A stretch of 64,000 bases of DNA. Source: an uncultured Candidatus Berkelbacteria bacterium. Lineage in GTDB: Bacteria > Patescibacteriota > UBA1384 > UBA12157. The notes beneath the pieces are model-generated. The model was given only the letters and a program-made list of their open reading frames with translations, was not told the origin of the DNA and made no database searches. This document shows, piece after piece, positions 1-64,000 of the stretch. Location of the stretch: positions 9,281 to 73,280 of the forward strand of contig CAIRFN010000011.1 of assembly GCA_903877885.1 (NCBI GenBank), given 5' to 3'. The first letter of the stretch is position 1. Each line of letters opens with the position of its first letter. Both the position numbers and the translations under genes were made by a program.

Positions 1-341
1 AACTCACGCTTAATGTTCGTCAGGTGTAATCTTGCTTGTTGCTGGGTTTGGGAAAGTATTAGCACGAACTTTTTTTGTGGTGCTCCTAGAATTGCCCAGA
101 TAGGGTACGATAAAGTCATAATTGTGCTTTTGGCGCTTCCCCTAAAGGCACAGATTACCGCATTTTTAACGGAATCTTTTTCGGTAATTTGAAACATTTC
201 TTTATGAAACTCGGCTGTCGGATATTTCACGTAATCATGCAGGTAAATATGGAAGAACCAGTAGTGGCTTTCACGGGTCAAACTCTTTCTTAAAATCGGG
301 TCGCTTAATACTTTTTCGATTGGGAAATCATTAGCTTTCAT
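1..341 (-). CDS. Phage terminase large subunit, N-terminal fragment; gene continues past the window start
   Basis: Minus-strand ATG at 341-339 overlaps the stop of the upstream small-subunit-like gene by about 11 nt. The reverse frame is open to position 1 (checked codon by codon). Translation MKANDFPIEKVL...EFHKEMFQITEKDSVKNAVICAFRGSAKSTIMTLSYPIW has a terminase-type Walker A (AFRGSAKST). Not in the supplied ORF track because it is edge-truncated. Confidence 0.5.
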   Translation of the reverse strand, partial: MKANDFPIEKVLSDPILRKSLTRESHYWFFHIYLHDYVKYPTAEFHKEMFQITEKDSVKNAVICAFRGSAKSTIMTLSYPIWAILGAPQKKFVLILSQTQQQARLHLTNIKRE

Positions 342-747
342 TTTGGTTCCTTTCGTTAACTTGGGCCATTAATATGGCTTGTTTAATTAATTCTTTTTCT
401 TCGGGAGTCAGCTCCCGGTCTAAATGTTTTGTGGTCACTTCAACTTTATTTCTGTAAGCGTTGTGGTGGCTACGAAGCCAGAACATAATCGCGCTCATAT
501 TTTTGTCTTTAATGGCGGAAAGTAGCTGCGATTCAGCCATGTCATTAACAAGGTTCAGACCTTGTTCGACAGCTGTTTCTACGCTATTGTTAAATTCCTC
601 ATCCTCTTTGCGCCAGCGGTAAAAACTGGCTCTGGCCACTCCTACTCGTTCGCAGGCGACTTGGATGATCGGTGTTTTCTTGAGTTGTTCAAGAATCGCC
701 GCCTGTTCTTTTCCTTTTCGCTTGGTTAGATTACTATTTGCTTCCAT
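331..747 (-). CDS. Terminase small subunit-like HTH protein
   Basis: 138 aa. N-terminal helix-turn-helix (IIQVACERVGVARASFYRWRKEDEEF) typical of phage small terminase / homeodomain-like proteins. Lies immediately upstream of, and overlapping, the terminase large subunit start. Confidence 0.45.
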   Translation of the reverse strand: MEANSNLTKRKGKEQAAILEQLKKTPIIQVACERVGVARASFYRWRKEDEEFNNSVETAVEQGLNLVNDMAESQLLSAIKDKNMSAIMFWLRSHHNAYRNKVEVTTKHLDRELTPEEKELIKQAILMAQVNERNQNES

Positions 748-2065
748 TGATTTTCCTAGCTTTTTTACCAGTTAATTTCTCCCAGCGCTTCTTAATGACT
801 TCGGCATAAACTGGAGATTTTTCCATAAGGTAGCATCGGCGGTTCATCTTGGTTGAAGCAATCAAAGTCGACCCGCTGCCCCCGAAAGGTTCCACTACTA
901 AATCTCCTCGTTTGGTTAGCACTTTGATATATGGGATTAAAATATCCAAAGGTTTCGTGCCGAAAATTATTCCTTGGCCAGAACTTTTTTCGTCAGCCGC
1001 ATTAAACTCGATAAAGTCGGTGGGACAGATCTTCTTACCCTTTTCATAGCCCTCCCAATGGGGTTTGCCGGCTGTGGCATATAAAGCAGTTTCATACTCG
1101 GTTTGAAGTAATTCATCTTCGGATTCGAGATTAAATTCCGTTTTTGGTTCGGTGGTGCCAACCATAGCGATATCGTGTTTATTGAAGAATTTGTATTTCG
1201 CCGAAAATCCCTGAACTCGGTTTGGCAAGTGCCACACTATCATGTTCCTAACTTTCCAATACTTTTCCATTTCGTTCCATATGGTTCGAATATTTTTCCA
1301 GTTTTCATAGCAGATGATGGTGAAGTTCTCTTTCTGGGTTTTGGCGATATTTGCCATCCAAAGTTCGGTGAAATTATCAGGCAAGACATCGGTTTCTAAA
1401 TACCTTCTATCTCTTTTTGCTCCGAAACCAGTTACAGCTTTGCCGTGCCGCTTGGCTTTTAGGTAATCCAAAATGTAGGGTGGGTCCGTCATGCACATAT
1501 CGGCCTTTTCATTTCCCATTAGTTTTAGAAAATCGGCTTCGATGGTTGAATCGCCGCACATCAACCGACTGCCGTCTAAGTCAAAGACATCACCCTTTTG
1601 GATTTCGATATTCTGAATATCGAGCTTTTCCAACTCTTTTTTAAGATCAAACTGTTCCGGTGTATCATCGATTTGGAAGACATCATCTAACTCTTCGGAA
1701 GAAAAACCGATATCAGCCAGAAAACCTTCATCATATTCACCTAATAAACCCCAATCAAATTCACCGATATTCTTGTTTAAGCGGATGTTTAATTCTTTTT
1801 CCTTTTCGATATCTGAGAGACTGACATAAACCGAAGGCATTTCTGTGTAGCCCAAATCTTTGCAAACTTTTAGCCGGAAATGCCCGCCAATGCAAATGTT
1901 TTTTCTTTCCGGCGCGCTGTTTAAAACCAAGGGATCGACCACCCCAAAGCGCTTGATGCTCTCGGTCAGATCGGCAATCGCTTTTTCTGACCACTTTCTT
2001 GGATTGTATGCGGCGGCGTTAATTTCTTTTACCGGCACATACTGAACGTTTAATCTTTCGTTCAT
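734..2065 (-). CDS. ParB-like nuclease domain fused to a DNA methyltransferase (beta-class N6-adenine/N4-cytosine)
   Basis: 443 aa. N-terminal ParB/Srx-like region (VPVKEINAAAYNPRKWSEKAIADL...). MTase motif IV DPPY (MCMTDPPYILDY) precedes motif I FxGxG (VVEPFGGSGSTLIAS). This fusion is a typical phage gene placed just upstream of the terminase genes. Confidence 0.75.
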   Translation of the reverse strand: MNERLNVQYVPVKEINAAAYNPRKWSEKAIADLTESIKRFGVVDPLVLNSAPERKNICIGGHFRLKVCKDLGYTEMPSVYVSLSDIEKEKELNIRLNKNIGEFDWGLLGEYDEGFLADIGFSSEELDDVFQIDDTPEQFDLKKELEKLDIQNIEIQKGDVFDLDGSRLMCGDSTIEADFLKLMGNEKADMCMTDPPYILDYLKAKRHGKAVTGFGAKRDRRYLETDVLPDNFTELWMANIAKTQKENFTIICYENWKNIRTIWNEMEKYWKVRNMIVWHLPNRVQGFSAKYKFFNKHDIAMVGTTEPKTEFNLESEDELLQTEYETALYATAGKPHWEGYEKGKKICPTDFIEFNAADEKSSGQGIIFGTKPLDILIPYIKVLTKRGDLVVEPFGGSGSTLIASTKMNRRCYLMEKSPVYAEVIKKRWEKLTGKKARKINGSK

Positions 2066-2098
2066 TTTTCCTTTCTTGAGCTCATTTTCTTTACTAAA

Positions 2099-2123
2099 CT
2101 AAAAAACGAGCTTGTTAAGCTCA
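2099..2123 (-). terminator. Rho-independent terminator after the 2155..2757 gene
   Basis: Hairpin GAGCTT-gtt-AAGCTC at 2108-2122 with a plus-strand A-run at 2101-2106, giving a T-run on the minus strand. Confidence 0.4.
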
Positions 2124-2154
2124 TCTTCTCAAAAGAGTACTTATCTAAATTTAT

Positions 2155-2757
2155 CTAACTTTTTGCAGGCTTTCTCAGGTATAAAAGATTAACACAGACG
2201 GTTTTTGTCGTAACTTCAAGCAAATCTTTAATGCCAGTTTCTATTGCAACTTTGTCATTTATTTCGTTTGCGGGGCCATAAACCTTACGCCAACCATTTT
2301 TTCCATATATCTTTTTGCTGTCGCCCCAATCCTCAACTAGCTCATCCCATGACCAGACTTTTCTCATTGAAGCCATGTTTTTAAAAATACTTTTGCAAAG
2401 CAAATGTTGTCTGTTTGCTTTGGCTTTATCAATAACAACTTCTTTACCAGCAAATTTCAAAATAGAGCGACCTGCGTCAAAATCTGGCGAATCAAACTCG
2501 GGCTTCTGGGATTTTAATTGCTCAAGCATTAGTCTGCGAATTTCGGCTTCTTCACGGTCTTTATTGTAATCATGGCCAACCACAAATACCTCGCCGTTAA
2601 CCTCAGGAAAGCTAAGCTCTGGGAGTTTTATAGTTCTAATCTGATCACTAAAATCGGACAATACTTTTTGAGCTTGCTTTTTAGCGGTTAATATTACTTC
2701 CGGTGATAATTTTGGCCGCGTTTTCTTAATTTTATCTAAATCTGGTTCGGTTGGCAT
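2155..2757 (-). CDS. Hypothetical protein (phage module)
   Basis: 200-aa ORF, co-directional with the terminase/methylase genes. No recognisable motif. Confidence 0.5.
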   Translation of the reverse strand: MPTEPDLDKIKKTRPKLSPEVILTAKKQAQKVLSDFSDQIRTIKLPELSFPEVNGEVFVVGHDYNKDREEAEIRRLMLEQLKSQKPEFDSPDFDAGRSILKFAGKEVVIDKAKANRQHLLCKSIFKNMASMRKVWSWDELVEDWGDSKKIYGKNGWRKVYGPANEINDKVAIETGIKDLLEVTTKTVCVNLLYLRKPAKS

Positions 2758-2781
2758 TATACTCCTTAAACTACAACCAAA

Positions 2782-3795
2782 TTATACCATATCTGCTTCG
2801 ATTATATCGAGTAGATTATCAAGTTCAGATAGCTTGATGACTTGAACATTGTATTCCTTATCAAGTTTCAATTTGCCAACTATTCGATTTCTCATAGCTC
2901 CGTCCGTGACTATATAGTGGCAATATGGCATGATCGCCGAGATTTGATGAACATCCATAATATCCGACGATCTAATTTTTTCTTGGCCTGTTGTTAAATC
3001 GCTCACCAACTTGCAGCTAATATCTACCGAAGGAATTACCTTAAAATCTTCTGAATTATAAAATTTTAGCAATCCATTTAAGCCCTCGGGTGTTCCATTA
3101 TAATGTTTCCATAGAGTAATAGGTCTGCCGACAATATCCATGGATTTAATCATGTCCTCAAACGATACAGGCATTTTTTTTATTTGTTTTTCCAAGAGCG
3201 AAGAGAAATCAGAAGCAACCGCCGATCCATAACCTGTGTATTCCATATTTAGCGCGACTGAAAAATTTATTTTATTTTTAATTCTCTCAATTCTAAGATT
3301 CTCCCATATACGAGCAATTTCTTTATGTGAGCCATCGATTTCTATTAATTCCTGTTCTGAAGTGCTATGGTGCACAGTAACGATAAAGGGGCTTTTGTCT
3401 TGGAGATCTTTGATTGGATCACGGTAAAAAATACCTTCCCATGGCAGATCAACAGAATTTTCTTTATCAATATGCGCTTTCATAATTAAAGATAATTGCG
3501 AATCTCCAATAGCATTATAAGTTAATACGCGTATACCTTTAGACATTCTGGTCTGCAGGTGCCGAATTTCTTCGATTAAGCGCCTTCCTTGTTCATATTC
3601 AATATCTTGATCCGCTTCTGGACAGAGAATTTTGCAATCATCAGTTAATTTTGAAATTCGAGTGACCAGTTCCTCATACTTTTTCTTATCTTCAGCTTTA
3701 GCGGATTTATCATTAAGAGCCCTCGCCATAGCGATAATTGCGTGCGTATCCAGCCAAACAAGCTTAAAGGGTGGTTTTTGAATGTTTGTTTTCAT
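2782..3795 (-). CDS. Hypothetical protein (phage module)
   Basis: 337-aa ORF, tightly spaced with its neighbours. No recognisable catalytic motif. Confidence 0.5.
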   Translation of the reverse strand: MKTNIQKPPFKLVWLDTHAIIAMARALNDKSAKAEDKKKYEELVTRISKLTDDCKILCPEADQDIEYEQGRRLIEEIRHLQTRMSKGIRVLTYNAIGDSQLSLIMKAHIDKENSVDLPWEGIFYRDPIKDLQDKSPFIVTVHHSTSEQELIEIDGSHKEIARIWENLRIERIKNKINFSVALNMEYTGYGSAVASDFSSLLEKQIKKMPVSFEDMIKSMDIVGRPITLWKHYNGTPEGLNGLLKFYNSEDFKVIPSVDISCKLVSDLTTGQEKIRSSDIMDVHQISAIMPYCHYIVTDGAMRNRIVGKLKLDKEYNVQVIKLSELDNLLDIIEADMV

Positions 3796-3859
3796 ATATT
3801 TTGTGCTTTTCCTAAGTTTTATGTTAGTTTAAAGACAGGGCAACAACTTTCAATGGGCG

Positions 3860-4072
3860 CTAACTCCCGTTGATCAAGTCATTAAGCGATTTTAGCTGTT
3901 TAGATTCCAATAAGGTATCTAAATGCATATCACTCCTGACTCCGAGGTCTATACCATATTCTGCCTCGACGGTAGAAATATGAGTATCGCCTCGTTTTTC
4001 GCGTAGCGGTCCGGTCTCATTACGAGAGCGGATGCCACGCATTCCAGGTGCGTCCTTCATCGGATTGCTCAT
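3860..4072 (-). CDS. Hypothetical small protein
   Basis: 70-aa ORF, first gene of the minus-strand phage-like operon. It sits just downstream of the DnaA-box/iteron intergenic region. Confidence 0.35.
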   Translation of the reverse strand: MSNPMKDAPGMRGIRSRNETGPLREKRGDTHISTVEAEYGIDLGVRSDMHLDTLLESKQLKSLNDLINGS

Positions 4073-4219
4073 AGCATTACTCCTTCTTAATTTAGAAGGC
4101 TCGACATCCTTCTGACCGTTTTACGGCCCTGCCGTATAGCCGTTATTTAGCCATTCAGAATTGAAAGAAGCGCCCTGTCTTATAATATTAAATGTAAAGT
4201 TTGATTTACTTAGTGTCAA

Positions 4220-4248
4220 TGTGGAAACAGTGGATAACCTGTGGATAA
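4220..4248 (-). promoter_or_regulatory. DnaA-box cluster (three tandem boxes)
   Basis: TGTGGAAAC (imperfect), AGTGGATAA and TGTGGATAA at 4220-4248. These are reverse complements of TTATCCACA-type DnaA boxes; the last is a perfect consensus. Confidence 0.5.
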
Positions 4249-4275
4249 GTTCGCTTTGTGTTCGGTTTATACCTA

Positions 4276-4378
4276 AAAATGAGACACAAGTCCTAAAACG
4301 GCCGTAGACTGTCTCATTTGTCTCATTTTCAGGTCAGAAATAGAAAAAATGAGACACAGACCGTCAAAACTGTCTCAA
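4276..4378. repeat. Iteron-like repeats built from a TGAGACA / TGTCTCA inverted-repeat unit
   Basis: AAAATGAGACACAAG...ACTGTCTCATTTGTCTCATTTT and AAAAAATGAGACACAGACCGTCAAAACTGTCTCAAAT. Two direct copies of an inverted-repeat unit plus a tandem TGTCTCATT duplication, in the divergent intergenic region. Confidence 0.45.
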
Positions 4379-4480
4379 ATCTTGCCATTCAACCTGAAAT
4401 CCGCTACAATTGGAGAAGATACTGAAAGGGGCAAAAGGTTCTAGACCGACGTGTCCCGCCATTAAAATAGGGAGGTGGAA

Positions 4481-5221
4481 ATGTCTGTTGAAATGTTGAA
4501 TAATCCAGAAGCAGAATTAAATGAAAATGAAATAAAAGAGAGAGAAAAAAAGATTGCTGATTTGTTTGAGCAAGGTTTGGACTCGCCAGATATAATGGCT
4601 TATCATGGAACTTCTCTCGAAGCAATCAATGAACTAATTAAAACCGGCTATTTACCTACTGGTAAGATTGAAGGCGGAATCGACTATTTATATTTTTTTA
4701 GATTAGATAAACCGGTTCCAGAATCTTGGTTAGATGGTGAAACTGAAAAAGAGCATATTCAAAGACGAATAGAAATGTATGCGAGAGATCTAGCTTTTGA
4801 AGCTTCGCTTTGTCGAACTCTTGGTTTAGATTTTTCTAAGGATAAACAATTTTTAGATGCCATGGGTAGTGTCGCTTTTCAACATCAAATTAGAGTTGAA
4901 ATTGGTCGTGATGAACTAAAAGAGGAACATTTGCGTAATTCTTCTCATTTTGATGCAATAATTGAATATCTTAATCGATTTGGTTTTCCAGCCATCAAGG
5001 CTGCCTTTGACGAATCATTTGGAAGAGAAGGCGTTATCATCGGTATAAATTCAGAAATATTAAAAAATGATCCGCAATCAGCTTATGACGAACTGGATGA
5101 TGAGGGTTGGAGAGCTAATTTGCCAAAAGGCTTGCCACTTGAATATATCAGTGGAATAGAACCAATTGGTCAACCAGAATATGGATATTTTGAAGCACTA
5201 CAGGAAAAACACGCAAAATAA
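4481..5221 (+). CDS. Hypothetical protein
   Basis: ORF with RBS GGGAGGTGG 5 nt upstream of ATG 4481. The ORF track starts at GTG 4475, same frame. No recognisable motif. Confidence 0.55.
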   Translation: MSVEMLNNPEAELNENEIKEREKKIADLFEQGLDSPDIMAYHGTSLEAINELIKTGYLPTGKIEGGIDYLYFFRLDKPVPESWLDGETEKEHIQRRIEMYARDLAFEASLCRTLGLDFSKDKQFLDAMGSVAFQHQIRVEIGRDELKEEHLRNSSHFDAIIEYLNRFGFPAIKAAFDESFGREGVIIGINSEILKNDPQSAYDELDDEGWRANLPKGLPLEYISGIEPIGQPEYGYFEALQEKHAK

Positions 5222-5258
5222 TTTTTGATTTTAAAATTTGATAAATCAAGAGGGGAAA

Positions 5259-5765
5259 ATGGTCGAAGAATTAGCAATTAACGAACTCATCGAAGAAAAA
5301 ATTTATATGATTCGAGGCCAAAAAGTGATGCTCGATCGTGATTTGGCTATGCTTTATGAAGTTGGAACAAAGGTTCTAAATCAGCAAGTTAAAAGAAATA
5401 AGATAAGATTTCCTGAAGATTTTATGTTTAGGTTAACAAGAGAAGAATTTAAATTTTTGAAGTCACAATTTGTGACCTCAAACTGGAAGGTTCATGATGT
5501 CTCTCTTCCATATGTTTTTACCGAACAAGGCGTGGCAATGTTGTCATCAGTTTTAAACAGTGACAGAGCCATTCAAGTAAATATTGAAATAATGAGAACC
5601 TTTATCAAGATTAGAAATATTTTATCCGAACACAAAGATTTATTAAAAAGGCTTGATAGTATGGAGAGAAATTACGATCGTCAGTTTAGAATCGTTTTCC
5701 AGATAATCAGAGAACTCAATTCTCCTGAAGAAAAAAATCGTAAACAAATCGGCTTTAAACCATAA
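5259..5765 (+). CDS. ORF6N-domain protein
   Basis: IRGQKVMLDRDLAMLYEVGTKVLNQQVKRNKIRFPEDFMFRLTREEF...LPYVFTEQGVAMLSSVLNSDRAIQVNIEIMRTF matches the ORF6N family signature. ATG 5259 has RBS GAGGGG upstream; the ORF track starts at an upstream TTG at 5238. Confidence 0.8.
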   Translation: MVEELAINELIEEKIYMIRGQKVMLDRDLAMLYEVGTKVLNQQVKRNKIRFPEDFMFRLTREEFKFLKSQFVTSNWKVHDVSLPYVFTEQGVAMLSSVLNSDRAIQVNIEIMRTFIKIRNILSEHKDLLKRLDSMERNYDRQFRIVFQIIRELNSPEEKNRKQIGFKP

Positions 5766-6101
5766 AATATTTATATTAATATCGAAAAAGGAGGTTTCAT
5801 GGAAATCAGACGAGTTACACCAGATAAATTAGAACCATTGGTTTCGCCGATTAAAAAAATTGGGACTACCGGTGATTAAACAGACTTAACTGAAGAATCA
5901 CCAAATCAAAGCCCTGAATTACTAGAGCCAACGAATCCTTCAGAGGAAATTGAATCGAGCGATAATTTAACTGCTGATTCATATTTTCCGACCTATGGTT
6001 CTGATGGAAAAGTTTTACCTAAACCAGAATCTCGTGAAATCGGGCAAGGCTAAAAATTATCAAAATATAAATAATAGGCTAATATTAAATATTAAGGAGA
6101 T

Positions 6102-7268
6102 GTGTTGGAAAATTTTGAATTTCAGAAATATCGCGATGATTTAGCACAAAAAATTACTCAAGAGCCAGATCATACTAAAAGGCGAGAAATTTTATCTTTA
6201 GAAAAAATGACACCGGAATATCAGGAAGCCAAAAAATTGAGACGACTCGAATTCGGTTCTGAAAAAAATAAAAACGACAATGACCAACTTATATCATATG
6301 CCGAGGAGCATTACGGTGAATACAAGATTTTTACCGATGAATTAAGAGATCTTATAAATACGATTGTAGCTAATAGGAACGAATTCGAAACTGTTACTAA
6401 AGCGAATATTCCTGAAGAATTATTAAATCAAATCCTTGATTTTTGCGAAGGTATGCCGAACGAACAGATCGAAAGCCTTCTTAACCGTGCAAATTTTAAT
6501 TATGAAAATTTGTTAGCTGGTGAAGTAGACGAATATACAAAGGCTAAATTAATCACAGAAGCAGTTTTAAAAGCTAAAAGTTATGATTTGGCTGTAGAAG
6601 AAAATAGAGGAAAAGAAATTGATTTTATCGGTTTTGAAAAAGATCAAGATATCCCAGACGCTAAAGATTTCATTTATCAAACATTTAGTCGAGGGTTATT
6701 AGAGAAATGTTTAATCTCGAAAATAGATTACAACGCTGATAAAGTTAATGTGGCGCTTAACGGCACTGATTATGTTTTACCGATTGAAATCTATTCAGAT
6801 TGGCAAAAGATTATGCCTGGGGTAAAAAACCACAAATATAGAGCCGAATCAATGGTCCTATGGAATACTGATCCAAAATTTAGTAAAAAATTTATTCCTA
6901 CACCAATTCGTTTTTTTAGTTTTTATGGCGAAGAACCAAATAAACTCGATTATTTAAAAGACGTTCTTGATGAAAAGAAAATGCGCCAATATAAATTAGG
7001 AACTATCGCTCATGAGGTAGCACATCATATTTACGAATATTTAATTGATGCAGATAAAAGAAATAATTGGAAAGAAATTGTTGACAGATCTGGCTCAATT
7101 ACGAATTATGCACAGGCATATAAAAATCACAATTTTAAATATGATGAATTTTTTACTGAAGCTGTTAGATTAAAAACTACAGTTCCTGATTATTTAGAAA
7201 GAAATTTTCCAGAAATTAATCAATTTATAACTGATAATTTTCCAGAAATCCAAGCTCCAATTTTATAA
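6102..7268 (+). CDS. Hypothetical protein with an HExxH motif (putative zinc metallopeptidase)
   Basis: 388 aa. The only recognisable motif is IAHEVAHHIYE (HExxH). RBS AAGGAG at 6094-6099. The start codon is ambiguous: GTG 6102 or TTG 6105. Confidence 0.55.
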   Translation: MLENFEFQKYRDDLAQKITQEPDHTKRREILSLEKMTPEYQEAKKLRRLEFGSEKNKNDNDQLISYAEEHYGEYKIFTDELRDLINTIVANRNEFETVTKANIPEELLNQILDFCEGMPNEQIESLLNRANFNYENLLAGEVDEYTKAKLITEAVLKAKSYDLAVEENRGKEIDFIGFEKDQDIPDAKDFIYQTFSRGLLEKCLISKIDYNADKVNVALNGTDYVLPIEIYSDWQKIMPGVKNHKYRAESMVLWNTDPKFSKKFIPTPIRFFSFYGEEPNKLDYLKDVLDEKKMRQYKLGTIAHEVAHHIYEYLIDADKRNNWKEIVDRSGSITNYAQAYKNHNFKYDEFFTEAVRLKTTVPDYLERNFPEINQFITDNFPEIQAPIL

Positions 7269-7350
7269 AAATATTTAGTTAAAATCATAGCTAAACCTTG
7301 ACGTTTAGTCTTTTTTGGCGTAGAATCGATATTACAAAGGGGGAATGCAC

Positions 7351-7914
7351 ATGTCAAAACATAGTGGTCACGGCCGACGCCGTGGTTGGAAGCCGCCATC
7401 ATCGTCAACTCAAAAACCTGTGGAGAAAAATCAGGAGAGCCATATTCAACCACAAAAACTTGTGGAACCTGAAAAACCGGTTGAACAACAATTCACTATC
7501 CATGCCACTCAGGTTACCGAGAAACCGCATAAAATTCCATTTTGGTGTCAAATCGGCATCCATAAACGAGAAAATGGGGTTGCTTGTATCCATTGCGGTC
7601 ATATTAAACAGCATATGCATTTATTTGTGACTTATAGGCATCGCTGCGATTTATGCGGAGCTATTACAGACCATGAACATGAATTTCCCAAAGGTTCCGT
7701 CCGAATTATCAGAGGAAATTGCCGTTGTCAGTTATGCGGCAAAAATCATGAATATGAGCATAAGAAGCATGAATCAGTTGGCATTGAAGAAACTGGTTAT
7801 GGTAAGTTCGAGCATTTTATCGACTTTTACCAATGTCTTCACTGTGGCAATATCAAACATGTCACTTCTATGGCTAAGTTTGCCAGTGAAACCAAAAAAA
7901 CTTTTGATCCTTAA
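7351..7914 (+). CDS. Cys/His-rich repeat protein (putative metal-binding)
   Basis: Four CxxCG-type motifs (CIHCGH, CDLCG, CQLCG, CLHCG), each followed by His-rich stretches (HEHEF, HEYEH). RBS AAGGGGGA before ATG 7351. The ORF track starts at 7345, same frame. Confidence 0.55.
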   Translation: MSKHSGHGRRRGWKPPSSSTQKPVEKNQESHIQPQKLVEPEKPVEQQFTIHATQVTEKPHKIPFWCQIGIHKRENGVACIHCGHIKQHMHLFVTYRHRCDLCGAITDHEHEFPKGSVRIIRGNCRCQLCGKNHEYEHKKHESVGIEETGYGKFEHFIDFYQCLHCGNIKHVTSMAKFASETKKTFDP

Positions 7915-7987
7915 TCTAATTCACATTAACCAATTTCGTCACTTTTATTAGTGGCGTTTTTTTAATCTTTTTGATAGAATAAAAGTA

Positions 7988-8260
7988 ATGATTATATTAA
8001 TTTTAATTTTGTCGGGATTTTTAGGTTTCGCACTCGGACGTCTAGGGCATATTTACGGTGGCCAAATTAACGGTCCGCATCATTGGATTTATGGTTTGAT
8101 TTTAATAATTATCGGAGTGATTTTATATAAAACTGATTTAGGCAAAATGTTAATGGCTTTTGGTCTCGGTGTTTTTGTGAGCGACTTCAAAGATTTTTTG
8201 GCTTTTAGAATTTATGGTGTTGATGATGTGGTAATTAAAAAATTTTGGCAAATAGATTAA
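7988..8260 (+). CDS. Small membrane protein
   Basis: 90 aa with two or three hydrophobic helices (MIILILILSGFLGFALG..., GLILIIIGVILY, MLMAFGLGVFV). Confidence 0.4.
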   Translation: MIILILILSGFLGFALGRLGHIYGGQINGPHHWIYGLILIIIGVILYKTDLGKMLMAFGLGVFVSDFKDFLAFRIYGVDDVVIKKFWQID

Positions 8261-8294
8261 ACCTATAAAAATACAAAAAGAAAAAAGGAGAACT

Positions 8295-8672
8295 ATGACT
8301 CAAAAAAATCAAATTTACAAATGCAGTGTCTGCGGTAACATTGTGGAAATTTTGCACGTTGGTGCGAGTTCTTTGGTTTGTTGTGGTAAACCAATGGAAT
8401 TACAGGAACCAAATTCGTCTGATGGCAATCCAAAAACACACATTCCGGTGATTGAAGTAACTGCGACTGGCGTCAAGATTAAAGTTGGTAGCGAGCCACA
8501 TCCAATGGAAGAAGATCATCATATTGAATGGGTTGAAATTATGGTTGGCGAATATGTTGATCGAAAATACTTAAAACCTGGCGACGCGCCAGAAGCGGAA
8601 TTTAATATTACGGGCGACGGCTTAATCGCCAGAGCCTATTGCAATATTCACGGTCTTTGGAAAAGTGAGTAA
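8295..8672 (+). CDS. dfx: Desulfoferrodoxin / superoxide reductase
   Basis: N-terminal desulforedoxin motifs (YKCSVCGNIVE...LVCCGKPM) and a C-terminal SOR centre (HPMEEDHHIEWVEI ... CNIHGLWKSE). Full-length collinear match to the Desulfovibrio Dfx pattern. RBS AAGGAG. Confidence 0.9.
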   Translation: MTQKNQIYKCSVCGNIVEILHVGASSLVCCGKPMELQEPNSSDGNPKTHIPVIEVTATGVKIKVGSEPHPMEEDHHIEWVEIMVGEYVDRKYLKPGDAPEAEFNITGDGLIARAYCNIHGLWKSE

Positions 8673-8690
8673 TTAAATAGTGAGGGAAAA

Positions 8691-9170
8691 ATGAAATTAA
8701 ACAACATTGCTAAATTCATTATCGCGTTTGGAGTGACTTTTGCCGCTGCCGCGGCTGGTTCATTGGCGACATTTAGCCAAATTCCGACTTGGTATGTAAA
8801 TCTAAATAAAACTAGTTTAACGCCGCCAAATTGGGTTTTTGGGCCGGTTTGGACGACACTTTATATTTTAATGGCTATTGCTATGTACTTAGTTTGGACC
8901 GCGAAAACTAAAAAACCGGAAGCCAAACAAGGTTCGATTTTATTTGTCGAACAATTATTTTTCAATGCCGCTTGGAGTATTGTATTCTTTGGCTTTCATC
9001 AAATTCTATTTGCTTTTGTGATTATCATTGTTCTGTGGCTGACAATTCTAGCTAATATTATTTGGTTTTTTAAAGTTTCTAAATCCGCCGGTTATCTAAT
9101 GCTACCTTACATTGCTTGGGTTAGTTTTGCCTCGATTTTAAACTTTGCTGTATATTTAGCTAACAGATAG
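8691..9170 (+). CDS. tspO: TspO/MBR family tryptophan-rich sensory protein
   Basis: WYVNLNKTSLTPPNWVFGPVWTTLYILMAIAMY signature and five-TM layout. Confidence 0.85.
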   Translation: MKLNNIAKFIIAFGVTFAAAAAGSLATFSQIPTWYVNLNKTSLTPPNWVFGPVWTTLYILMAIAMYLVWTAKTKKPEAKQGSILFVEQLFFNAAWSIVFFGFHQILFAFVIIIVLWLTILANIIWFFKVSKSAGYLMLPYIAWVSFASILNFAVYLANR

Positions 9171-9203
9171 TGATAAAATTAAACTAATCACAAAGGAAGT
9201 TTT

Positions 9204-9386
9204 ATGAACAACAAATTTTATTACAAATGGATGGCGATTGTGGCCGCCGGTCTGATGGTTGTCCACTATCTGATTTTTTGGATTACTAAAACCGACGAAT
9301 CATTCTTTTTCCTAATTGCCATTGCGATTCTGGCGTTGGCAGTGACGACTTGGATTTTCGATTTCTTTGAAAGGCGCAAAAAGTGA
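9204..9386 (+). CDS. Small membrane protein
   Basis: 60 aa with two hydrophobic helices. Its stop overlaps the start of the downstream gene. Confidence 0.35.
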   Translation: MNNKFYYKWMAIVAAGLMVVHYLIFWITKTDESFFFLIAIAILALAVTTWIFDFFERRKK

Positions 9387-10069
9387 AAACGAAAATTGTT
9401 GCTACAATCGGCCCGGCCAGTTTAAATTTTGAGGTACTTAAAAAAATGGTTGAAGCGGGGTTGGCGATTGGACGGATTAACACAAAATATGGTTCGCCAA
9501 AGCAATATAAAGAAATTACCGGAAATTTACGAAAATTGGATCGCCCGGTCATGTTTGATATTAAAGGGACGGACGAAATCGAGTGGCTAACAAATCAAAA
9601 TTTCGATTATTTGGCGGTCAGTTTTGCCGAAACCGCCGAACAAATTAATCAAATTCGACACAGATTTAAAGATCACGACATTAAAATTATTGCCAAAATC
9701 GAAGATCAAAAGGGGATTGATAAACTGGAAGAACTGGCTAGCGCGTCCGATGGGATTATGGTGGCGCGCGGCGATTTGGGCCGCAATATTAAATTGGAAG
9801 ATGTGCCGATTGCTCAAAAATTGATTATCAGAAAATGCAATGAAATGGAAAAAATGGTCATTACGGCCACCGAAATGTTACTGTCGATGACGCACTCCAA
9901 AACGCCCGAGCGGGCCGAAGTTTCCGATGTGGCCAATGCGGTTTTAGATGGCACTGATTATGTTATGCTTTCCGAAGAAACATCACTTGGCGAATTTCCG
10001 GTTGAAGCGGTGGCTGAAATGAATCGCATAATCTTCGAAACCGAAAAAAACGAAAAAAAACTGGACTAA
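9383..10069 (+). CDS. Pyruvate kinase-like protein, minimal A-domain (TIM-barrel) core only
   Basis: PK motifs KIVATIGPAS, MVARGDLG, VITATEMLLSM, RAEVSDVANAVLDGTDYVMLSEET present in PK order. Only 228 aa; the lid (B) domain and the C-terminal regulatory domain are absent. GTG start. Confidence 0.7.
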   Translation: MKTKIVATIGPASLNFEVLKKMVEAGLAIGRINTKYGSPKQYKEITGNLRKLDRPVMFDIKGTDEIEWLTNQNFDYLAVSFAETAEQINQIRHRFKDHDIKIIAKIEDQKGIDKLEELASASDGIMVARGDLGRNIKLEDVPIAQKLIIRKCNEMEKMVITATEMLLSMTHSKTPERAEVSDVANAVLDGTDYVMLSEETSLGEFPVEAVAEMNRIIFETEKNEKKLD

Positions 10070-10129
10070 ATATATCATCTTAATTTTTAATTGGTTTGCT
10101 AAAACCTGCTTTTCTGTTATATTAAAAAC

Positions 10130-11866
10130 ATGTTACTGGATGAAGTTGAGCAAGTTAAACAAAGAATAGATATTGTCGAATTTATTTCGTCGTATTTAAC
10201 TGTGAAAAAGGCGGGCGCCAATTATCGAGCGCTTTGTCCTTTTCATCATGAAAAAACGCCGTCAATGATGATTTCGCCAGATAAACAAATTTTCAAATGC
10301 TTTGGCTGCGCGGCCTCTGGGGACGTAATTTCGTTTCTGATGAAAATGGAAAATTTAAATTTCCGCGAAGCCTTGGAGGTTTTGGCCGCTCGTGCTGGTG
10401 TAGAATTAGTCAAGAAAACGCCGGATCAAATTCAGGCTCATCAAGAAGAAGAAAACCTAAAAGCCAGACTTTATAATTTAAATATGTTGGTGGCCCGGTT
10501 TTGGCAGAAAATTTTACTCGATCATCCGGTTGGCCAAAATGCTTTGGAATATTTGAAATCTCGCGGTTTAACTATTGAAACAATTAAACTTTTTTTACTT
10601 GGTTATGCGCCGGGAAAAATTTCGCTTTTGAAATGGTTGTCGCTTAAAAATTTTACAGAAAATGAAATTCAAGAATCTGGTAGCCCAGATCGATTTTTCA
10701 AACGGATTGTTTTTCCAATTACCAATCCGTTGGGCCAAGTGATTGGTTTTACTGGACGAGCGACCGAATTTGGTCAGGAGCCAAAATATTATAATTCACC
10801 GGAAACCAGTATTTTTCACAAAAGCCGAACGCTTTACAATTTGGAACGAGCTAAAGTTAGTATTCGTCAAAATCAGGCGGTGGTGGTAGTTGAAGGTCAG
10901 ATGGATGTGATTAGTTCTTATCAAGCCGGCGTTGAAAATGTGGTGGCAACTTCGGGCACGGCTTTAACCGTTGATCATTTGCAGATTTTGGGCCGATTTG
11001 TTCAGACAATTATTTTTGCTTTTGATACTGATAATGCTGGACTGACAACTCAAAAAAAAGCTTACGAAATGGCGATTGCTCAAGGCTTGAATGTCAAAAT
11101 GGTGATCATTCCGCCACCTTACAAAGACCCTGGCGAGTTTTCGATTGCTTCGCCTGAATCTTGGCAAAAAGCGGTTCAAAATGCGATTCCGGTGGTCGAT
11201 TGGTATTTTAATTTGGTTTTTGGTCCGAATATCAAAAATACCGATCAGTTAACATCGATCCAGAAAAAAGAAATTGCCAAAGAACTTTTACCGATTATTA
11301 AAAAGATACCAGACAAAATCGAACAAGCTCATTATGTTGGCGTTTTGGCGCGCAAATTAAAAATCGCTGAAGAGGTCATATTTAACAGTTTAAATAATGT
11401 TATCGATAAGAAACCGGACAAAAATAACAAAGAACAGACCGAAAATCAAAAAGCCAAGCTGACTGATGAAGCGATTTTGGTCGGACTTTTGACCTTGGCG
11501 CCAAAAAATATTGAAAAAGCCTCATTAGTAGTTAAGACTGAAGATTTGCCAGAGGATTTGAAACTGCTTTACAGCAAGCTATTAACCTGGTACAATGATA
11601 AAAGAACAGATAAACTGGGTGAGTTTTTGAAATCAAAACTAAAAGATAGCGATTTTCAAAAATTGGAGGGCTTACAAATTGAGCTGGAAAATGACTATCC
11701 GAATATTAACCAAGTCATTGATGATTTGCTGGCCAATTTCCAGGCTCACAAACAAGAAAAAATGAAACAATTCTACGCCGAGGCTATTGCCAAAGCTGAA
11801 GAAGACGGTGACCGGGAAAAATTAAAACAACTGGTTAAGGAGTTTCAAAATGCCATCAGTCAATAA
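10130..11866 (+). CDS. dnaG: DNA primase
   Basis: CHC2 zinc finger ([30 protein letters not shown]) and Toprim region ([19 protein letters not shown]). Classic dnaG-rpoD arrangement. Confidence 0.92.
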
Positions 11867-13037
11867 AGAAGCCAAACAATCTCGCGAACGCCAAGCCGTG
11901 GATAGCGCCAAACGCGCTGTTGAAAAAGCGGCTAAAAGCAAAAAACCAAAAAAGAAAATCCGAGAAAACGAAGTTAAATTTCCTGAACCGATTAAATTGC
12001 TTTTAGAAAAAGGCCATTCTCAAGGTTTTGTCACTTATCAAGAAATTACTCAAGCTATGCCTGAACCGGAACGAAATCTCGGTTTAGCCGATGCTTTATT
12101 TGATGAATTTTTAAATTTAGGAATTGATGTGCGCCAAGGTCGCAAACTTTTGGAAATTCCGGGCGAAGAAGAAGTCGAAAAATCCAAAGCCGGTGAGCTC
12201 AAAGATATTTCCGATGATTCGGTTCGAATGTATTTGCGTGAAATTGGTCAAATTCCTTTACTTAGCACTGAAGAGGAAATTCGCTTAGCTAAAAGAATTG
12301 AAGCCGGGGATGAAAATGCCAAACGAAAATTAGCTGAAGCAAACTTACGACTAGTCGTTTCCATTGCCAAAAAATATATCGGTCGGGGATTATCTTTACT
12401 AGATTTGATTCAAGAAGGTAACACCGGACTTTTGCGTGCTGTCGAAAAATTCGATTTCCACAAAGGTTTTAAATTTTCGACTTATGCTACTTGGTGGATT
12501 CGCCAGGCGATTACCCGGGCGATTGCCGATCAGGCTCGCACCATTCGTATTCCGGTTCATATGGTAGAAACGATTAATAAATTAATTCGGGTGCAACGTC
12601 AATTAGTTCAAGATTTGGGCCGCGAACCGCTTCCTGAAGAAATTGCCGCTGAAATGCAAATGCCAGTCGATAAGGTTGAACATATTATTAAAATTTCTCA
12701 AGAAACAGTTTCTTTGGAAGCGCCGGTTGGTGAAGAAGAAGATTCGAAATTGGGCGATTTCATTGAAGACAAAGTTTCGCTTTCGCCGGAAGAAAATGCC
12801 ATTTATCAATTAATGAAAGGTCATGTTGGTGAATCGTTGATTAATTTGGCGCCACGCGAACAGAAAATCTTGAAAATGCGTTTTGGTTTGGAAGAAGGCG
12901 GCCGGACTCACACTTTGGAAGAAGTCGGTAAAGAGTTTGGTGTCACTCGCGAACGTATTCGTCAGATCGAGGCCAAAGCTCTTCAGAAAATGAAGAAAAA
13001 CGAATCCAGCCAAAAATTAAAAGATTATTTAAAGTAA
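11850..13037 (+). CDS. rpoD: RNA polymerase sigma-70 factor
   Basis: Regions 2-4 conserved ([60 protein letters not shown] ... [24 protein letters not shown]). RBS AAGGAG. Start overlaps the dnaG stop. Confidence 0.92.
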
Positions 13038-13045
13038 ATCTCAAA

Positions 13046-13143
13046 TTGTCATTCCAGATCGGACGGATTCCGGATCTGGAATCCAGGATATAATTTAAAC
13101 TGGATTCCCGATGTCGGATTACCATCCGACTCGAGAATGACAA
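13046..13143. repeat. MITE-like palindromic element, copy A (perfect 9-bp terminal inverted repeats TTGTCATTC / GAATGACAA)
   Basis: Starts 9 nt after the rpoD stop. Internal hairpins CCAGATCG..CGGATCTGG and GTCGGAT-tacc-ATCCGAC. Shares its ends and the internal CTGGATYCCCGATGTCGG block with copies at 63113-63242 and, inverted, 58355-58420. Confidence 0.55.
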
Positions 13144-13228
13144 ATTAGATGCGATGCTTTAAAACGCACACACCGGCTAAAGCCGGTGGTATTTTATTTT
13201 AATAAAAAACCGATGCGAGGCATCGGAA

Positions 13229-13897
13229 TTAAACGAGGATAGGTAAGATTTGTAAAATATTTTTCAGAGAATTTTCTTGTGTTTGATTGATGGTAATAAC
13301 TTGATCGAAGTGGAATTTATATTTATCCCAACGCGGATGAAGGTCTGAATTTGGAACAATTTCCGCTGGATCGATTTTGTTGAAATCCAGAATATCATCG
13401 ATATTTTTCCGAAATAAATTGTAGTCTGATTCACATCGATCAGCTAAATTTTCCTTGCTTTCCCATTTCTTATTGGGGTCAAACTCGCGTTCAATAAACC
13501 ACTCAATATTTTTCTTTAGCGGAGTGTTAAAAAACCAGGCGATGACTTTTTCTGCCCCAGCGATATAGAGTCTATTAATCAGATCGACCCGCGTTTCGAC
13601 ATAGCCGGTCCAGTAATCGATTAGGAAAATGCCCTCATTTTGATTAATCGATTCGATTAAAAATTGCCAAAAACATTGCGCTGCATATGGGCCTTCGCCG
13701 CTATATGGATCAAAAGTAAAGTGACCAAAATGTTCATTGAAATAGTCATCGCGGCAGAAGAAGTGAATATCGGGGCGCACTTTGTGAACCGCTTTGCAAA
13801 AATGGGTTTTGCCCGCTCCACGCATGCCGACAGTCAAAATGGCAGTTTTCATTTCGCCCTCCTCAAGTGAAACATCGTTCTCTGAAAAAATTTTCAA
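13229..13897 (-). CDS. P-loop NTPase (putative kinase-type)
   Basis: Walker A GMRGAGKT near the N-terminus. The true start is probably the internal Met (MKTAILTVGMRGAGKTHF). The rest is unassignable. Confidence 0.5.
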   Translation of the reverse strand: MKIFSENDVSLEEGEMKTAILTVGMRGAGKTHFCKAVHKVRPDIHFFCRDDYFNEHFGHFTFDPYSGEGPYAAQCFWQFLIESINQNEGIFLIDYWTGYVETRVDLINRLYIAGAEKVIAWFFNTPLKKNIEWFIEREFDPNKKWESKENLADRCESDYNLFRKNIDDILDFNKIDPAEIVPNSDLHPRWDKYKFHFDQVITINQTQENSLKNILQILPILV

Positions 13898-14291
13898 GGT
13901 AAAATCATTATAGCTTGTTTTAGGGATTAAGTAAAGATTTTGAGTACAAATTTATCGCCAAAAATATGGTTCAAAAAATGAGCTAAATATCGCGCCTTTA
14001 GGTAAAGTTCGCGAAAAAACACTCATTATTTTAACCTGTTATTTGGACGAAAATAAATATCGAGATACAAAAAAGACCACTGTTTGGTCAATTTTTTCTG
14101 GTTTGTCGATAAGTCGAAATTTAAGGCCGCTACTAGGCATCAAGTCTCGCGACAGACTACTATTGACTATTTTTTTACAATATGATATTTTCTAGTTGAG
14201 TTTATTTATACCTTAACAAATATTTCTGACAGCAAAGACGGTTTCGATTAAATTAAATCGAAGACGTTAAGCCGTCAGAAGGAGCAATCTT

Positions 14292-15350
14292 ATGAATAGC
14301 AAAAACGGTATGTCTATTGGCATCGATCTTGACCAAGCATGGCTTGAATATGCCGAGCAAGGTAAGATCATTAATCAGTTTGTGGCTTATTTCGATGACC
14401 CCGCCGGTTGGTGGAAAACTAATGATATTTTGGAAACCGGAGTAGTTATTAAAGAAGGTAAACCGGTATATTATGCTAAAAATATTACTCAAGAAATAAT
14501 TTTCGAAACCAATAAGCCGATAAAAAGTTTGAATCAAAATCTGGAGGCGGTTTTTATGCCTCACCGCCGGCTTCGCGCCACTGCCGCCAATCCAAAGAGT
14601 CCTGGCCCGCAGGCAGCACCGTCGGATGATCCGCTAAAGTGCGGCTTTTATTGCCAAGATCCTGGTCATCAACATAGTCTATTACCAAGAACGCCGTTAG
14701 CCCTTTTGCCGGTTCTTAACCGCCGTTATTGGGCGATTTTCTATAATTTCTCACCTTTTGAAAAAAATGGTCATTTTATGCTCTTGCCGGTCAGGCTCCA
14801 AGGTGTACATATTGTTTTGACTCACTATCTTCAACATATGGAACTTGGTTTTCTTCAAGATGCGATCAGTTTAATTAGAAAATGCCAAAACTTGCTCATT
14901 TTCTTTAATGCTATTGGTGCTGGCGCCAGTCAAAATCATTTTCATTATCAAGCAATTGCTCATCAATTAGGTAGTTTAGCAATTGAACATAGTGACTCTG
15001 ATCATCCGATTCGGTTCATTGATTTTGATATCAACACTCCTGGTCTGGCTGAAATTGTTTTTAAACATATTCAATTCATCAATCAAACTTTTAGCGGTAA
15101 AACCAGTTATAATTTGATTTTTACCAGTCAAAAACTCTATCTTATACCGCGGGAAAAAGATCATGAAGTTTTAAGAGTTAACAATGATTTTATTACCTGT
15201 TTTGGTGCGGTCGAAGTTGCCGGTCGGCTGATTTGCACCGAAGAAAACCAATTTAACAATGTAACCTCCGAACAATACATTGCCGCTCTTAAGACCTTGT
15301 CTATAAGTAAAGAAAAAATCGACTTTATTAAAGCCGAAAGCATTAAATAA
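14292..15350 (+). CDS. HIT-superfamily-like protein with an HxHxQ motif (GalT/Apa2-like nucleotidyltransferase/phosphorylase branch)
   Basis: Motif GAGASQNHFHYQAIAH (H-x-H-x-Q), as in GalT/ATP-adenylyltransferase-type HIT enzymes. RBS GAAGGAG. Functional assignment is tentative. Confidence 0.4.
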   Translation: MNSKNGMSIGIDLDQAWLEYAEQGKIINQFVAYFDDPAGWWKTNDILETGVVIKEGKPVYYAKNITQEIIFETNKPIKSLNQNLEAVFMPHRRLRATAANPKSPGPQAAPSDDPLKCGFYCQDPGHQHSLLPRTPLALLPVLNRRYWAIFYNFSPFEKNGHFMLLPVRLQGVHIVLTHYLQHMELGFLQDAISLIRKCQNLLIFFNAIGAGASQNHFHYQAIAHQLGSLAIEHSDSDHPIRFIDFDINTPGLAEIVFKHIQFINQTFSGKTSYNLIFTSQKLYLIPREKDHEVLRVNNDFITCFGAVEVAGRLICTEENQFNNVTSEQYIAALKTLSISKEKIDFIKAESIK

Positions 15351-15361
15351 ATTATTAATAT

Positions 15362-15392
15362 TACCCGTTAGATTTGATCTACGGGTTTTTTA
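15362..15392 (+). terminator. Rho-independent terminator after the 14292..15350 gene
   Basis: ACCCGTtAGAT-ttg-ATCTaCGGGT hairpin followed by TTTTTT. Confidence 0.5.
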
Positions 15393-15425
15393 TTACAAAA
15401 AAAGACGGCGATAAACCGTATTTTT
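15392..15425 (+). repeat. 34-bp direct repeat, copy 1 (ATTACAAAAAAAGACGGCGATAAACCGTATTTTT)
   Basis: Second copy at 15805-15838 with one mismatch. The two copies flank a roughly 380-bp segment containing an 84-aa minus-strand ORF. Confidence 0.5.
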
Positions 15426-15489
15426 ACAGGTAGCGTAAAATAATTTCAAATCCCAAACATCAGGTCAAAAGAGAATCGTTCTCTGTCTT

Positions 15490-15522
15490 TTTTAAAATAA
15501 AAATCACCCCGGTTGGGGTGAG
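15490..15522 (-). terminator. Rho-independent terminator for the 15526..15780 minus-strand gene
   Basis: TCACCCC-ggtt-GGGGTGA hairpin with an A-run on the plus side, giving a T-run on the minus strand. Confidence 0.45.
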
Positions 15523-15525
15523 TAA

Positions 15526-15780
15526 TTAGCGTTTTTTACCAGACTCAAGACGGTGACGAAGTTCATTTTCAATAGTAGAAATATTTTTACGATTTATTCC
15601 CGTAGAATCAATAGGTGGAATACATAAGTAGTCACATTGAACATACGATTTAAATTCAGTGATCAATTTATCGTCTGACCATCCTTGTACTTCATCGATT
15701 GTCAAAAGCATAGCATTTCTCCTTGCGATAAGATTCATCGGTGATTTACCGAATAAGACAATTATACACTTTGCCATCAA
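15526..15780 (-). CDS. Hypothetical small protein
   Basis: 84-aa ORF bracketed by the 34-bp direct repeats. No motif recognised. Confidence 0.35.
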   Translation of the reverse strand: MMAKCIIVLFGKSPMNLIARRNAMLLTIDEVQGWSDDKLITEFKSYVQCDYLCIPPIDSTGINRKNISTIENELRHRLESGKKR

Positions 15781-15804
15781 ATTGCCAATGGGTTCTCTTT
15801 TGAT

Positions 15805-15838
15805 ATTACAAAAAAAGACGGCGATTAACCGTATTTTT
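15805..15838 (+). repeat. 34-bp direct repeat, copy 2
   Basis: ATTACAAAAAAAGACGGCGATTAACCGTATTTTT. It lies immediately left of the tRNA-end-like 10-mer at 15852. Confidence 0.5.
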
Positions 15839-15958
15839 TGACAATTAGTTGCAAAGCTCCCTCTAGCCGATATATTCAGAACGAAATACTATGATATTAT
15901 TGTTAATTTAGGCAAAGAAATTGAACTATTAAAATTAGATCCTTGCTTCGACTTTTAG

Positions 15959-16144
15959 CTAATTAGTCTCCTGACGTCGCTTTTGGACCATTTCATAATC
16001 TTCTTTGGTCATTGGTTTGTAGATTAGTTCTACAAGCCGAAGCAGTTTTGTGGCCAACTCTAAAGCGTCTTGATCGTTTAGATCTTTTCCGAACTCTTTT
16101 TTGTAAATCGCCTTAAATTTGTCTAGCGATTCTTTTGAAATCAT
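15959..16144 (-). CDS. Hypothetical small protein (divergent from the island operon)
   Basis: 61-aa ORF, predicted all-helical. A 57-bp divergent AT-rich spacer separates it from the 16202 gene. Confidence 0.35.
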   Translation of the reverse strand: MISKESLDKFKAIYKKEFGKDLNDQDALELATKLLRLVELIYKPMTKEDYEMVQKRRQETN

Positions 16145-16201
16145 AAAAATCCTTGTGTAATTACTATTTTACTGATTATATTATAAGAAAGAGTAAATAA
16201 A

Positions 16202-17479
16202 TTGAAAGATGTAATGAATAAACCTCGGAAAATAACAGATGATGAAATTCAATTTCGCAAAAATGATCTTGAACGGAAGTTTAATTATGCTTATAAACAA
16301 ATGGACGAAAAAAGCTTTTTTATTGGTGTTTCTGATTATACGAATGCAATAGAAAAATCAGGCCTATTAAGATATTTAGTCCACATATCCTTGATTGATA
16401 ATCAATTTAAGATAACGAAGCCAATAGATGATTTATCAATTAAGACGGTCGAAGAAACTATGGACACGTTCAACCAACTTATAAAGATTATGAAGGACAA
16501 CAGGATCGATGAAGCGGATTTTCAATATGAAATCGATCAATACCGCGGATATTCAGAAAATAAAATACAAATGTTAAGTGGATTTGGTAATCAAGCAACT
16601 TCTACAGCCGAAACCGTAGCCAGCCTTTGCTGGTCATTACATCAAAAGGGCTATACTGATCTAGTCAAAAAATTTGCGGAATATAGCCGTGACAAGACAA
16701 TGATTGTTGATTTTTCAGTATCTGAATCTAACAAAACTTTGAGTAAAATGATTAAAAGATTAGAGGAATACCAAATATTCGCCTTATGGAGCGATTGGAA
16801 TAAGTTGACGCTAGTTTATGTTTCAATTTACCTAAGCGATGACTTCTCGGTTTCATATAGAGAAAAAAATGAACAAGCTAATCTGCATAACTTTATAGGA
16901 CTTGTCCAGGAAATGAAAGAAATATTAGGAATCAAAAAGCTAGCGCCCTGGTTATCCCAGTATAGATTTTTTAAAATGGAAGAATTTAAACGGTATTTGG
17001 ACCGAATCCATAATCATATCTTATCTGAAATAGATCGTTTTAGTTTGACCAAAAGAATAGAAAAAAAATCAGATAGCTTGATAAAAACCATTGTTATACC
17101 GAAAGAGAACCCTGACTTTTGTTATTTTGATGGCAGAACCTTCAAGCTACAAACATCTGATGGCGGTATAAAAGCAATAAATTTTTCGCCAACTAAAACA
17201 AAGGGTTCTGATACATATTATCTATTCTCGGCGCTGGTCAATATATTAAAGCAAAAAGGTGAAAGAAAAGATAATATTTGGTTTTTTGCAGATATAACAA
17301 TGGAAGAAATAACAAAACGGGTTGCCGAAGAATTTAATGAGAATAAAGACAGAGATTGGGTCAAAAATACCAAATCTAATCTCAAAAAAGTTATTCCTGA
17401 TGATTTGTTGTCTAATTATATTCAAATTTCTAACTACCAATCGAAAGGTTATAGTTTTGGACTAAAGTTGCCAAAATAG
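16202..17479 (+). CDS. Hypothetical protein (island cargo)
   Basis: 425-aa ORF, first gene of the co-directional cassette. No motif recognised. Confidence 0.5.
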   Translation: MKDVMNKPRKITDDEIQFRKNDLERKFNYAYKQMDEKSFFIGVSDYTNAIEKSGLLRYLVHISLIDNQFKITKPIDDLSIKTVEETMDTFNQLIKIMKDNRIDEADFQYEIDQYRGYSENKIQMLSGFGNQATSTAETVASLCWSLHQKGYTDLVKKFAEYSRDKTMIVDFSVSESNKTLSKMIKRLEEYQIFALWSDWNKLTLVYVSIYLSDDFSVSYREKNEQANLHNFIGLVQEMKEILGIKKLAPWLSQYRFFKMEEFKRYLDRIHNHILSEIDRFSLTKRIEKKSDSLIKTIVIPKENPDFCYFDGRTFKLQTSDGGIKAINFSPTKTKGSDTYYLFSALVNILKQKGERKDNIWFFADITMEEITKRVAEEFNENKDRDWVKNTKSNLKKVIPDDLLSNYIQISNYQSKGYSFGLKLPK

Positions 17480-17632
17480 TTTAATTACACCAAAAATACA
17501 CCAGGCGTAGCTTAGGCGTAAAAGAAACTTGTATTTTACAGGTTTCTTTTTTTGTTGCAGGACTATTGACATTGTTTCGGTGTAAAGCCCTGATTTAACT
17601 TGATTTATGCGTAATGCCTAATTAGGTAACAA

Positions 17633-17854
17633 ATGAATAAAGTAAAAGAACCACAACTAAACCCTTACGAAAGGCTTTATGGTAGAAAGCTTTCCGAAGA
17701 TAAGGTGGCCGAGATGAAAACTAATCTCATCGGATTTTTTAGTTTGCTAATCGAAATAGATAGAGAAAATCACATTGTTAACCAAGAAGAAAATAATTTA
17801 ACAAAAGGAGTAAACAATGACCCACAAAAAGAAACTGGACCAGTCCAGTACTAA
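17633..17854 (+). CDS. Hypothetical small protein
   Basis: 73-aa ORF. It overlaps the next gene, which is a pattern of tight coupling in this cassette. Confidence 0.3.
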   Translation: MNKVKEPQLNPYERLYGRKLSEDKVAEMKTNLIGFFSLLIEIDRENHIVNQEENNLTKGVNNDPQKETGPVQY

Positions 17855-18578
17855 ACCACCTATTACGCCAGAAAACGCACAATTAGCCATACAAACACCT
17901 GTCAATCCAGCCACTCCCCCTCTTAGTAATGAAGCAAATAAACTTAGCCCACAGGATTTAAAAATCATAAATGATGTTAAAACTACGGGCGAACATCAAA
18001 TACCGAGAATAAATAATAATGATATTCAACAAATAAATGATATGGGGGTTCATCAGGTTAAAGATAACAGTCCTATTGTATATGATAAAGGTTCTTTGAC
18101 CCATTTTGCCGAAACTGTTGGTAGCCCAGAAAAATCAGTGCATTTAAGTCCGGCTGAAACTGAACTTGTAGTCAGTAATCCAGATGATGTTTTGCCTAAT
18201 TTTTTTAAAGGTGGATCGAACTCATATTTATATGTTAAAAAAACTCCACAAAACACATTGTCAATCGTGGAGGTTTTAGATGATGGGAGTAAATTGCGTG
18301 TCAGTCACGGCGGTTTTAAAACAACTGAGAACTATTTGAAACCGATGGAAGAATTAAAAAAATCTATCTTGGAGGACGGCGGATCCCTCATTGGTCAGCC
18401 TGGACAAAGTCCAGTGATTAACCCTCAAAAGGGTACTGCCGTGGTGAGCCTTGCCACTAGTCAAGATAGATTATCTAATCCAAGTATCCCACAAAAAGAA
18501 GGTCTTGTCAATCCTCCCCCTCTTAGTAATGAAGCAGGGGGGATAAGGCCAGGAGAGGTGGGAGGAGTTAAAAAATGA
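17817..18578 (+). CDS. Hypothetical protein with internal PPLSNEA repeats
   Basis: 253 aa. NPATPPLSNEANKLSP near the N-terminus and VNPPPLSNEAGGIRPG near the C-terminus. Confidence 0.45.
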   Translation: MTHKKKLDQSSTKPPITPENAQLAIQTPVNPATPPLSNEANKLSPQDLKIINDVKTTGEHQIPRINNNDIQQINDMGVHQVKDNSPIVYDKGSLTHFAETVGSPEKSVHLSPAETELVVSNPDDVLPNFFKGGSNSYLYVKKTPQNTLSIVEVLDDGSKLRVSHGGFKTTENYLKPMEELKKSILEDGGSLIGQPGQSPVINPQKGTAVVSLATSQDRLSNPSIPQKEGLVNPPPLSNEAGGIRPGEVGGVKK

Positions 18579-18892
18579 ACATAACCGAAGTTCAAATTAT
18601 ACCAATTAAACCGAGTGATGGTTTGGTCGGGTTCGCCAGTTTGGTTTTAGATGGCAAAATCTTTCTTGGCTCGATCGGGGTCCATTCAAGACTGGACGGC
18701 AACGGCTACAGAATCACCTACCCCACCAAAAAGGTCGGCGACAGGAACTTGAATATATACCATCCCATCGATCGGGATTTATCTTCAGCCATCGAAACGG
18801 CAATTTGTAACAAATTTAAAGAAGTAATGGAAAAAAGTAATGATCGACACAATAGCTTTAACCCTGAATCAGGACCAGTACAAGATTTTTGA
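18575..18892 (+). CDS. SpoVG-family protein
   Basis: ITEVQIIPIKPSDGLVGFASLVLDGKIFLGSIGVHSRLDGNGYRITYPTKK...IYHPIDRDLSSAIETAI aligns with B. subtilis SpoVG ([44 protein letters not shown]...DIAHPIN...KIQDAVL). Confidence 0.6.
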   Translation: MNITEVQIIPIKPSDGLVGFASLVLDGKIFLGSIGVHSRLDGNGYRITYPTKKVGDRNLNIYHPIDRDLSSAIETAICNKFKEVMEKSNDRHNSFNPESGPVQDF

Positions 18893-19949
18893 CCACAGTA
18901 GATTTAGATCAACTGATTATATAGGGAAAAATAGCTTTACTAAAAAAGTTTATAACCCTGATTTTAACAAAGAAGGATATAAGCCAAGAATCACTCTTTA
19001 TAATAGATTCGGGACCGAACAGATTCGAATTGAATTTTCGGCTCCTAAAATCCTCTTTGGCAATAATTTTGACGAACTGGATGAAAGCGATTTTGATAAT
19101 CTAGTGGCTAAACTCTATAACAATTTATGGGAAATGAAGATCAGAGCATATCCCGATGATTTAAAAAAAGCCAATGTTTCCAAAATAGATTATTCGAAAA
19201 ACTTTGTTTTGGGAAACGGCGTTAAAACTTGGCAAATTCTCAATGAACTCAGTAAAGTTGACCTTACCAGATCAAGTGATATTGAAGAGGTAAAATATCG
19301 TAATAAGGGGCATTGCTTGCATTTGAAGCATACCAACTCACTCGATTTTGCCGTTTACGACAAATGGGCCGATTTGGTTAAGGCTAAAATAAGCGACAAA
19401 CGATCAATTGAAAAAGATAATAAATTACAGCTTAATTTACTGGATTTAATTGAAGACACGAATAAATTGGAGATTATCAGAATTGAAGCAAGGCTCGTTG
19501 ACAGGCAGAAAATCAAAGACATTTTGAAATTATTCTCTTTTAATGATGATCTTACTTTTCAAGGATTATTCAAAAAACATATTGCCAGGGCGGTCCTCGG
19601 CAAGTACTGGCACGAAATAGCCGATGGCTTGGATATTGCAAACATAAGAGACTATGAAGAAATCGATTTGATAAGTTTAATATTGGAATCTGATAAGATG
19701 ACGGCGAACCAAGCCCTCAGGATAGCCTCTGTGATAAATATTTACCAAAAGGGTCAAGTTCTACAGTTAAAAAATCTATTGAGTTCTCACGGCTATGACA
19801 GGTCATTTAGCGAACTTGCAAAGCTTATTCGAACCTTAGATTTGCCAAAAAATTGTAAATATAAAGCCATATTGGGTATTGGCCAGTCTATCGAAGAGAT
19901 GAACAAAACAAGCCTAAAGAATCATCCAAAATTAAAATTTGCAATGTAA
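18840..19949 (+). CDS. Putative rolling-circle replication initiator (Rep_trans-like)
   Basis: N-terminal alternating hydrophobic motif MIDTIALTL, an IRIEFSAPK block and FAVYDKWADL. These resemble the Rep_trans family, whose hallmark is a conserved YDK. Assignment is tentative. Confidence 0.35.
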   Translation: MIDTIALTLNQDQYKIFDHSRFRSTDYIGKNSFTKKVYNPDFNKEGYKPRITLYNRFGTEQIRIEFSAPKILFGNNFDELDESDFDNLVAKLYNNLWEMKIRAYPDDLKKANVSKIDYSKNFVLGNGVKTWQILNELSKVDLTRSSDIEEVKYRNKGHCLHLKHTNSLDFAVYDKWADLVKAKISDKRSIEKDNKLQLNLLDLIEDTNKLEIIRIEARLVDRQKIKDILKLFSFNDDLTFQGLFKKHIARAVLGKYWHEIADGLDIANIRDYEEIDLISLILESDKMTANQALRIASVINIYQKGQVLQLKNLLSSHGYDRSFSELAKLIRTLDLPKNCKYKAILGIGQSIEEMNKTSLKNHPKLKFAM

Positions 19950-19983
19950 ACTAAAGTAAAGTATTATAATAACAGAGGTAATA

Positions 19984-21951
19984 ATGGAAAATAACGAAGA
20001 ATTTTACACATCACAGGAAATTGCCGATAAATTGAAGATCAATATAATGACCGTTTATAGACATATTAATTCTGGTAAATTGAAGGCTATAAAAACAGGT
20101 AAAGATTTCAGGGTTCTCAAGTCCGATTTTGAGGACTATTTACAGAGTAATCAGCAAAGAAATGTTCTTGAAGAAAAAGACAATAAAATTCTTTTTTTAG
20201 AAAAAACGATTGCAAAACTTAAAAATAACATCAAAAAAGAAAGATACGGGTTGAATTGGTTTGATGTCCCTGAGGCCTTCGAGGATGATGTCGAGCATAA
20301 ACTTCCAATATTAAAGGAAGACCAAAAAATGGCGATTGGAACTGAAGATGACCAACCAACTCATATACTTATCGAGGGTGATAATTACCACGCACTCACT
20401 TGCTTAAATTATACTCACAAGGAAAAGATTGATATTGTTTACATCGATCCACCGTATAATACTGGCTCGGATGGATTCAGATACAAGGACAAGAGGATAT
20501 TGGATAAATTTCCCGATGGAACTGATGTACCCGTTGATCATCCATTTAGACAATCTTACTGGCTGTCTTTTATGAAAAAAAGATTGGATTTGACATACGA
20601 TTTAATGAAAAAAGATGGTCTATTAGCTGTCTCTATCGATGACAACGAATATGCCCAATTAAAACTATTATTAGCAGAAAAATTCGGCGACTCAATCAAG
20701 ACAATTGTAGTGAAAATGAGCGAAGCCTCTGGTCTGAAGATGGCCTCTATTAAAAAATCTGGCGGTATACCCAAATATAAAGAGTACTTACTCCTAGCGA
20801 TGAAGGATGGAATTAGAAACCTATCATTCGACTTTATCCCTAAAGAAATTTGGGATAATGAGTATAATCTTATACTTGAAAATTTTTCCTATAACGACTA
20901 CCAGGAATATCTTAATATATTAGATAACAATAATCTCGCTCCTAAAACCGCAACCGAACATCTTGATGAAATTTTCCAAAATGTAAAGATTGGCTCTCTA
21001 GCGGCCACCTTAAAGTCATTAGAAATTCCAAAAAATGAATTATCTAAATGGCTTACAGATAATAGTTGGCGAATTTGCCGCAGCGCAGCTTCTAGTTCAG
21101 TTAAGAGACTCGCTGATGTCAAAAGGATGGATAGTAAACAACAGATTTTTTCTGTAAATTCTGTAAGAGATAATATCCTCTATCTTGTCAAAGGCGACTA
21201 TGACGATGATTCAGCAAGTCCTCGTGTACAATTACTCCTCGCAATCGATAATTTAAGTGTACATCCAGGCGACCTATGGACAGACATAAAAACTACTGGT
21301 CTTGAGGCAGAGGGTGGTGTAGAGTTTAAAAATGGTAAAAAACCATTAGCTCTGTTAAAAAGAATTATATCAAGCATTAACGATAAAAACGCCGTTATAC
21401 TAGATTTTTTTGCTGGTTCTGGGACAACTGGCGAAGCAGTAATGGAGCTGAATCATAAAGATAAAGGAAGAAGACAATTTATTCTAGTTACTAATAACGA
21501 GGGTGGCATTATGACTGAAGTATGCCATCCAAGAATGGTTAATTCTGTCAAAAAGTATAATGGCTCAATAAAATATTATAAGACTGCCTTTGTTGGGGAA
21601 AATAACATTTTAAATTCAACTGACCAGGATAAGCTAGAGTTAGCCTATAATGCTGGTGAGCTCTTGGCAATTGCAGAAAATACTCTTTACGAACAAAAGA
21701 AAAATGAATTTTACCAAATATTTAAAGATAATAATCGCTACACTGCAATATATTTTAGGGAAGAAATGGATAAATACGATGAATTTATTCAGGAAGTTAA
21801 AAAATTAAAAGCTGACGAAATATCCGTTTATATCTTTAGCTGGGAATCTGATGAAACAATATACGAATTTGAAGATATGAAAAATATTAGAATAAAAACA
21901 ATTCCTCAACCAATAGTAGAAATTTATAAGCAAATATATAATTTGGTATAA
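19984..21951 (+). CDS. mod: Type III restriction-modification methyltransferase (Mod) with N-terminal excisionase-type HTH
   Basis: N-terminal HTH (YTSQEIADKLKINIMTVYRHINSGKLKAIKTGKDFRVLKSDFEDYL). MTase motif IV (IDIVYIDPPYNTGSD) and motif I (ILDFFAGSGTTGEAV). It sits immediately upstream of a helicase-type restriction subunit. Confidence 0.8.
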   Translation: MENNEEFYTSQEIADKLKINIMTVYRHINSGKLKAIKTGKDFRVLKSDFEDYLQSNQQRNVLEEKDNKILFLEKTIAKLKNNIKKERYGLNWFDVPEAFEDDVEHKLPILKEDQKMAIGTEDDQPTHILIEGDNYHALTCLNYTHKEKIDIVYIDPPYNTGSDGFRYKDKRILDKFPDGTDVPVDHPFRQSYWLSFMKKRLDLTYDLMKKDGLLAVSIDDNEYAQLKLLLAEKFGDSIKTIVVKMSEASGLKMASIKKSGGIPKYKEYLLLAMKDGIRNLSFDFIPKEIWDNEYNLILENFSYNDYQEYLNILDNNNLAPKTATEHLDEIFQNVKIGSLAATLKSLEIPKNELSKWLTDNSWRICRSAASSSVKRLADVKRMDSKQQIFSVNSVRDNILYLVKGDYDDDSASPRVQLLLAIDNLSVHPGDLWTDIKTTGLEAEGGVEFKNGKKPLALLKRIISSINDKNAVILDFFAGSGTTGEAVMELNHKDKGRRQFILVTNNEGGIMTEVCHPRMVNSVKKYNGSIKYYKTAFVGENNILNSTDQDKLELAYNAGELLAIAENTLYEQKKNEFYQIFKDNNRYTAIYFREEMDKYDEFIQEVKKLKADEISVYIFSWESDETIYEFEDMKNIRIKTIPQPIVEIYKQIYNLV

Positions 21952-21953
21952 AA

Positions 21954-24332
21954 ATGAAGCAATTTAACCCATTAGAATTTCAAAAAGAGACCATAGATAA
22001 ATTATCGAAAGTTTTTGTTGAGACTTGGAAAAAAGGTGGCAAAAAACTCCCCATTGTTTTGAAAGCCCCTACTGGTAGCGGTAAAACTTTTATGGTTGCT
22101 AATTTTATCAGAGGTTTAAATCATTTACCCCAATGGCAAGAAGATAAAGCGTTTATCTGGATTACTTTTAGCGATGATCTTGCTATGCAAAGTAAAGACA
22201 AATTTGCCGAATACTTTGAGAACAATTTAGAGAACAATTTAGTTACTGTCGATGATATAAACAGAAGAAAGCTATTTAACAATGATATTATCTTTCTAAA
22301 TTGGCAAAAAATAGTTTCAAAAAGTGCCGAGACTCGGGTATTAAGGAGACCAGAAGATGAAATAATGCGAAAAGAAAGAGGGGCTTATTGGGAAGACTTT
22401 ATTGACGGAACTCAAAACGATAATCGTGAAATAATTCTCATTATTGACGAAGCTCATAAGAATAAAGGTACAATTCTTGCAAAAGAGATTATTGACTATA
22501 TAGATCCAAAAATCATTTTACATATTACTGCTACACCAGATAAAGAAGATGAACTTGAAGCCTACAGAATGGGTTCAATGGTTGAGGTTAATCGTCCGCA
22601 GGTAGTAGAACAAGGTCTTATCAAAGAAAAAATCGTGGTTCAGACAGAAGAAGATTTATTGAGCCACAAAGGGCAAGATCTTGATAAAGTATTACTTGAT
22701 TTAGGTGTTAAGCGGAGAGAAGAATTAAAGAAAGAATTTAAAGAACTTGGCAAAGATGTAAACCCTTTAATGTTGATCCAGCTACCAAACGATGACAACA
22801 AATTGATTGAAATGGCCAAAGAAACAAAAGAATCGGTTGTAAGTGATTACCTAAAAGAAATTGGAATACCTGATAAAAAAATTGCCAAATGGTTTGATGG
22901 TAGACAAGAGAATATGGAGTTAATAACTGAAAACGATAGTGACACCGACTATATGCTCTTTAAGCAGGCGGCTGGAACTGGTTGGGACTGTCCTCGTGCT
23001 TCCGTTCTCGTAATGTTCAGAGAGATTAAATCTGATAAATTTTACACTCAAACAGTTGGCAGAATACTCAGAATGCCAGAACCAGAGCTTAAAGAAGACT
23101 ACAAAAATAATGAAAATTTAAGAATTGGCTATCTTTACACGAACTATAAGAGGAATCAAGTTGAATTGCCTGATCAATCAGGCAATAATAAGCCATATAT
23201 TCATTTCTCATATCCGAAAGAAGGTGTTAAGAACATAGAGCTACAATCCGAATATATTTCAAGAGTTGATTATGGGGATATTCCAAAATCCTTTAAATTT
23301 CAGCAAAGCTTTATCAAATCAATAAACAAATATTTTGATATAACGGATAACGATATACTTGGGAAAGCCCAAAAAAAATTAGAAAACCAAAAAATAGATC
23401 TTGACGGTAATCTAACCAATAAGATTATCGTTAATGCCGAGTTTAAAGATTTCGATCAATTGAACTACGAATTTAACAAAGAAGGTAGCGATCTTGAAAT
23501 GGAAATGTCTACTAATGACGTTGAAAAAACGTTTAATTATATTTGCTATCAATTACTACAAGAACAGGAAAATAATGAAGCAAAATACACCAATATCGCA
23601 AGGTCTTGGAGTACTCTAAAATCCGCTATAAGAATTTGGTTAAAGAAAACCATTAACGAAGATAGTGATTATTTCTATCGGGTATTCGTTAAAGATATTA
23701 ATAAAGGGGCTTCTAGCAAGTTTAGACCAGCAATAACGAAAGCTTTGATTGATTTTAAGCCGATAGCAAAACAAATAATTGATGAAAAAAAGATTTTGCA
23801 CGAGCAAAAAGAAGCTCCTTTGTTTAAAATCCAAGATGAATATTCATTTACTGAAGACTATACGGATGAAGATCAGAAGCTATGTGTTCTGGATAAGTTT
23901 TATATCTTAATAGATGATTACAAGGGCAAAAAAAATGAGCTTGATTTCAAAAATTATATAGATAGTCTGGATAATTCTATTACTTGGTGGTTTAAAAATG
24001 GTGATTATGGGAAAATATATTACGCCTTAAAATATATGGACTCCGTTGATCAGAAAGAGGCTCTTTTCTATCCAGATTGGATAATCTATTTCAAGGATGG
24101 CAGAATCGGTATATTTGATACAAAAGATGACGAGACTGCTAAATCTCAAGAAACTAAAGATAAGGCCGTTGCGCTTTCTGAAAAAATAAAAGCTCTTGGC
24201 AACAAATATGTTGGTGGTATCATAGTGAAGAGTTCTGGGGTTTGGTATTTTAATGATTCGGTTAATTATGAGTTTGTAAAAGGAAAAATTGAACAAGATA
24301 AAAATTGGAAAAAATTTGAAGGAATATTATGA
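21954..24332 (+). CDS. res: Type III restriction enzyme, Res subunit (SF2 helicase-nuclease)
   Basis: Helicase motif I LKAPTGSGKTFMVANF and motif II IIDEAHK (DEAH box), 792 aa. Start is 3 nt after the mod stop. Confidence 0.8.
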   Translation: MKQFNPLEFQKETIDKLSKVFVETWKKGGKKLPIVLKAPTGSGKTFMVANFIRGLNHLPQWQEDKAFIWITFSDDLAMQSKDKFAEYFENNLENNLVTVDDINRRKLFNNDIIFLNWQKIVSKSAETRVLRRPEDEIMRKERGAYWEDFIDGTQNDNREIILIIDEAHKNKGTILAKEIIDYIDPKIILHITATPDKEDELEAYRMGSMVEVNRPQVVEQGLIKEKIVVQTEEDLLSHKGQDLDKVLLDLGVKRREELKKEFKELGKDVNPLMLIQLPNDDNKLIEMAKETKESVVSDYLKEIGIPDKKIAKWFDGRQENMELITENDSDTDYMLFKQAAGTGWDCPRASVLVMFREIKSDKFYTQTVGRILRMPEPELKEDYKNNENLRIGYLYTNYKRNQVELPDQSGNNKPYIHFSYPKEGVKNIELQSEYISRVDYGDIPKSFKFQQSFIKSINKYFDITDNDILGKAQKKLENQKIDLDGNLTNKIIVNAEFKDFDQLNYEFNKEGSDLEMEMSTNDVEKTFNYICYQLLQEQENNEAKYTNIARSWSTLKSAIRIWLKKTINEDSDYFYRVFVKDINKGASSKFRPAITKALIDFKPIAKQIIDEKKILHEQKEAPLFKIQDEYSFTEDYTDEDQKLCVLDKFYILIDDYKGKKNELDFKNYIDSLDNSITWWFKNGDYGKIYYALKYMDSVDQKEALFYPDWIIYFKDGRIGIFDTKDDETAKSQETKDKAVALSEKIKALGNKYVGGIIVKSSGVWYFNDSVNYEFVKGKIEQDKNWKKFEGIL

Positions 24333-25831
24333 AAGCGGTAATTCTTGCCAGGGTTTCGACCAAAGAGCAAGAAGATCAGGGTCATTCTTTACCCGCTCAG
24401 ATAAGAAAGCTTGAAGAATATGCGGAAAAGCATAATTTTGAGGTAGTTGAAACGTTCTCTTTCTCGGAAAGTGCTGGCAGTAAAATCAGAAAAAAGTTTG
24501 AAGAGGTTCTTAAGTACTTGAAGCAAAATAAAAGCGTCAAGGTTCTTTTATGCGAGAATGTGGACCGATTAACTAGAAACTTTAAAGACGCTGTCGATAT
24601 AGACGAAATGCGTAAAAATAACGGTCTAGAGGTCCATTTTGTTCAAGATGGCTTCTTTTTAAATGCCAAAGCCACAGGCAATCAAATGTTTATGTGGGAA
24701 GCAAAGGTCTTTATTGCCAAACAATACTTGAACAGATTATCTGATGATGTGAATAGGTCTATAGATCAAAAGCTTAGAAATGGCGAATGGCCGACGAAAG
24801 CCCCAATCGGCTACCTGAACGAAACATTAGAAGACGGCAAAAAAGATATATTGCCCGATAGTACTAGAAGGCGTTATATCAAAAAGGCTTTTGAATTATT
24901 CGCTACTGGCAGTTATAGCGTGCCGAAAATCGCTCAAATTCTTGAAGCCGATGGTTTAAGAAATAATAACCCTCAAAAATCGGTTGTGCCTTATAGCCAG
25001 ATGGATATAATCCTGAAGAATCCATTTTATTACGGCGAAATGATTTATAAAGATCAGATCTGGCCCCACCATTACGAACCAATAATCGAGAAATGGCTAT
25101 TTGAAAAATGCAATTCGGTCCGAAATGGTCGGTCCAATACTCTAATTAAATACGCCAGCAAGCCTTTTGTTTTTCGAGGGCTGATCAGATGTGGCGAATG
25201 TGGCTGTATGATCGGTAAAGACCCGAAGAAAGGTTTTAATTATTGTGTTTGTAATCAATTTAAGGGTAAGCATAAAACAGAAATAGTACTTGAAGAAGAC
25301 CTTATTGAGCAAGTTAAAGACGTTTTTCGTAAAATCAGAGTACCTATGGACGTACTTCAGGATCTAAAATTATCATTGGAAAATAACCTTAAGGCCGAGC
25401 AAGAATTTTATGAAACTTCAATTGATCAGTTCAGGAAAGAATACGACGAAAACAAACGAATATTAAAGAAATCTTACCTCGACAATGCCAGAGGGCGTAT
25501 TACAGACGACCAATATGATGAAATCTTCGAAGAAATATCAGCCAGACAAAGCTTCTTAGACAACCAAATGCAAAGGCATACAGAGGGCAACAAAGCGTTT
25601 CTTATGGCCTGTACATACCTTATCAAGCTAACAAACAAAGCACTAGAAATATTTGAAAGTTCGAAACCAGAACAAAAAAGACAACTCATCACCTTCATAC
25701 TTTCGAACTTGAAATTAGAAGGCAAAAAGCTGTCTTTTACTCTGAACGAGCCCTTCGACGCCATCGTCGAATACTCTCAATCAGTAACAAAGCTCCCCGG
25801 GCCCGATTCGAACGGGCGACCGTCTCCTTAA
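24329..25831 (+). CDS. Large serine recombinase (resolvase/invertase N-domain plus recombinase and zinc-ribbon domains)
   Basis: N-terminus MKAVILARVSTKEQEDQGHSLPAQ carries the catalytic Ser context. C-terminal Cys cluster (CGECGCMIG...CVCNQF). 500 aa. The last 13 codons or so are antisense to tRNA-Asn. Confidence 0.85.
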   Translation: MKAVILARVSTKEQEDQGHSLPAQIRKLEEYAEKHNFEVVETFSFSESAGSKIRKKFEEVLKYLKQNKSVKVLLCENVDRLTRNFKDAVDIDEMRKNNGLEVHFVQDGFFLNAKATGNQMFMWEAKVFIAKQYLNRLSDDVNRSIDQKLRNGEWPTKAPIGYLNETLEDGKKDILPDSTRRRYIKKAFELFATGSYSVPKIAQILEADGLRNNNPQKSVVPYSQMDIILKNPFYYGEMIYKDQIWPHHYEPIIEKWLFEKCNSVRNGRSNTLIKYASKPFVFRGLIRCGECGCMIGKDPKKGFNYCVCNQFKGKHKTEIVLEEDLIEQVKDVFRKIRVPMDVLQDLKLSLENNLKAEQEFYETSIDQFRKEYDENKRILKKSYLDNARGRITDDQYDEIFEEISARQSFLDNQMQRHTEGNKAFLMACTYLIKLTNKALEIFESSKPEQKRQLITFILSNLKLEGKKLSFTLNEPFDAIVEYSQSVTKLPGPDSNGRPSP

Positions 25832-25864
25832 CAGGGAGTCGCTCTACCGCTGAGCTACCGGGGA
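25793..25864 (-). tRNA. tRNA-Asn (anticodon GTT)
   Basis: Manual fold of the reverse complement: acceptor TCCCCGG/CCGGGGA, D-arm GCTC-AGCGGTA-GAGC, anticodon arm ACTCC-CTGTTAA-GGAGA, variable CGGTC, T-arm GCCCG-TTCGAAT-CGGGC, discriminator G. CCA is not encoded. Confidence 0.85.
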
Positions 25865-25899
25865 GCTTTATCACCAATTGATTTTAAAACGCTGAGCTA

Positions 25900-25936
25900 T
25901 GACGCTTAGCGTCTGGTTTTGACGCTTAGCGTCTGG
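25900..25936. promoter_or_regulatory. Two tandem copies of a palindromic 17-mer (TGACGCTTAGCGTCTGG) upstream of tRNA-Asn
   Basis: Copies at 25900-25916 and 25920-25936 with a 20-bp period. Each contains GACGC-tta-GCGTC, and they lie 35-70 bp upstream of the tRNA 5' end. Confidence 0.4.
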
Positions 25937-26047
25937 ATACCGGGGAATACTATCTAAAACTATTTTACCAAAAAATCGTCTTGATTGCAACTATTTAGCT
26001 CCAACCATATATTACCACCTCCAAGGTGGTAACGCGGTTAATTTGAT

Positions 26048-26072
26048 TTAAAAAAGCTCCCGGAAGGGAGCA
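26048..26072 (-). terminator. Rho-independent terminator after the deacetylase gene
   Basis: GCTCCC-ggaa-GGGAGC hairpin preceded by a plus-strand A-run, giving a T-run on the minus strand. Confidence 0.5.
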
Positions 26073-26096
26073 AGTGAAAAGACAAATAATCGAATG

Positions 26097-26924
26097 TTAG
26101 GTTTTAAGATCAGAGAGATTGATGGTTTGATAGTTTTTTTGTTTTAAGATTTCCAGTAATTTTGGCAACATAATCAAAGTGTTTTTCTTTTCGTGCATCA
26201 AAATGACGACACCGGGTTTAAGTCTTGCCGAAATATAATTCAGGGTTTGCTCTGGCGGCGGACCATTCTTGCCGCGCCAATCTTTCGGATCAATATCCCA
26301 AATAATGACTTTGTGACCCAAACTTTCGGCCACGGTGTCAGATCGCGAATTATGGGCGCCGTAAGGTGGGCGGAAAAAGAGCGGTTTGTGGCCAATCGCG
26401 CCAGTTAAAATTCGATCGGTTTGACAAATTTCCGATCGGTCTTTAGCTGATGAGCAGCTGGCGAAATTGGCGTGAGTAAAACTATGATTGCCGATTTCAA
26501 AACCGGCTTTGGCCAAAGCTTTAATCGAATCGGTTTGATAGGCTGCTTGTTGACCGATAAAAAAGAAAGTGGCGGTGGCGTGATATTGTTTCAGAATTTC
26601 CAAAGCTCTCTGATCGAAAAACTTTTGTGGTCCGTCATCAATCGTAATGGCGACCACACGAGTATTTTTCGGTTCGGGCTTTGACGGTTGTTTAACTTTG
26701 ATTGGTGCCAACAAACTTTTTTTCCAATTTTGATATTGATGGAATTCAACAGATTGGTCAAACCAAAAAGTTGGGGGATTTATCGAAACTGAAATTTTTG
26801 TTTTAATGACGCAGGTTTGAATTATCTGATTTTTACTATTTAAATCGGCATTAAAAGTCGGCATTGAGGCGAAAAAAGTTAATCCTAAAACTAGCAACCA
26901 TTTCATTGGATTTCTCCTTCTCAA
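26097..26924 (-). CDS. Secreted polysaccharide deacetylase (NodB/CE4 family)
   Basis: N-terminal signal peptide (MKWLLVLGLTFFASM). NodB motifs TIDDGPQ, HSFTH and RPPYG. Confidence 0.85.
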   Translation of the reverse strand: MRRRNPMKWLLVLGLTFFASMPTFNADLNSKNQIIQTCVIKTKISVSINPPTFWFDQSVEFHQYQNWKKSLLAPIKVKQPSKPEPKNTRVVAITIDDGPQKFFDQRALEILKQYHATATFFFIGQQAAYQTDSIKALAKAGFEIGNHSFTHANFASCSSAKDRSEICQTDRILTGAIGHKPLFFRPPYGAHNSRSDTVAESLGHKVIIWDIDPKDWRGKNGPPPEQTLNYISARLKPGVVILMHEKKNTLIMLPKLLEILKQKNYQTINLSDLKT

Positions 26925-26991
26925 ACAAATTTTTCAGGAACAGTAATATCAAAATTATAACTTTAACTCATCAATTTCCAAAATTGTCAAT

Positions 26992-27036
26992 AAAAAAATC
27001 GCCTGACCAATTGGTTCGGCGATTTTTTATTTTTTG
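26992..27036 (-). terminator. Rho-independent terminator after the 27045..27410 gene
   Basis: AATCGCC...GGCGATT hairpin at 26997-27024, flanked by an A-run upstream and a T-run downstream. Confidence 0.5.
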
Positions 27037-27044
27037 AGAATTTG

Positions 27045-27410
27045 CTAAGCTTTTACAGCGCTCTTAATACCAGATTTTAAACCATCATAGACAGGGGTGA
27101 TGGAATTAAAATCAGTTCTAACTGTTGCCCAGTCGGTGGCATTTTGAATATCAGTTTTCATTTGGTTCATAATAGTAATATCGTTATTAACAATATTAAT
27201 TAAGAACGATTTGCGGTCAGTAGTGATATTCTTTTTGGCATTGATAATAGTAATTTCTTTATTAAACCAACTTATTTCGGCGTTAATTTTATTGACACCA
27301 CTAGTTTTTTTGGCTGCAATCTGATTAGTATTAGCAGTCGAGGCAAAAGCAATTGCCGGAATTAACACGGCTGCGATTGCGATAGTAACGATTAAAAGTC
27401 TTGTTTTCAT
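27045..27410 (-). CDS. Small secreted protein
   Basis: 121 aa with a signal peptide (MKTRLLIVTIAIAAVLIPAIAFA). Asn/Ile-rich; no motif. Confidence 0.5.
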   Translation of the reverse strand: MKTRLLIVTIAIAAVLIPAIAFASTANTNQIAAKKTSGVNKINAEISWFNKEITIINAKKNITTDRKSFLINIVNNDITIMNQMKTDIQNATDWATVRTDFNSITPVYDGLKSGIKSAVKA

Positions 27411-27495
27411 TTTTACTCCTTTTTAATTATTTTTAATGCATCGACCGAGGCATTTGTTTTTATACTCTTATATTAACACATTTTTTATTTTTGTA

Positions 27496-27520
27496 CTAAA
27501 AAAGGGCCGGTTAAGGCCCA
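27496..27520 (-). terminator. Rho-independent terminator after the 27530..28417 gene
   Basis: GGGCC-ggttaa-GGCCC hairpin with a plus-strand A-run (minus-strand T-run). Confidence 0.45.
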
Positions 27521-27529
27521 GTAAAATAT

Positions 27530-28417
27530 TTACCAGTCATGGAAAAATGGTAAACATTTGATTAAGTTAGTTTTAGAATTGTAACTGAAAATTACTGTAG
27601 ATTGCTCCATACCATCAATAGCAATATTTAAGCTGATAAAACTCCAAATAATAGGAGTTCGCTTCACAAATTCAATATTGAAGCTTTTAAAATAATATGG
27701 ATTTAGTTTGATAAATTTCAGTAATTTGATCCGACTCTCGTCATCCATTTGTTGTAAAATTTTTGTTAAATCATCTTTGTTTATTAATGCTTTTTTAAAT
27801 TCAATAATAAAATGGTTTAGTAGTGGTGAAAAATCTTGTTGAGGAATTTTGCTTAAGAATTCAGGATCGATTTTAATTACAATATCTTTTTTAATACAAA
27901 CATGGCGATTCTTCCAAAATTCTTGATGGTAACTTAACTGATCATCACTAATCCAATGAGCGAGGGTGATATCATTGCAATTTATTTTTTGATTAGCTAA
28001 TTGGCCGTCGATCCAATAAATGATTTTTTTAATCGGATCAAAAATACCGATCATACCGACATAGGTAAGAGATTGATTTTCATCCTCTTGGTTAATTTTC
28101 TCATTCGTATTTAAATTAGAAAAATATATTAATAATAAGCCATTTTTTGACCAGGCAAGACTTAATGCCTGTCCATAACCTTGACCAACACTTTCACTGG
28201 TGGCAGAATCTGGATTTAAAGGGTACGGCCATGTGATTTGTTCAAAGGTTTTGTTGTAGTCGTAACTAACAAAAACCTGTTGACCACTGTCATTAAGTCC
28301 TTGGTCAAGTTTTACACTTATCCGGCCGTCTTTCGGTGACACAAGAATGGTTGGATTGGCCATGATTGGCAAGGTCAGCCATAAACTAACCAATAGCAGA
28401 ATTGTTAAGTTGCGCAT
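27530..28417 (-). CDS. Secreted hypothetical protein
   Basis: 295 aa with a signal peptide (MRNLTILLLVSLWLTLPIMANP). No motif. Confidence 0.5.
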   Translation of the reverse strand: MRNLTILLLVSLWLTLPIMANPTILVSPKDGRISVKLDQGLNDSGQQVFVSYDYNKTFEQITWPYPLNPDSATSESVGQGYGQALSLAWSKNGLLLIYFSNLNTNEKINQEDENQSLTYVGMIGIFDPIKKIIYWIDGQLANQKINCNDITLAHWISDDQLSYHQEFWKNRHVCIKKDIVIKIDPEFLSKIPQQDFSPLLNHFIIEFKKALINKDDLTKILQQMDDESRIKLLKFIKLNPYYFKSFNIEFVKRTPIIWSFISLNIAIDGMEQSTVIFSYNSKTNLIKCLPFFHDW

Positions 28418-28473
28418 TGAACTAACCTCCTTAGAAAGTACTCATATTTTAAAGCATAATTAGGAAATTGTCA

Positions 28474-28502
28474 ATTAAAAAAGCGATTGACAAACAATCG
28501 CT
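28474..28502 (-). terminator. Rho-independent terminator after the Cys-rich protein gene
   Basis: GCGATTG-acaaa-CAATCGC hairpin with a plus-strand A-run. Confidence 0.45.
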
Positions 28503-28522
28503 AGATAGATAGACGAACTAAA

Positions 28523-29158
28523 TCATTCCGGAGAATATTCCTTGGCCTCATTGATTTGCTCAATGGTAATAATATTGTCACGGAGTGAATCATAGAGTTT
28601 CTGAAGGTTTGGTAAATGCGCGTCGCAAGCGGCGATTCGGACTTGAACCTTATCGGGAGCTGATCGGCGGTAAACTGGCCGTGCGCCGCGACCAACCATT
28701 TTAACAATCCTGTGAGCGGCGTCTACACACTGGACTTTGGCAATGATGGCATTAAGGGAAGCGCGGCCAATGCCATCGCGATCTTTGGTGCCACAAATGA
28801 AGCAGGGGCAGACGTCGAAGTAAAATCGACTGGCGGCATGAAAGAATTCGCCGCCGGTTTCCGGTCGAAGATCCGGATTGTCGTAACAGGGCGTGTCACT
28901 GCGCGGATGGGCTTGGAGATTCGGGTAGTAATAACTTCCGTCAAGGTAACGAAAGTTGAGAGAAGAAATCTTTACTCCATCAACTAAAATGCAACAAATT
29001 TTTTCACAATCCTTATTAGTACAGCGCCAACCGACGGTTCCGTGATCTGATTGAATAATATAACCAGAGTGATAACCACAATGCGGGCAACCGTAAAGGT
29101 GGTGATCAGAAGCGGAAACAGCAATGACTGTTTGCTCGGGTTTTATTCCTGTAGTCAT
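28523..29158 (-). CDS. Cys-rich hypothetical protein (putative zinc-binding)
   Basis: RBS AAGGAG 6 nt upstream of ATG 29158 (MTTGIKPEQ...). The ORF track extends to 29203. Multiple CxxC pairs (CPHCGYHSGY, CTNKDCEKICC, CPCFICG). Confidence 0.5.
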   Translation of the reverse strand: MTTGIKPEQTVIAVSASDHHLYGCPHCGYHSGYIIQSDHGTVGWRCTNKDCEKICCILVDGVKISSLNFRYLDGSYYYPNLQAHPRSDTPCYDNPDLRPETGGEFFHAASRFYFDVCPCFICGTKDRDGIGRASLNAIIAKVQCVDAAHRIVKMVGRGARPVYRRSAPDKVQVRIAACDAHLPNLQKLYDSLRDNIITIEQINEAKEYSPE

Positions 29159-29687
29159 GAAATTCTCCTTCGGAATAGATTGTTCAAGGAACATATTTAT
29201 CATTTTATATTATTTTAAGGTTATTTTCAATAGGTTGAATACCCCGTCGGCACTGCCGCGGGAATGAAAACCTATGGAAACAAACTTTTCCGGTAGGAAT
29301 ACCTCGTCAGCTTTGCAGCGAGGTAGTTTATTTTCAAGCCTTTGTATTTCGTCAAATAAAAATCGAATGATTTTTCAATCATATTTGTCTATTCAAATTG
29401 TAAATTGTTTGCCATAATGTAAACATCCCCCAAAACTCGTTTTAGTTCGGGGCGTGTTGCTGGTGTTTACAAAGAACACAATTTTTAGTTGATGCTTGAT
29501 ATCAATTTTGATATTTGTATCAGTTAATTTGTGATTATTCTTTGGCACAAAAAGGCGATTTAGCTAAGCTATTTAATTGTTTTAGTTAAATTTAAAAAAG
29601 CTGTGAGATATCAGTAATTTTTAGAGATTGCCAAAAAATGGCACTTGACAAATATTTTCATATTTGCTTATTTGGTGTACTTAAAAG

Positions 29688-29764
29688 TTATCCACAGTTT
29701 ATCCACAGAAAATATTAAATAATCTAAAATTAAACCTGTTGAAAATAGATTCGAATTATCCACA
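29688..29764 (+). promoter_or_regulatory. Cluster of three perfect DnaA boxes (TTATCCACA) upstream of the giant gene
   Basis: TTATCCACA at 29688-29696, 29699-29707 and 29756-29764, all in the same orientation, inside an AT-rich 730-bp leader. Confidence 0.5.
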
Positions 29765-29934
29765 TCTATTGCGCGCAATTGGTGCTAATGGTAAGATAAA
29801 TAGAGAGTTAACAAACCTGTTATTAACCAAGAAAAAAGGCGAGCGACCGCATTTTTAGTTAACAAATTACATATTATTTTTTATTACGAAAACACGCTTA
29901 AGCGTGAGTTACAGAAATTAATTAGGATATAAAA

Positions 29935-32900
29935 ATGGCTCAAGGAGAGGGTTCAATTTATCCGGCGCCGACTCATAAACGCGTCAACGAATTAGACGAA
30001 AAACTAATTCAATTACAAAAAAGCACTCGGGCATCTATCCCGGCAATGGTTTGGTTTCATGATACTTTGCGCCAGAAATTTCGCTGGTATTATGCTTGGC
30101 ATATGAATGCTTGGTCAAACGCGGTGCACTGGAGTCTTTTGACCGGCTACACCGTGGCGGCTGTGGTTTTAATGGTGACTTTAGTGGCTAAAGGCCCGGC
30201 TCATCAGATTTTTGCTGCCAGTAAACAATCTTGGGCCACGGCCGATGATTGGAAAAATTGGAAATTGGAAAATTTGGCTGTGACAGCAGACGGTATTCGT
30301 TTAGCTCAAAGATCAGTCCAAGGAATTTCGACCCAAAGAATAGCTCAAGTAGTCGAATCAGCGACGCCAATTATTTCTGCTCCAGCGATCCCAGAAATTT
30401 CAGCTACTCCGTCGGCTAGCGAAATCGCAAGTCCAACTGTCTCGGCGACTGCCAGCCAATCAGCTAGCCCCAGCGCCACTCCGACTGCGACTGAATCGAC
30501 CTTGGCTACTCCAACGCCGTCAACGTTGCCAACCGAATCAACGACTTTTGCTACAACTGGTACAGCGACAATTAGTTTTGATCCTCATGATCAAGAAATT
30601 GTTGATTGGCTCGGTTCAGAAATTTCCGATGAACTAAACGGTGGCCAAATCAAGGTTGAATTTTCGACCGATAATATTTTATGGACTGAAGATGCTAAAA
30701 CTCTAGCCAATTCCAATTCGGCTTATTTGCGTTTAACCTTATCAACGACCGATATTACCACTAGTCCGGTTCTCAAAACCTTTGCCGTCGATTTTTCCCG
30801 ACTGCCAAAAACACCAACCGATCTTAAAGTGTCGGCTGAAACTAGTTTCTTAACTTCTGGCCAAGTTCTTTCGGCTGGCACATTCACTGATCCAGACAAT
30901 GATATTCATCAGGCTTCGGAATGGCAAGTAACTAACCAATCGGGCGAATATACGACTACTTTGGTTGATTCCGGTATTGATACTAAAAATTTGACTACTT
31001 ATACTGTTAGCCGCAAACTGACCGACGGCAATTATTATTTCCGTGTTCGTTATCAAGATTCCACTGGCGCCTGGTCGCCATGGAGCGCGGAATGCGGTTT
31101 TATTGTGGCTGGCAAATCGGTTAGCGTAGTGGGTGACAAACAAATTCCTAAAGACAAAAATGAAATTGTGACCAAGCGAACAGAAACGACTAAAACGATT
31201 GATAATAAAAACGGTACAAAAACTCTAGAATCTTTCAGCGGTATTATTCACTATAAAACAGATTACACTGATCCTAAAGCCCAATGGCTTGATATTAATC
31301 CTGATCATTACGTTGATTTCCCGGATTTTGTTTTGTATGACCAAATGCCTTCGACAGTTAAAGTTTACAAAGATAAAATTGGTTATGAAATTCAATCGCG
31401 CAAAACTGGCGAAAAATATACAGTGGAACTGCAAAATGTTGACGGCACGCCAGCAGTTTCCACAACAACTGGCGCCAACGGTTTAGTCAGTTGGGCAGAC
31501 ATTAATAATTCTAAAGCCAAAATTGAAGCCCAAAACAAATTAATCGGTCAATTTATTAATCCAGTTTTAGCTCAAGATTCGACCGATTCTTCAATTATCG
31601 ATAATGGCAATTTGAAATTTGAATTCCAAATTTCCGAAAATGGAGTCCGACTTTGGAAAACCATTGATGGCGCCGCCGCGCCAAAAAATTTCCAATGGAA
31701 AATCACCAAATCTGGTTCTGGTAATGACTTAAAGTTCCGCGACAACCCAGACGCTTATCAAATCGACGCTAATGGTTTGGCTCAAACTGATCAGAAAGTC
31801 ACCATTGATGCCAAAGTTATCGCCGGGGACAAGAATTCGACTTTCACTTGGCAAGAAACCGCACTAACCTCGGATTTAAAAATCGACACTGATGTCACTT
31901 TTAACCCTGATGCTTCGCCGGAAAATACTTCAGCCGACAGTTATATGTATCAAACCGGGCCGAGTGATTGGTTTGGTATGACTTATAACTATGGTAGCGG
32001 CTACGACAATACGGCCGCCAGCGGTCATTTTGCTGGTTGGTCATCATCGAATAATCAATATGATAATGTTTATCGCAGTATTTTCACCTTTGATACTTCC
32101 TCAATTCCATCTTCAGTCACAGTTAACTCGGCGACTTTCTCGGTTTATGGTACCGGTAAATCCGATGATAATTCCTGGGCGCCAAGCTTAAATGTCTATA
32201 GTTCTAATCCATCATATCCAAACTCTTTGTATTATTATGATTATTACTCCTTTGGTTCGACCGCTTTTGCCACGCCAATTGCTTATGCTAATTACAATAC
32301 TTCCGGTTACAATGATTTTGCTTTAAATAGCACTGGCATTTCGGCAGTTAGCTTGGGCGGAATTACCAAACTTGGTTTACGGACAACGGCTGATGCTGAA
32401 TCTAGTGACCCGGGTGTAGTCAGCGGTAGCACGGCTAATGCTTATTTCGACGGTTATTTTTCCGAGCAAGGAGATGGCTACAGACCAAAATTAGCCGTGA
32501 CTTATGTTGATGCTGGCACTTGCCGTTGGACCGGTTTAGGTACAGACACGAATTGGTCAACTCCGGAAAACTGGTCAGACAATACGGTGCCATCAAGTGT
32601 TTGTAATGTTATTTTCGACAGTACTTCGAGTAAGAATTCCAATATTGATACCAGTTTTGTTGGTTCAACTAAATCAATCAAATTGGATACTGGTTATGCC
32701 GGCGAATTAACTGCTAGCACTAATTTAACTAATAACGGTGACTTTATTTTGAACGCTGGAACTTTTACACCAGGTAGTCAGACGATTAATGTTGGTGGTA
32801 GCTGGACTAATGGCGGCGGCACTTTTAATAAAGGCACCTCGACAATTAATTTAACTGGCACCAATCCTAACACTACAATTCAGACCAATAGCCAACAATT

Positions 32901-35900
32901 TTATAATCTAAATGTAGCTGGTCAAATTGCGAACGATTCATATACTAAGCTTCTCATTCATGCTGATGGAGCAAATAATTCCAACAGCTTTACTGATGAA
33001 TCTGGTCATGCCGTGACAGCAAATGGCGATGCTAAAATTTCGACAACCACAAGTAAATTTGGCGGCTCATCAGCTTATTTTGATGGAAGCGGCGATTCCT
33101 TAAGTATTCCGGCCAGTTCCGATTTTAATATTGATAGTGACTTTACTTTTGACTTTTGGTTCAAATCGAATAGTACGACAAGATATACATCTTTCTTTAG
33201 TAATGAAGGCTCTGGTGGCGGTTGGACTCTTTTAATGAACAATGCCAATGCTTATGCTGGAGATATTGCTTTCTATGGTAATGGTGGTACTCCGGTGCCA
33301 TTAGTGACATCGACTGGTGGATATAATGATGGTAATTTCCACCACGTTGCCTTAGTCAGAAATGGTTCGAATTGGCAAATTTACGTCGACGGTACTTCGC
33401 GAGCATCTGTAACCAATGGCAATAATAATACTGCTGGAACTACTGCCTATATCGGTAATAATCATACATTTGCCAACCGAGATTTTGCTGGATATATGGA
33501 TGAAATTCGTATTTCTAAAGGTATTGCTCGTTGGACTGGTAATTTCTCTGTGCCAACGATTACTTATTTTTCCAGTAAATATACCTTAAGCTCCGATGTG
33601 ACTGTATCTAATAATACAGCTATTTCTGGTGGAACCTTAACTTTGGGAAGTTACAATTTATCAACGAACAATCTTTCTCAAACTGGTGGTATTCTGACGA
33701 ATACGAGCGGTGCAATTTCAGTGGCTGGTGATTTTAATCATACCAGCGGCACAACTACTAATACTGGCACTATTAATTTTACTAGCAATAATTCTCAAGC
33801 GGTTCACTCTGGCGGCGCTAATTTAGGCAATGTTAATTTTAGTGGTAACGGTACTTGGACTTTAGATGATGACGCTAGTTTTAAAGATGTTTCTTTAACC
33901 GGTGGAATTTTAGATTCTAATGGCAGAACTATTCATGTTTCGGGTAACTGGGCTAAAGACCTCGGTAATTTTACTTCAACCGGTTCAATAGTTGATCTAA
34001 ACGGAGCGACTGGATCGACTCAAATTATCAGTGGAGACACAACTTTTCATAACCTAACTTCTACCACCACCGGAACAAATACTCGAACTTTGGAATTTGC
34101 CGATGGCTCAACCCAAACAATTGATGGAACAGTGACATTCACTGGCACGGTTACAAATTATTTAACGTTGCGTTCAGTTAGCAATACGGCTGACTTCCAT
34201 ATTAATCCAAGACTTCATTCAGTTAACTATGTTAATGTTACGCATTCCTATAATGATAATTCCGGCCAAATTATTGATCCAATTTACTATATTAGCGGCG
34301 GTAACAACACCAACTGGTTTTCGGCGCCAACTTTAAGTTCGATTTCGCCAAATAATGCGGCGGTGGGTACAAAAATTACTATTATTGGCACAAATTTTGG
34401 CGGTGTTCAAGGTGCATCGACCGTGACAATTGGCGGAACTTCGGCAACCGTGGCTTCTTGGAGTGCGACTGCGGTTGTAGTCACCGTTCCTTCAGTTTCG
34501 ACTGGCAGTCAAAATGTGGTGGTGACAACTGCTGGCGGCGCTTCTGGTAGTGTTAGTTTATCGGTGATTGGTGGCACAACAAAAAATTGGGATACGAACA
34601 GCGAATTAAGTGGCTTATCACTTTCCAGTCTTGGTTTAAATACAGCTAATAATACTGTTAGCGTTGGTACAACTGGTTCGAGTTATAGTTATTCTAGTAC
34701 GATTGGTACGACAGCTGGCTCGGCCACAAATCAGCTTTATTATCCAAGAGGAGTAACTTTTGATAGTGCTGGTAATATCTGGATTGCTGACTATTATAAT
34801 CAACGGTTGAAAAAATATAATAGCGCTGGTGTTTATCAATCTTCAATTACTGGTATTTATGCTACTCAAGTCGCATTTGATTCATCGGGGAATATTTATG
34901 CTTCTAGTTACTCTAATGGTCTAATCTACAAATATAATAGTAGTGGAACTTATTTGAGCGCAATTGGTTCAGGTTATCTTTCCTCACCTACTGGTCTGGT
35001 TATTGATTCTGCCAATCATATCTTTGTGGCTGATTATGGCGCTAGCCAAGTTTTGGAATTTAACACGTCTGGTACATTACTAGCTACGATTGCCACTAAT
35101 GGTTCAACTAATGGTAAAGTTAGCTATCCAGCTGGTTTAGGCCTTGACGCTAGCGGTAATCTATATGTGGCTGATGGAAGTAATAATCGAATTGAAAAAT
35201 TTGATAATAGTGGTAATTTTATGGCTGTGTTTGGCGGTTATGGCTCTGGTGATGGTCAATTTCAAAATCCAGAAGGGGTTGCAGTTGATAGCGCTGGTTA
35301 TATTTATGTTTCCGACAGTACTAATAATCGAATTCAAAAATTAGATAGCGCTGGAAATTATGTTAGCAAATTTGGTAGTTATGGTACAGGCAATAGTCAA
35401 TTTGAATATCCTTATGGTGTAACATTAGACTCGGCAAATAATCTTTGGGTGGCTGACTGTAATAATCATAAAATTAAAGTTTTTGCGCCAAGCTCGGTGG
35501 CTTATGCTGAATCTGGTTCAGCAGTGGCATCTAGCTATGACTCCGGTTCTTACGGTACAGTTTGGAATAAATTAAGTTGGGCTTATACTTATTTACCGAG
35601 TGGGGCAGCAATTACTGGTAAAATTCGGGTAGCTGATACGACAGCGGGACTAACAACAGCAACCTGGTCAAATTCTGTTTCCAATGGTGGCGCGCCACAA
35701 ATTTCTTCGGCTTCGCCAATCGGTCGTTACGCGCAAATTGAATATGATATTACTTCCAACACGGCTCATACTGATACGCCAATAATTGATTCTTTTGCTG
35801 TTAATTATACTCTGCATGCCGAACCAGTAATCACGGCAATTGCGCCGACTTCGGCTGCGCCTGGCACGAAAATTACTCTGGGTGGATTTAATTTTAGTAC

Positions 35901-38900
35901 TGGCGATACAGTTAAATACGGCACAACCGATGTTTCTTCCTCTGCCCAATTTGGGACTAATTTAGTCACCGCTACTTTGCCTAGTAATGCCACCACTGGT
36001 CAAGCTTGGTCAATTACTAATAGCCATGGTACAGGTTATTCTTCAGCTTATACCGTGACTAGTCAAAAAGATGTTACTTGGGATACCCAATCTGATTTGG
36101 AAGGTAATTCCAATGTGACATATTCTGGGACTCAAGTTCAAGATCATGAAACTGTCAAAATCGGCGGCGGCGATGGTTTTCAATGGTCGGCCACAACCAA
36201 TATCAATGCCACGAATAGTAATATATATATGAATTATCCATTGGCTTACACGGCTGATGATTCTGGTAATATTTACGCTAACGTTTATAATGGCAGTTCC
36301 TATGTTATTCAAAAATTTGCGCCTGACGGCACACCGGTGACAAACTGGTCAGCATCTAGCTATGGTTTGGCTTTCGATCATGCTTCTGGCAAAGTTTTTT
36401 CCCTAAATTATAGTGGTGTTGATAAGTACACGACCGGCGGTAGCTATGACAGTTCTATCAGTTTCTCTGGCGCACCAACTGGTATTAATTATCCAAGTAG
36501 TTTTTTGGTTGATGCTTCAGGTAATATCTATGTTGATGATTATTACTATGATTATGATTCACATTTCTACGTTGATAAATTTAACAGTTCTGGCGTTTGG
36601 CAAGCCAGATTTGCCTACAGTAGTGGCAGCTACGAGTTTTCTAGCTATTCCTACTATATTAATGGATTTGGCGTTGATGCCTCTGGCAACTTATCATTAT
36701 TAGCTAGTGGCAAAGTTTATCAATATGCTCCAACTGGTGGAATGTCGATTACTAACTGGACGCCATCATATAATTTAGGTTCAATTAGTGTAACTTCTAC
36801 TGGTGACGTGATCGGGTTAGACACTTCGAACTATGCGATTCGCGATTATAGTAGTACCGGTACTTTAAAGAGTTCAATCACATCTTTTAATGGTGGTGAT
36901 ACCTTTAACTTTAATTATGGCGAAGTGACTCAACCGTTTATTAGTGCGGCTGGGACAATGTTTGTCTTTGACTTTAGAAACGATTATTCTAACCATTTTG
37001 TCACATTTGTTAATCCAACTTCAGGCACAGTCACAATTACCACTAACGGTCAAAGCGGGGACGCGACAGCAACTAAAACTTGGAAAACAGCCAGCTGGGC
37101 TTATACGGCAATGCCAACTTCGGCCGTGGTTTCAGCTCGAGTTCGTACCGCCGCTGATAATGCTGGCGCTCCAGATACTTGGGGCGATTGGAGCAGTACA
37201 GTTAGCACTAATGGTGGTAATATTCAAACTTCAGGTGATTTTCCAACCGGCGCGTGGGCTCAAATCGAATATACTTTAGCCGCATCGAGTGCCGATAATT
37301 CGCCAATTGTTGATGCTTTCAATGTAAGTTATAATTTGGAATCTTCCGGTCCAGTGGCGCCAACGGTTACAACATCGGCGGCTGGTGATATTACTTCAAT
37401 ATCAGCTAACTTAAATGGTGATATTACTAACACTGGTGGCGAAAACGCGACTGAAGCCGGTTTTGATTATGCGGTTGATTCTTCAACTGGTCATGATTGT
37501 ACTTCGCTTGGGACAACAGCTCAAGCGAAAAATACCAGTAGTTATGGCACTGGCGTGTATCAAATTACTACTGGTTCTAATTTGACCATTGGCACATATT
37601 ATTGCGCTCGTGCTTATGCTACTAATTCGGCCGGAACCGGTCATGGTAGTTATGTCAGTTTTAAAACTTTAGGTCCACAAATTTCCGGAACATATGACGG
37701 CGCTTCTGGCACGGTTAAAGTGGCGGTTAATGGTGTGCTTGATGCTTCTTCAGTAGCGGTTTCTTCTGATTGGACTTTAAATTTAACAACCACTCCAACC
37801 ACTGACCAAGCGATTGTGATTTTTGTGGACTCTCCAGCAACCGGTGAAAATGCTGTCACAGTGACCAAATATGATGGCGCAGATATTGCTAATTTGACCT
37901 TAACTAAAGGCGCGGTAACGATTGGCCAGACCGATCCAACTAGTCAAACTGTGGTTAATAATACTGATATTGGAACTTATACTTCAGCCAATGATAGCGA
38001 TGTAATCACGGCAATTTCTAGTACAGATTTAACTGTAACTGGGAATTTAATCATTAGCGCTGGTGATATTAAATATGCTCTTGACGGCAATACCACAGTT
38101 AGCGGTAACTGGACAAATGCCGGGACTTTTGATGGCGGTCAGTCAACAGTTTATCTAACTGGCGACGCCCATATTTCTGGTAATACAACCTTTAATAATC
38201 TTTCTGCCACAACAGGGGATAAGACAATTTCTTTTGTTGGCGCTTCGACGCAAACGATTACCGGTACTTTAACACTCAAAGGCACCAATAATCATAATCT
38301 GATTTTAACCGGTTTCGGTTCCGGGACTCAATTATGGTCAATCAACCCAACGGCTTGGGATATTGATTATGTCACAGTTAGCTATTCGACTAACCAAGCT
38401 TCCAGTCCGATCAATCCGTCTCACTGGACAAATAGTGGTAATAATACGAACTGGGTCACAGCCGCACCAAGTGGTGTAACTCTAGATACTCCGACAACAA
38501 CCGGTTTTACGGCTCATTGGACTGAATCAATTCAAAACGGCACTGGTTACAAAATTTATGTCACTTATACAATCTCTAATAATGATTGTTCACAAGCTAC
38601 TTATCCTGGTACGCCAACATACACAATTAATAGTTCAGCGACTTTATCAAAATTAGTCACCGGTAGAAATCTAGATACTCAATATTGTGTTATGGTCAAA
38701 GAAACAAGTGCTACGGGAGATTCGGCGCCAGCATATTCTAATCTACTTTATACCTTAGCTAATACACCAAATACACCAACGGTTTCTACGCAATCATCAA
38801 GCGCAATCAAGGTGACGATAGATGCAAACACAAATCGCCCAACTACAACTTATGCCATTAAGGTTGTAAACGGTGCGACAACCAAATATTTAGCTGTTAA

Positions 38901-41900
38901 CGGCACACTTTCCGATACAATAGTTTGGGATACGTTTGCTAATTTTGGTAGTACATCTGGTTTAAATAGTACCGGATTGGCGCCAAACACAACCTATACT
39001 TATTCGGTGGCGGCTAAGAATGGCGACAACGTTACTACTGATTACTCAACTTCTGCTCAAGCGACAACCTTGACGACTCATACTATTACGACTTCAGTAA
39101 CCGGCGCTAATGGTACAATTAGTCCAACTCCAACTGTGACGGTTGACCACGGCACCAGTCAAGATATTACCATCACTCCAAGTTCCGGTTACTATGTTGG
39201 TAGTATTATTGTTGATTCAACCACTCATATTTTAACTGATTTAACTACGCCAAATCCGTATATTTATACTTTTTCCAATATTACCGCCGACCACACAATT
39301 GCCGTTACTTTTGTAGCCAATAATACCAAAGTTTGGGACGGTGAATCTGATTCCAATTGGTCAACGGCGGCTAACTGGACCGGTAACACAGTGCCAACGG
39401 CCACTGATGCAGTCATTTTTGATTCAACTGCGACGACCGCCTCGACCATTGATTCTTCCTTTGCTGGCACAATTGCGGCATTAAATTTAAATTCTGGTTA
39501 TACCAATACTTTGTCAGCGACATCAGGTTTAACTGTCACTGGTGATGTCACTTTGGCGGCTGGGACATTCTCGCCTGGGTCACAAACCATTAGTGTTGGT
39601 GGCAATTGGGATTCATCCGGTGGTACCCTCACGCCTGGCAGTTCAACTATAGATCTAACTGGTACAGGTACACTTAAAACAAAGAACGTTTCTTCTCCAC
39701 CGTATGATTTTTATAATCTAAAATGCGCACACAATACTAAAACCACAACACTCCAAAATGGAGTCCGCATATCAAACTTCGTCTATCTTTATTCTGGTGG
39801 CATCGTCGGTGGCAACTCTCTATATTTATATAAGTCTGATGGTGATCCTGTTGTTAATACCGGGGCGACGATTAATGGCGCGATCCTTTATAGGCCGAGT
39901 GCAGATATAACTGTTGCCGGGCAAGTTACCGCTGGTGACATCTATTACGGATCAGTTACCAATAATGCTACCATCACTTTGTCATCGAATGTTGCTACTA
40001 TTGGCGACATTCATATCAACAGTCAAAATACTGGCAAGTTGGTAACCCTCAACTGCGGTAGTAATTCTATCTCGGCAGTTAATTTGTATTTGGGCGTCGG
40101 ATCACCTGGCGAGTATGATGGGAAGATTAATTTTGGTAGTAGTGCTTCTCATGTAATTTCTGGCAACATTGCTCGTATCGCTGGTGCTGATTCTACAGGT
40201 AATGCAATCGATTTTAATACGGCGACTGTGGCCGTTGGTGGATCGATTAATTTTACTGGCATCACTGTTACTCCTGGCACCTCGACTGTCAATATGACAG
40301 CGACGAGTGGAACCAAAAATATTACTTCAGCCGGACAAAGCTTCAATAACTTCACGATGAATGGAATAGGTGGGACTTTTGCGCCACTGGATGACCTGCG
40401 TGTAGCTGGCAATTTCACTCGCACAAACGGTACTTTTACGCCTGGAAGCAATACTGTTTATCTAACTGGAGCTGCTGGATCCACTCAAGTTATTTCGGGA
40501 TCAACAACGTTTAATAATTTGTCGGCGACCGGAACTTCAGCTCGAACAATTACCTTTACAGCTGGTACGACGCAAACAGTTAGCGGAACATGGACTGCCA
40601 CTGGCGCCAACGGTCAAAACTTAATTTTACAATCATCTTCTACTTCGGCTTGGAATATCAATCCAACAGCTTGGAATGTTAACTATGTGACCGTGAGTTA
40701 TTCAACTAACCAAGCTGCCAGCCCGATTAATCCGGCGCACTGGACTAACTCTGGCAACAATACTAACTGGACAACGGATGCTTCTTGTATCTGGAATGGC
40801 GGCGGCGCTGACAATAATTGGTCAACGGCGGCTAACTGGAATGGTGGCAATGTTCCAACTTCGACTTGCGCGGTTGTTTTCAATAGTTCTTCAGTGACTA
40901 ACTCTGTTATTGACGCTGGTTTTGCTGGCACGATTGCTTCACTATCTCTTAATACCGGCTATGCTTACACTCTTTCGGCTACAGCTGGTTTAACTATCAC
41001 TGGTGATATTACCTTAGTTGCCGGCACATTTGCACCTGGATCACAAACCATTAATGTTGGTGGGTCTTGGACCAACACTGGTGCCACCTTTACCAAAGGC
41101 ACTTCGACTATTAATTTCAATGGTTCTGGTTATCCAACAATTACAACCAACAACCAAGATTTTTACAATGTAACTGTGGCTGGTCAAGGTGGTGCTGAAT
41201 CCAATCTAGCCCATAATTGGAAACTTGATGAGAATACTGGTACTTCCACCAGTGATTCAGTAGGATCATTAAATGGTACTTTGACTGGTAGCGTCTCATG
41301 GATTAGTCCAGGCAAATATAGTAATGCTGTTTCCATGAATGGCAGCGGTCAATATGTCCATTTTGGGAATATTTCAAATACGTCAACAGAGACATATACG
41401 ATGTGGTTTAAGGATAATGGTTCGTATCAAACATCGAGTGGATATATTGGTTCAACTTTGATTAGTCAAGGTCAAACTGGTTGTCAGGGACTCGGTATTT
41501 ATATTGCTACTGGCAATAAAGTTCGCGCCTATGACTGGAATGGCGGCGCACATGATATTATTACAACCGATACCTTTAATGTTGGCGCTTGGAACTTTGT
41601 AGCCTTCACTAGAACTTCCGGTGGCTCTGCTACTATTTCCTTGAATGGTGGTACACCGGTGACTCAATCTGGCTGGTCGAACAACTTCAGTTATTGTGGT
41701 GCCAATTTTAACATTAATCGAATAGTCAACGATAACAACAGTACTTTTAAAGGTCAAATCGATGAAGTTCGTCAATATAATACTATCTTGTCGCCAACAG
41801 CGATTAGTAATCTTTATAATTATAATAACTCTGTTGGTGTCGGCGCGTATTCATTATCTTCGGCTTTGACTGCGACTAATAATTTAACCATGACTTCTGG

Positions 41901-44900
41901 GTCTCTTTCAGCCGGATCAAATAATTTAACTGTCGGAAATTATATTCAAAACAATGGCACTTTTTCAGCGCCAGCCTCAAGTAACTCAATGAATGTTTCT
42001 GGTAACTTTACTAATTCCGGTGGGACTTTTACTCATAATTCCGGCACAGTTAGTTTAACCGGGGCAAGTAGTTCGACTCAAACTATTGCTGGTTCGACAA
42101 CTTTCAATAATTTAACGGCCACGGCCACAGCGGCGCGAACAATTAGTTTCACTAATGGCACAACTCAAACCGTTTCCGGAACATTGACTTTAACTGGTGG
42201 TACTGATTCTGGCCAAGCCAAAAATATTACTTTATCTCGCTCCGGCGCCTCTGGTGTTTGGTCAATCAATCCAACCGCTTGGAATATTGATTATGTGACG
42301 GTTTCTAATTCTACCAATCTAGCTAGTTCGCCAATTGCGCCGGCTCACTGGACTGATGTTAGCGGTAATACTAACTGGGCGCCGGCGGCGCCAGCTGTGA
42401 CAACCGCGACGACAGTCGGGACTAACATTTTTACGACTACAGCCACAGTAAATGGGACAATTACTTCTAAAAATGGCGCCACTATTACTGCTTGTGGTTT
42501 CTTTGTCGGCACGACTCAAGGTAATGCGGTGGAAAAAGATTCGACTAATTGCGACTTGGCTGTGCCGAATGCGATTACTTATAATTTAACCGGATTAACT
42601 GCCAATACTACTTATTCGGTCCGCGCTTTTACTACTAATTCTGGCGGTACTGGCTATGGCAGTTGGCAAACCTTTGCTACTATATCGAACACTCGAACTT
42701 GGGATGGCGGCGGCGCTGACAATAATTGGTCAACGGCGGCCAACTGGAATGGCGATGTGGCGCTTGAAGCTGGTAATGATGTCGTCTTCAATGCAACCAG
42801 TACTAAGGCTTCCTATATCGACGCTAGTTTTGCTGGCACTATTAATTCTCTGTCGGTCAATACGGGCTATACCAATACTATCTCGGCTTATCGTTCATTG
42901 ACGGCGACAGGTGATATTACTTTAAACGCTGGTACCTTGGCTCATGCTGATAATTCGATTGCTCAAACCTATTATCTCGATATCACGGCCGCCAATATTA
43001 CTATTAATTCTGGCGGTAAAATTGATGTTACCGGACTTGGCTTTGACGGCGGTTCGTCTGGCAGCGGTGGCTATGGTAATGGCGGCGGTACGGTTAGTGG
43101 TACCTATGGCGGCGGCGGCGGTTTCGGTGGTAATGGTGGTAACACTTCAGCTGGCGGCGGCGGTGGTGCAGCCAATGGTAGTATTACAAATCCAGCAAGC
43201 CTCGGTTCTGGCGGCGCCAGTACAACAGGTTGTAGCGGCCAGGCTGGTGGCTCTGGTGGTGGTTATGTCAAATTGACAGTTTCAAATACTTTAAATCTCA
43301 ATAGCGGCTATGTCTATGCTGATGGTAACATCTCTGGTACTAACTGTGCTGGAGCTGGTTCGGGTGGCACTATAAATATCAGTGCTGGCACGATTGCTGG
43401 TAATGGTGCAATCAAAGCTTTTGGCGGTGCCAGCCAGGGTAATTATGGTGGCGGTGGCTCTGGTGGACGGGTTGCGATTGCTTATACAACTAGCAGTTAT
43501 TCCGGGACGATTTCGACTTATGGTGGCGCTGGTAGCGGTAGTGGCGGAGTGGCTGGTGGTGCGGGAACTCAATACACAAAAGATAATGGCCAAAGTTATG
43601 GCAACTTGACGATCAATAATGCTTCGACCACGGTTGGAGCGATCACAACAATTAGTACCGCTCTTGGTATGCCGGCGACATTAAATAGTTTAATTATTAG
43701 TGGAGCGACTAATATTACTCAATCAGATAATTTGACGGTAAATACCGACGGTACTTTTACGATCACAACTTACATTCAGAACGGTACTTTGACAGCCAAT
43801 AGTTTGACCACATTGACAGTAAATAGCGCTTTTTATCAGAATGCGGCTTTGAGCATGACAGGACTTACGACAGTAACATTGGCGGGAACGCTGCAATTAA
43901 CGAATAATACTAATCTAGGAACTGGCGCCAGTATTACCATTAATTCCGGTGGAAATTTGACTCACGCCGATAATTCAACAGCGCAGACAAATTACATTGA
44001 TATTTCGGCGGCAAATATTACTGTCAATTCCGGTGGGAAAATGGATGTTTCTGGGCTTGGTTTTGATGGCGGAGGAGCAGGACTATCCGGTTATGGCAAT
44101 GGTACTGGAACTGTTAGCGGTACCTATGGTGGCGGTGGTGGCAATGGTGGAAATGGTGGCAACACTTCAGCTGGCGGTGGCGGCGGCGGGGCAAATGATA
44201 GTATCACAAATCCGGCCAGTCTTGGCTCTGGTGGCGCCGGCATATCGGCTTGTGGTAATCGGACTGGCGGCTCCGGCGGCGGCTATGTTAAATTGACTGT
44301 CTCGGGAACTTTGAATCTCAATTCCGGTTATATATATGCTGATGGCAATGATGCTGGCGGCAACTGCGCCGGGGCTGGTTCTGGCGGAACTATCAATATT
44401 AGTGCTGGCACAGTCACCGGTAACGGTGCAATCAAAGCCTTCGGTGGCGCTGGTGGTGGCGGCGGTAACTATGGTGGTGGCGGCGGTGGCGGCCGAGTGG
44501 CAATTACTTATACGACCAGTACTTACTCCGGTACAATTTCGACTTATGGCGGTGCCGGTGGTAATAACGGCGGAGTGGCTGGTGGAGCTGGAACACAATA
44601 CAAAAAAGACAATGCTTTAAGTTACGGTGATTTAACAATTGATAATAGCCCGACTGCGGCCGGGGCCAAGACTCCATTGCTAGCTACGACTACTTCCATC
44701 AATACGTTGACCAACCAAAACAATGCCAATCTTGATTTAAATGGCAAAACATTGGAAGTTGCCAAAAACTTTACTAATACTGCTACTTTCACAAGTAATT
44801 CCGGCACAGTTAGCTTTATTGATGCGACTCAAACTTCGATTATTTCTGGAACAAATAGTTTCTATAATTTAAGTTCAACAATAAATGATAAAGCGATCGC

Positions 44901-47900
44901 TTTTGCTTCCGGCGCTGTTCAAACTGTGACTGGTATATTTACGATGACCGGCACTAGCGGTCACAACATTATCTTGTCCCGATCTGGTGGATCTGATCCG
45001 ACTCAATGGCAAATTACGCCAACCGCTTGGAATGTTGATTATGTCACAGTTAGCAACAGTAAAAACAATGCGGCCAGTAAAATCAATCCAGCCCACTTTA
45101 TTGATGGTGGTAATACGACTAACTGGTTCCAAATTGCGCCGAGCGCTGTCACAATTAGTTCAATTACTACCACTGGCTTTACTGTTGGTTGGACTGACAA
45201 TTCGTCTGATGAAACCGGCTTTGGCGTTTATATCGCCGCTGGTACTTCAGATTGTTCAACCGCGACTTATTCCGGTACGCCAGATTATACTGCGGCGGCC
45301 AATGCCGTTAGCCAAGCAGTGACCGGGAAATCGGTTAATACCCAATATTGTGCCAAAGTTCGAGCTTTGAATGCCACTAGTGGTTCAGCACCAGTTTATT
45401 CCTCGCCAATCTATACCTTAGCTAATGTACCTTCGGCGCCGACTTTAGGGACGCCAACAGCTTCATTAATTCCAGTGACGATTAACGCCAATTCTAATCC
45501 AGCTAATACCACTTATGCGATTAAAGTTGTAAATGGTGGCACAAACTATATTCAAACTGATGGTACTTCTGGCGCTTCTGCGGTTTGGCAAGATTTAGCG
45601 ACTTGGGGAACGCCAAAAAATAATACTGGCTTAACCTCTAATACCCAATACACTTATTCTGTGGCGGCGACTAATGGCGACGGTACGGCTACCGATTATT
45701 CCTCAACTGCTCAAGCGACGACTTTAGTGACTTATAATATTACGGCTTCGACTGACGCGAATGGCACGATTTCACCACTTGGTGTTACATCGGTAGCTAG
45801 CGGTGGTACTCAAGCTTATACTTTCTCTGGAAACTCCGGTTATCATATTTCGACATTATTGGTTGATGGTGTTGCTCAATCGACTTTAACTAGTCCGTAT
45901 ACTTTTACTAATGTGACAGCTACTCATACGATTGCGATTACGACTGTGGCTGATAATACTTGTGTTTGGACTGGTTTGGGGTCAGGAACTAATAGCAATT
46001 GGTCCAACACTTTGAACTGGTCTGGTAATGCAGTACCGACTGCGACCTGCGATGTCATTTTCAATGCTACTTCGGCGACGACTTCGATCATTGATTCCGG
46101 TTTTACAAATTCAATTAAATCCTTATCTATAAATTCTGGTTACACTAGTACAGTGTCGGTATTACACGATATTAATATAGGCAACTTTAGCCTAGCAGAT
46201 GGTTATTTCGCACCTGGATCTAACTCTGTTAATGTGATAGAAAACTGGAGTATCACTGGCGGTATCTTTACGAAGGGCAATTCTACGATCAATTTAACAA
46301 ATTGGGTTCAAGACCATACAATTAATACAAACCAAGCATTTTACAATCTTCATATTGGTATTGCTGATCAAACCAAAGTCTCCCTGCTCTCAAATATTAC
46401 CGTTGACCATAACCTATCTATTGAACATGGAACTTTAGATGCTAATGGGTATGATATTGCGATTGGCGATGGCGGTACATTTGCTGATCAAAACGGCTTA
46501 TTTACCGCTGTAACTGGCACAGTTAATTTGGCTGGTTCGGCTACAATTTCAGGGGATACAACATTTAATAATCTTTCGGCTACCACCGGCGGCAAAACTA
46601 TTTCTTTCGCGGCTGGTTCAACTCAAACTGTGACTGGCACTTTGACTTTGACTGGAACTTCTGGTTCAACTTTGACTTTGAATCGATCTGGTAGTTCTGG
46701 CATTTGGTCGATTAATCCAACAGCTTGGAATATTAATTATGTCACCGTTTCTAATTCTACTAATTTAGCCGGTTCACCAATTAATCCGGCGGTTTGGACT
46801 GATAGTAGTGGTAATATTAACTGGTCAACTTCCGCTCCGGCCGGAGTAACGATGACTAGTCTTTCGACTACAGGGTTCACAGTCGGTTGGACTGATAATT
46901 CTTCGAATGAAGATGGTTTTAAGGTTTACATTTCCACTACCCCAAATGCGGATTGTTCTTTGGCTACCTATCCAGGCACGGCCGATTATACTATTGCCGC
47001 CAATACTACAACTAAAGCGGTGACTGGTAAATCAGTTAATACCCAATATTGCGCTAAAGTCACAACCTATAATGGTACTCACGAATCAACACCGGTTTAT
47101 TCATCGCCAACTTATACTTGGGCTAATGTACCTTCGACACCAACTTTGGGCACAGCTGGATCAAGCACGATTCCAGTCACCATCAATCAGAATTCCAATC
47201 CATCAAATACGACTTATGCGATTAAAGTCACTTATAGTTCATCAACTAAATATGTCCAAGCCAATGGAACTTTAGGCGACTCGGCAGTTTGGCAAGATTA
47301 TGCGACTTGGGGTGGTGCCTCTGGGTTTACATCCACCGGTTTAACAGTTAATGTCCAATATACTTATTCGGTGGCGGCCAGAAACGGAGATAATACCGTA
47401 ACAGCCTATAGCACAACTGCTCAAGCTACGACCGTCGGTTCTATTATCTCAGGTACAATTTATACGGCAGCTAATAAATCGACCAATGTTGGTTCTGGTA
47501 AAACTGTTGGTATTACGGTTAATGGTGGTACGAATGTGACAACTGGTACGACTGATGCTAACGGCGCATTTGCCATTCCTATCATTGCTACAACTAATGA
47601 TAAACTTGGAATTTTCCTTTCCGACGCTGTCGGTGAAGCCAATCTTTTCACTTTTGCTATCGACTCAACAACAAATATTTCTGGGTTGGAACTTTACACT
47701 AATACCATTATTTTACGCAGCGAAACTGCTAATCCGATGACAAATGCGGCAATTAAACAAATTAGTACTTGTTCGGTTTGCAGTACTCATATTCACGTGA
47801 CCAATCCAACTGGTAGTAAAATTAACTTTGATGAAGGCTACAGTGTCTTAATCGATGCCAATAAGACCTACACACCTGGCGCGGAAATTGGTACAGTCGG

Positions 47901-50900
47901 TAATTTGTTGGTCAAAGGTACTTTGAATTTGGAAGCTAACTACTTAACTATGACCGGTAACTTTGATTCAACTTCCGGCACAATTAGCCAATCCGGCGCC
48001 ACTGTCACATTCAGCAAAACTTCTGGCACTCAAACTATTACTACAAATAATCAGACTTTAGGAAATGTGGTTTTTGCTAACGGTGGTACTAGACAATTAG
48101 TTGATGGTATGGCCGTGGCTGGAACCTTTACCCAATCGGCTGGTGCATTAGACTTGTCAGCTCATAATCCAAACTGGTCAGTAGCCGGCAATATGGCTTT
48201 GGCTGGCGGCTCGGTCAGTAAGGGGACTGGTGCTTTGACTTTGAATGGCGATTTGTCCTACTTGGCTGCCACTGGTATTAACCCTGGTAATGTGGCCATT
48301 GGCGCTTCACCGGATACTGTCACTTTAAGTTCCGACGCTATTTATGATTCTTTAACGATTAATTCTGGCGATAAATTGGTGACCGCTGGCTACAATATTA
48401 CAGTTAATGGTGATTTGACGATCGATGGCGAACTTGATGCTACCACGGCCAGCAGCCGAAATTCGACTATCACTGTGTTTGGTAATTACGCCAATAATGG
48501 CACACTTGACACTTCGACTTCGACTTTTGATTTTGCTAAAACTTCTGGCACTCAAACTTTGAATACCGGCGGCACTGGTTCAACCAAAGTTTTGAATAAT
48601 CTAGTTCACTCTGGCACCGGCACTTTACAGCCAGTAACTAACCATCTTAAAGTCGATGGTTATATTATTAATGCCAATGGTCCGTTCGATGCTAATAGCT
48701 TGAATATTAATGTCGCTGGCAACTGGTCCAATACTAATACTTTCACGGCCGGCAATGGCACAGTTACCTTTGATGGCGCTGGTGGCACTACTCAAGTTGT
48801 TTCCGGTTCAACCACATTCAATAATTTAACTGCGACGACCAGTTTGGCTCGAACAATTAACTTTGACATTAATTCGACTCAAACCGTGACCGGCACATTG
48901 ACTTTAACTGGTATTAATAGTCATTTGTTAACTCTCGGCCGAAATGGCGGATCTGACAATGACCAATGGAATATTATCCCAACCGCTTGGAACGTTAGCT
49001 ATGTCACAGTCAGCAATTCTTATAACCAGGCTGGTAGCGCTATTAATCCAACTCACTCGGTTAACGGCGGCAATAACCAAATGTGGTTTTCGCCAACTGC
49101 GCCGTCTGGCGTGACCATTGATACAATTCACTCGACCGATGTGATGGTTCATTGGACAATTAATTCACTGGAAGATTTTGGTAGCAAAGTTTGGCTTTCG
49201 ACTCTGGCTAATGACGATTGTTCTTTGGCGACCTATCATGGTTTACCAGATGCGACCACTTCGGCTGGCGTGGCTGCTGAATTATTCGAAGGCTTAACCG
49301 CTAATACCAAATATTGCGCCAAGGTTGTGACTGTATCAGCGCCTAATGGCGACTCCGCGCCATACTTTAGCGCGCCAAAATATACGGCCGCCAATATTCC
49401 AAATGATCCGATTTTGGGTACCGTTACTTCTGGTACAATCCAAGTGAATTTAAATGGTGGTACTTTACCAAAATACGCGATTAAAGTAGTTACTGGCGCG
49501 ACAACTAAATATTTAGCCATCAATGGCACACTTTCTGATACAGCAGTTTTCGACACTTATACTAATTTCGGCGGCGCATCTGGCATAACTAGTACTGGTT
49601 TAGTGGCCAATACTTCCTACACTTATTCTGTCGCTGGTCAAAATGCCGATGGCTTAGCCACTGATTATTCAACCGGCGCAGCCAAATCGACTTTACAAAC
49701 TTATACCATTTCTACTTCGGTTTCTGGCTCCAATGGCACGATTAGTCCAACGCCGACGGCGACCATTGATTCTGGTGCCAGCCAAAATATTACGATTACA
49801 CCATCAAGCGGTTACTATATCGGTCAAATTGTGGTTGATGGCACCTCATTGACTGGTGTTCTAACTTCACCATATTCATTCACTAATATTACTGCCAACC
49901 ATACTATCGCGGTTAGTTTTACCAATACCAATACTTGTGTTTGGGATGGCGGCGGCACTGATTCGAATTGGTCAACGGCCAACAACTGGTCTGGTAACAC
50001 CGTGCCAACTGCTACTTGTAATGTGATTTTCGATGGCACTTCCAGTACACCTTCAACGATTGATGGCGATTTTGCCGGTACTATCGCTTCGATTACAATG
50101 AATTCCGGTTACTCTGATACCTTGACTGTCGATCGAGATCTAACCATTACCGGAACTTTGGTTTTGAGTGCTGGTACATTTGCCGCGGGCGACAATACTA
50201 TCACTTTAACTGGTTCAGGCACACCGTTTGTAATTTCCGGCGGCACATTTGATGCTGGCACTTCAACTTTCAAATATCAATCGGTTGCCAATACAAACGT
50301 GGCTACAACCAGTTATCACAATTTGGAATTTATCGGTCCAGAACAAGCAACACCATCGATTTGGATTAGCAACATGATGTCTGGATTGGGCACTAACGCT
50401 TGTAGTTACAGTAAAATGGCGACTGCTACGGGTAGTGTATCTGGAACTTATCCTGCCAATGCCATCGGACCAAAATCAATTGCCTTTGATCCATTAAATA
50501 ATTTTGTTTGGGCAACCTGTGCAGATTCAGTTTACAAATTAAATGCCACGACCGGTGCTATTATCGGCTCTTTTAACACTGGCTCACCTCAAGGTATTGC
50601 TATCGACGCTTCTGGTAATGTTTGGGTTGATAATAATTTTCCAACTAAGTTTTTTGAACTCAATGGCCAAACAGGTGAAATTATGGCAAGTCATCAATTT
50701 GGTAATGGTAACGATGGTTCGACATCTGCAATGGTAGCTGATTCTACCGGGCATATTTGGATGGCTAGACATATCACTGGCCTATCGGCGGTGATAACTA
50801 AAATAAATGTGTCAGACGCTTCGATTGCTGGCGAATACCAAACTAATATTGATTCAGGTGTTTCTGATATGGCAGTAGATGCTTCTGGTAATATCTGGAT

Positions 50901-53900
50901 TGCTAATGTTGAAAATTCGAGCGTTACAAAGATGAACGGTTCGACCGGTGTGGTGATTGGAACTTACGCGGCTGGTAGTCAACCTTACGGCATTTCAGCC
51001 GACCTAACTGGTCATATCTGGGTTGCAAATTATGTCTCAAGTTTGAAAGAAATAGACAGCTCAAATGGTAGTATTCTTCACGATTATCCAATTCAGTCCT
51101 ATGCAATGGGTTTGTCGCTAGATGCTTCTGGCAATATTTGGGTCGGTGACCAGAACTATGGTGGCGGTACTGGTGTCCAAAAAGTAAGAGCTTCTGACGG
51201 TACGGTTTTAGGAACTTATAGTGCAAGTTACAACTATCGAACATCAGTCTTAGGTGATGCGACTGGCTTTAAATACTTGAATTTTGTCTTGGGTGATGGC
51301 ACGATGCCCAAATACACGCTTGGTGCCGGAACTTTGAATGTGAATAATCTGACAATTGGCGACACTACCACACCATCGTTTGTGACTGCCGCCACTCACA
51401 ACCCAACTATCAATATTTCTGGCGATTTAGATCTTAAAGCCAATGGAACACTAACTGCATCAGGAACTCATACTTTGAGTTTGGCTGGCAACTGGACTAA
51501 TGCCGGTACTTTCAATGCTAACGGTGGCACAGTCAATTTAACAGATAATTCAACTATTTCCGGTAGTTCGACTTTCAATAATCTTTCAGCCACGACTGGC
51601 GGTAAAACCATTTCCTTTGCGGCTGGTTCAACTCAAACTGTTTTAGGAACTTGGACGGCGACTGGCAATAGCGATTCCAATATTACTCTAGCTCGATCTG
51701 GTTCCAGCGGTATTTGGTCAATTAATCCAACCGCCTGGAATGTGGACTATGCCACAGTTTCCAATTCAACAAATCTAGCTTCCAGCCCAATCAATCCACC
51801 GCATTGGACTAATTCCGGTAATAACACTAACTGGTTAACTCCGGCGGCAACGGGCGCTAGTATTACCAACCTAACCTCGACTGGTTTTGATGTGACCTGG
51901 ACCGATAATTCTTCTAGTGAAGATGGTTATAAAGTTTATATTGCCGCCGGCGCATCTGATTGCTCGACCGCGTCATATTCCGGCACTGCCGACTATACTG
52001 TCGCCGCCAATACTACCACTAAATCTGTGACTGGCAAATCCGTCAACAGCCAATATTGCGCCAAAGTGACGACTTATAATGGTTCATATGAATCCACGCC
52101 GGTTTATACTAATTCCGCTTATACTTTAGCTAATGTGCCGAGTGCGCCAACTGCGGCCGCCCAATCATCGACTTCGGTTAAAGTTACGATTAATCAAAAT
52201 TCCAATCCGTCAAATACGACTTACGCGGTTAAAGTAGTTTATGGTGCAACCACGAAATATCTTCACACTGACGGGACATTAAGCGATTCGATTACTTGGG
52301 AAACTTACGCTAACTTTGGTGGCGCCAATGGCATTACCAATACTGGATTAACTACCAATACTCAATATACTTATTCAGTCGCGGCCAAAAACGGCGATGG
52401 TACAGCGACCGATTATTCTTCGACTGCTAATGCCACAACTTCGTCGACTTACGCGATTTCGGCATCTGTCTCTGGTGGTCATGGAACTGTTAGTCCAACT
52501 TCTGCCAATAAAGAAGCCGGCGCCAGCCAAGATATTACTATTACACCAGATTCTGGTTATTATATTGCCAGTATTGCTGACAACGGTTCAAGTCTGACCG
52601 GTACTTTGAGCTCGCCATATTCTTTGACTAATATTTCCGCCGCTCACACCATTGTCGTGACTTTTGTCGCCAACGGTACTTGTATTTGGGACGGCGGCGG
52701 TTCAGATAATAACTGGACAACGGCCAATAACTGGACCGGTAATGCCGCGCCAGATGCTAATTGCGATGTTATTTTCAATGCGACTTCAACCAAGGATTCG
52801 ACGATTAATACCACAACTCACTTCAAGTCAGTTTCCTTTAATTCCGGATATAGCGGTACAATAACTGATAGTTCAACTTTCAATGTTGATGGTAACTTGA
52901 ATTTGGCTAGCGGTACATTTAACGCTGGGAGCCAAGCTATTAATATTGGTGGTAACTGGAACAATACCGGCGCTACTTTTAATCCAGGTAGTTCGACTGT
53001 AACTTTCACTTCGACCAGCTCTGGTAACACCATTAAATCTTCCAATCAACATTTCAATAATTTTGTTCTTTGGGGCAATGGCGGCGACTGGACCGCTCAA
53101 GACAATATCAGTGTCGATGGTAACTGGTCAAGATTTGACGGTACCTTTATTCCAAGTGACTACACGGTTAATTTAACCGGCGCGACTGGATCGACTCAAA
53201 TTTTAACCAACGATACTACTTTCAATAATCTGACGGCCACAGCGACTGGCGCTCGCACGATTCAATTTGCTGGTGGCTATACTCAAATCGTTTTGGGGAC
53301 TTGGACGGTGACTGGCTCGGATAGTGGCAATATTACTTTGGAATTAAAATCCGGCGATGGCGATTACTGGCGAATCACTCCAACTGCTTGGAATGTTAAT
53401 TATGTGACTGTTTCTAACTCGATTAACAATGCTTCCAGTCCAATTAATCCGGCGGTTTGGACTAATGGTGGTGGCAACACCAACTGGGCAATTGGTCAGC
53501 CAACCGGTGTGACTTTAGCTACACCAACCACCACTGGTTTTACTGCTAACTGGTCCGAATCAATTCAAAACGGTAACGGTTACAAAGTTTATGTTTCGAC
53601 AACTGCTAACTCTGATTGTTCGGCGGCAACTTATCCAGGCACAGCTAGCTATACGATCAATTCAGCTTCAACTTTAACAAAAGACGTGACTGGCAAATCA
53701 GTCAATACTCAATATTGTGTCGCAGTCAAAGAAACCAGCGCGACAGGGGATTCAGCTTTGGCTTACTCGAATCCACTTTATACTTTGGCTAACACGCCGG
53801 GTCAGCCAACTGTGAATGTGCTTGGTTCAAATTCGATTAATGTTAAAATTGATCAGAATTCCAATTCGGCTAATACGACTTACGCTATTAAAGTGGTGAA

Positions 53901-56900
53901 CGGTTCGACGACTAAATATTTGCAAACCGATGGTACGCTTAGTAATTCGGCCGAGTGGGCCAGTTATGCTGATTTTGGTGGCGCTGATGGTTTAACCAAT
54001 ACTGGTTTGACAATCAATAATTTATACACTTATTCCATCGCGGCCAAAAATGGCGATGGGGAAGCGACTGATTATAGCACGACTGCCGATGGTTCAACTC
54101 TATCAACTCACACTATTACGGCTTCGGTTTCCGGTGGTCATGGTACAATCTCGCCAGCTGGTGTTACCGCTTTGGATAATGACGCTAACCAAGATTACAC
54201 CATTACACCGGCCGATGGTTACTATATTGCTCAAATTATTGTTGATGGCATCTCGATTTCCGGCACTTTGAGCTCACCATATTCATTTACCAATGTCGAA
54301 GGCGATCACACAATTGTCGCCACCTTTGCCGCTAACGGCACTTGTGTTTGGGACGGCGGCGCGGCAGGGGATGCTCGTTGGTCATCGGCTGATAACTGGA
54401 CTGGAAACGTCGCTCCAAGCACTAGTTGTGATGCAATTTTCAATGCCACTTCGACCAAAAATTCTTCGTTAGATTCCAGTTTTGAACCGGGTCATGTTAA
54501 TTCCTTATCGATTAACACTGGCTATACTGGTACTTTGACTTTGGATGATGTCCTAAACGATGATACTAATTTGACTATTGCTTCCGGTACAATTGATGCT
54601 ACCAATCAAGTAATTAATCTTGGCGGCAACTGGACGAAAACTGGCGGTACTTTCACTGCTGGTGGTGGCACAATTAATTTAATCGCTGGTGAGGGTACAA
54701 CTCAAATTATTTCCGGCTCAACTACTTTCCGTAATTTGACCGCAACTACTTCAGTCGCCAGAACAATTAGTTTTGCGGCTGGTTCAACTCAAACGGTCAC
54801 TGGTAATTTGACTTTAACCGGCACAACCGATGTGGCTTTGACTTTGGCTCGAAATGGTTCAAGTGGTGTTTGGTCAATCAATCCAACCGCCTGGGATATT
54901 GATTACGTGACGGTTAGTAACTCCACTAACCTGGCTTCCGCCCAAATTAATCCGCCACATTGGACTAACGTTAGCAATAACACTAATTGGGAAACGAGTT
55001 ATTCTGCGCCAACTGTCACGACTAATAATCCTGTCACCTCTGATCAAACTAAGACCACCGCAACTATCAGTGGTAATATCACAGCAACAGGTAATAAATC
55101 GATGACCGCTTGCGGTTTAGAGTATGGTACTGATGAAGCAAATCCGACGAATGCGGCACCGTCTACCGATTGTAATGCAACCACACCAACATCAATTATT
55201 GCCAATTTAACTAATTTAACTGCCGATACCACTTACTATGTTCGCGCTTATGCTGCCAACTCTATCGGCACTAATTACGGCGAATGGGTAAGTTTTGCAA
55301 CTTTACCAAATACTTACACAATCACTGCTTCTGCTGGCGCTCATGGCACAATCAGTCCATCCGGCGAAGTTTCAGCAAACAATGCTTCAAACAAAACATT
55401 TATCATTACTCCAGCTACAAATTATCATATCAGTAGTATTTTGTTTGACGATGAATCGCAAACGATTACCACCGCGACTGGCATGGACTTTGCAGTCAAT
55501 AATATTACGACTAATCACACTTTATCGGTCAGTTTTGCCATTAACACCAACACGGTTACGGCTTCGGCTGGCGCTAACGGTACAATTTCGCCACTGGGCG
55601 CTACAGCTGTTAATTATGGCGCCACTCAAGCTTACACTATCACACCAAACACTAATTTTCATATTGCTTCGGTTTTGGTTGATGGTCAGTCGGTCGGTGT
55701 GGTCACATCTTACACCTTTACTAATGTGATAACTTCCCACACTATTTCCGCTACCTTTACGGTTGATACTCACAATATTGTTGCTTCAGCAGGTTCGCAT
55801 GGCGCTATTAGTCCAACCGGTACAACTGCGGTTAATTATGGCGGCGATCAAGCTTATACCATTTTGCCAAGCGATAATTATCATATTGCCGATGTCTTGG
55901 TTGACTCTGTTTCTGTTGGCGCGGTCAGTGATTACGCTTTCTCGAATGTCGTAACTTCCCATACCATCTCCGCGACTTTCGTTGCCAATCCAGGCTTTGA
56001 ACACACTATTACTGCTACCATTTCTGGTCATGGCACGATTAGTCCAGCCGGTTCGGTTTTGGTTAGTGACAGCAATAGTCAAGTCTTTACTATCAATCCA
56101 TCAACCGGTTATTCTATCGACAGTATTTTGGTTGATAATGTAGCGGTCACTCCGGCTACAACTTATACTTTCTCTAATGTGACAACTGATCACACGATTG
56201 CAGTTACAATTGCTACAACTACTTACACAATTACCGCTTCGGCTGGTACTGGCGGTTCGATTAGTCCATCTGGCGCCGTTGTTGTTGATTATGATTCTGA
56301 CAAAACCTTTACCATCACACCAAAAACCGGTTATCATATTGACAATGTTAAAGTTAATAATAAATCTCAAGGCGCTATTTCGACTTACACCTTTAGTTCG
56401 ATTACCGATGATCAGGAAATTGAAGCGACTTTCGCTCTTGATCCAACTTCGATTGTTAACCCAACCAATTTAACTGGTATCGCTGGCGATTCGCAAAATT
56501 CACTTTCCTGGACCAATCCAATTACAACTTACTTTGATCATGTTGATTTATATCGATCAACTACGGCCGGCACACTTGGTGACAAATTAGCTGGAAACCA
56601 AACTGGCACAACATATATAGATCGAAACTTAACCAACAATACGACTTATTACTACACTTTGAAGGCAATTGATACTTACAATAATGTTTCGACTGGCACC
56701 GAACAATTGGCTTTGATGCCAAGCAGTATTGCAGATATCATTGCACCAAACGCGCCAACCAATTTGCGCGCCACCAACATCAAATCGACGACTATTAGTT
56801 TGGTTTGGGATGCTTCGACTGACAATGTTGCGGTTGTTGGCTATAAACTCTTTAATGCCGACACCAATATTCAAATTGCCACCACCAGCCAAACTGATTA

Positions 56901-58350
56901 CGATTTGACTAAATTGACACCACAAACCACTTACAATTTCTTTGTTGTCGCTTACGACGGCGCTGGTAATATTTCTGATAAATCTAATACTTTGCAAGCG
57001 ACCACCTTAACTGGCCTGACTACTGCCACTCAAGCCTATCTGGTGATTGATAATGTGCCAAACCAAGTTGATGCCAACACCGGTTTCAAAGATGGCTTAA
57101 AGGTTTCGGCCACCGATGCTGGTGGCGCGGCCATGGCCACTTACACTGGTAGTGTTTACTTTACTTCAACCGATGCTAAAGCGGAACTTGCTTGGACGCA
57201 AGATCACCAATATACCTTTACCACCACTGACGCTGGTAGCCACACTTTTGCTGGTTCTGATTTCAAATTCAAAACCGCTGGCGATCAAAAACTAACCGTG
57301 ACTGATGGTCAAATCCGCGGCAGTGTTTCGATTAAGGTTCTGGGCACTAGCACTACTGATACGATTCAAAAAGCCCAAGATTCAATTAATAGTTTGTTTG
57401 CCAATATTAATACTCAAGGCTTTAGTCCAGCGGCAACCAATGTCAGCAACGCCGTGATTGTGACTGCCACCGCCGCTTTGGCTGCGCCACTCGTTTTGAA
57501 TGCCACTTTGAGCGTGATTAATATCTGGCCACAATTAATTTATCTCTTGTCGCATTTGTTGCAATTCCTCGGTATTCGCAAACGTCGCAAACCGTGGGGC
57601 ACAGTCTTTAACTCCCAAACCGGTCAACCAATTCCTTATGCGATTGTGAAAATCTTTGATAAAGAATATAACCGTTTATTGGAAACTGCGGTGACAGATA
57701 GTGCCGGCCGCTTTGGCTTCCTAGTTAAAACTGGCAATTACTATGTCACGGTTCAAAAATCTGGCTACATTTTCCCATCAACTTTGAAAGTTAGCAATTT
57801 CTTTGATGAAGTTTACACTGGCGGTAGTTTGAAAATTGATAGTCATGACAAAACCATCACCTTGAATGTACCAATGGATCCAGAAGTCAAAATGAGCTTC
57901 AGCTACAAACTCTTAGTCTTCACCATCAAAGTTAACCGATTCCTCAATACTTTGCGCGTCATTATTTTGACCTTAGGAATTCTCTTTGCTATTGTCTTAC
58001 TCATTATGTCCTTTAATCTTTTCTACCTTTTCTCCTTGGCTTTCTACATTTTGATTGCTATCTTGGAATTCATTCGCTCGCGCCGCTCGCGCCCATATGG
58101 TGTGGTCACCGATACTTACGGCCGACCACTGGAAACTGCTATTGTCCGTATTTACGAAAAGCGTACCAACCGTTTGATTGAAACTGATGTAACCGATTTG
58201 GATGGCCGCTTCAAGTTCTTGGTTAATCCTGGCGTTTACTATATTACCGCCACCAAACCGTCATACACTGATTTCAAATCTCACATTATGTATTTGGAAA
58301 AAGAAAAGACAATGGTGTCAGTGAACATCAAAATGAAGAAGATGGAGTAA
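29935..58350 (+). CDS. Giant surface protein (9471 aa). N-terminal TM anchor, S/T/P linker, FN3/Ig-like, LamG x2, IPT/TIG, NHL beta-propellers, beta-helix-like repeat modules, duplicated Gly-rich module, InlB-B-like repeat array, two C-terminal CarbopepD_reg-like domains around TM helices
   Basis: Single uninterrupted 28,416-nt ORF. TM helix at about aa 63-86 (VHWSLLTGYTVAAVVLMVTLVA). LamG signatures (FTFDFWFKSN...HHVALVRNGSNWQIYVDG...GYMDEIRISKG; MWFKDNGS...WNFVAFTRTSGGSATISLNGG...FKGQIDEVRQYN). NHL blades (NQLYYPRGVTFDSAGNIWIADYYNQRLKKY ... FQNPEGVAVDSAGYIYVSDSTNNRIQKLD). TIG (PTLSSISPNNAAVGTKITIIGTNFGG). C-terminal GTVFNSQTGQPIPYAIVKIFDKEYNRLLETAVTDSAGRFGF and GVVTDTYGRPLETAIVRIYEKRTNRLIETDVTDLDGRFKF, flanking the helices LRVIILTLGILFAIVLLIMSF and LFYLFSLAFYILIAILEFI. 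Confidence 0.9.
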   Translation: MAQGEGSIYPAPTHKRVNELDEKLIQLQKSTRASIPAMVWFHDTLRQKFRWYYAWHMNAWSNAVHWSLLTGYTVAAVVLMVTLVAKGPAHQIFAASKQSWATADDWKNWKLENLAVTADGIRLAQRSVQGISTQRIAQVVESATPIISAPAIPEISATPSASEIASPTVSATASQSASPSATPTATESTLATPTPSTLPTESTTFATTGTATISFDPHDQEIVDWLGSEISDELNGGQIKVEFSTDNILWTEDAKTLANSNSAYLRLTLSTTDITTSPVLKTFAVDFSRLPKTPTDLKVSAETSFLTSGQVLSAGTFTDPDNDIHQASEWQVTNQSGEYTTTLVDSGIDTKNLTTYTVSRKLTDGNYYFRVRYQDSTGAWSPWSAECGFIVAGKSVSVVGDKQIPKDKNEIVTKRTETTKTIDNKNGTKTLESFSGIIHYKTDYTDPKAQWLDINPDHYVDFPDFVLYDQMPSTVKVYKDKIGYEIQSRKTGEKYTVELQNVDGTPAVSTTTGANGLVSWADINNSKAKIEAQNKLIGQFINPVLAQDSTDSSIIDNGNLKFEFQISENGVRLWKTIDGAAAPKNFQWKITKSGSGNDLKFRDNPDAYQIDANGLAQTDQKVTIDAKVIAGDKNSTFTWQETALTSDLKIDTDVTFNPDASPENTSADSYMYQTGPSDWFGMTYNYGSGYDNTAASGHFAGWSSSNNQYDNVYRSIFTFDTSSIPSSVTVNSATFSVYGTGKSDDNSWAPSLNVYSSNPSYPNSLYYYDYYSFGSTAFATPIAYANYNTSGYNDFALNSTGISAVSLGGITKLGLRTTADAESSDPGVVSGSTANAYFDGYFSEQGDGYRPKLAVTYVDAGTCRWTGLGTDTNWSTPENWSDNTVPSSVCNVIFDSTSSKNSNIDTSFVGSTKSIKLDTGYAGELTASTNLTNNGDFILNAGTFTPGSQTINVGGSWTNGGGTFNKGTSTINLTGTNPNTTIQTNSQQFYNLNVAGQIANDSYTKLLIHADGANNSNSFTDESGHAVTANGDAKISTTTSKFGGSSAYFDGSGDSLSIPASSDFNIDSDFTFDFWFKSNSTTRYTSFFSNEGSGGGWTLLMNNANAYAGDIAFYGNGGTPVPLVTSTGGYNDGNFHHVALVRNGSNWQIYVDGTSRASVTNGNNNTAGTTAYIGNNHTFANRDFAGYMDEIRISKGIARWTGNFSVPTITYFSSKYTLSSDVTVSNNTAISGGTLTLGSYNLSTNNLSQTGGILTNTSGAISVAGDFNHTSGTTTNTGTINFTSNNSQAVHSGGANLGNVNFSGNGTWTLDDDASFKDVSLTGGILDSNGRTIHVSGNWAKDLGNFTSTGSIVDLNGATGSTQIISGDTTFHNLTSTTTGTNTRTLEFADGSTQTIDGTVTFTGTVTNYLTLRSVSNTADFHINPRLHSVNYVNVTHSYNDNSGQIIDPIYYISGGNNTNWFSAPTLSSISPNNAAVGTKITIIGTNFGGVQGASTVTIGGTSATVASWSATAVVVTVPSVSTGSQNVVVTTAGGASGSVSLSVIGGTTKNWDTNSELSGLSLSSLGLNTANNTVSVGTTGSSYSYSSTIGTTAGSATNQLYYPRGVTFDSAGNIWIADYYNQRLKKYNSAGVYQSSITGIYATQVAFDSSGNIYASSYSNGLIYKYNSSGTYLSAIGSGYLSSPTGLVIDSANHIFVADYGASQVLEFNTSGTLLATIATNGSTNGKVSYPAGLGLDASGNLYVADGSNNRIEKFDNSGNFMAVFGGYGSGDGQFQNPEGVAVDSAGYIYVSDSTNNRIQKLDSAGNYVSKFGSYGTGNSQFEYPYGVTLDSANNLWVADCNNHKIKVFAPSSVAYAESGSAVASSYDSGSYGTVWNKLSWAYTYLPSGAAITGKIRVADTTAGLTTATWSNSVSNGGAPQISSASPIGRYAQIEYDITSNTAHTDTPIIDSFAVNYTLHAEPVITAIAPTSAAPGTKITLGGFNFSTGDTVKYGTTDVSSSAQFGTNLVTATLPSNATTGQAWSITNSHGTGYSSAYTVTSQKDVTWDTQSDLEGNSNVTYSGTQVQDHETVKIGGGDGFQWSATTNINATNSNIYMNYPLAYTADDSGNIYANVYNGSSYVIQKFAPDGTPVTNWSASSYGLAFDHASGKVFSLNYSGVDKYTTGGSYDSSISFSGAPTGINYPSSFLVDASGNIYVDDYYYDYDSHFYVDKFNSSGVWQARFAYSSGSYEFSSYSYYINGFGVDASGNLSLLASGKVYQYAPTGGMSITNWTPSYNLGSISVTSTGDVIGLDTSNYAIRDYSSTGTLKSSITSFNGGDTFNFNYGEVTQPFISAAGTMFVFDFRNDYSNHFVTFVNPTSGTVTITTNGQSGDATATKTWKTASWAYTAMPTSAVVSARVRTAADNAGAPDTWGDWSSTVSTNGGNIQTSGDFPTGAWAQIEYTLAASSADNSPIVDAFNVSYNLESSGPVAPTVTTSAAGDITSISANLNGDITNTGGENATEAGFDYAVDSSTGHDCTSLGTTAQAKNTSSYGTGVYQITTGSNLTIGTYYCARAYATNSAGTGHGSYVSFKTLGPQISGTYDGASGTVKVAVNGVLDASSVAVSSDWTLNLTTTPTTDQAIVIFVDSPATGENAVTVTKYDGADIANLTLTKGAVTIGQTDPTSQTVVNNTDIGTYTSANDSDVITAISSTDLTVTGNLIISAGDIKYALDGNTTVSGNWTNAGTFDGGQSTVYLTGDAHISGNTTFNNLSATTGDKTISFVGASTQTITGTLTLKGTNNHNLILTGFGSGTQLWSINPTAWDIDYVTVSYSTNQASSPINPSHWTNSGNNTNWVTAAPSGVTLDTPTTTGFTAHWTESIQNGTGYKIYVTYTISNNDCSQATYPGTPTYTINSSATLSKLVTGRNLDTQYCVMVKETSATGDSAPAYSNLLYTLANTPNTPTVSTQSSSAIKVTIDANTNRPTTTYAIKVVNGATTKYLAVNGTLSDTIVWDTFANFGSTSGLNSTGLAPNTTYTYSVAAKNGDNVTTDYSTSAQATTLTTHTITTSVTGANGTISPTPTVTVDHGTSQDITITPSSGYYVGSIIVDSTTHILTDLTTPNPYIYTFSNITADHTIAVTFVANNTKVWDGESDSNWSTAANWTGNTVPTATDAVIFDSTATTASTIDSSFAGTIAALNLNSGYTNTLSATSGLTVTGDVTLAAGTFSPGSQTISVGGNWDSSGGTLTPGSSTIDLTGTGTLKTKNVSSPPYDFYNLKCAHNTKTTTLQNGVRISNFVYLYSGGIVGGNSLYLYKSDGDPVVNTGATINGAILYRPSADITVAGQVTAGDIYYGSVTNNATITLSSNVATIGDIHINSQNTGKLVTLNCGSNSISAVNLYLGVGSPGEYDGKINFGSSASHVISGNIARIAGADSTGNAIDFNTATVAVGGSINFTGITVTPGTSTVNMTATSGTKNITSAGQSFNNFTMNGIGGTFAPLDDLRVAGNFTRTNGTFTPGSNTVYLTGAAGSTQVISGSTTFNNLSATGTSARTITFTAGTTQTVSGTWTATGANGQNLILQSSSTSAWNINPTAWNVNYVTVSYSTNQAASPINPAHWTNSGNNTNWTTDASCIWNGGGADNNWSTAANWNGGNVPTSTCAVVFNSSSVTNSVIDAGFAGTIASLSLNTGYAYTLSATAGLTITGDITLVAGTFAPGSQTINVGGSWTNTGATFTKGTSTINFNGSGYPTITTNNQDFYNVTVAGQGGAESNLAHNWKLDENTGTSTSDSVGSLNGTLTGSVSWISPGKYSNAVSMNGSGQYVHFGNISNTSTETYTMWFKDNGSYQTSSGYIGSTLISQGQTGCQGLGIYIATGNKVRAYDWNGGAHDIITTDTFNVGAWNFVAFTRTSGGSATISLNGGTPVTQSGWSNNFSYCGANFNINRIVNDNNSTFKGQIDEVRQYNTILSPTAISNLYNYNNSVGVGAYSLSSALTATNNLTMTSGSLSAGSNNLTVGNYIQNNGTFSAPASSNSMNVSGNFTNSGGTFTHNSGTVSLTGASSSTQTIAGSTTFNNLTATATAARTISFTNGTTQTVSGTLTLTGGTDSGQAKNITLSRSGASGVWSINPTAWNIDYVTVSNSTNLASSPIAPAHWTDVSGNTNWAPAAPAVTTATTVGTNIFTTTATVNGTITSKNGATITACGFFVGTTQGNAVEKDSTNCDLAVPNAITYNLTGLTANTTYSVRAFTTNSGGTGYGSWQTFATISNTRTWDGGGADNNWSTAANWNGDVALEAGNDVVFNATSTKASYIDASFAGTINSLSVNTGYTNTISAYRSLTATGDITLNAGTLAHADNSIAQTYYLDITAANITINSGGKIDVTGLGFDGGSSGSGGYGNGGGTVSGTYGGGGGFGGNGGNTSAGGGGGAANGSITNPASLGSGGASTTGCSGQAGGSGGGYVKLTVSNTLNLNSGYVYADGNISGTNCAGAGSGGTINISAGTIAGNGAIKAFGGASQGNYGGGGSGGRVAIAYTTSSYSGTISTYGGAGSGSGGVAGGAGTQYTKDNGQSYGNLTINNASTTVGAITTISTALGMPATLNSLIISGATNITQSDNLTVNTDGTFTITTYIQNGTLTANSLTTLTVNSAFYQNAALSMTGLTTVTLAGTLQLTNNTNLGTGASITINSGGNLTHADNSTAQTNYIDISAANITVNSGGKMDVSGLGFDGGGAGLSGYGNGTGTVSGTYGGGGGNGGNGGNTSAGGGGGGANDSITNPASLGSGGAGISACGNRTGGSGGGYVKLTVSGTLNLNSGYIYADGNDAGGNCAGAGSGGTINISAGTVTGNGAIKAFGGAGGGGGNYGGGGGGGRVAITYTTSTYSGTISTYGGAGGNNGGVAGGAGTQYKKDNALSYGDLTIDNSPTAAGAKTPLLATTTSINTLTNQNNANLDLNGKTLEVAKNFTNTATFTSNSGTVSFIDATQTSIISGTNSFYNLSSTINDKAIAFASGAVQTVTGIFTMTGTSGHNIILSRSGGSDPTQWQITPTAWNVDYVTVSNSKNNAASKINPAHFIDGGNTTNWFQIAPSAVTISSITTTGFTVGWTDNSSDETGFGVYIAAGTSDCSTATYSGTPDYTAAANAVSQAVTGKSVNTQYCAKVRALNATSGSAPVYSSPIYTLANVPSAPTLGTPTASLIPVTINANSNPANTTYAIKVVNGGTNYIQTDGTSGASAVWQDLATWGTPKNNTGLTSNTQYTYSVAATNGDGTATDYSSTAQATTLVTYNITASTDANGTISPLGVTSVASGGTQAYTFSGNSGYHISTLLVDGVAQSTLTSPYTFTNVTATHTIAITTVADNTCVWTGLGSGTNSNWSNTLNWSGNAVPTATCDVIFNATSATTSIIDSGFTNSIKSLSINSGYTSTVSVLHDINIGNFSLADGYFAPGSNSVNVIENWSITGGIFTKGNSTINLTNWVQDHTINTNQAFYNLHIGIADQTKVSLLSNITVDHNLSIEHGTLDANGYDIAIGDGGTFADQNGLFTAVTGTVNLAGSATISGDTTFNNLSATTGGKTISFAAGSTQTVTGTLTLTGTSGSTLTLNRSGSSGIWSINPTAWNINYVTVSNSTNLAGSPINPAVWTDSSGNINWSTSAPAGVTMTSLSTTGFTVGWTDNSSNEDGFKVYISTTPNADCSLATYPGTADYTIAANTTTKAVTGKSVNTQYCAKVTTYNGTHESTPVYSSPTYTWANVPSTPTLGTAGSSTIPVTINQNSNPSNTTYAIKVTYSSSTKYVQANGTLGDSAVWQDYATWGGASGFTSTGLTVNVQYTYSVAARNGDNTVTAYSTTAQATTVGSIISGTIYTAANKSTNVGSGKTVGITVNGGTNVTTGTTDANGAFAIPIIATTNDKLGIFLSDAVGEANLFTFAIDSTTNISGLELYTNTIILRSETANPMTNAAIKQISTCSVCSTHIHVTNPTGSKINFDEGYSVLIDANKTYTPGAEIGTVGNLLVKGTLNLEANYLTMTGNFDSTSGTISQSGATVTFSKTSGTQTITTNNQTLGNVVFANGGTRQLVDGMAVAGTFTQSAGALDLSAHNPNWSVAGNMALAGGSVSKGTGALTLNGDLSYLAATGINPGNVAIGASPDTVTLSSDAIYDSLTINSGDKLVTAGYNITVNGDLTIDGELDATTASSRNSTITVFGNYANNGTLDTSTSTFDFAKTSGTQTLNTGGTGSTKVLNNLVHSGTGTLQPVTNHLKVDGYIINANGPFDANSLNINVAGNWSNTNTFTAGNGTVTFDGAGGTTQVVSGSTTFNNLTATTSLARTINFDINSTQTVTGTLTLTGINSHLLTLGRNGGSDNDQWNIIPTAWNVSYVTVSNSYNQAGSAINPTHSVNGGNNQMWFSPTAPSGVTIDTIHSTDVMVHWTINSLEDFGSKVWLSTLANDDCSLATYHGLPDATTSAGVAAELFEGLTANTKYCAKVVTVSAPNGDSAPYFSAPKYTAANIPNDPILGTVTSGTIQVNLNGGTLPKYAIKVVTGATTKYLAINGTLSDTAVFDTYTNFGGASGITSTGLVANTSYTYSVAGQNADGLATDYSTGAAKSTLQTYTISTSVSGSNGTISPTPTATIDSGASQNITITPSSGYYIGQIVVDGTSLTGVLTSPYSFTNITANHTIAVSFTNTNTCVWDGGGTDSNWSTANNWSGNTVPTATCNVIFDGTSSTPSTIDGDFAGTIASITMNSGYSDTLTVDRDLTITGTLVLSAGTFAAGDNTITLTGSGTPFVISGGTFDAGTSTFKYQSVANTNVATTSYHNLEFIGPEQATPSIWISNMMSGLGTNACSYSKMATATGSVSGTYPANAIGPKSIAFDPLNNFVWATCADSVYKLNATTGAIIGSFNTGSPQGIAIDASGNVWVDNNFPTKFFELNGQTGEIMASHQFGNGNDGSTSAMVADSTGHIWMARHITGLSAVITKINVSDASIAGEYQTNIDSGVSDMAVDASGNIWIANVENSSVTKMNGSTGVVIGTYAAGSQPYGISADLTGHIWVANYVSSLKEIDSSNGSILHDYPIQSYAMGLSLDASGNIWVGDQNYGGGTGVQKVRASDGTVLGTYSASYNYRTSVLGDATGFKYLNFVLGDGTMPKYTLGAGTLNVNNLTIGDTTTPSFVTAATHNPTINISGDLDLKANGTLTASGTHTLSLAGNWTNAGTFNANGGTVNLTDNSTISGSSTFNNLSATTGGKTISFAAGSTQTVLGTWTATGNSDSNITLARSGSSGIWSINPTAWNVDYATVSNSTNLASSPINPPHWTNSGNNTNWLTPAATGASITNLTSTGFDVTWTDNSSSEDGYKVYIAAGASDCSTASYSGTADYTVAANTTTKSVTGKSVNSQYCAKVTTYNGSYESTPVYTNSAYTLANVPSAPTAAAQSSTSVKVTINQNSNPSNTTYAVKVVYGATTKYLHTDGTLSDSITWETYANFGGANGITNTGLTTNTQYTYSVAAKNGDGTATDYSSTANATTSSTYAISASVSGGHGTVSPTSANKEAGASQDITITPDSGYYIASIADNGSSLTGTLSSPYSLTNISAAHTIVVTFVANGTCIWDGGGSDNNWTTANNWTGNAAPDANCDVIFNATSTKDSTINTTTHFKSVSFNSGYSGTITDSSTFNVDGNLNLASGTFNAGSQAINIGGNWNNTGATFNPGSSTVTFTSTSSGNTIKSSNQHFNNFVLWGNGGDWTAQDNISVDGNWSRFDGTFIPSDYTVNLTGATGSTQILTNDTTFNNLTATATGARTIQFAGGYTQIVLGTWTVTGSDSGNITLELKSGDGDYWRITPTAWNVNYVTVSNSINNASSPINPAVWTNGGGNTNWAIGQPTGVTLATPTTTGFTANWSESIQNGNGYKVYVSTTANSDCSAATYPGTASYTINSASTLTKDVTGKSVNTQYCVAVKETSATGDSALAYSNPLYTLANTPGQPTVNVLGSNSINVKIDQNSNSANTTYAIKVVNGSTTKYLQTDGTLSNSAEWASYADFGGADGLTNTGLTINNLYTYSIAAKNGDGEATDYSTTADGSTLSTHTITASVSGGHGTISPAGVTALDNDANQDYTITPADGYYIAQIIVDGISISGTLSSPYSFTNVEGDHTIVATFAANGTCVWDGGAAGDARWSSADNWTGNVAPSTSCDAIFNATSTKNSSLDSSFEPGHVNSLSINTGYTGTLTLDDVLNDDTNLTIASGTIDATNQVINLGGNWTKTGGTFTAGGGTINLIAGEGTTQIISGSTTFRNLTATTSVARTISFAAGSTQTVTGNLTLTGTTDVALTLARNGSSGVWSINPTAWDIDYVTVSNSTNLASAQINPPHWTNVSNNTNWETSYSAPTVTTNNPVTSDQTKTTATISGNITATGNKSMTACGLEYGTDEANPTNAAPSTDCNATTPTSIIANLTNLTADTTYYVRAYAANSIGTNYGEWVSFATLPNTYTITASAGAHGTISPSGEVSANNASNKTFIITPATNYHISSILFDDESQTITTATGMDFAVNNITTNHTLSVSFAINTNTVTASAGANGTISPLGATAVNYGATQAYTITPNTNFHIASVLVDGQSVGVVTSYTFTNVITSHTISATFTVDTHNIVASAGSHGAISPTGTTAVNYGGDQAYTILPSDNYHIADVLVDSVSVGAVSDYAFSNVVTSHTISATFVANPGFEHTITATISGHGTISPAGSVLVSDSNSQVFTINPSTGYSIDSILVDNVAVTPATTYTFSNVTTDHTIAVTIATTTYTITASAGTGGSISPSGAVVVDYDSDKTFTITPKTGYHIDNVKVNNKSQGAISTYTFSSITDDQEIEATFALDPTSIVNPTNLTGIAGDSQNSLSWTNPITTYFDHVDLYRSTTAGTLGDKLAGNQTGTTYIDRNLTNNTTYYYTLKAIDTYNNVSTGTEQLALMPSSIADIIAPNAPTNLRATNIKSTTISLVWDASTDNVAVVGYKLFNADTNIQIATTSQTDYDLTKLTPQTTYNFFVVAYDGAGNISDKSNTLQATTLTGLTTATQAYLVIDNVPNQVDANTGFKDGLKVSATDAGGAAMATYTGSVYFTSTDAKAELAWTQDHQYTFTTTDAGSHTFAGSDFKFKTAGDQKLTVTDGQIRGSVSIKVLGTSTTDTIQKAQDSINSLFANINTQGFSPAATNVSNAVIVTATAALAAPLVLNATLSVINIWPQLIYLLSHLLQFLGIRKRRKPWGTVFNSQTGQPIPYAIVKIFDKEYNRLLETAVTDSAGRFGFLVKTGNYYVTVQKSGYIFPSTLKVSNFFDEVYTGGSLKIDSHDKTITLNVPMDPEVKMSFSYKLLVFTIKVNRFLNTLRVIILTLGILFAIVLLIMSFNLFYLFSLAFYILIAILEFIRSRRSRPYGVVTDTYGRPLETAIVRIYEKRTNRLIETDVTDLDGRFKFLVNPGVYYITATKPSYTDFKSHIMYLEKEKTMVSVNIKMKKME
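42932..44645 (+). repeat. Tandem duplication (two units of about 1 kb, about 0.7 kb each well conserved) inside the giant gene, encoding a glycine-rich module
   Basis: Unit 1 about 42932-43620 and unit 2 about 43951-44645 encode near-identical segments (LAHADNSIAQTYYLDITAANITINSGGKIDVTGLGFDGG...GGSGGGYVKLTVSNTLNLNSGYVYADGN...AGSGGTINISAGTIAGNGAIKAFGG versus LTHADNSTAQTNYIDISAANITVNSGGKMDVSGLGFDGG...GGSGGGYVKLTVSGTLNLNSGYIYADGN...). Confidence 0.7.
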
Positions 58351-58354
58351 GAAT

Positions 58355-58420
58355 TTGTCATTCTCGACTTGAATGGGATTTAAGATCAAGAATCCAGTCA
58401 TATTTACTATTAGTCATTGC
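58355..58420. repeat. MITE-like palindromic element, copy C (inverted and degenerate), 5 nt after the giant-gene stop
   Basis: AATTTGTCATTCTCGA is identical over 16 nt to the reverse complement of the copy-A terminus. The internal GAATCCAGT block is shared. Confidence 0.45.
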
Positions 58421-58508
58421 GCCTTTAGATAAAGCGGCGTCAGCTGTGTCAATCTATGATTCGGAATACTGAATCTCCGCGATTGCGAAGTAATCTATCA
58501 TGTATCCT

Positions 58509-58544
58509 AAAAAAAGACCTGGGAAATTCCGCAGGTCTTTTTTG
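58509..58544. terminator. Bidirectional rho-independent terminator between the convergent giant gene and the L,D-transpeptidase gene
   Basis: AAAAAA-AGACCTG-ggaaattccg-CAGGTCT-TTTTTT at 58509-58544. Confidence 0.65.
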
Positions 58545-58563
58545 CTATCTACTATCTACTTTT

Positions 58564-59619
58564 TCACTTGTGGACCCAAACCGGAGTGCCAATTGAATCC
58601 CAATCATAAATCCATTTAGCATCGTCATTGGAAGCGTTCAAGCAACCGTGGCTCATCGGATGACCAAAATTATGATGCCAATAAGTGCCGTGAATCGAGT
58701 AATCACCATGCCACCAGCTAACCCATTGAACACCTTTCAAATCATAGCTGTCACCCTTCATTTCGGCGACACTATTTTTACCATAAACATAGTAAACTCC
58801 AAGGATAGTTGGATGTTTGGCAATGCCCGAAGAAATCAAAAATTGTTTAACCAATTTTTCGTTTTCGTAAGCGTATAAGGTTTGCTCTGACAAATTTACT
58901 TCAATTCTTTTACCATAAAAATATTGGCCTGGGACAAATGTTTTACTAACTTTTTGGGTGCCTCGAGGTATAATAATAGCTAAAATGGCGATTGTGCCGC
59001 CAACTTTGCCTTTATCAAATTGATTTTTCAAATCTGTTAGTAATTTATCTTTATCTAAAGTTTGGCCGTCTTTACCTTCATCAACAACCGTGCCATCTTC
59101 TTCTAAAACCTTTCGATCAACCTTATCGACGTTGACAATTGGAATAATCGAATCGACAAATTTAGTCATTTTAGTTTCATCAATTTTAGTCGTAAGCAAA
59201 ACATTGTGCCCGACAATAGCTAAATGAATATTTTCATCAATTTTAGTGAAAAAGTTGCCTTGACGACCATAATTATAGGCTTCGTCTAGGGTTTTTTGTT
59301 CGTCAAAAGTAATGCCTAAATCCGAAAGTTTTGGCTTAAATTTAGTTTCTTTGTAAACTAATTGCGGTCCGGTTTTATTAACATTACTAATATAATCGTC
59401 AACAATGATTTTGGCTTCCGCTTTGGTTTTGCCGCCAACCCGAATGCCAGAGATAGTGGTATTTGGCAGAATTTTTTGGTCGTAAAATTTACTAATATCA
59501 AAAATGCCAACCGCTACCACACCAAGAAAGAGAACTAATATAAAAAGTTTTAAAGCAAAGTGACGCGCTTCTTTATGATGTTTTCGAATATAATGAATTT
59601 TTACTTCAGATGATTCCAT
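58564..59619 (-). CDS. L,D-transpeptidase (YkuD domain), membrane-anchored
   Basis: N-terminal TM (FALKLFILVLFLGVVAVGIF). C-terminal catalytic signature SIHGTYWHHNFGHPMSHGCLNASNDD (His...SHGC). Confidence 0.75.
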   Translation of the reverse strand: MESSEVKIHYIRKHHKEARHFALKLFILVLFLGVVAVGIFDISKFYDQKILPNTTISGIRVGGKTKAEAKIIVDDYISNVNKTGPQLVYKETKFKPKLSDLGITFDEQKTLDEAYNYGRQGNFFTKIDENIHLAIVGHNVLLTTKIDETKMTKFVDSIIPIVNVDKVDRKVLEEDGTVVDEGKDGQTLDKDKLLTDLKNQFDKGKVGGTIAILAIIIPRGTQKVSKTFVPGQYFYGKRIEVNLSEQTLYAYENEKLVKQFLISSGIAKHPTILGVYYVYGKNSVAEMKGDSYDLKGVQWVSWWHGDYSIHGTYWHHNFGHPMSHGCLNASNDDAKWIYDWDSIGTPVWVHK

Positions 59620-59768
59620 TTATTTAATTATACAATTAAACCACAAAATTTGCTTGTTTTTACCCGTTAATTCTGGTAAAATTTAGTTATAGATTAGTAT
59701 TTTAATAACGCTTGCAGTATAATGAACTAGTAAATAGTATAAATATTTAACTATATAAAGGTTCAATT

Positions 59769-60431
59769 ATGGCAAGAATTCAAGATCACGAAAAAGCTTT
59801 AGTTTTAAGGAAAGAGGGAAAAAGTTATAGCCAGATAAAAGACATTTTAAAAGTAAACAAGAGCACTTTGAGTGGCTGGCTAAAAGATTATCCTTTATCT
59901 GATGAAAGGATAAGAGAACTTCGTGATCATAGCGAACAACGGATTGAAAAATATCGCGAAACAAGAAGAAAAACTAAAGAAGCACGTCTAGAAAAGTATC
60001 GTCAAGAACAGGAAAAAATTATTCTTCCATTCGATGGAAAAGAACTGTATTTAGCTGGTGTATTTCTATATTGGGGAGAAGGTTCAAAAACTAGTTCAGG
60101 TGAATTGAGTTTATCAAATACAAATCCCTCTGTTATCCGCTTTTTTATGTTTTGGGCGATGAATTCATTGAACGTACCAAAAGAAAAATTTAGTGTTGCC
60201 TTACACTTATATTCTGATATGGATATAGAAAAAGAAATTGATTTTTGGTCAAAAATTTTAGAAATTCCGACTAATCAATTTTCCAAACCTTATATTAAAA
60301 CAAATTCAACGCGCATGATTAATTATAAAGGTGGGTTTGGGCATGGAACATGTAATCTTAGAGTATTCGATACTCAACTTGCAGAAAAAACCCACATGGC
60401 GTTAAAAGTGATTAACGATAAATTTAGATAA
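59769..60431 (+). CDS. HTH-domain protein, possibly a degenerate LAGLIDADG-like endonuclease
   Basis: N-terminal resolvase/IS-type HTH (LRKEGKSYSQIKDILKVNKSTLSGWLKDY). Central LAGVFLYWGEGSK loosely resembles a LAGLIDADG motif. Ends 3 nt before the tRNA-like fragment. Confidence 0.4.
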   Translation: MARIQDHEKALVLRKEGKSYSQIKDILKVNKSTLSGWLKDYPLSDERIRELRDHSEQRIEKYRETRRKTKEARLEKYRQEQEKIILPFDGKELYLAGVFLYWGEGSKTSSGELSLSNTNPSVIRFFMFWAMNSLNVPKEKFSVALHLYSDMDIEKEIDFWSKILEIPTNQFSKPYIKTNSTRMINYKGGFGHGTCNLRVFDTQLAEKTHMALKVINDKFR

Positions 60432-60433
60432 AT

Positions 60434-60473
60434 GGGATCGTAGTTCAGCTGGTTAGAGCGCTTCTCTTATAAG
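60434..60473 (+). pseudogene. Truncated tRNA-like fragment (5' half: acceptor, D-arm, anticodon stem 5' side and loop)
   Basis: GGGATCG-TA-GTTC-AGCTGGTTA-GAGC-G-CTTCT-CTTATAA. Identical to the downstream intact tRNA from the D-arm through the anticodon loop but with a different acceptor 5' strand. No matching 3' acceptor strand (CGATCCC) follows. It is followed instead by an 8-bp stem, CTTCTCTT...AAGAGAAG. Confidence 0.5.
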
Positions 60474-60536
60474 CAAAGCTTGAAAGAGAAGATATAATAT
60501 AAATAGCTATCTATAAAGTTTAGGTATAATTAATGT

Positions 60537-60613
60537 GGGCGTGTAGTTCAGCTGGTTAGAGCGCTTCTCTTATAAGGAAGATGTCGATGGTTCGAGTCCA
60601 TCCACGCCCACCA
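60537..60613 (+). tRNA. tRNA with anticodon TAT (Ile, UAU type), CCA encoded
   Basis: Manual fold: acceptor GGGCGTG/CACGCCC, D-arm GTTC-AGCTGGTTA-GAGC, anticodon arm CTTCT-CTTATAA-GGAAG, variable ATGTC, T-arm GATGG-TTCGAGT-CCATC, ACCA 3' end. Confidence 0.7.
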
Positions 60614-60705
60614 AAATGGATTTTTAAGATAATTTTTTATATTATACTTCCAGCTTTTTCGGAAAGACCTTTTATATTGCAGTGATTTTCTTTATAATAT
60701 AATTA

Positions 60706-61596
60706 ATGGATAATAAAAACTTAGAAATTAAGTTCGGTGGTGATCTCCACGAAATAGATGTCGATCTTTTGATTGAATCTCTGATTAATTATTCTTCTGT
60801 TACTCAAGAAGCTTCTGCTTATCTCTCACCTGGAATCAAAGTTGAAATAAAAATAAAGGCGCCCAAACAAGGCAGCTTTATTTTACTTTTGAATTTAGTA
60901 GCAAAAGAAACAAGTAACTTGCTAGCAAAAGATAATATTGAGCTTGCGGCAAGTATAGTAACGATTGTTGGTGGTTTATATGGGTTAAAACAGTGGATAT
61001 CAAAAAACGGTAAACCTGAAACAGTAAAACCTAATGAAGATAACAGTATTGAGATTATCAATAATAATGGCAGTATTACTATTAGTAATGATGTATATAA
61101 TATTTATCAAGAAAATCCAAAAGTTAGAGAAAATTTGAGAAATACATTTATTAAATTAAAAGAGCGGGAAGAAATAAGCGATTTTTCAATCAAAGATGTC
61201 GATACTGGTCAGGACATTTTTAGCGCCGGAAAAGAAGAGTTTAACTTATTATCTTCTTTTGACGATGAAATAGAGCAGAGAAGACAAAAAGTACTAAAAG
61301 AAAAACAAGAACTATCAGTATTTAAAATAGTTTTCAAAGAAAACTACAAATGGGAATTCTTTTATCAAGGCACAAAAATATATGCCGCTTTGAGAGATGA
61401 ATCATTTTTTAAGAAGATCGAACGAGGTGAAATTGCATTTAGAAGTGGAGACAAGCTAATCGCTGATTTGGAAATCGACCAAGTTTTTAATGAAGCAGCG
61501 AATACTTTTGTAAACGATTCATATAATATTCTAAAAGTAGTTGAACACATGCCAAGAGTTTCCGCAACTCAACATTCTTTTGATTTTGAAAAGTGA
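60706..61596 (+). CDS. Hypothetical protein
   Basis: 296-aa ORF. No recognisable motif. Confidence 0.45.
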   Translation: MDNKNLEIKFGGDLHEIDVDLLIESLINYSSVTQEASAYLSPGIKVEIKIKAPKQGSFILLLNLVAKETSNLLAKDNIELAASIVTIVGGLYGLKQWISKNGKPETVKPNEDNSIEIINNNGSITISNDVYNIYQENPKVRENLRNTFIKLKEREEISDFSIKDVDTGQDIFSAGKEEFNLLSSFDDEIEQRRQKVLKEKQELSVFKIVFKENYKWEFFYQGTKIYAALRDESFFKKIERGEIAFRSGDKLIADLEIDQVFNEAANTFVNDSYNILKVVEHMPRVSATQHSFDFEK

Positions 61597-61844
61597 ACTT
61601 TATATATTATTTTTAGTAATAATTTGTTCTCATTTTCTCTTGACATCATTTGCGCTCTCTGAAACATTCTGATATCTTTGTATCAGAGTACTTTTTCGGA
61701 TACGCGCTTTAGTTTTCTGATTAGGGCGCTGTAAACAGATGTTTCATTCTAGGAGGGTGGAACTATTTTCGGTTTCAAAAAAGTCAGTAATTTAACAATT
61801 TTACCTCGTTAGATTTCGTAAATCTAATCGAGGTTAGGAGAAAA

Positions 61845-62594
61845 ATGAAAAAAACATTCAGTAGATTTTTAATCGGTTTATTCTTGGTCCTCACTTTAGT
61901 CATTTTTGGCGCTAGCCCAGTTTCCGCTCACGCCACGACCAGTAAAGCGCCGGTGACAGTTTTAAAAACTAATCCAAATCATGCTCATAGTCAAGATGGT
62001 TGGTATACTTCGGTTACCATGATCGAACTTCATGCCAATAATAATAAAATATATTTCCAAATGAACAGCACTGATGGCAAATGGCAAACCTACAAAAAAC
62101 CAATCAAAGCCTGGCGTGGTGAAAATACCTTATACTATTATTCAGTTAATGCCAAAGGTGAAAAAGAGCAAATTAAATCAAAAGTAATTAAAGTCGACTA
62201 TATTAAATCGAAAATTAAAAATCTAAAATCAGTTTCGAAAGCCAGTGGTGTGCAAATCAGCACTATCAAAAAAACCGAACCAGTCGCTACTATTTCTAAT
62301 TCTAAACCAGTTGTAAATAATGTTTCCCCGGTTTCTAATCTGAAAAAGAAGGCGATTGATAATGCAGCTAAAACAGAGAAGATTAGCAATAATCCCGAAC
62401 CGGAAAAAACTCCAGCGCCAGTTAGTCGGCCAGCTCGGAACTGGAATCATTTATTAGTCGCTATTTCTATTTTAATTATCGCCACTGGTGCAGCTATCGG
62501 TGGTTATTACGGATACGAAGCCTGGTCCAGTAAACCCAAAGAAATAGCCGAAAAACCCAAGGAAAAAGAAAAGAAATCCAGTAGTCGTTGGTGA
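61845..62594 (+). CDS. Surface/secreted protein with signal peptide and C-terminal TM anchor
   Basis: Signal peptide (MKKTFSRFLIGLFLVLTLVIFGASPVSAHA). C-terminal helix (LLVAISILIIATGAAIGGYYGY) then a Lys-rich tail. RBS AGGAG. Confidence 0.55.
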   Translation: MKKTFSRFLIGLFLVLTLVIFGASPVSAHATTSKAPVTVLKTNPNHAHSQDGWYTSVTMIELHANNNKIYFQMNSTDGKWQTYKKPIKAWRGENTLYYYSVNAKGEKEQIKSKVIKVDYIKSKIKNLKSVSKASGVQISTIKKTEPVATISNSKPVVNNVSPVSNLKKKAIDNAAKTEKISNNPEPEKTPAPVSRPARNWNHLLVAISILIIATGAAIGGYYGYEAWSSKPKEIAEKPKEKEKKSSSRW

Positions 62595-62682
62595 CTTAGT
62601 AAAGTCATCATGAGTGAAGTCGAATGATTTCAAAATCTAAAAAATCACCCCAAGCTAACAAATAGCAAAGGGTGATTTTTTT

Positions 62683-63102
62683 GTGCTCAATTTAGGTTAT
62701 AATAGTATTAAGATGAATTTAGATTTTGAGCAAAACCCGTTTTTGAAATTTTTGAAAAAGATATTTGTTTATCTTCTGATTATCTATGTTTTCGTGCTCT
62801 TGGCTCGGTCGGTGATGGTTAATGTCGGGCTTAAAAAACAAATCGATCAGGTTAAAAAAACTAATCAGACCTTAGAAGCCAATAATAAAAATCTGCAAAA
62901 TTTAATTGTTTATTATCAATCTGCAAGTTTCAAAGAACTCGAAGCGCGAGACAAATTGGGGCTTAAAAAACCTGATGAACAGGTAGTTTTTATCCCAGTT
63001 AAAAAGTTCGATCAAACAAACAATTCAGTTGATCAGATTGCTCCTGTAAAACCGCAAAATATCTCTAATTTTCAGGCCTGGTGGCAATATATTTTCGAGT
63101 GA
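62683..63102 (+). CDS. Septum formation initiator (FtsB/DivIC-like)
   Basis: Single TM (IFVYLLIIYVFVLLA), a coiled-coil segment and the conserved ELEARDKLGLKKPDEQVVFIP motif typical of FtsB/DivIC. Confidence 0.55.
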   Translation: MLNLGYNSIKMNLDFEQNPFLKFLKKIFVYLLIIYVFVLLARSVMVNVGLKKQIDQVKKTNQTLEANNKNLQNLIVYYQSASFKELEARDKLGLKKPDEQVVFIPVKKFDQTNNSVDQIAPVKPQNISNFQAWWQYIFE

Positions 63103-63112
63103 ACTTTTTTAC

Positions 63113-63242
63113 TGTCATTCCGGTCAGGTTGGATATCCTGTATCAAGTACAGGACAGGCTCCGAACCGGAATCCAGAATCAATTCATATCTGGATCCCCG
63201 ATGTCGGTATTCGATGAACTCATACCGGCTCGAGGATGACAA
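63113..63242. repeat. MITE-like palindromic element, copy B
   Basis: Starts 11 nt after the ftsB-like stop. Begins TGTCATTCC and ends CTCGAGGATGACAAAA. The internal block CTGGATCCCCGATGTCGG is near-identical to copy A (CTGGATTCCCGATGTCGG). Confidence 0.55.
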
Positions 63243-63265
63243 AAAGGAAAACAAACCACTCTACC

Positions 63266-63294
63266 TTGACATCAAGGTCTTTTTCTGATATAAT
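63266..63294 (+). promoter_or_regulatory. Consensus sigma-70-type promoter for the CAP-domain gene
   Basis: TTGACA (63266-63271), a 17-nt spacer, then TATAAT (63289-63294), about 40 nt upstream of ATG 63335, which has RBS GGGAGGGG. Confidence 0.55.
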
Positions 63295-63334
63295 TATTTA
63301 ATGTCATTATTTTGACAGTCCTCCGGGAGGGGAC

Positions 63335-64000
63335 ATGACCAAGAAAAATAACCACAACTTAATCAAGACTTTTTACACCATTACTTTTGGTTTAATGGTT
63401 ATTTTTAGCACTATCAATATTACTTATGCCGCCGATGCCAATATTTTAATTTCTAAAGCCAATGAAGATCGTACTCAAAACAATTTAAAAAAATTGGAAT
63501 TTAACCAAGAACTGACTAATGCGGCTCAAGCTAAAGTTAACGATATGTTTGCCAATAATTATTTCGCTCATTTTTCGCCAACTGGCAAATCTCCCTGGGA
63601 TTTTATTACGGCTTCCGGTTACAATTATGCATATGCTGGTGAAAACTTAGCGATTGGCTACACTGATGATGCTGAATTAAATACCGCCTGGATGAACTCG
63701 CCAGATCATCGCGCTAATATTTTAGATAAAAATTATACCCAAATTGGGATGGCCGTTAAAACCGCTGAATTTGATGGTGTTAAAACTACGATTGTGGTTC
63801 AAGAATTTGGTGCGCCGATGGCTATAGTAACTACACAACCTGTTAATTCAATCAAACCCCAAGTGGTGGCCGGGACCAACTCAAGTCTTAATCTTCAAAC
63901 TGGACCGAGTTTCAATCAAATGTTTACTACTAGCGTTCGAATTGTTCTTGGAGTTTTATTTATTATTTTTGTTTCAGTAATTTATTTTTTCTTTCGCGAA
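63335..64000 (+). CDS. CAP/SCP (YkwD-like) domain protein, partial; runs off the window end
   Basis: N-terminal signal/TM (FYTITFGLMVIFSTINITYA). CAP signature GENLAIGYTDDAELNTAWMNSPDHRANILDKNYTQIGMAV. Frame open to the window end. Not in the ORF track because it is truncated. Confidence 0.6.
   Translation, partial: MTKKNNHNLIKTFYTITFGLMVIFSTINITYAADANILISKANEDRTQNNLKKLEFNQELTNAAQAKVNDMFANNYFAHFSPTGKSPWDFITASGYNYAYAGENLAIGYTDDAELNTAWMNSPDHRANILDKNYTQIGMAVKTAEFDGVKTTIVVQEFGAPMAIVTTQPVNSIKPQVVAGTNSSLNLQTGPSFNQMFTTSVRIVLGVLFIIFVSVIYFFFRE

Follow-up and report, generated by a model that had tools for sequence, protein, structure and literature searches.

The 64,000-nucleotide window carries an ORF at 29935..58350 (plus strand, as for all features below) that encodes a giant surface protein of 9,471 residues. 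The sequence elements previously quoted as its C-terminal anchor all lie in frame at the end of this ORF. A 19-residue Kyte-Doolittle scan of the entire protein returned only three regions above the threshold of 1.6: aa 63-87, aa 9170-9198, and aa 9335-9382 (peak 3.02), with none across the ~9,080 residues between the first two. Since no other region of the protein passes this threshold, the helices of the C-terminal cassette are not chance hydrophobic patches.

The first 62 residues (29935..30120; ...LDEKLIQLQKSTRASIPAMVWFHDTLRQKFRWYYAWH...) form the conserved, hydrophilic n-region of an extended leader, which has no match in Pfam or NCBIfam but is alignable to the N-termini of nine other giant proteins with the cassette (consensus SLDxEIxxLQKSTRTTxPAxLPLHDxLR....WYYxW). 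A hydrophobic helix (aa 63-87; Kyte-Doolittle peak 2.05) and the c-region PAHQIFA (aa 88-94) follow at 30121..30216, with a putative signal peptidase I site of the AxA|A type at the A94/A95 junction. The leader (~95 aa) is conserved, and the signal-peptidase-type site at its end, Pro-x4-5-(A/V/T/I)-x-A|A, is present in all ten aligned leaders. Because of this site, the supposed N-terminal signal anchor, a conserved extended leader, is probably cleaved off. Thus, of the earlier proposal that the protein is tethered at both ends, the C-terminal membrane anchor stands and the N-terminal tether is doubtful; if the leader is cleaved, the cassette would be the sole tether of the mature protein.

The final Pfam-detected FN3 domain ends near aa 9021. 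Between it and the cassette sits a last ectodomain module, an Ig-like beta-sandwich (aa 9034-9137; 57034..57345) without a match in the Pfam scan, modelled at pLDDT >90 (AlphaFold2 strands E13-114, 89-96). A low-confidence juxtamembrane helix follows (TDTIQKAQDSINSLFANINT; aa 9141-9160; 57355..57414; H119-138, pLDDT ~53-71), the counterpart of which is K/T-rich elsewhere in the cassette family.

The cassette opens with TMa (AVIVTATAALAAPLVLNATLSVI; aa 9173-9195; 57451..57519), an A/T-rich, weakly hydrophobic candidate stop-transfer span (crude Hessa-scale sum +2.8; AlphaFold2 pLDDT only 40-58), whose counterpart in 179 family members is uncharged and small-residue-rich. TMa was overlooked in the earlier note: it adjoins the quoted amphipathic helix upstream and begins 29 nt before the start given there for the anchor. 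It is more hydrophobic (Kyte-Doolittle 1.9 vs 1.07) than that helix, TMb (NIWPQLIYLLSHLLQFLGI; aa 9196-9214; 57520..57576; Hessa-scale sum +7.1), which continues from TMa without a break (pLDDT 83-90). Next come the basic cluster RKRRK (aa 9215-9219; 57577..57591; family columns 78-82, 62-100% K/R, mean 4.2 K/R) and D1 (aa 9220-9316; 57592..57882; pLDDT >90), a beta-sandwich whose C-terminal extension terminates in NVPMDP and which has the family-invariant positions W-G, P, T-D..G-R-F-G-F, and P-x-D-P. A charged amphipathic helix (aa 9317-9339; 57883..57951; K9319, K9325, K9332, R9335; family mean 6.3 K/R vs 2.3 D/E) leads into TMc (LRVIILTLGILFAIVLLIMSF; aa 9340-9360; 57952..58014; Kyte-Doolittle 3.02, Hessa-scale sum -4.9, pLDDT >93). 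A one-residue turn (N9361; family mean only 0.47 K/R) and TMd (LFYLFSLAFYILIAILEFI; aa 9362-9380; Hessa-scale sum -1.3) complete the hairpin at 58015..58074, with a helix break at 176-178 between H139-175, which includes the charged helix, and H179-200. Downstream of TMd (family mean 3.4 K/R) lie a second basic cluster, RSRRSR (aa 9381-9386; 58075..58092), and the second beta-sandwich, D2, with the stop codon (aa 9387-9471; 58093..58350).

The reading as a membrane anchor that combines transmembrane helices with a pair of carboxypeptidase-regulatory/transthyretin-like domains is supported. The final 449 aa contain two hits to Pfam PF13620 (CarboxypepD_reg; 78.6 bits, E 4.7e-22, cut-off 32.3; D1 32.3 and D2 35.7 bits when scanned separately), and PF13715 also hits D1. 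AlphaFold strands and the family alignment set D1 at ~97 aa and D2 at 85 aa, rather than the ~65 aa first proposed. The two halves (membrane helices, basic patch, small beta-sandwich) are an internal duplication, at 49% identity; TMb is homologous to TMd, matching its end in the alignment.

The earlier note put the two beta-sandwiches on opposite sides of the membrane, which is contradicted by its own count of two transmembrane helices between D1 and D2: a chain that crosses twice ends on the side where it started. The distribution of charges, the cysteine counts, and the duplication, which gives both domains the same orientation, agree that D1 and D2 lie in one compartment. This is most likely the cytoplasm, because basic residues favor the D1/D2 side (~14 flanking K/R vs ~0.5 in the hairpin turn), cysteines are even-numbered in ectodomains and rare, mostly single, in the cassette, AlphaFold models one single long helix ahead of D1, and the halves are duplicated.

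The cassette is not peculiar to the giant protein. A search for it on other proteins found many: its profile picked up 2,772 cluster representatives (E<=1e-30). In nearly every case the cassette forms the very C-terminal end of a Patescibacteria protein that carries a signal peptide and measures 300 to >6,000 aa. Thousands of surface proteins of the tiny CPR/Patescibacteria bacteria have it in common. Taken as a unit, it is represented neither by a model in Pfam or NCBIfam nor by a solved structure. As the earlier note held, the anchor is not of the LPXTG, autotransporter, or T9SS type: the LPxTG motif is absent from the entire 9,471-aa protein, and no sorting-signal or barrel model of NCBIfam or Pfam matches.

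The giant protein is encoded by a single open reading frame at 29935..58350 on the + strand and is 9,471 aa long, with the membrane-anchor cassette at its 3' end. Translation of this frame reproduced every peptide quoted in the earlier note, and the layout, all of it on the + strand, was verified residue by residue. The last Ig-like sandwich of the ectodomain (aa 9034-9137; nt 57034-57345) is followed by a low-confidence helix (aa 9141-9160; nt 57355-57414) and by two adjoining hydrophobic segments, TMa (aa 9173-9195; nt 57451-57519; AVIVTATAALAAPLVLNATLSVI) and TMb (aa 9196-9214; nt 57520-57576; NIWPQLIYLLSHLLQFLGI). TMb runs into basic cluster 1 (RKRRK; aa 9215-9219; nt 57577-57591), which precedes the first of two carboxypeptidase-regulatory/transthyretin-like domains, D1 (aa 9220-9316; nt 57592-57882). 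A charged amphipathic helix (aa 9317-9339; nt 57883-57951) leads from D1 to TMc (aa 9340-9360; nt 57952-58014), which is separated by a one-residue turn (N9361; nt 58015-58017) from TMd (aa 9362-9380; nt 58018-58074). Basic cluster 2 (RSRRSR; aa 9381-9386; nt 58075-58092) and the second domain, D2 (aa 9387-9471; nt 58093-58347), complete the protein, and the stop codon occupies nt 58348-58350. The amphipathic helix that the earlier note placed in the hydrophobic segment behind the ectodomain is present; the more hydrophobic TMa, which begins 29 nt before the region considered there, had been missed. Hydropathy averaged over 19 residues along the full length of the protein exceeded 1.6 in only three regions (aa 63-87, 9170-9198 and 9335-9382), so the helices are specific features and not the noise of a long protein. 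Pfam covers a small part of the ectodomain, namely NHL repeats, laminin G and a few FN3 domains (recognised stretches at aa 1116-1194, 1647-1858, 2945-3039 and 8940-9021), and at E<=0.001 the greater part has no match to a Pfam-A family.

Both small domains of the cassette are bona fide members of PF13620 (CarboxypepD_reg), as the earlier note had proposed. A scan of the C-terminus gave 78.6 bits in two stretches against a gathering cut-off of 32.3, and the separate pieces scored 32.3 bits (D1) and 35.7 bits (D2). They have the seven-strand transthyretin-like beta-sandwich fold, and the cassette was modelled by AlphaFold2 with a mean pLDDT of 91.6, the pTM of the two models being 0.42-0.54. 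Comparison of TMb-RKRRK-D1 with TMd-RSRRSR-D2 by BLASTP revealed 49% identity over 77 residues (E 3e-21), in an alignment that begins within the helices, spans the basic cluster and takes in the P-(W/Y)-G that leads into the sandwich. Judged from this alignment, the repeated unit is a helix, a basic patch and a sandwich, and D1 and D2 must therefore be oriented alike relative to the helix that precedes each. D1 also carries a family-specific extension of ~35 aa ending in N-(I/V)-P-M-D-P. Across the family, both domains are strongly conserved, in contrast to the hypervariable ectodomains.

A search with the single sequence recovered 13 relatives, mostly short fragments on short contigs, one of them from Ca. 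Woykebacteria. The profile built from these relatives detected 761 proteins among 8,000 candidates scored and, against 1.84 billion cluster representatives, 13,611 at E<=1e-3 and 2,772 at E<=1e-30, so that the same C-terminal cassette, raised in the earlier note as a possible feature of other proteins, does recur on them. Among the 150 matches listed, 17 were by our own count unrelated multi-repeat CarboxypepD_reg proteins, and the others match the whole cassette. A near-complete cassette in one stretch was present in 179 of 252 collected sequences, with a median of 2 residues between the end of the match and the C-terminus in these 179 proteins. Family members range from 295 to 9,471 aa (median 664), and a hydrophobic N-terminal leader was found in 149 of the 161 that start with Met. 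The giant protein itself scored 513.5 bits over profile positions 28-334, up to its last residue; this is one continuous match at the extreme C-terminus, in which helix pair, basic cluster and sandwich occur twice, and an export signal (the helix at aa 63-87 and an AxA|A site) lies at the N-terminus, upstream of the variable ectodomain. The ectodomains upstream of the cassette are diverse and include FN3, Big_1, Fn3_assoc/CHB_HEX_C, Calx-beta, bacterial Ig and other domains. At six related loci in other genomes (L002-L007) the cassette terminates open frames of 2,436 to >2,970 aa, values that are lower bounds in all except L007, as these frames exceed the 8-kb flank. No second cassette was found elsewhere in the window by profile search. 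At a Ca. Nomurabacteria locus (L012; CP064958.1, 1-4063), an adjacent protein of 2,492 aa lacks the cassette, so some large CPR surface proteins do not use this anchor.

With a single exception, all source names belong to the CPR/Patescibacteria: Woykebacteria, Berkelbacteria, Pace(i)bacteria, Nomurabacteria, Moraniibacteriota and Saccharibacteria-labelled MAGs. The exception is an 8.2-kb 'Thermoguttaceae' contig (L004; JBEKFZ010000146.1) that consists of a cassette-bearing giant gene. It is identical to a Patescibacteria contig of the same study (L005) in match statistics and in the 60-residue C-terminal tail, and this identity points to probable mis-binning rather than to a cassette outside the CPR. 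The nearest genome match is Ca. Berkelbacteria ELA735, with 78% identity across the cassette. At the Ca. Woykebacteria locus (L001; MHCQ01000018.1, 1-11077) the homologue is annotated as a 358-aa hypothetical protein, with ~9.7 kb of uncalled sequence containing 384 N upstream of it, and probably represents the end of a giant gene that assembly gaps have interrupted. Similarly, cassette proteins cut off at contig ends account for many 'transthyretin-like' database proteins of 200-360 aa (for example at loci L015 and L016). Variants without an ectodomain were considered as a clue to topology and discarded: two short family members, P0069 and P0033, start <=350 nt from a contig end and are fragments. 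Six other members (P0228, P0235, P0241, P0246, P0052 and P0078) have disordered tails of 40-195 aa after D2, Pro/Thr/Ala-rich or acidic; such tails end in a short conserved peptide, (N/S)IFG, KFG or PDYSE/DYSE, and by analogy might, speculatively, be compared with linear docking motifs or partner-binding tails. Neither Pfam nor NCBIfam holds a model for the helices or for the cassette as a unit, no solved structure was found that resembles it beyond single domains, and no description of it was found in the literature searched on CPR and giant proteins, where absence is no proof of novelty. The cassette is real and widespread, by our reading a polytopic C-terminal anchor, and it is absent from the domain libraries and the literature searched.

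The earlier note had placed one sandwich on each side of the membrane and had the protein tethered at both ends. Membrane helices do separate D1 from D2, and there is a hydrophobic helix at the N-terminus (aa 63-87). However, at pLDDT above 90 the model splits the 48 hydrophobic residues of aa 9335-9382 into two helices, with three residues forming the break, and the TMc/TMd turn is short and conserved in the family (consensus P-K-P-Y-N). Two passes bring the chain back to the side on which it started, so D1 and D2 share one side; the helix count in the earlier note itself disagrees with its topology. Equivalent basic clusters precede the two domains in the duplicated module, and a conserved signal-peptidase-type site lies behind the N-terminal helix. 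An arrangement with both ends tethered and the two domains on opposite sides is therefore very improbable.

Which side the two domains share depends on TMa and TMb. If both or neither of these span the membrane, D1 and D2 lie outside. TMa/TMb and TMc/TMd would then be two hairpins dipping in from the outside, with their turns in the cytoplasm and the domains serving, for example, in peptidoglycan binding or as a stalk base. The duplication allows TMa-turn-TMb to be a hairpin like TMc-turn-TMd, and in most family members a helix-breaking N-P-x-S-F-S-E lies between TMa and TMb. Carboxypeptidase-regulatory/transthyretin-like domains are mostly extracytoplasmic in characterised proteins, with which the list of structure matches for the cassette agrees, and cell-wall genes (a YkuD L,D-transpeptidase and a polysaccharide deacetylase) flank the giant gene. 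Neither TMa nor TMb is convincing as a lone transmembrane helix: crude sums on the Hessa 2005 scale were +2.8 (TMa), +7.1 (TMb), -4.9 (TMc) and -1.3 (TMd) in the giant protein, with family medians of +2.7 (TMa) and +4.5 (TMb).

The distribution of charge argues against this outside placement. The basic-rich side of a membrane protein is the cytoplasmic one (the positive-inside rule). Over the 179 near-complete cassettes, the mean number of Lys plus Arg was 4.2 for the six residues past TMb, 6.3 for the helix that leads into TMc and 3.4 past TMd, compared with 0.47 for the TMc/TMd turn and 0.13 for TMa together with its turn. In the giant protein there are ~14 such residues on the D1/D2 side and 0 on the opposite side. 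By the positive-inside rule, this bias places the D1/D2 side in the cytoplasm, and with extracellular domains ~14-16 Lys/Arg of each protein would face outward and hardly any inward, in gross conflict with the rule. Two folded domains behind strong basic clusters would presumably also be unfavourable to translocate. Cysteines point the same way, on the presupposition that exported cysteines are oxidised in these organisms. Family ectodomains contain 1.75 Cys per 100 aa, the count being even in 85% of the proteins that have any, as expected of disulfide-bonded exported domains; that of the giant protein has 44, an even number. In contrast, the part from D1 to the end contains 0.31 per 100 aa, with exactly one Cys in 91 of 162 proteins, none in 50 of 162 and none in the giant protein.

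The structure model and the duplication bear on the same question. In the AlphaFold2 model of the giant protein, TMa and TMb form one continuous helix of 40 residues (aa 9172-9211) with no hairpin, modelled at pLDDT 83-90 in the TMb half and 40-58 in the TMa half; a single helix means one net crossing between the ectodomain and D1. TMb-basic-D1 is moreover homologous to TMd-basic-D2, in which TMd is an unambiguous out-to-in helix, provided that the turn faces outward. Two TMb alignment columns spaced i, i+7, column 59 (acidic) and column 66 (Arg/Lys), are both occupied in this way in 130 sequences, in neither column in 40 and mixed in 9, counts that are confounded by phylogeny. The giant protein has Asn and Tyr at these positions (aa 9196 and 9203), and the Berkelbacteria-type subfamily has N/S/T at column 59 and Y at column 66. 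The covariation suggests an intrahelical pair in a low-dielectric environment. A weak hint comes from P0013, the only family architecture in which a D1-type domain stands beside a cytoplasmic-type domain, a PAS domain whose matches are all below threshold. Charge bias, cysteine statistics, the single-helix model and homology favour the cytoplasm as the probable location of D1 and D2; their placement outside the cell on two hairpins is unlikely.

The N-terminal leader bears on the second part of the earlier model. This stretch of ~95 aa (window 29935-30216, + strand) is conserved in nine other cassette-bearing giants and at L007, and consists of a hydrophilic extension, a hydrophobic core (the transmembrane helix), a Pro and a terminal (A/V/T/I)-x-A|A, the last two spaced as Pro-x4-5-(A/V/T/I)-x-A|A. 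The extension has the consensus SLDxEIxxLQKSTRTTxPAxLPLHDxLR....WYYxW, with the variant LQKSTR(T/A)(T/S)xPA..(L/F)HDxLR....WYYxW. A site of the AxA|A type occurs 7-10 residues past the helix in 10 of 10 aligned giants, the whole leader family being these 10 sequences recovered via the cassette; in the giant protein it reads I-F-A|A (residues 92-95). The pattern is that of a signal peptidase I site, at which the leader would be cleaved, in which case the mature protein is tethered by the C-terminal cassette alone and not at both ends: the N-terminal helix of the earlier note stands, whereas its part as a lasting tether probably does not. The leader has no Pfam or NCBIfam match and no homologues in a word-based search, and it has the appearance of a new type of extended signal peptide, used on very large surface proteins of the CPR.

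A further possibility is that the segment ahead of D1 is a processing signal. TMa with its helix breaker, the helix and the basic cluster would then be recognised and cut, for example by an intramembrane protease of the rhomboid or another type. The ectodomain would be released or transferred, and D1-TMc-TMd-D2 would be left behind as a membrane stub. The order of motif, hydrophobic helix and basic cluster resembles LPXTG, PEP-CTERM and GlyGly-CTERM signals, TMa is rich in G/A/S/T with N-P conserved in most members, and AlphaFold2 confidence is low in TMa. However, the giant protein and its Berkelbacteria/Woykebacteria-type relatives do not have the N-P-x-S-F-S-E motif, no protease gene is a conserved neighbour, and ~250 well-conserved residues follow the basic cluster, an arrangement for which we know of no precedent in a sorting signal. 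Sorting-signal models were not matched either. The protein contains no LP.TG in its 9,471 aa and no LP.[TSA][GAN] in its last 500 aa, and the C-terminus matched no NCBIfam LPXTG/sortase, T9SS, PEP-CTERM or GlyGly-CTERM sorting domain. The sole NCBIfam match in the last 449 aa was a partial, domain-level hit to CHU_0125_OmpA, which at 32 bits falls short of the cut-off of 620, and the Pfam matches there are exclusively to beta-sandwich families. Known sorting-signal and anchor families were discarded on the same grounds, both for the C-terminus and for the TMa/TMb stretch, where NCBIfam and Pfam returned beta-sandwich families alone. An autotransporter (type V) is not indicated, with no autotransporter Pfam match and a C-terminus modelled as alpha-helices and two small sandwiches, as opposed to the beta-barrel of autotransporters; the closest relatives are Patescibacteria MAGs labelled Berkelbacteria or Woykebacteria, and the Patescibacteria are a single-membrane group. 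The view in the earlier note that the anchor is of neither the LPXTG nor the T9SS or autotransporter kind is thereby upheld, and processing at TMa appears quite improbable.

Directly beyond the giant gene, and convergent with it, lies a gene for a YkuD L,D-transpeptidase with PG_binding_4 (58564-59619, - strand). This gene and the next three or four are conserved at six related loci of Berkelbacteria/Woykebacteria type (L001-L003 and L005-L007). The synteny is limited to that clade, and three loci of the wider family have no common neighbour, and a conserved partner gene near the cassette proteins was discarded on these grounds; no evidence for a partner or a function of D1 and D2 was found in the neighbourhoods of the wider-family loci. 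Two Paceibacteria-type loci (L014, 8001-12065; L015, 350-2574) encode a cassette protein of ~640 aa just upstream of the ribosomal S12-S7(-EF-G) operon, and this member, in such housekeeping surroundings, may belong to the conserved core genes. Upstream of the giant gene, at 19984-25831, an N6/N4 DNA methylase with HTH, a ResIII/SNF2-type helicase and a large serine recombinase stand in a row that looks like a restriction-modification or mobile island.

The domains, helices, duplication, family-wide conservation and C-terminal position of the cassette are direct observations, and to them we add by inference the cytoplasmic location, the cleavage of the leader and the role of the cassette. The explanation that we favour, with moderate confidence in it as a whole, is a conserved, lineage-specific C-terminal anchor cassette of the Patescibacteria (CPR) that occupies the ~300 last residues and assembles as follows. 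Sec would export the giant ectodomain behind the extended, probably cleavable leader. Translocation would halt in the weakly hydrophobic aa 9173-9214 (TMa/TMb), with RKRRK as the retention signal and one net crossing, and D1 would remain in the cytoplasm. The very hydrophobic TMc-N-TMd hairpin would then insert with its one-residue turn outside, and RSRRSR and D2 would likewise stay in the cytoplasm. The mature protein would be held by about three helices and, on the inner face, by two folded transthyretin-like 'stoppers', so that the cassette could act as a pull-out-resistant anchor and possibly also serve a conserved intracellular partner as a platform for docking or clustering. An anchor of this build should be much harder to extract than a lone helix, which makes sense for an adhesin-like protein of 9,000 aa (NHL repeats, laminin G, FN3) in presumably host-attached bacteria. 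The conservation of D1 and D2 as against the hypervariable ectodomains would also be compatible with a specific intracellular partner that acts in clustering, positioning or signalling; beyond anchoring, any function is putative on the present sequence evidence. More tentative, and on balance doubtful, is an undescribed, Patescibacteria-wide sorting and anchoring system in which cytoplasmic D1 and D2 dock surface proteins of 500 aa to 9,000 aa on a conserved intracellular partner. Such a partner might direct them to the site of host contact, gather them in clusters or relay signals across the membrane, and the extended leader of the giants would be the matching export signal.

The CPR/Patescibacteria are a very large group of mostly uncultured, tiny bacteria thought to live attached to hosts, an attachment presumably brought about by their surface proteins. 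Being common to thousands of exported proteins, the cassette would serve as a marker, as LPXTG does in Gram-positive bacteria, with which the anchored surface proteome of any CPR genome could be listed. The marker would also catch fragmentary giant genes now annotated as small 'transthyretin-like' or hypothetical proteins. If D1 and D2 truly face the cytoplasm, an intracellular partner is implied that links surface adhesins to the cell interior.

Among known systems, PF13620/PF13715 domains (for example the TTL domain of human carboxypeptidase D, PDB 5aq0) are soluble and mostly extracytoplasmic accessory domains, whereas those of the cassette are fused to a membrane helix and a basic cluster, paired by duplication and probably cytoplasmic. 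The Sulfolobus S-layer stalk SlaB (PDB 8qox_B) matches a single domain alone, with a Foldseek TM-score of 0.22 over the whole cassette; unlike the cassette, SlaB has extracellular sandwiches and one transmembrane helix, and the two have no sequence relationship. The leader is comparable to ESPR of autotransporters and YSIRK-G/S of Gram-positive bacteria in that very large surface proteins carry a conserved extension ahead of an otherwise unremarkable hydrophobic core and an AxA site, but its motif (LQKSTRTTxPAxLPLHDxLR..WYYxW) differs and its export role is putative. With the LPXTG/sortase, PEP-CTERM/exosortase and GlyGly-CTERM/rhombosortase systems, the cassette shares the use of a modular C-terminal element on many unrelated surface proteins, and it has the hydrophobic helix followed by a basic cluster of these tripartite sorting signals. 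However, the giant protein has neither LPxTG nor another signature motif, the helix and basic cluster of the cassette are not at the extreme C-terminus and have ~250 structured residues behind them, and no dedicated transpeptidase was found linked to it. Type I stop-transfer anchors likewise combine a signal peptide, an exported ectodomain, a hydrophobic segment and a basic cluster, the last of which keeps the C-terminus cytoplasmic. In place of their single helix and short tail, the cassette has about three helices and two conserved domains in ~300 aa, and it differs from them also in being kept as one unit across thousands of proteins. The cassette would thus work like a type I stop-transfer anchor and be used like a lineage-wide module of the LPXTG/PEP-CTERM kind.
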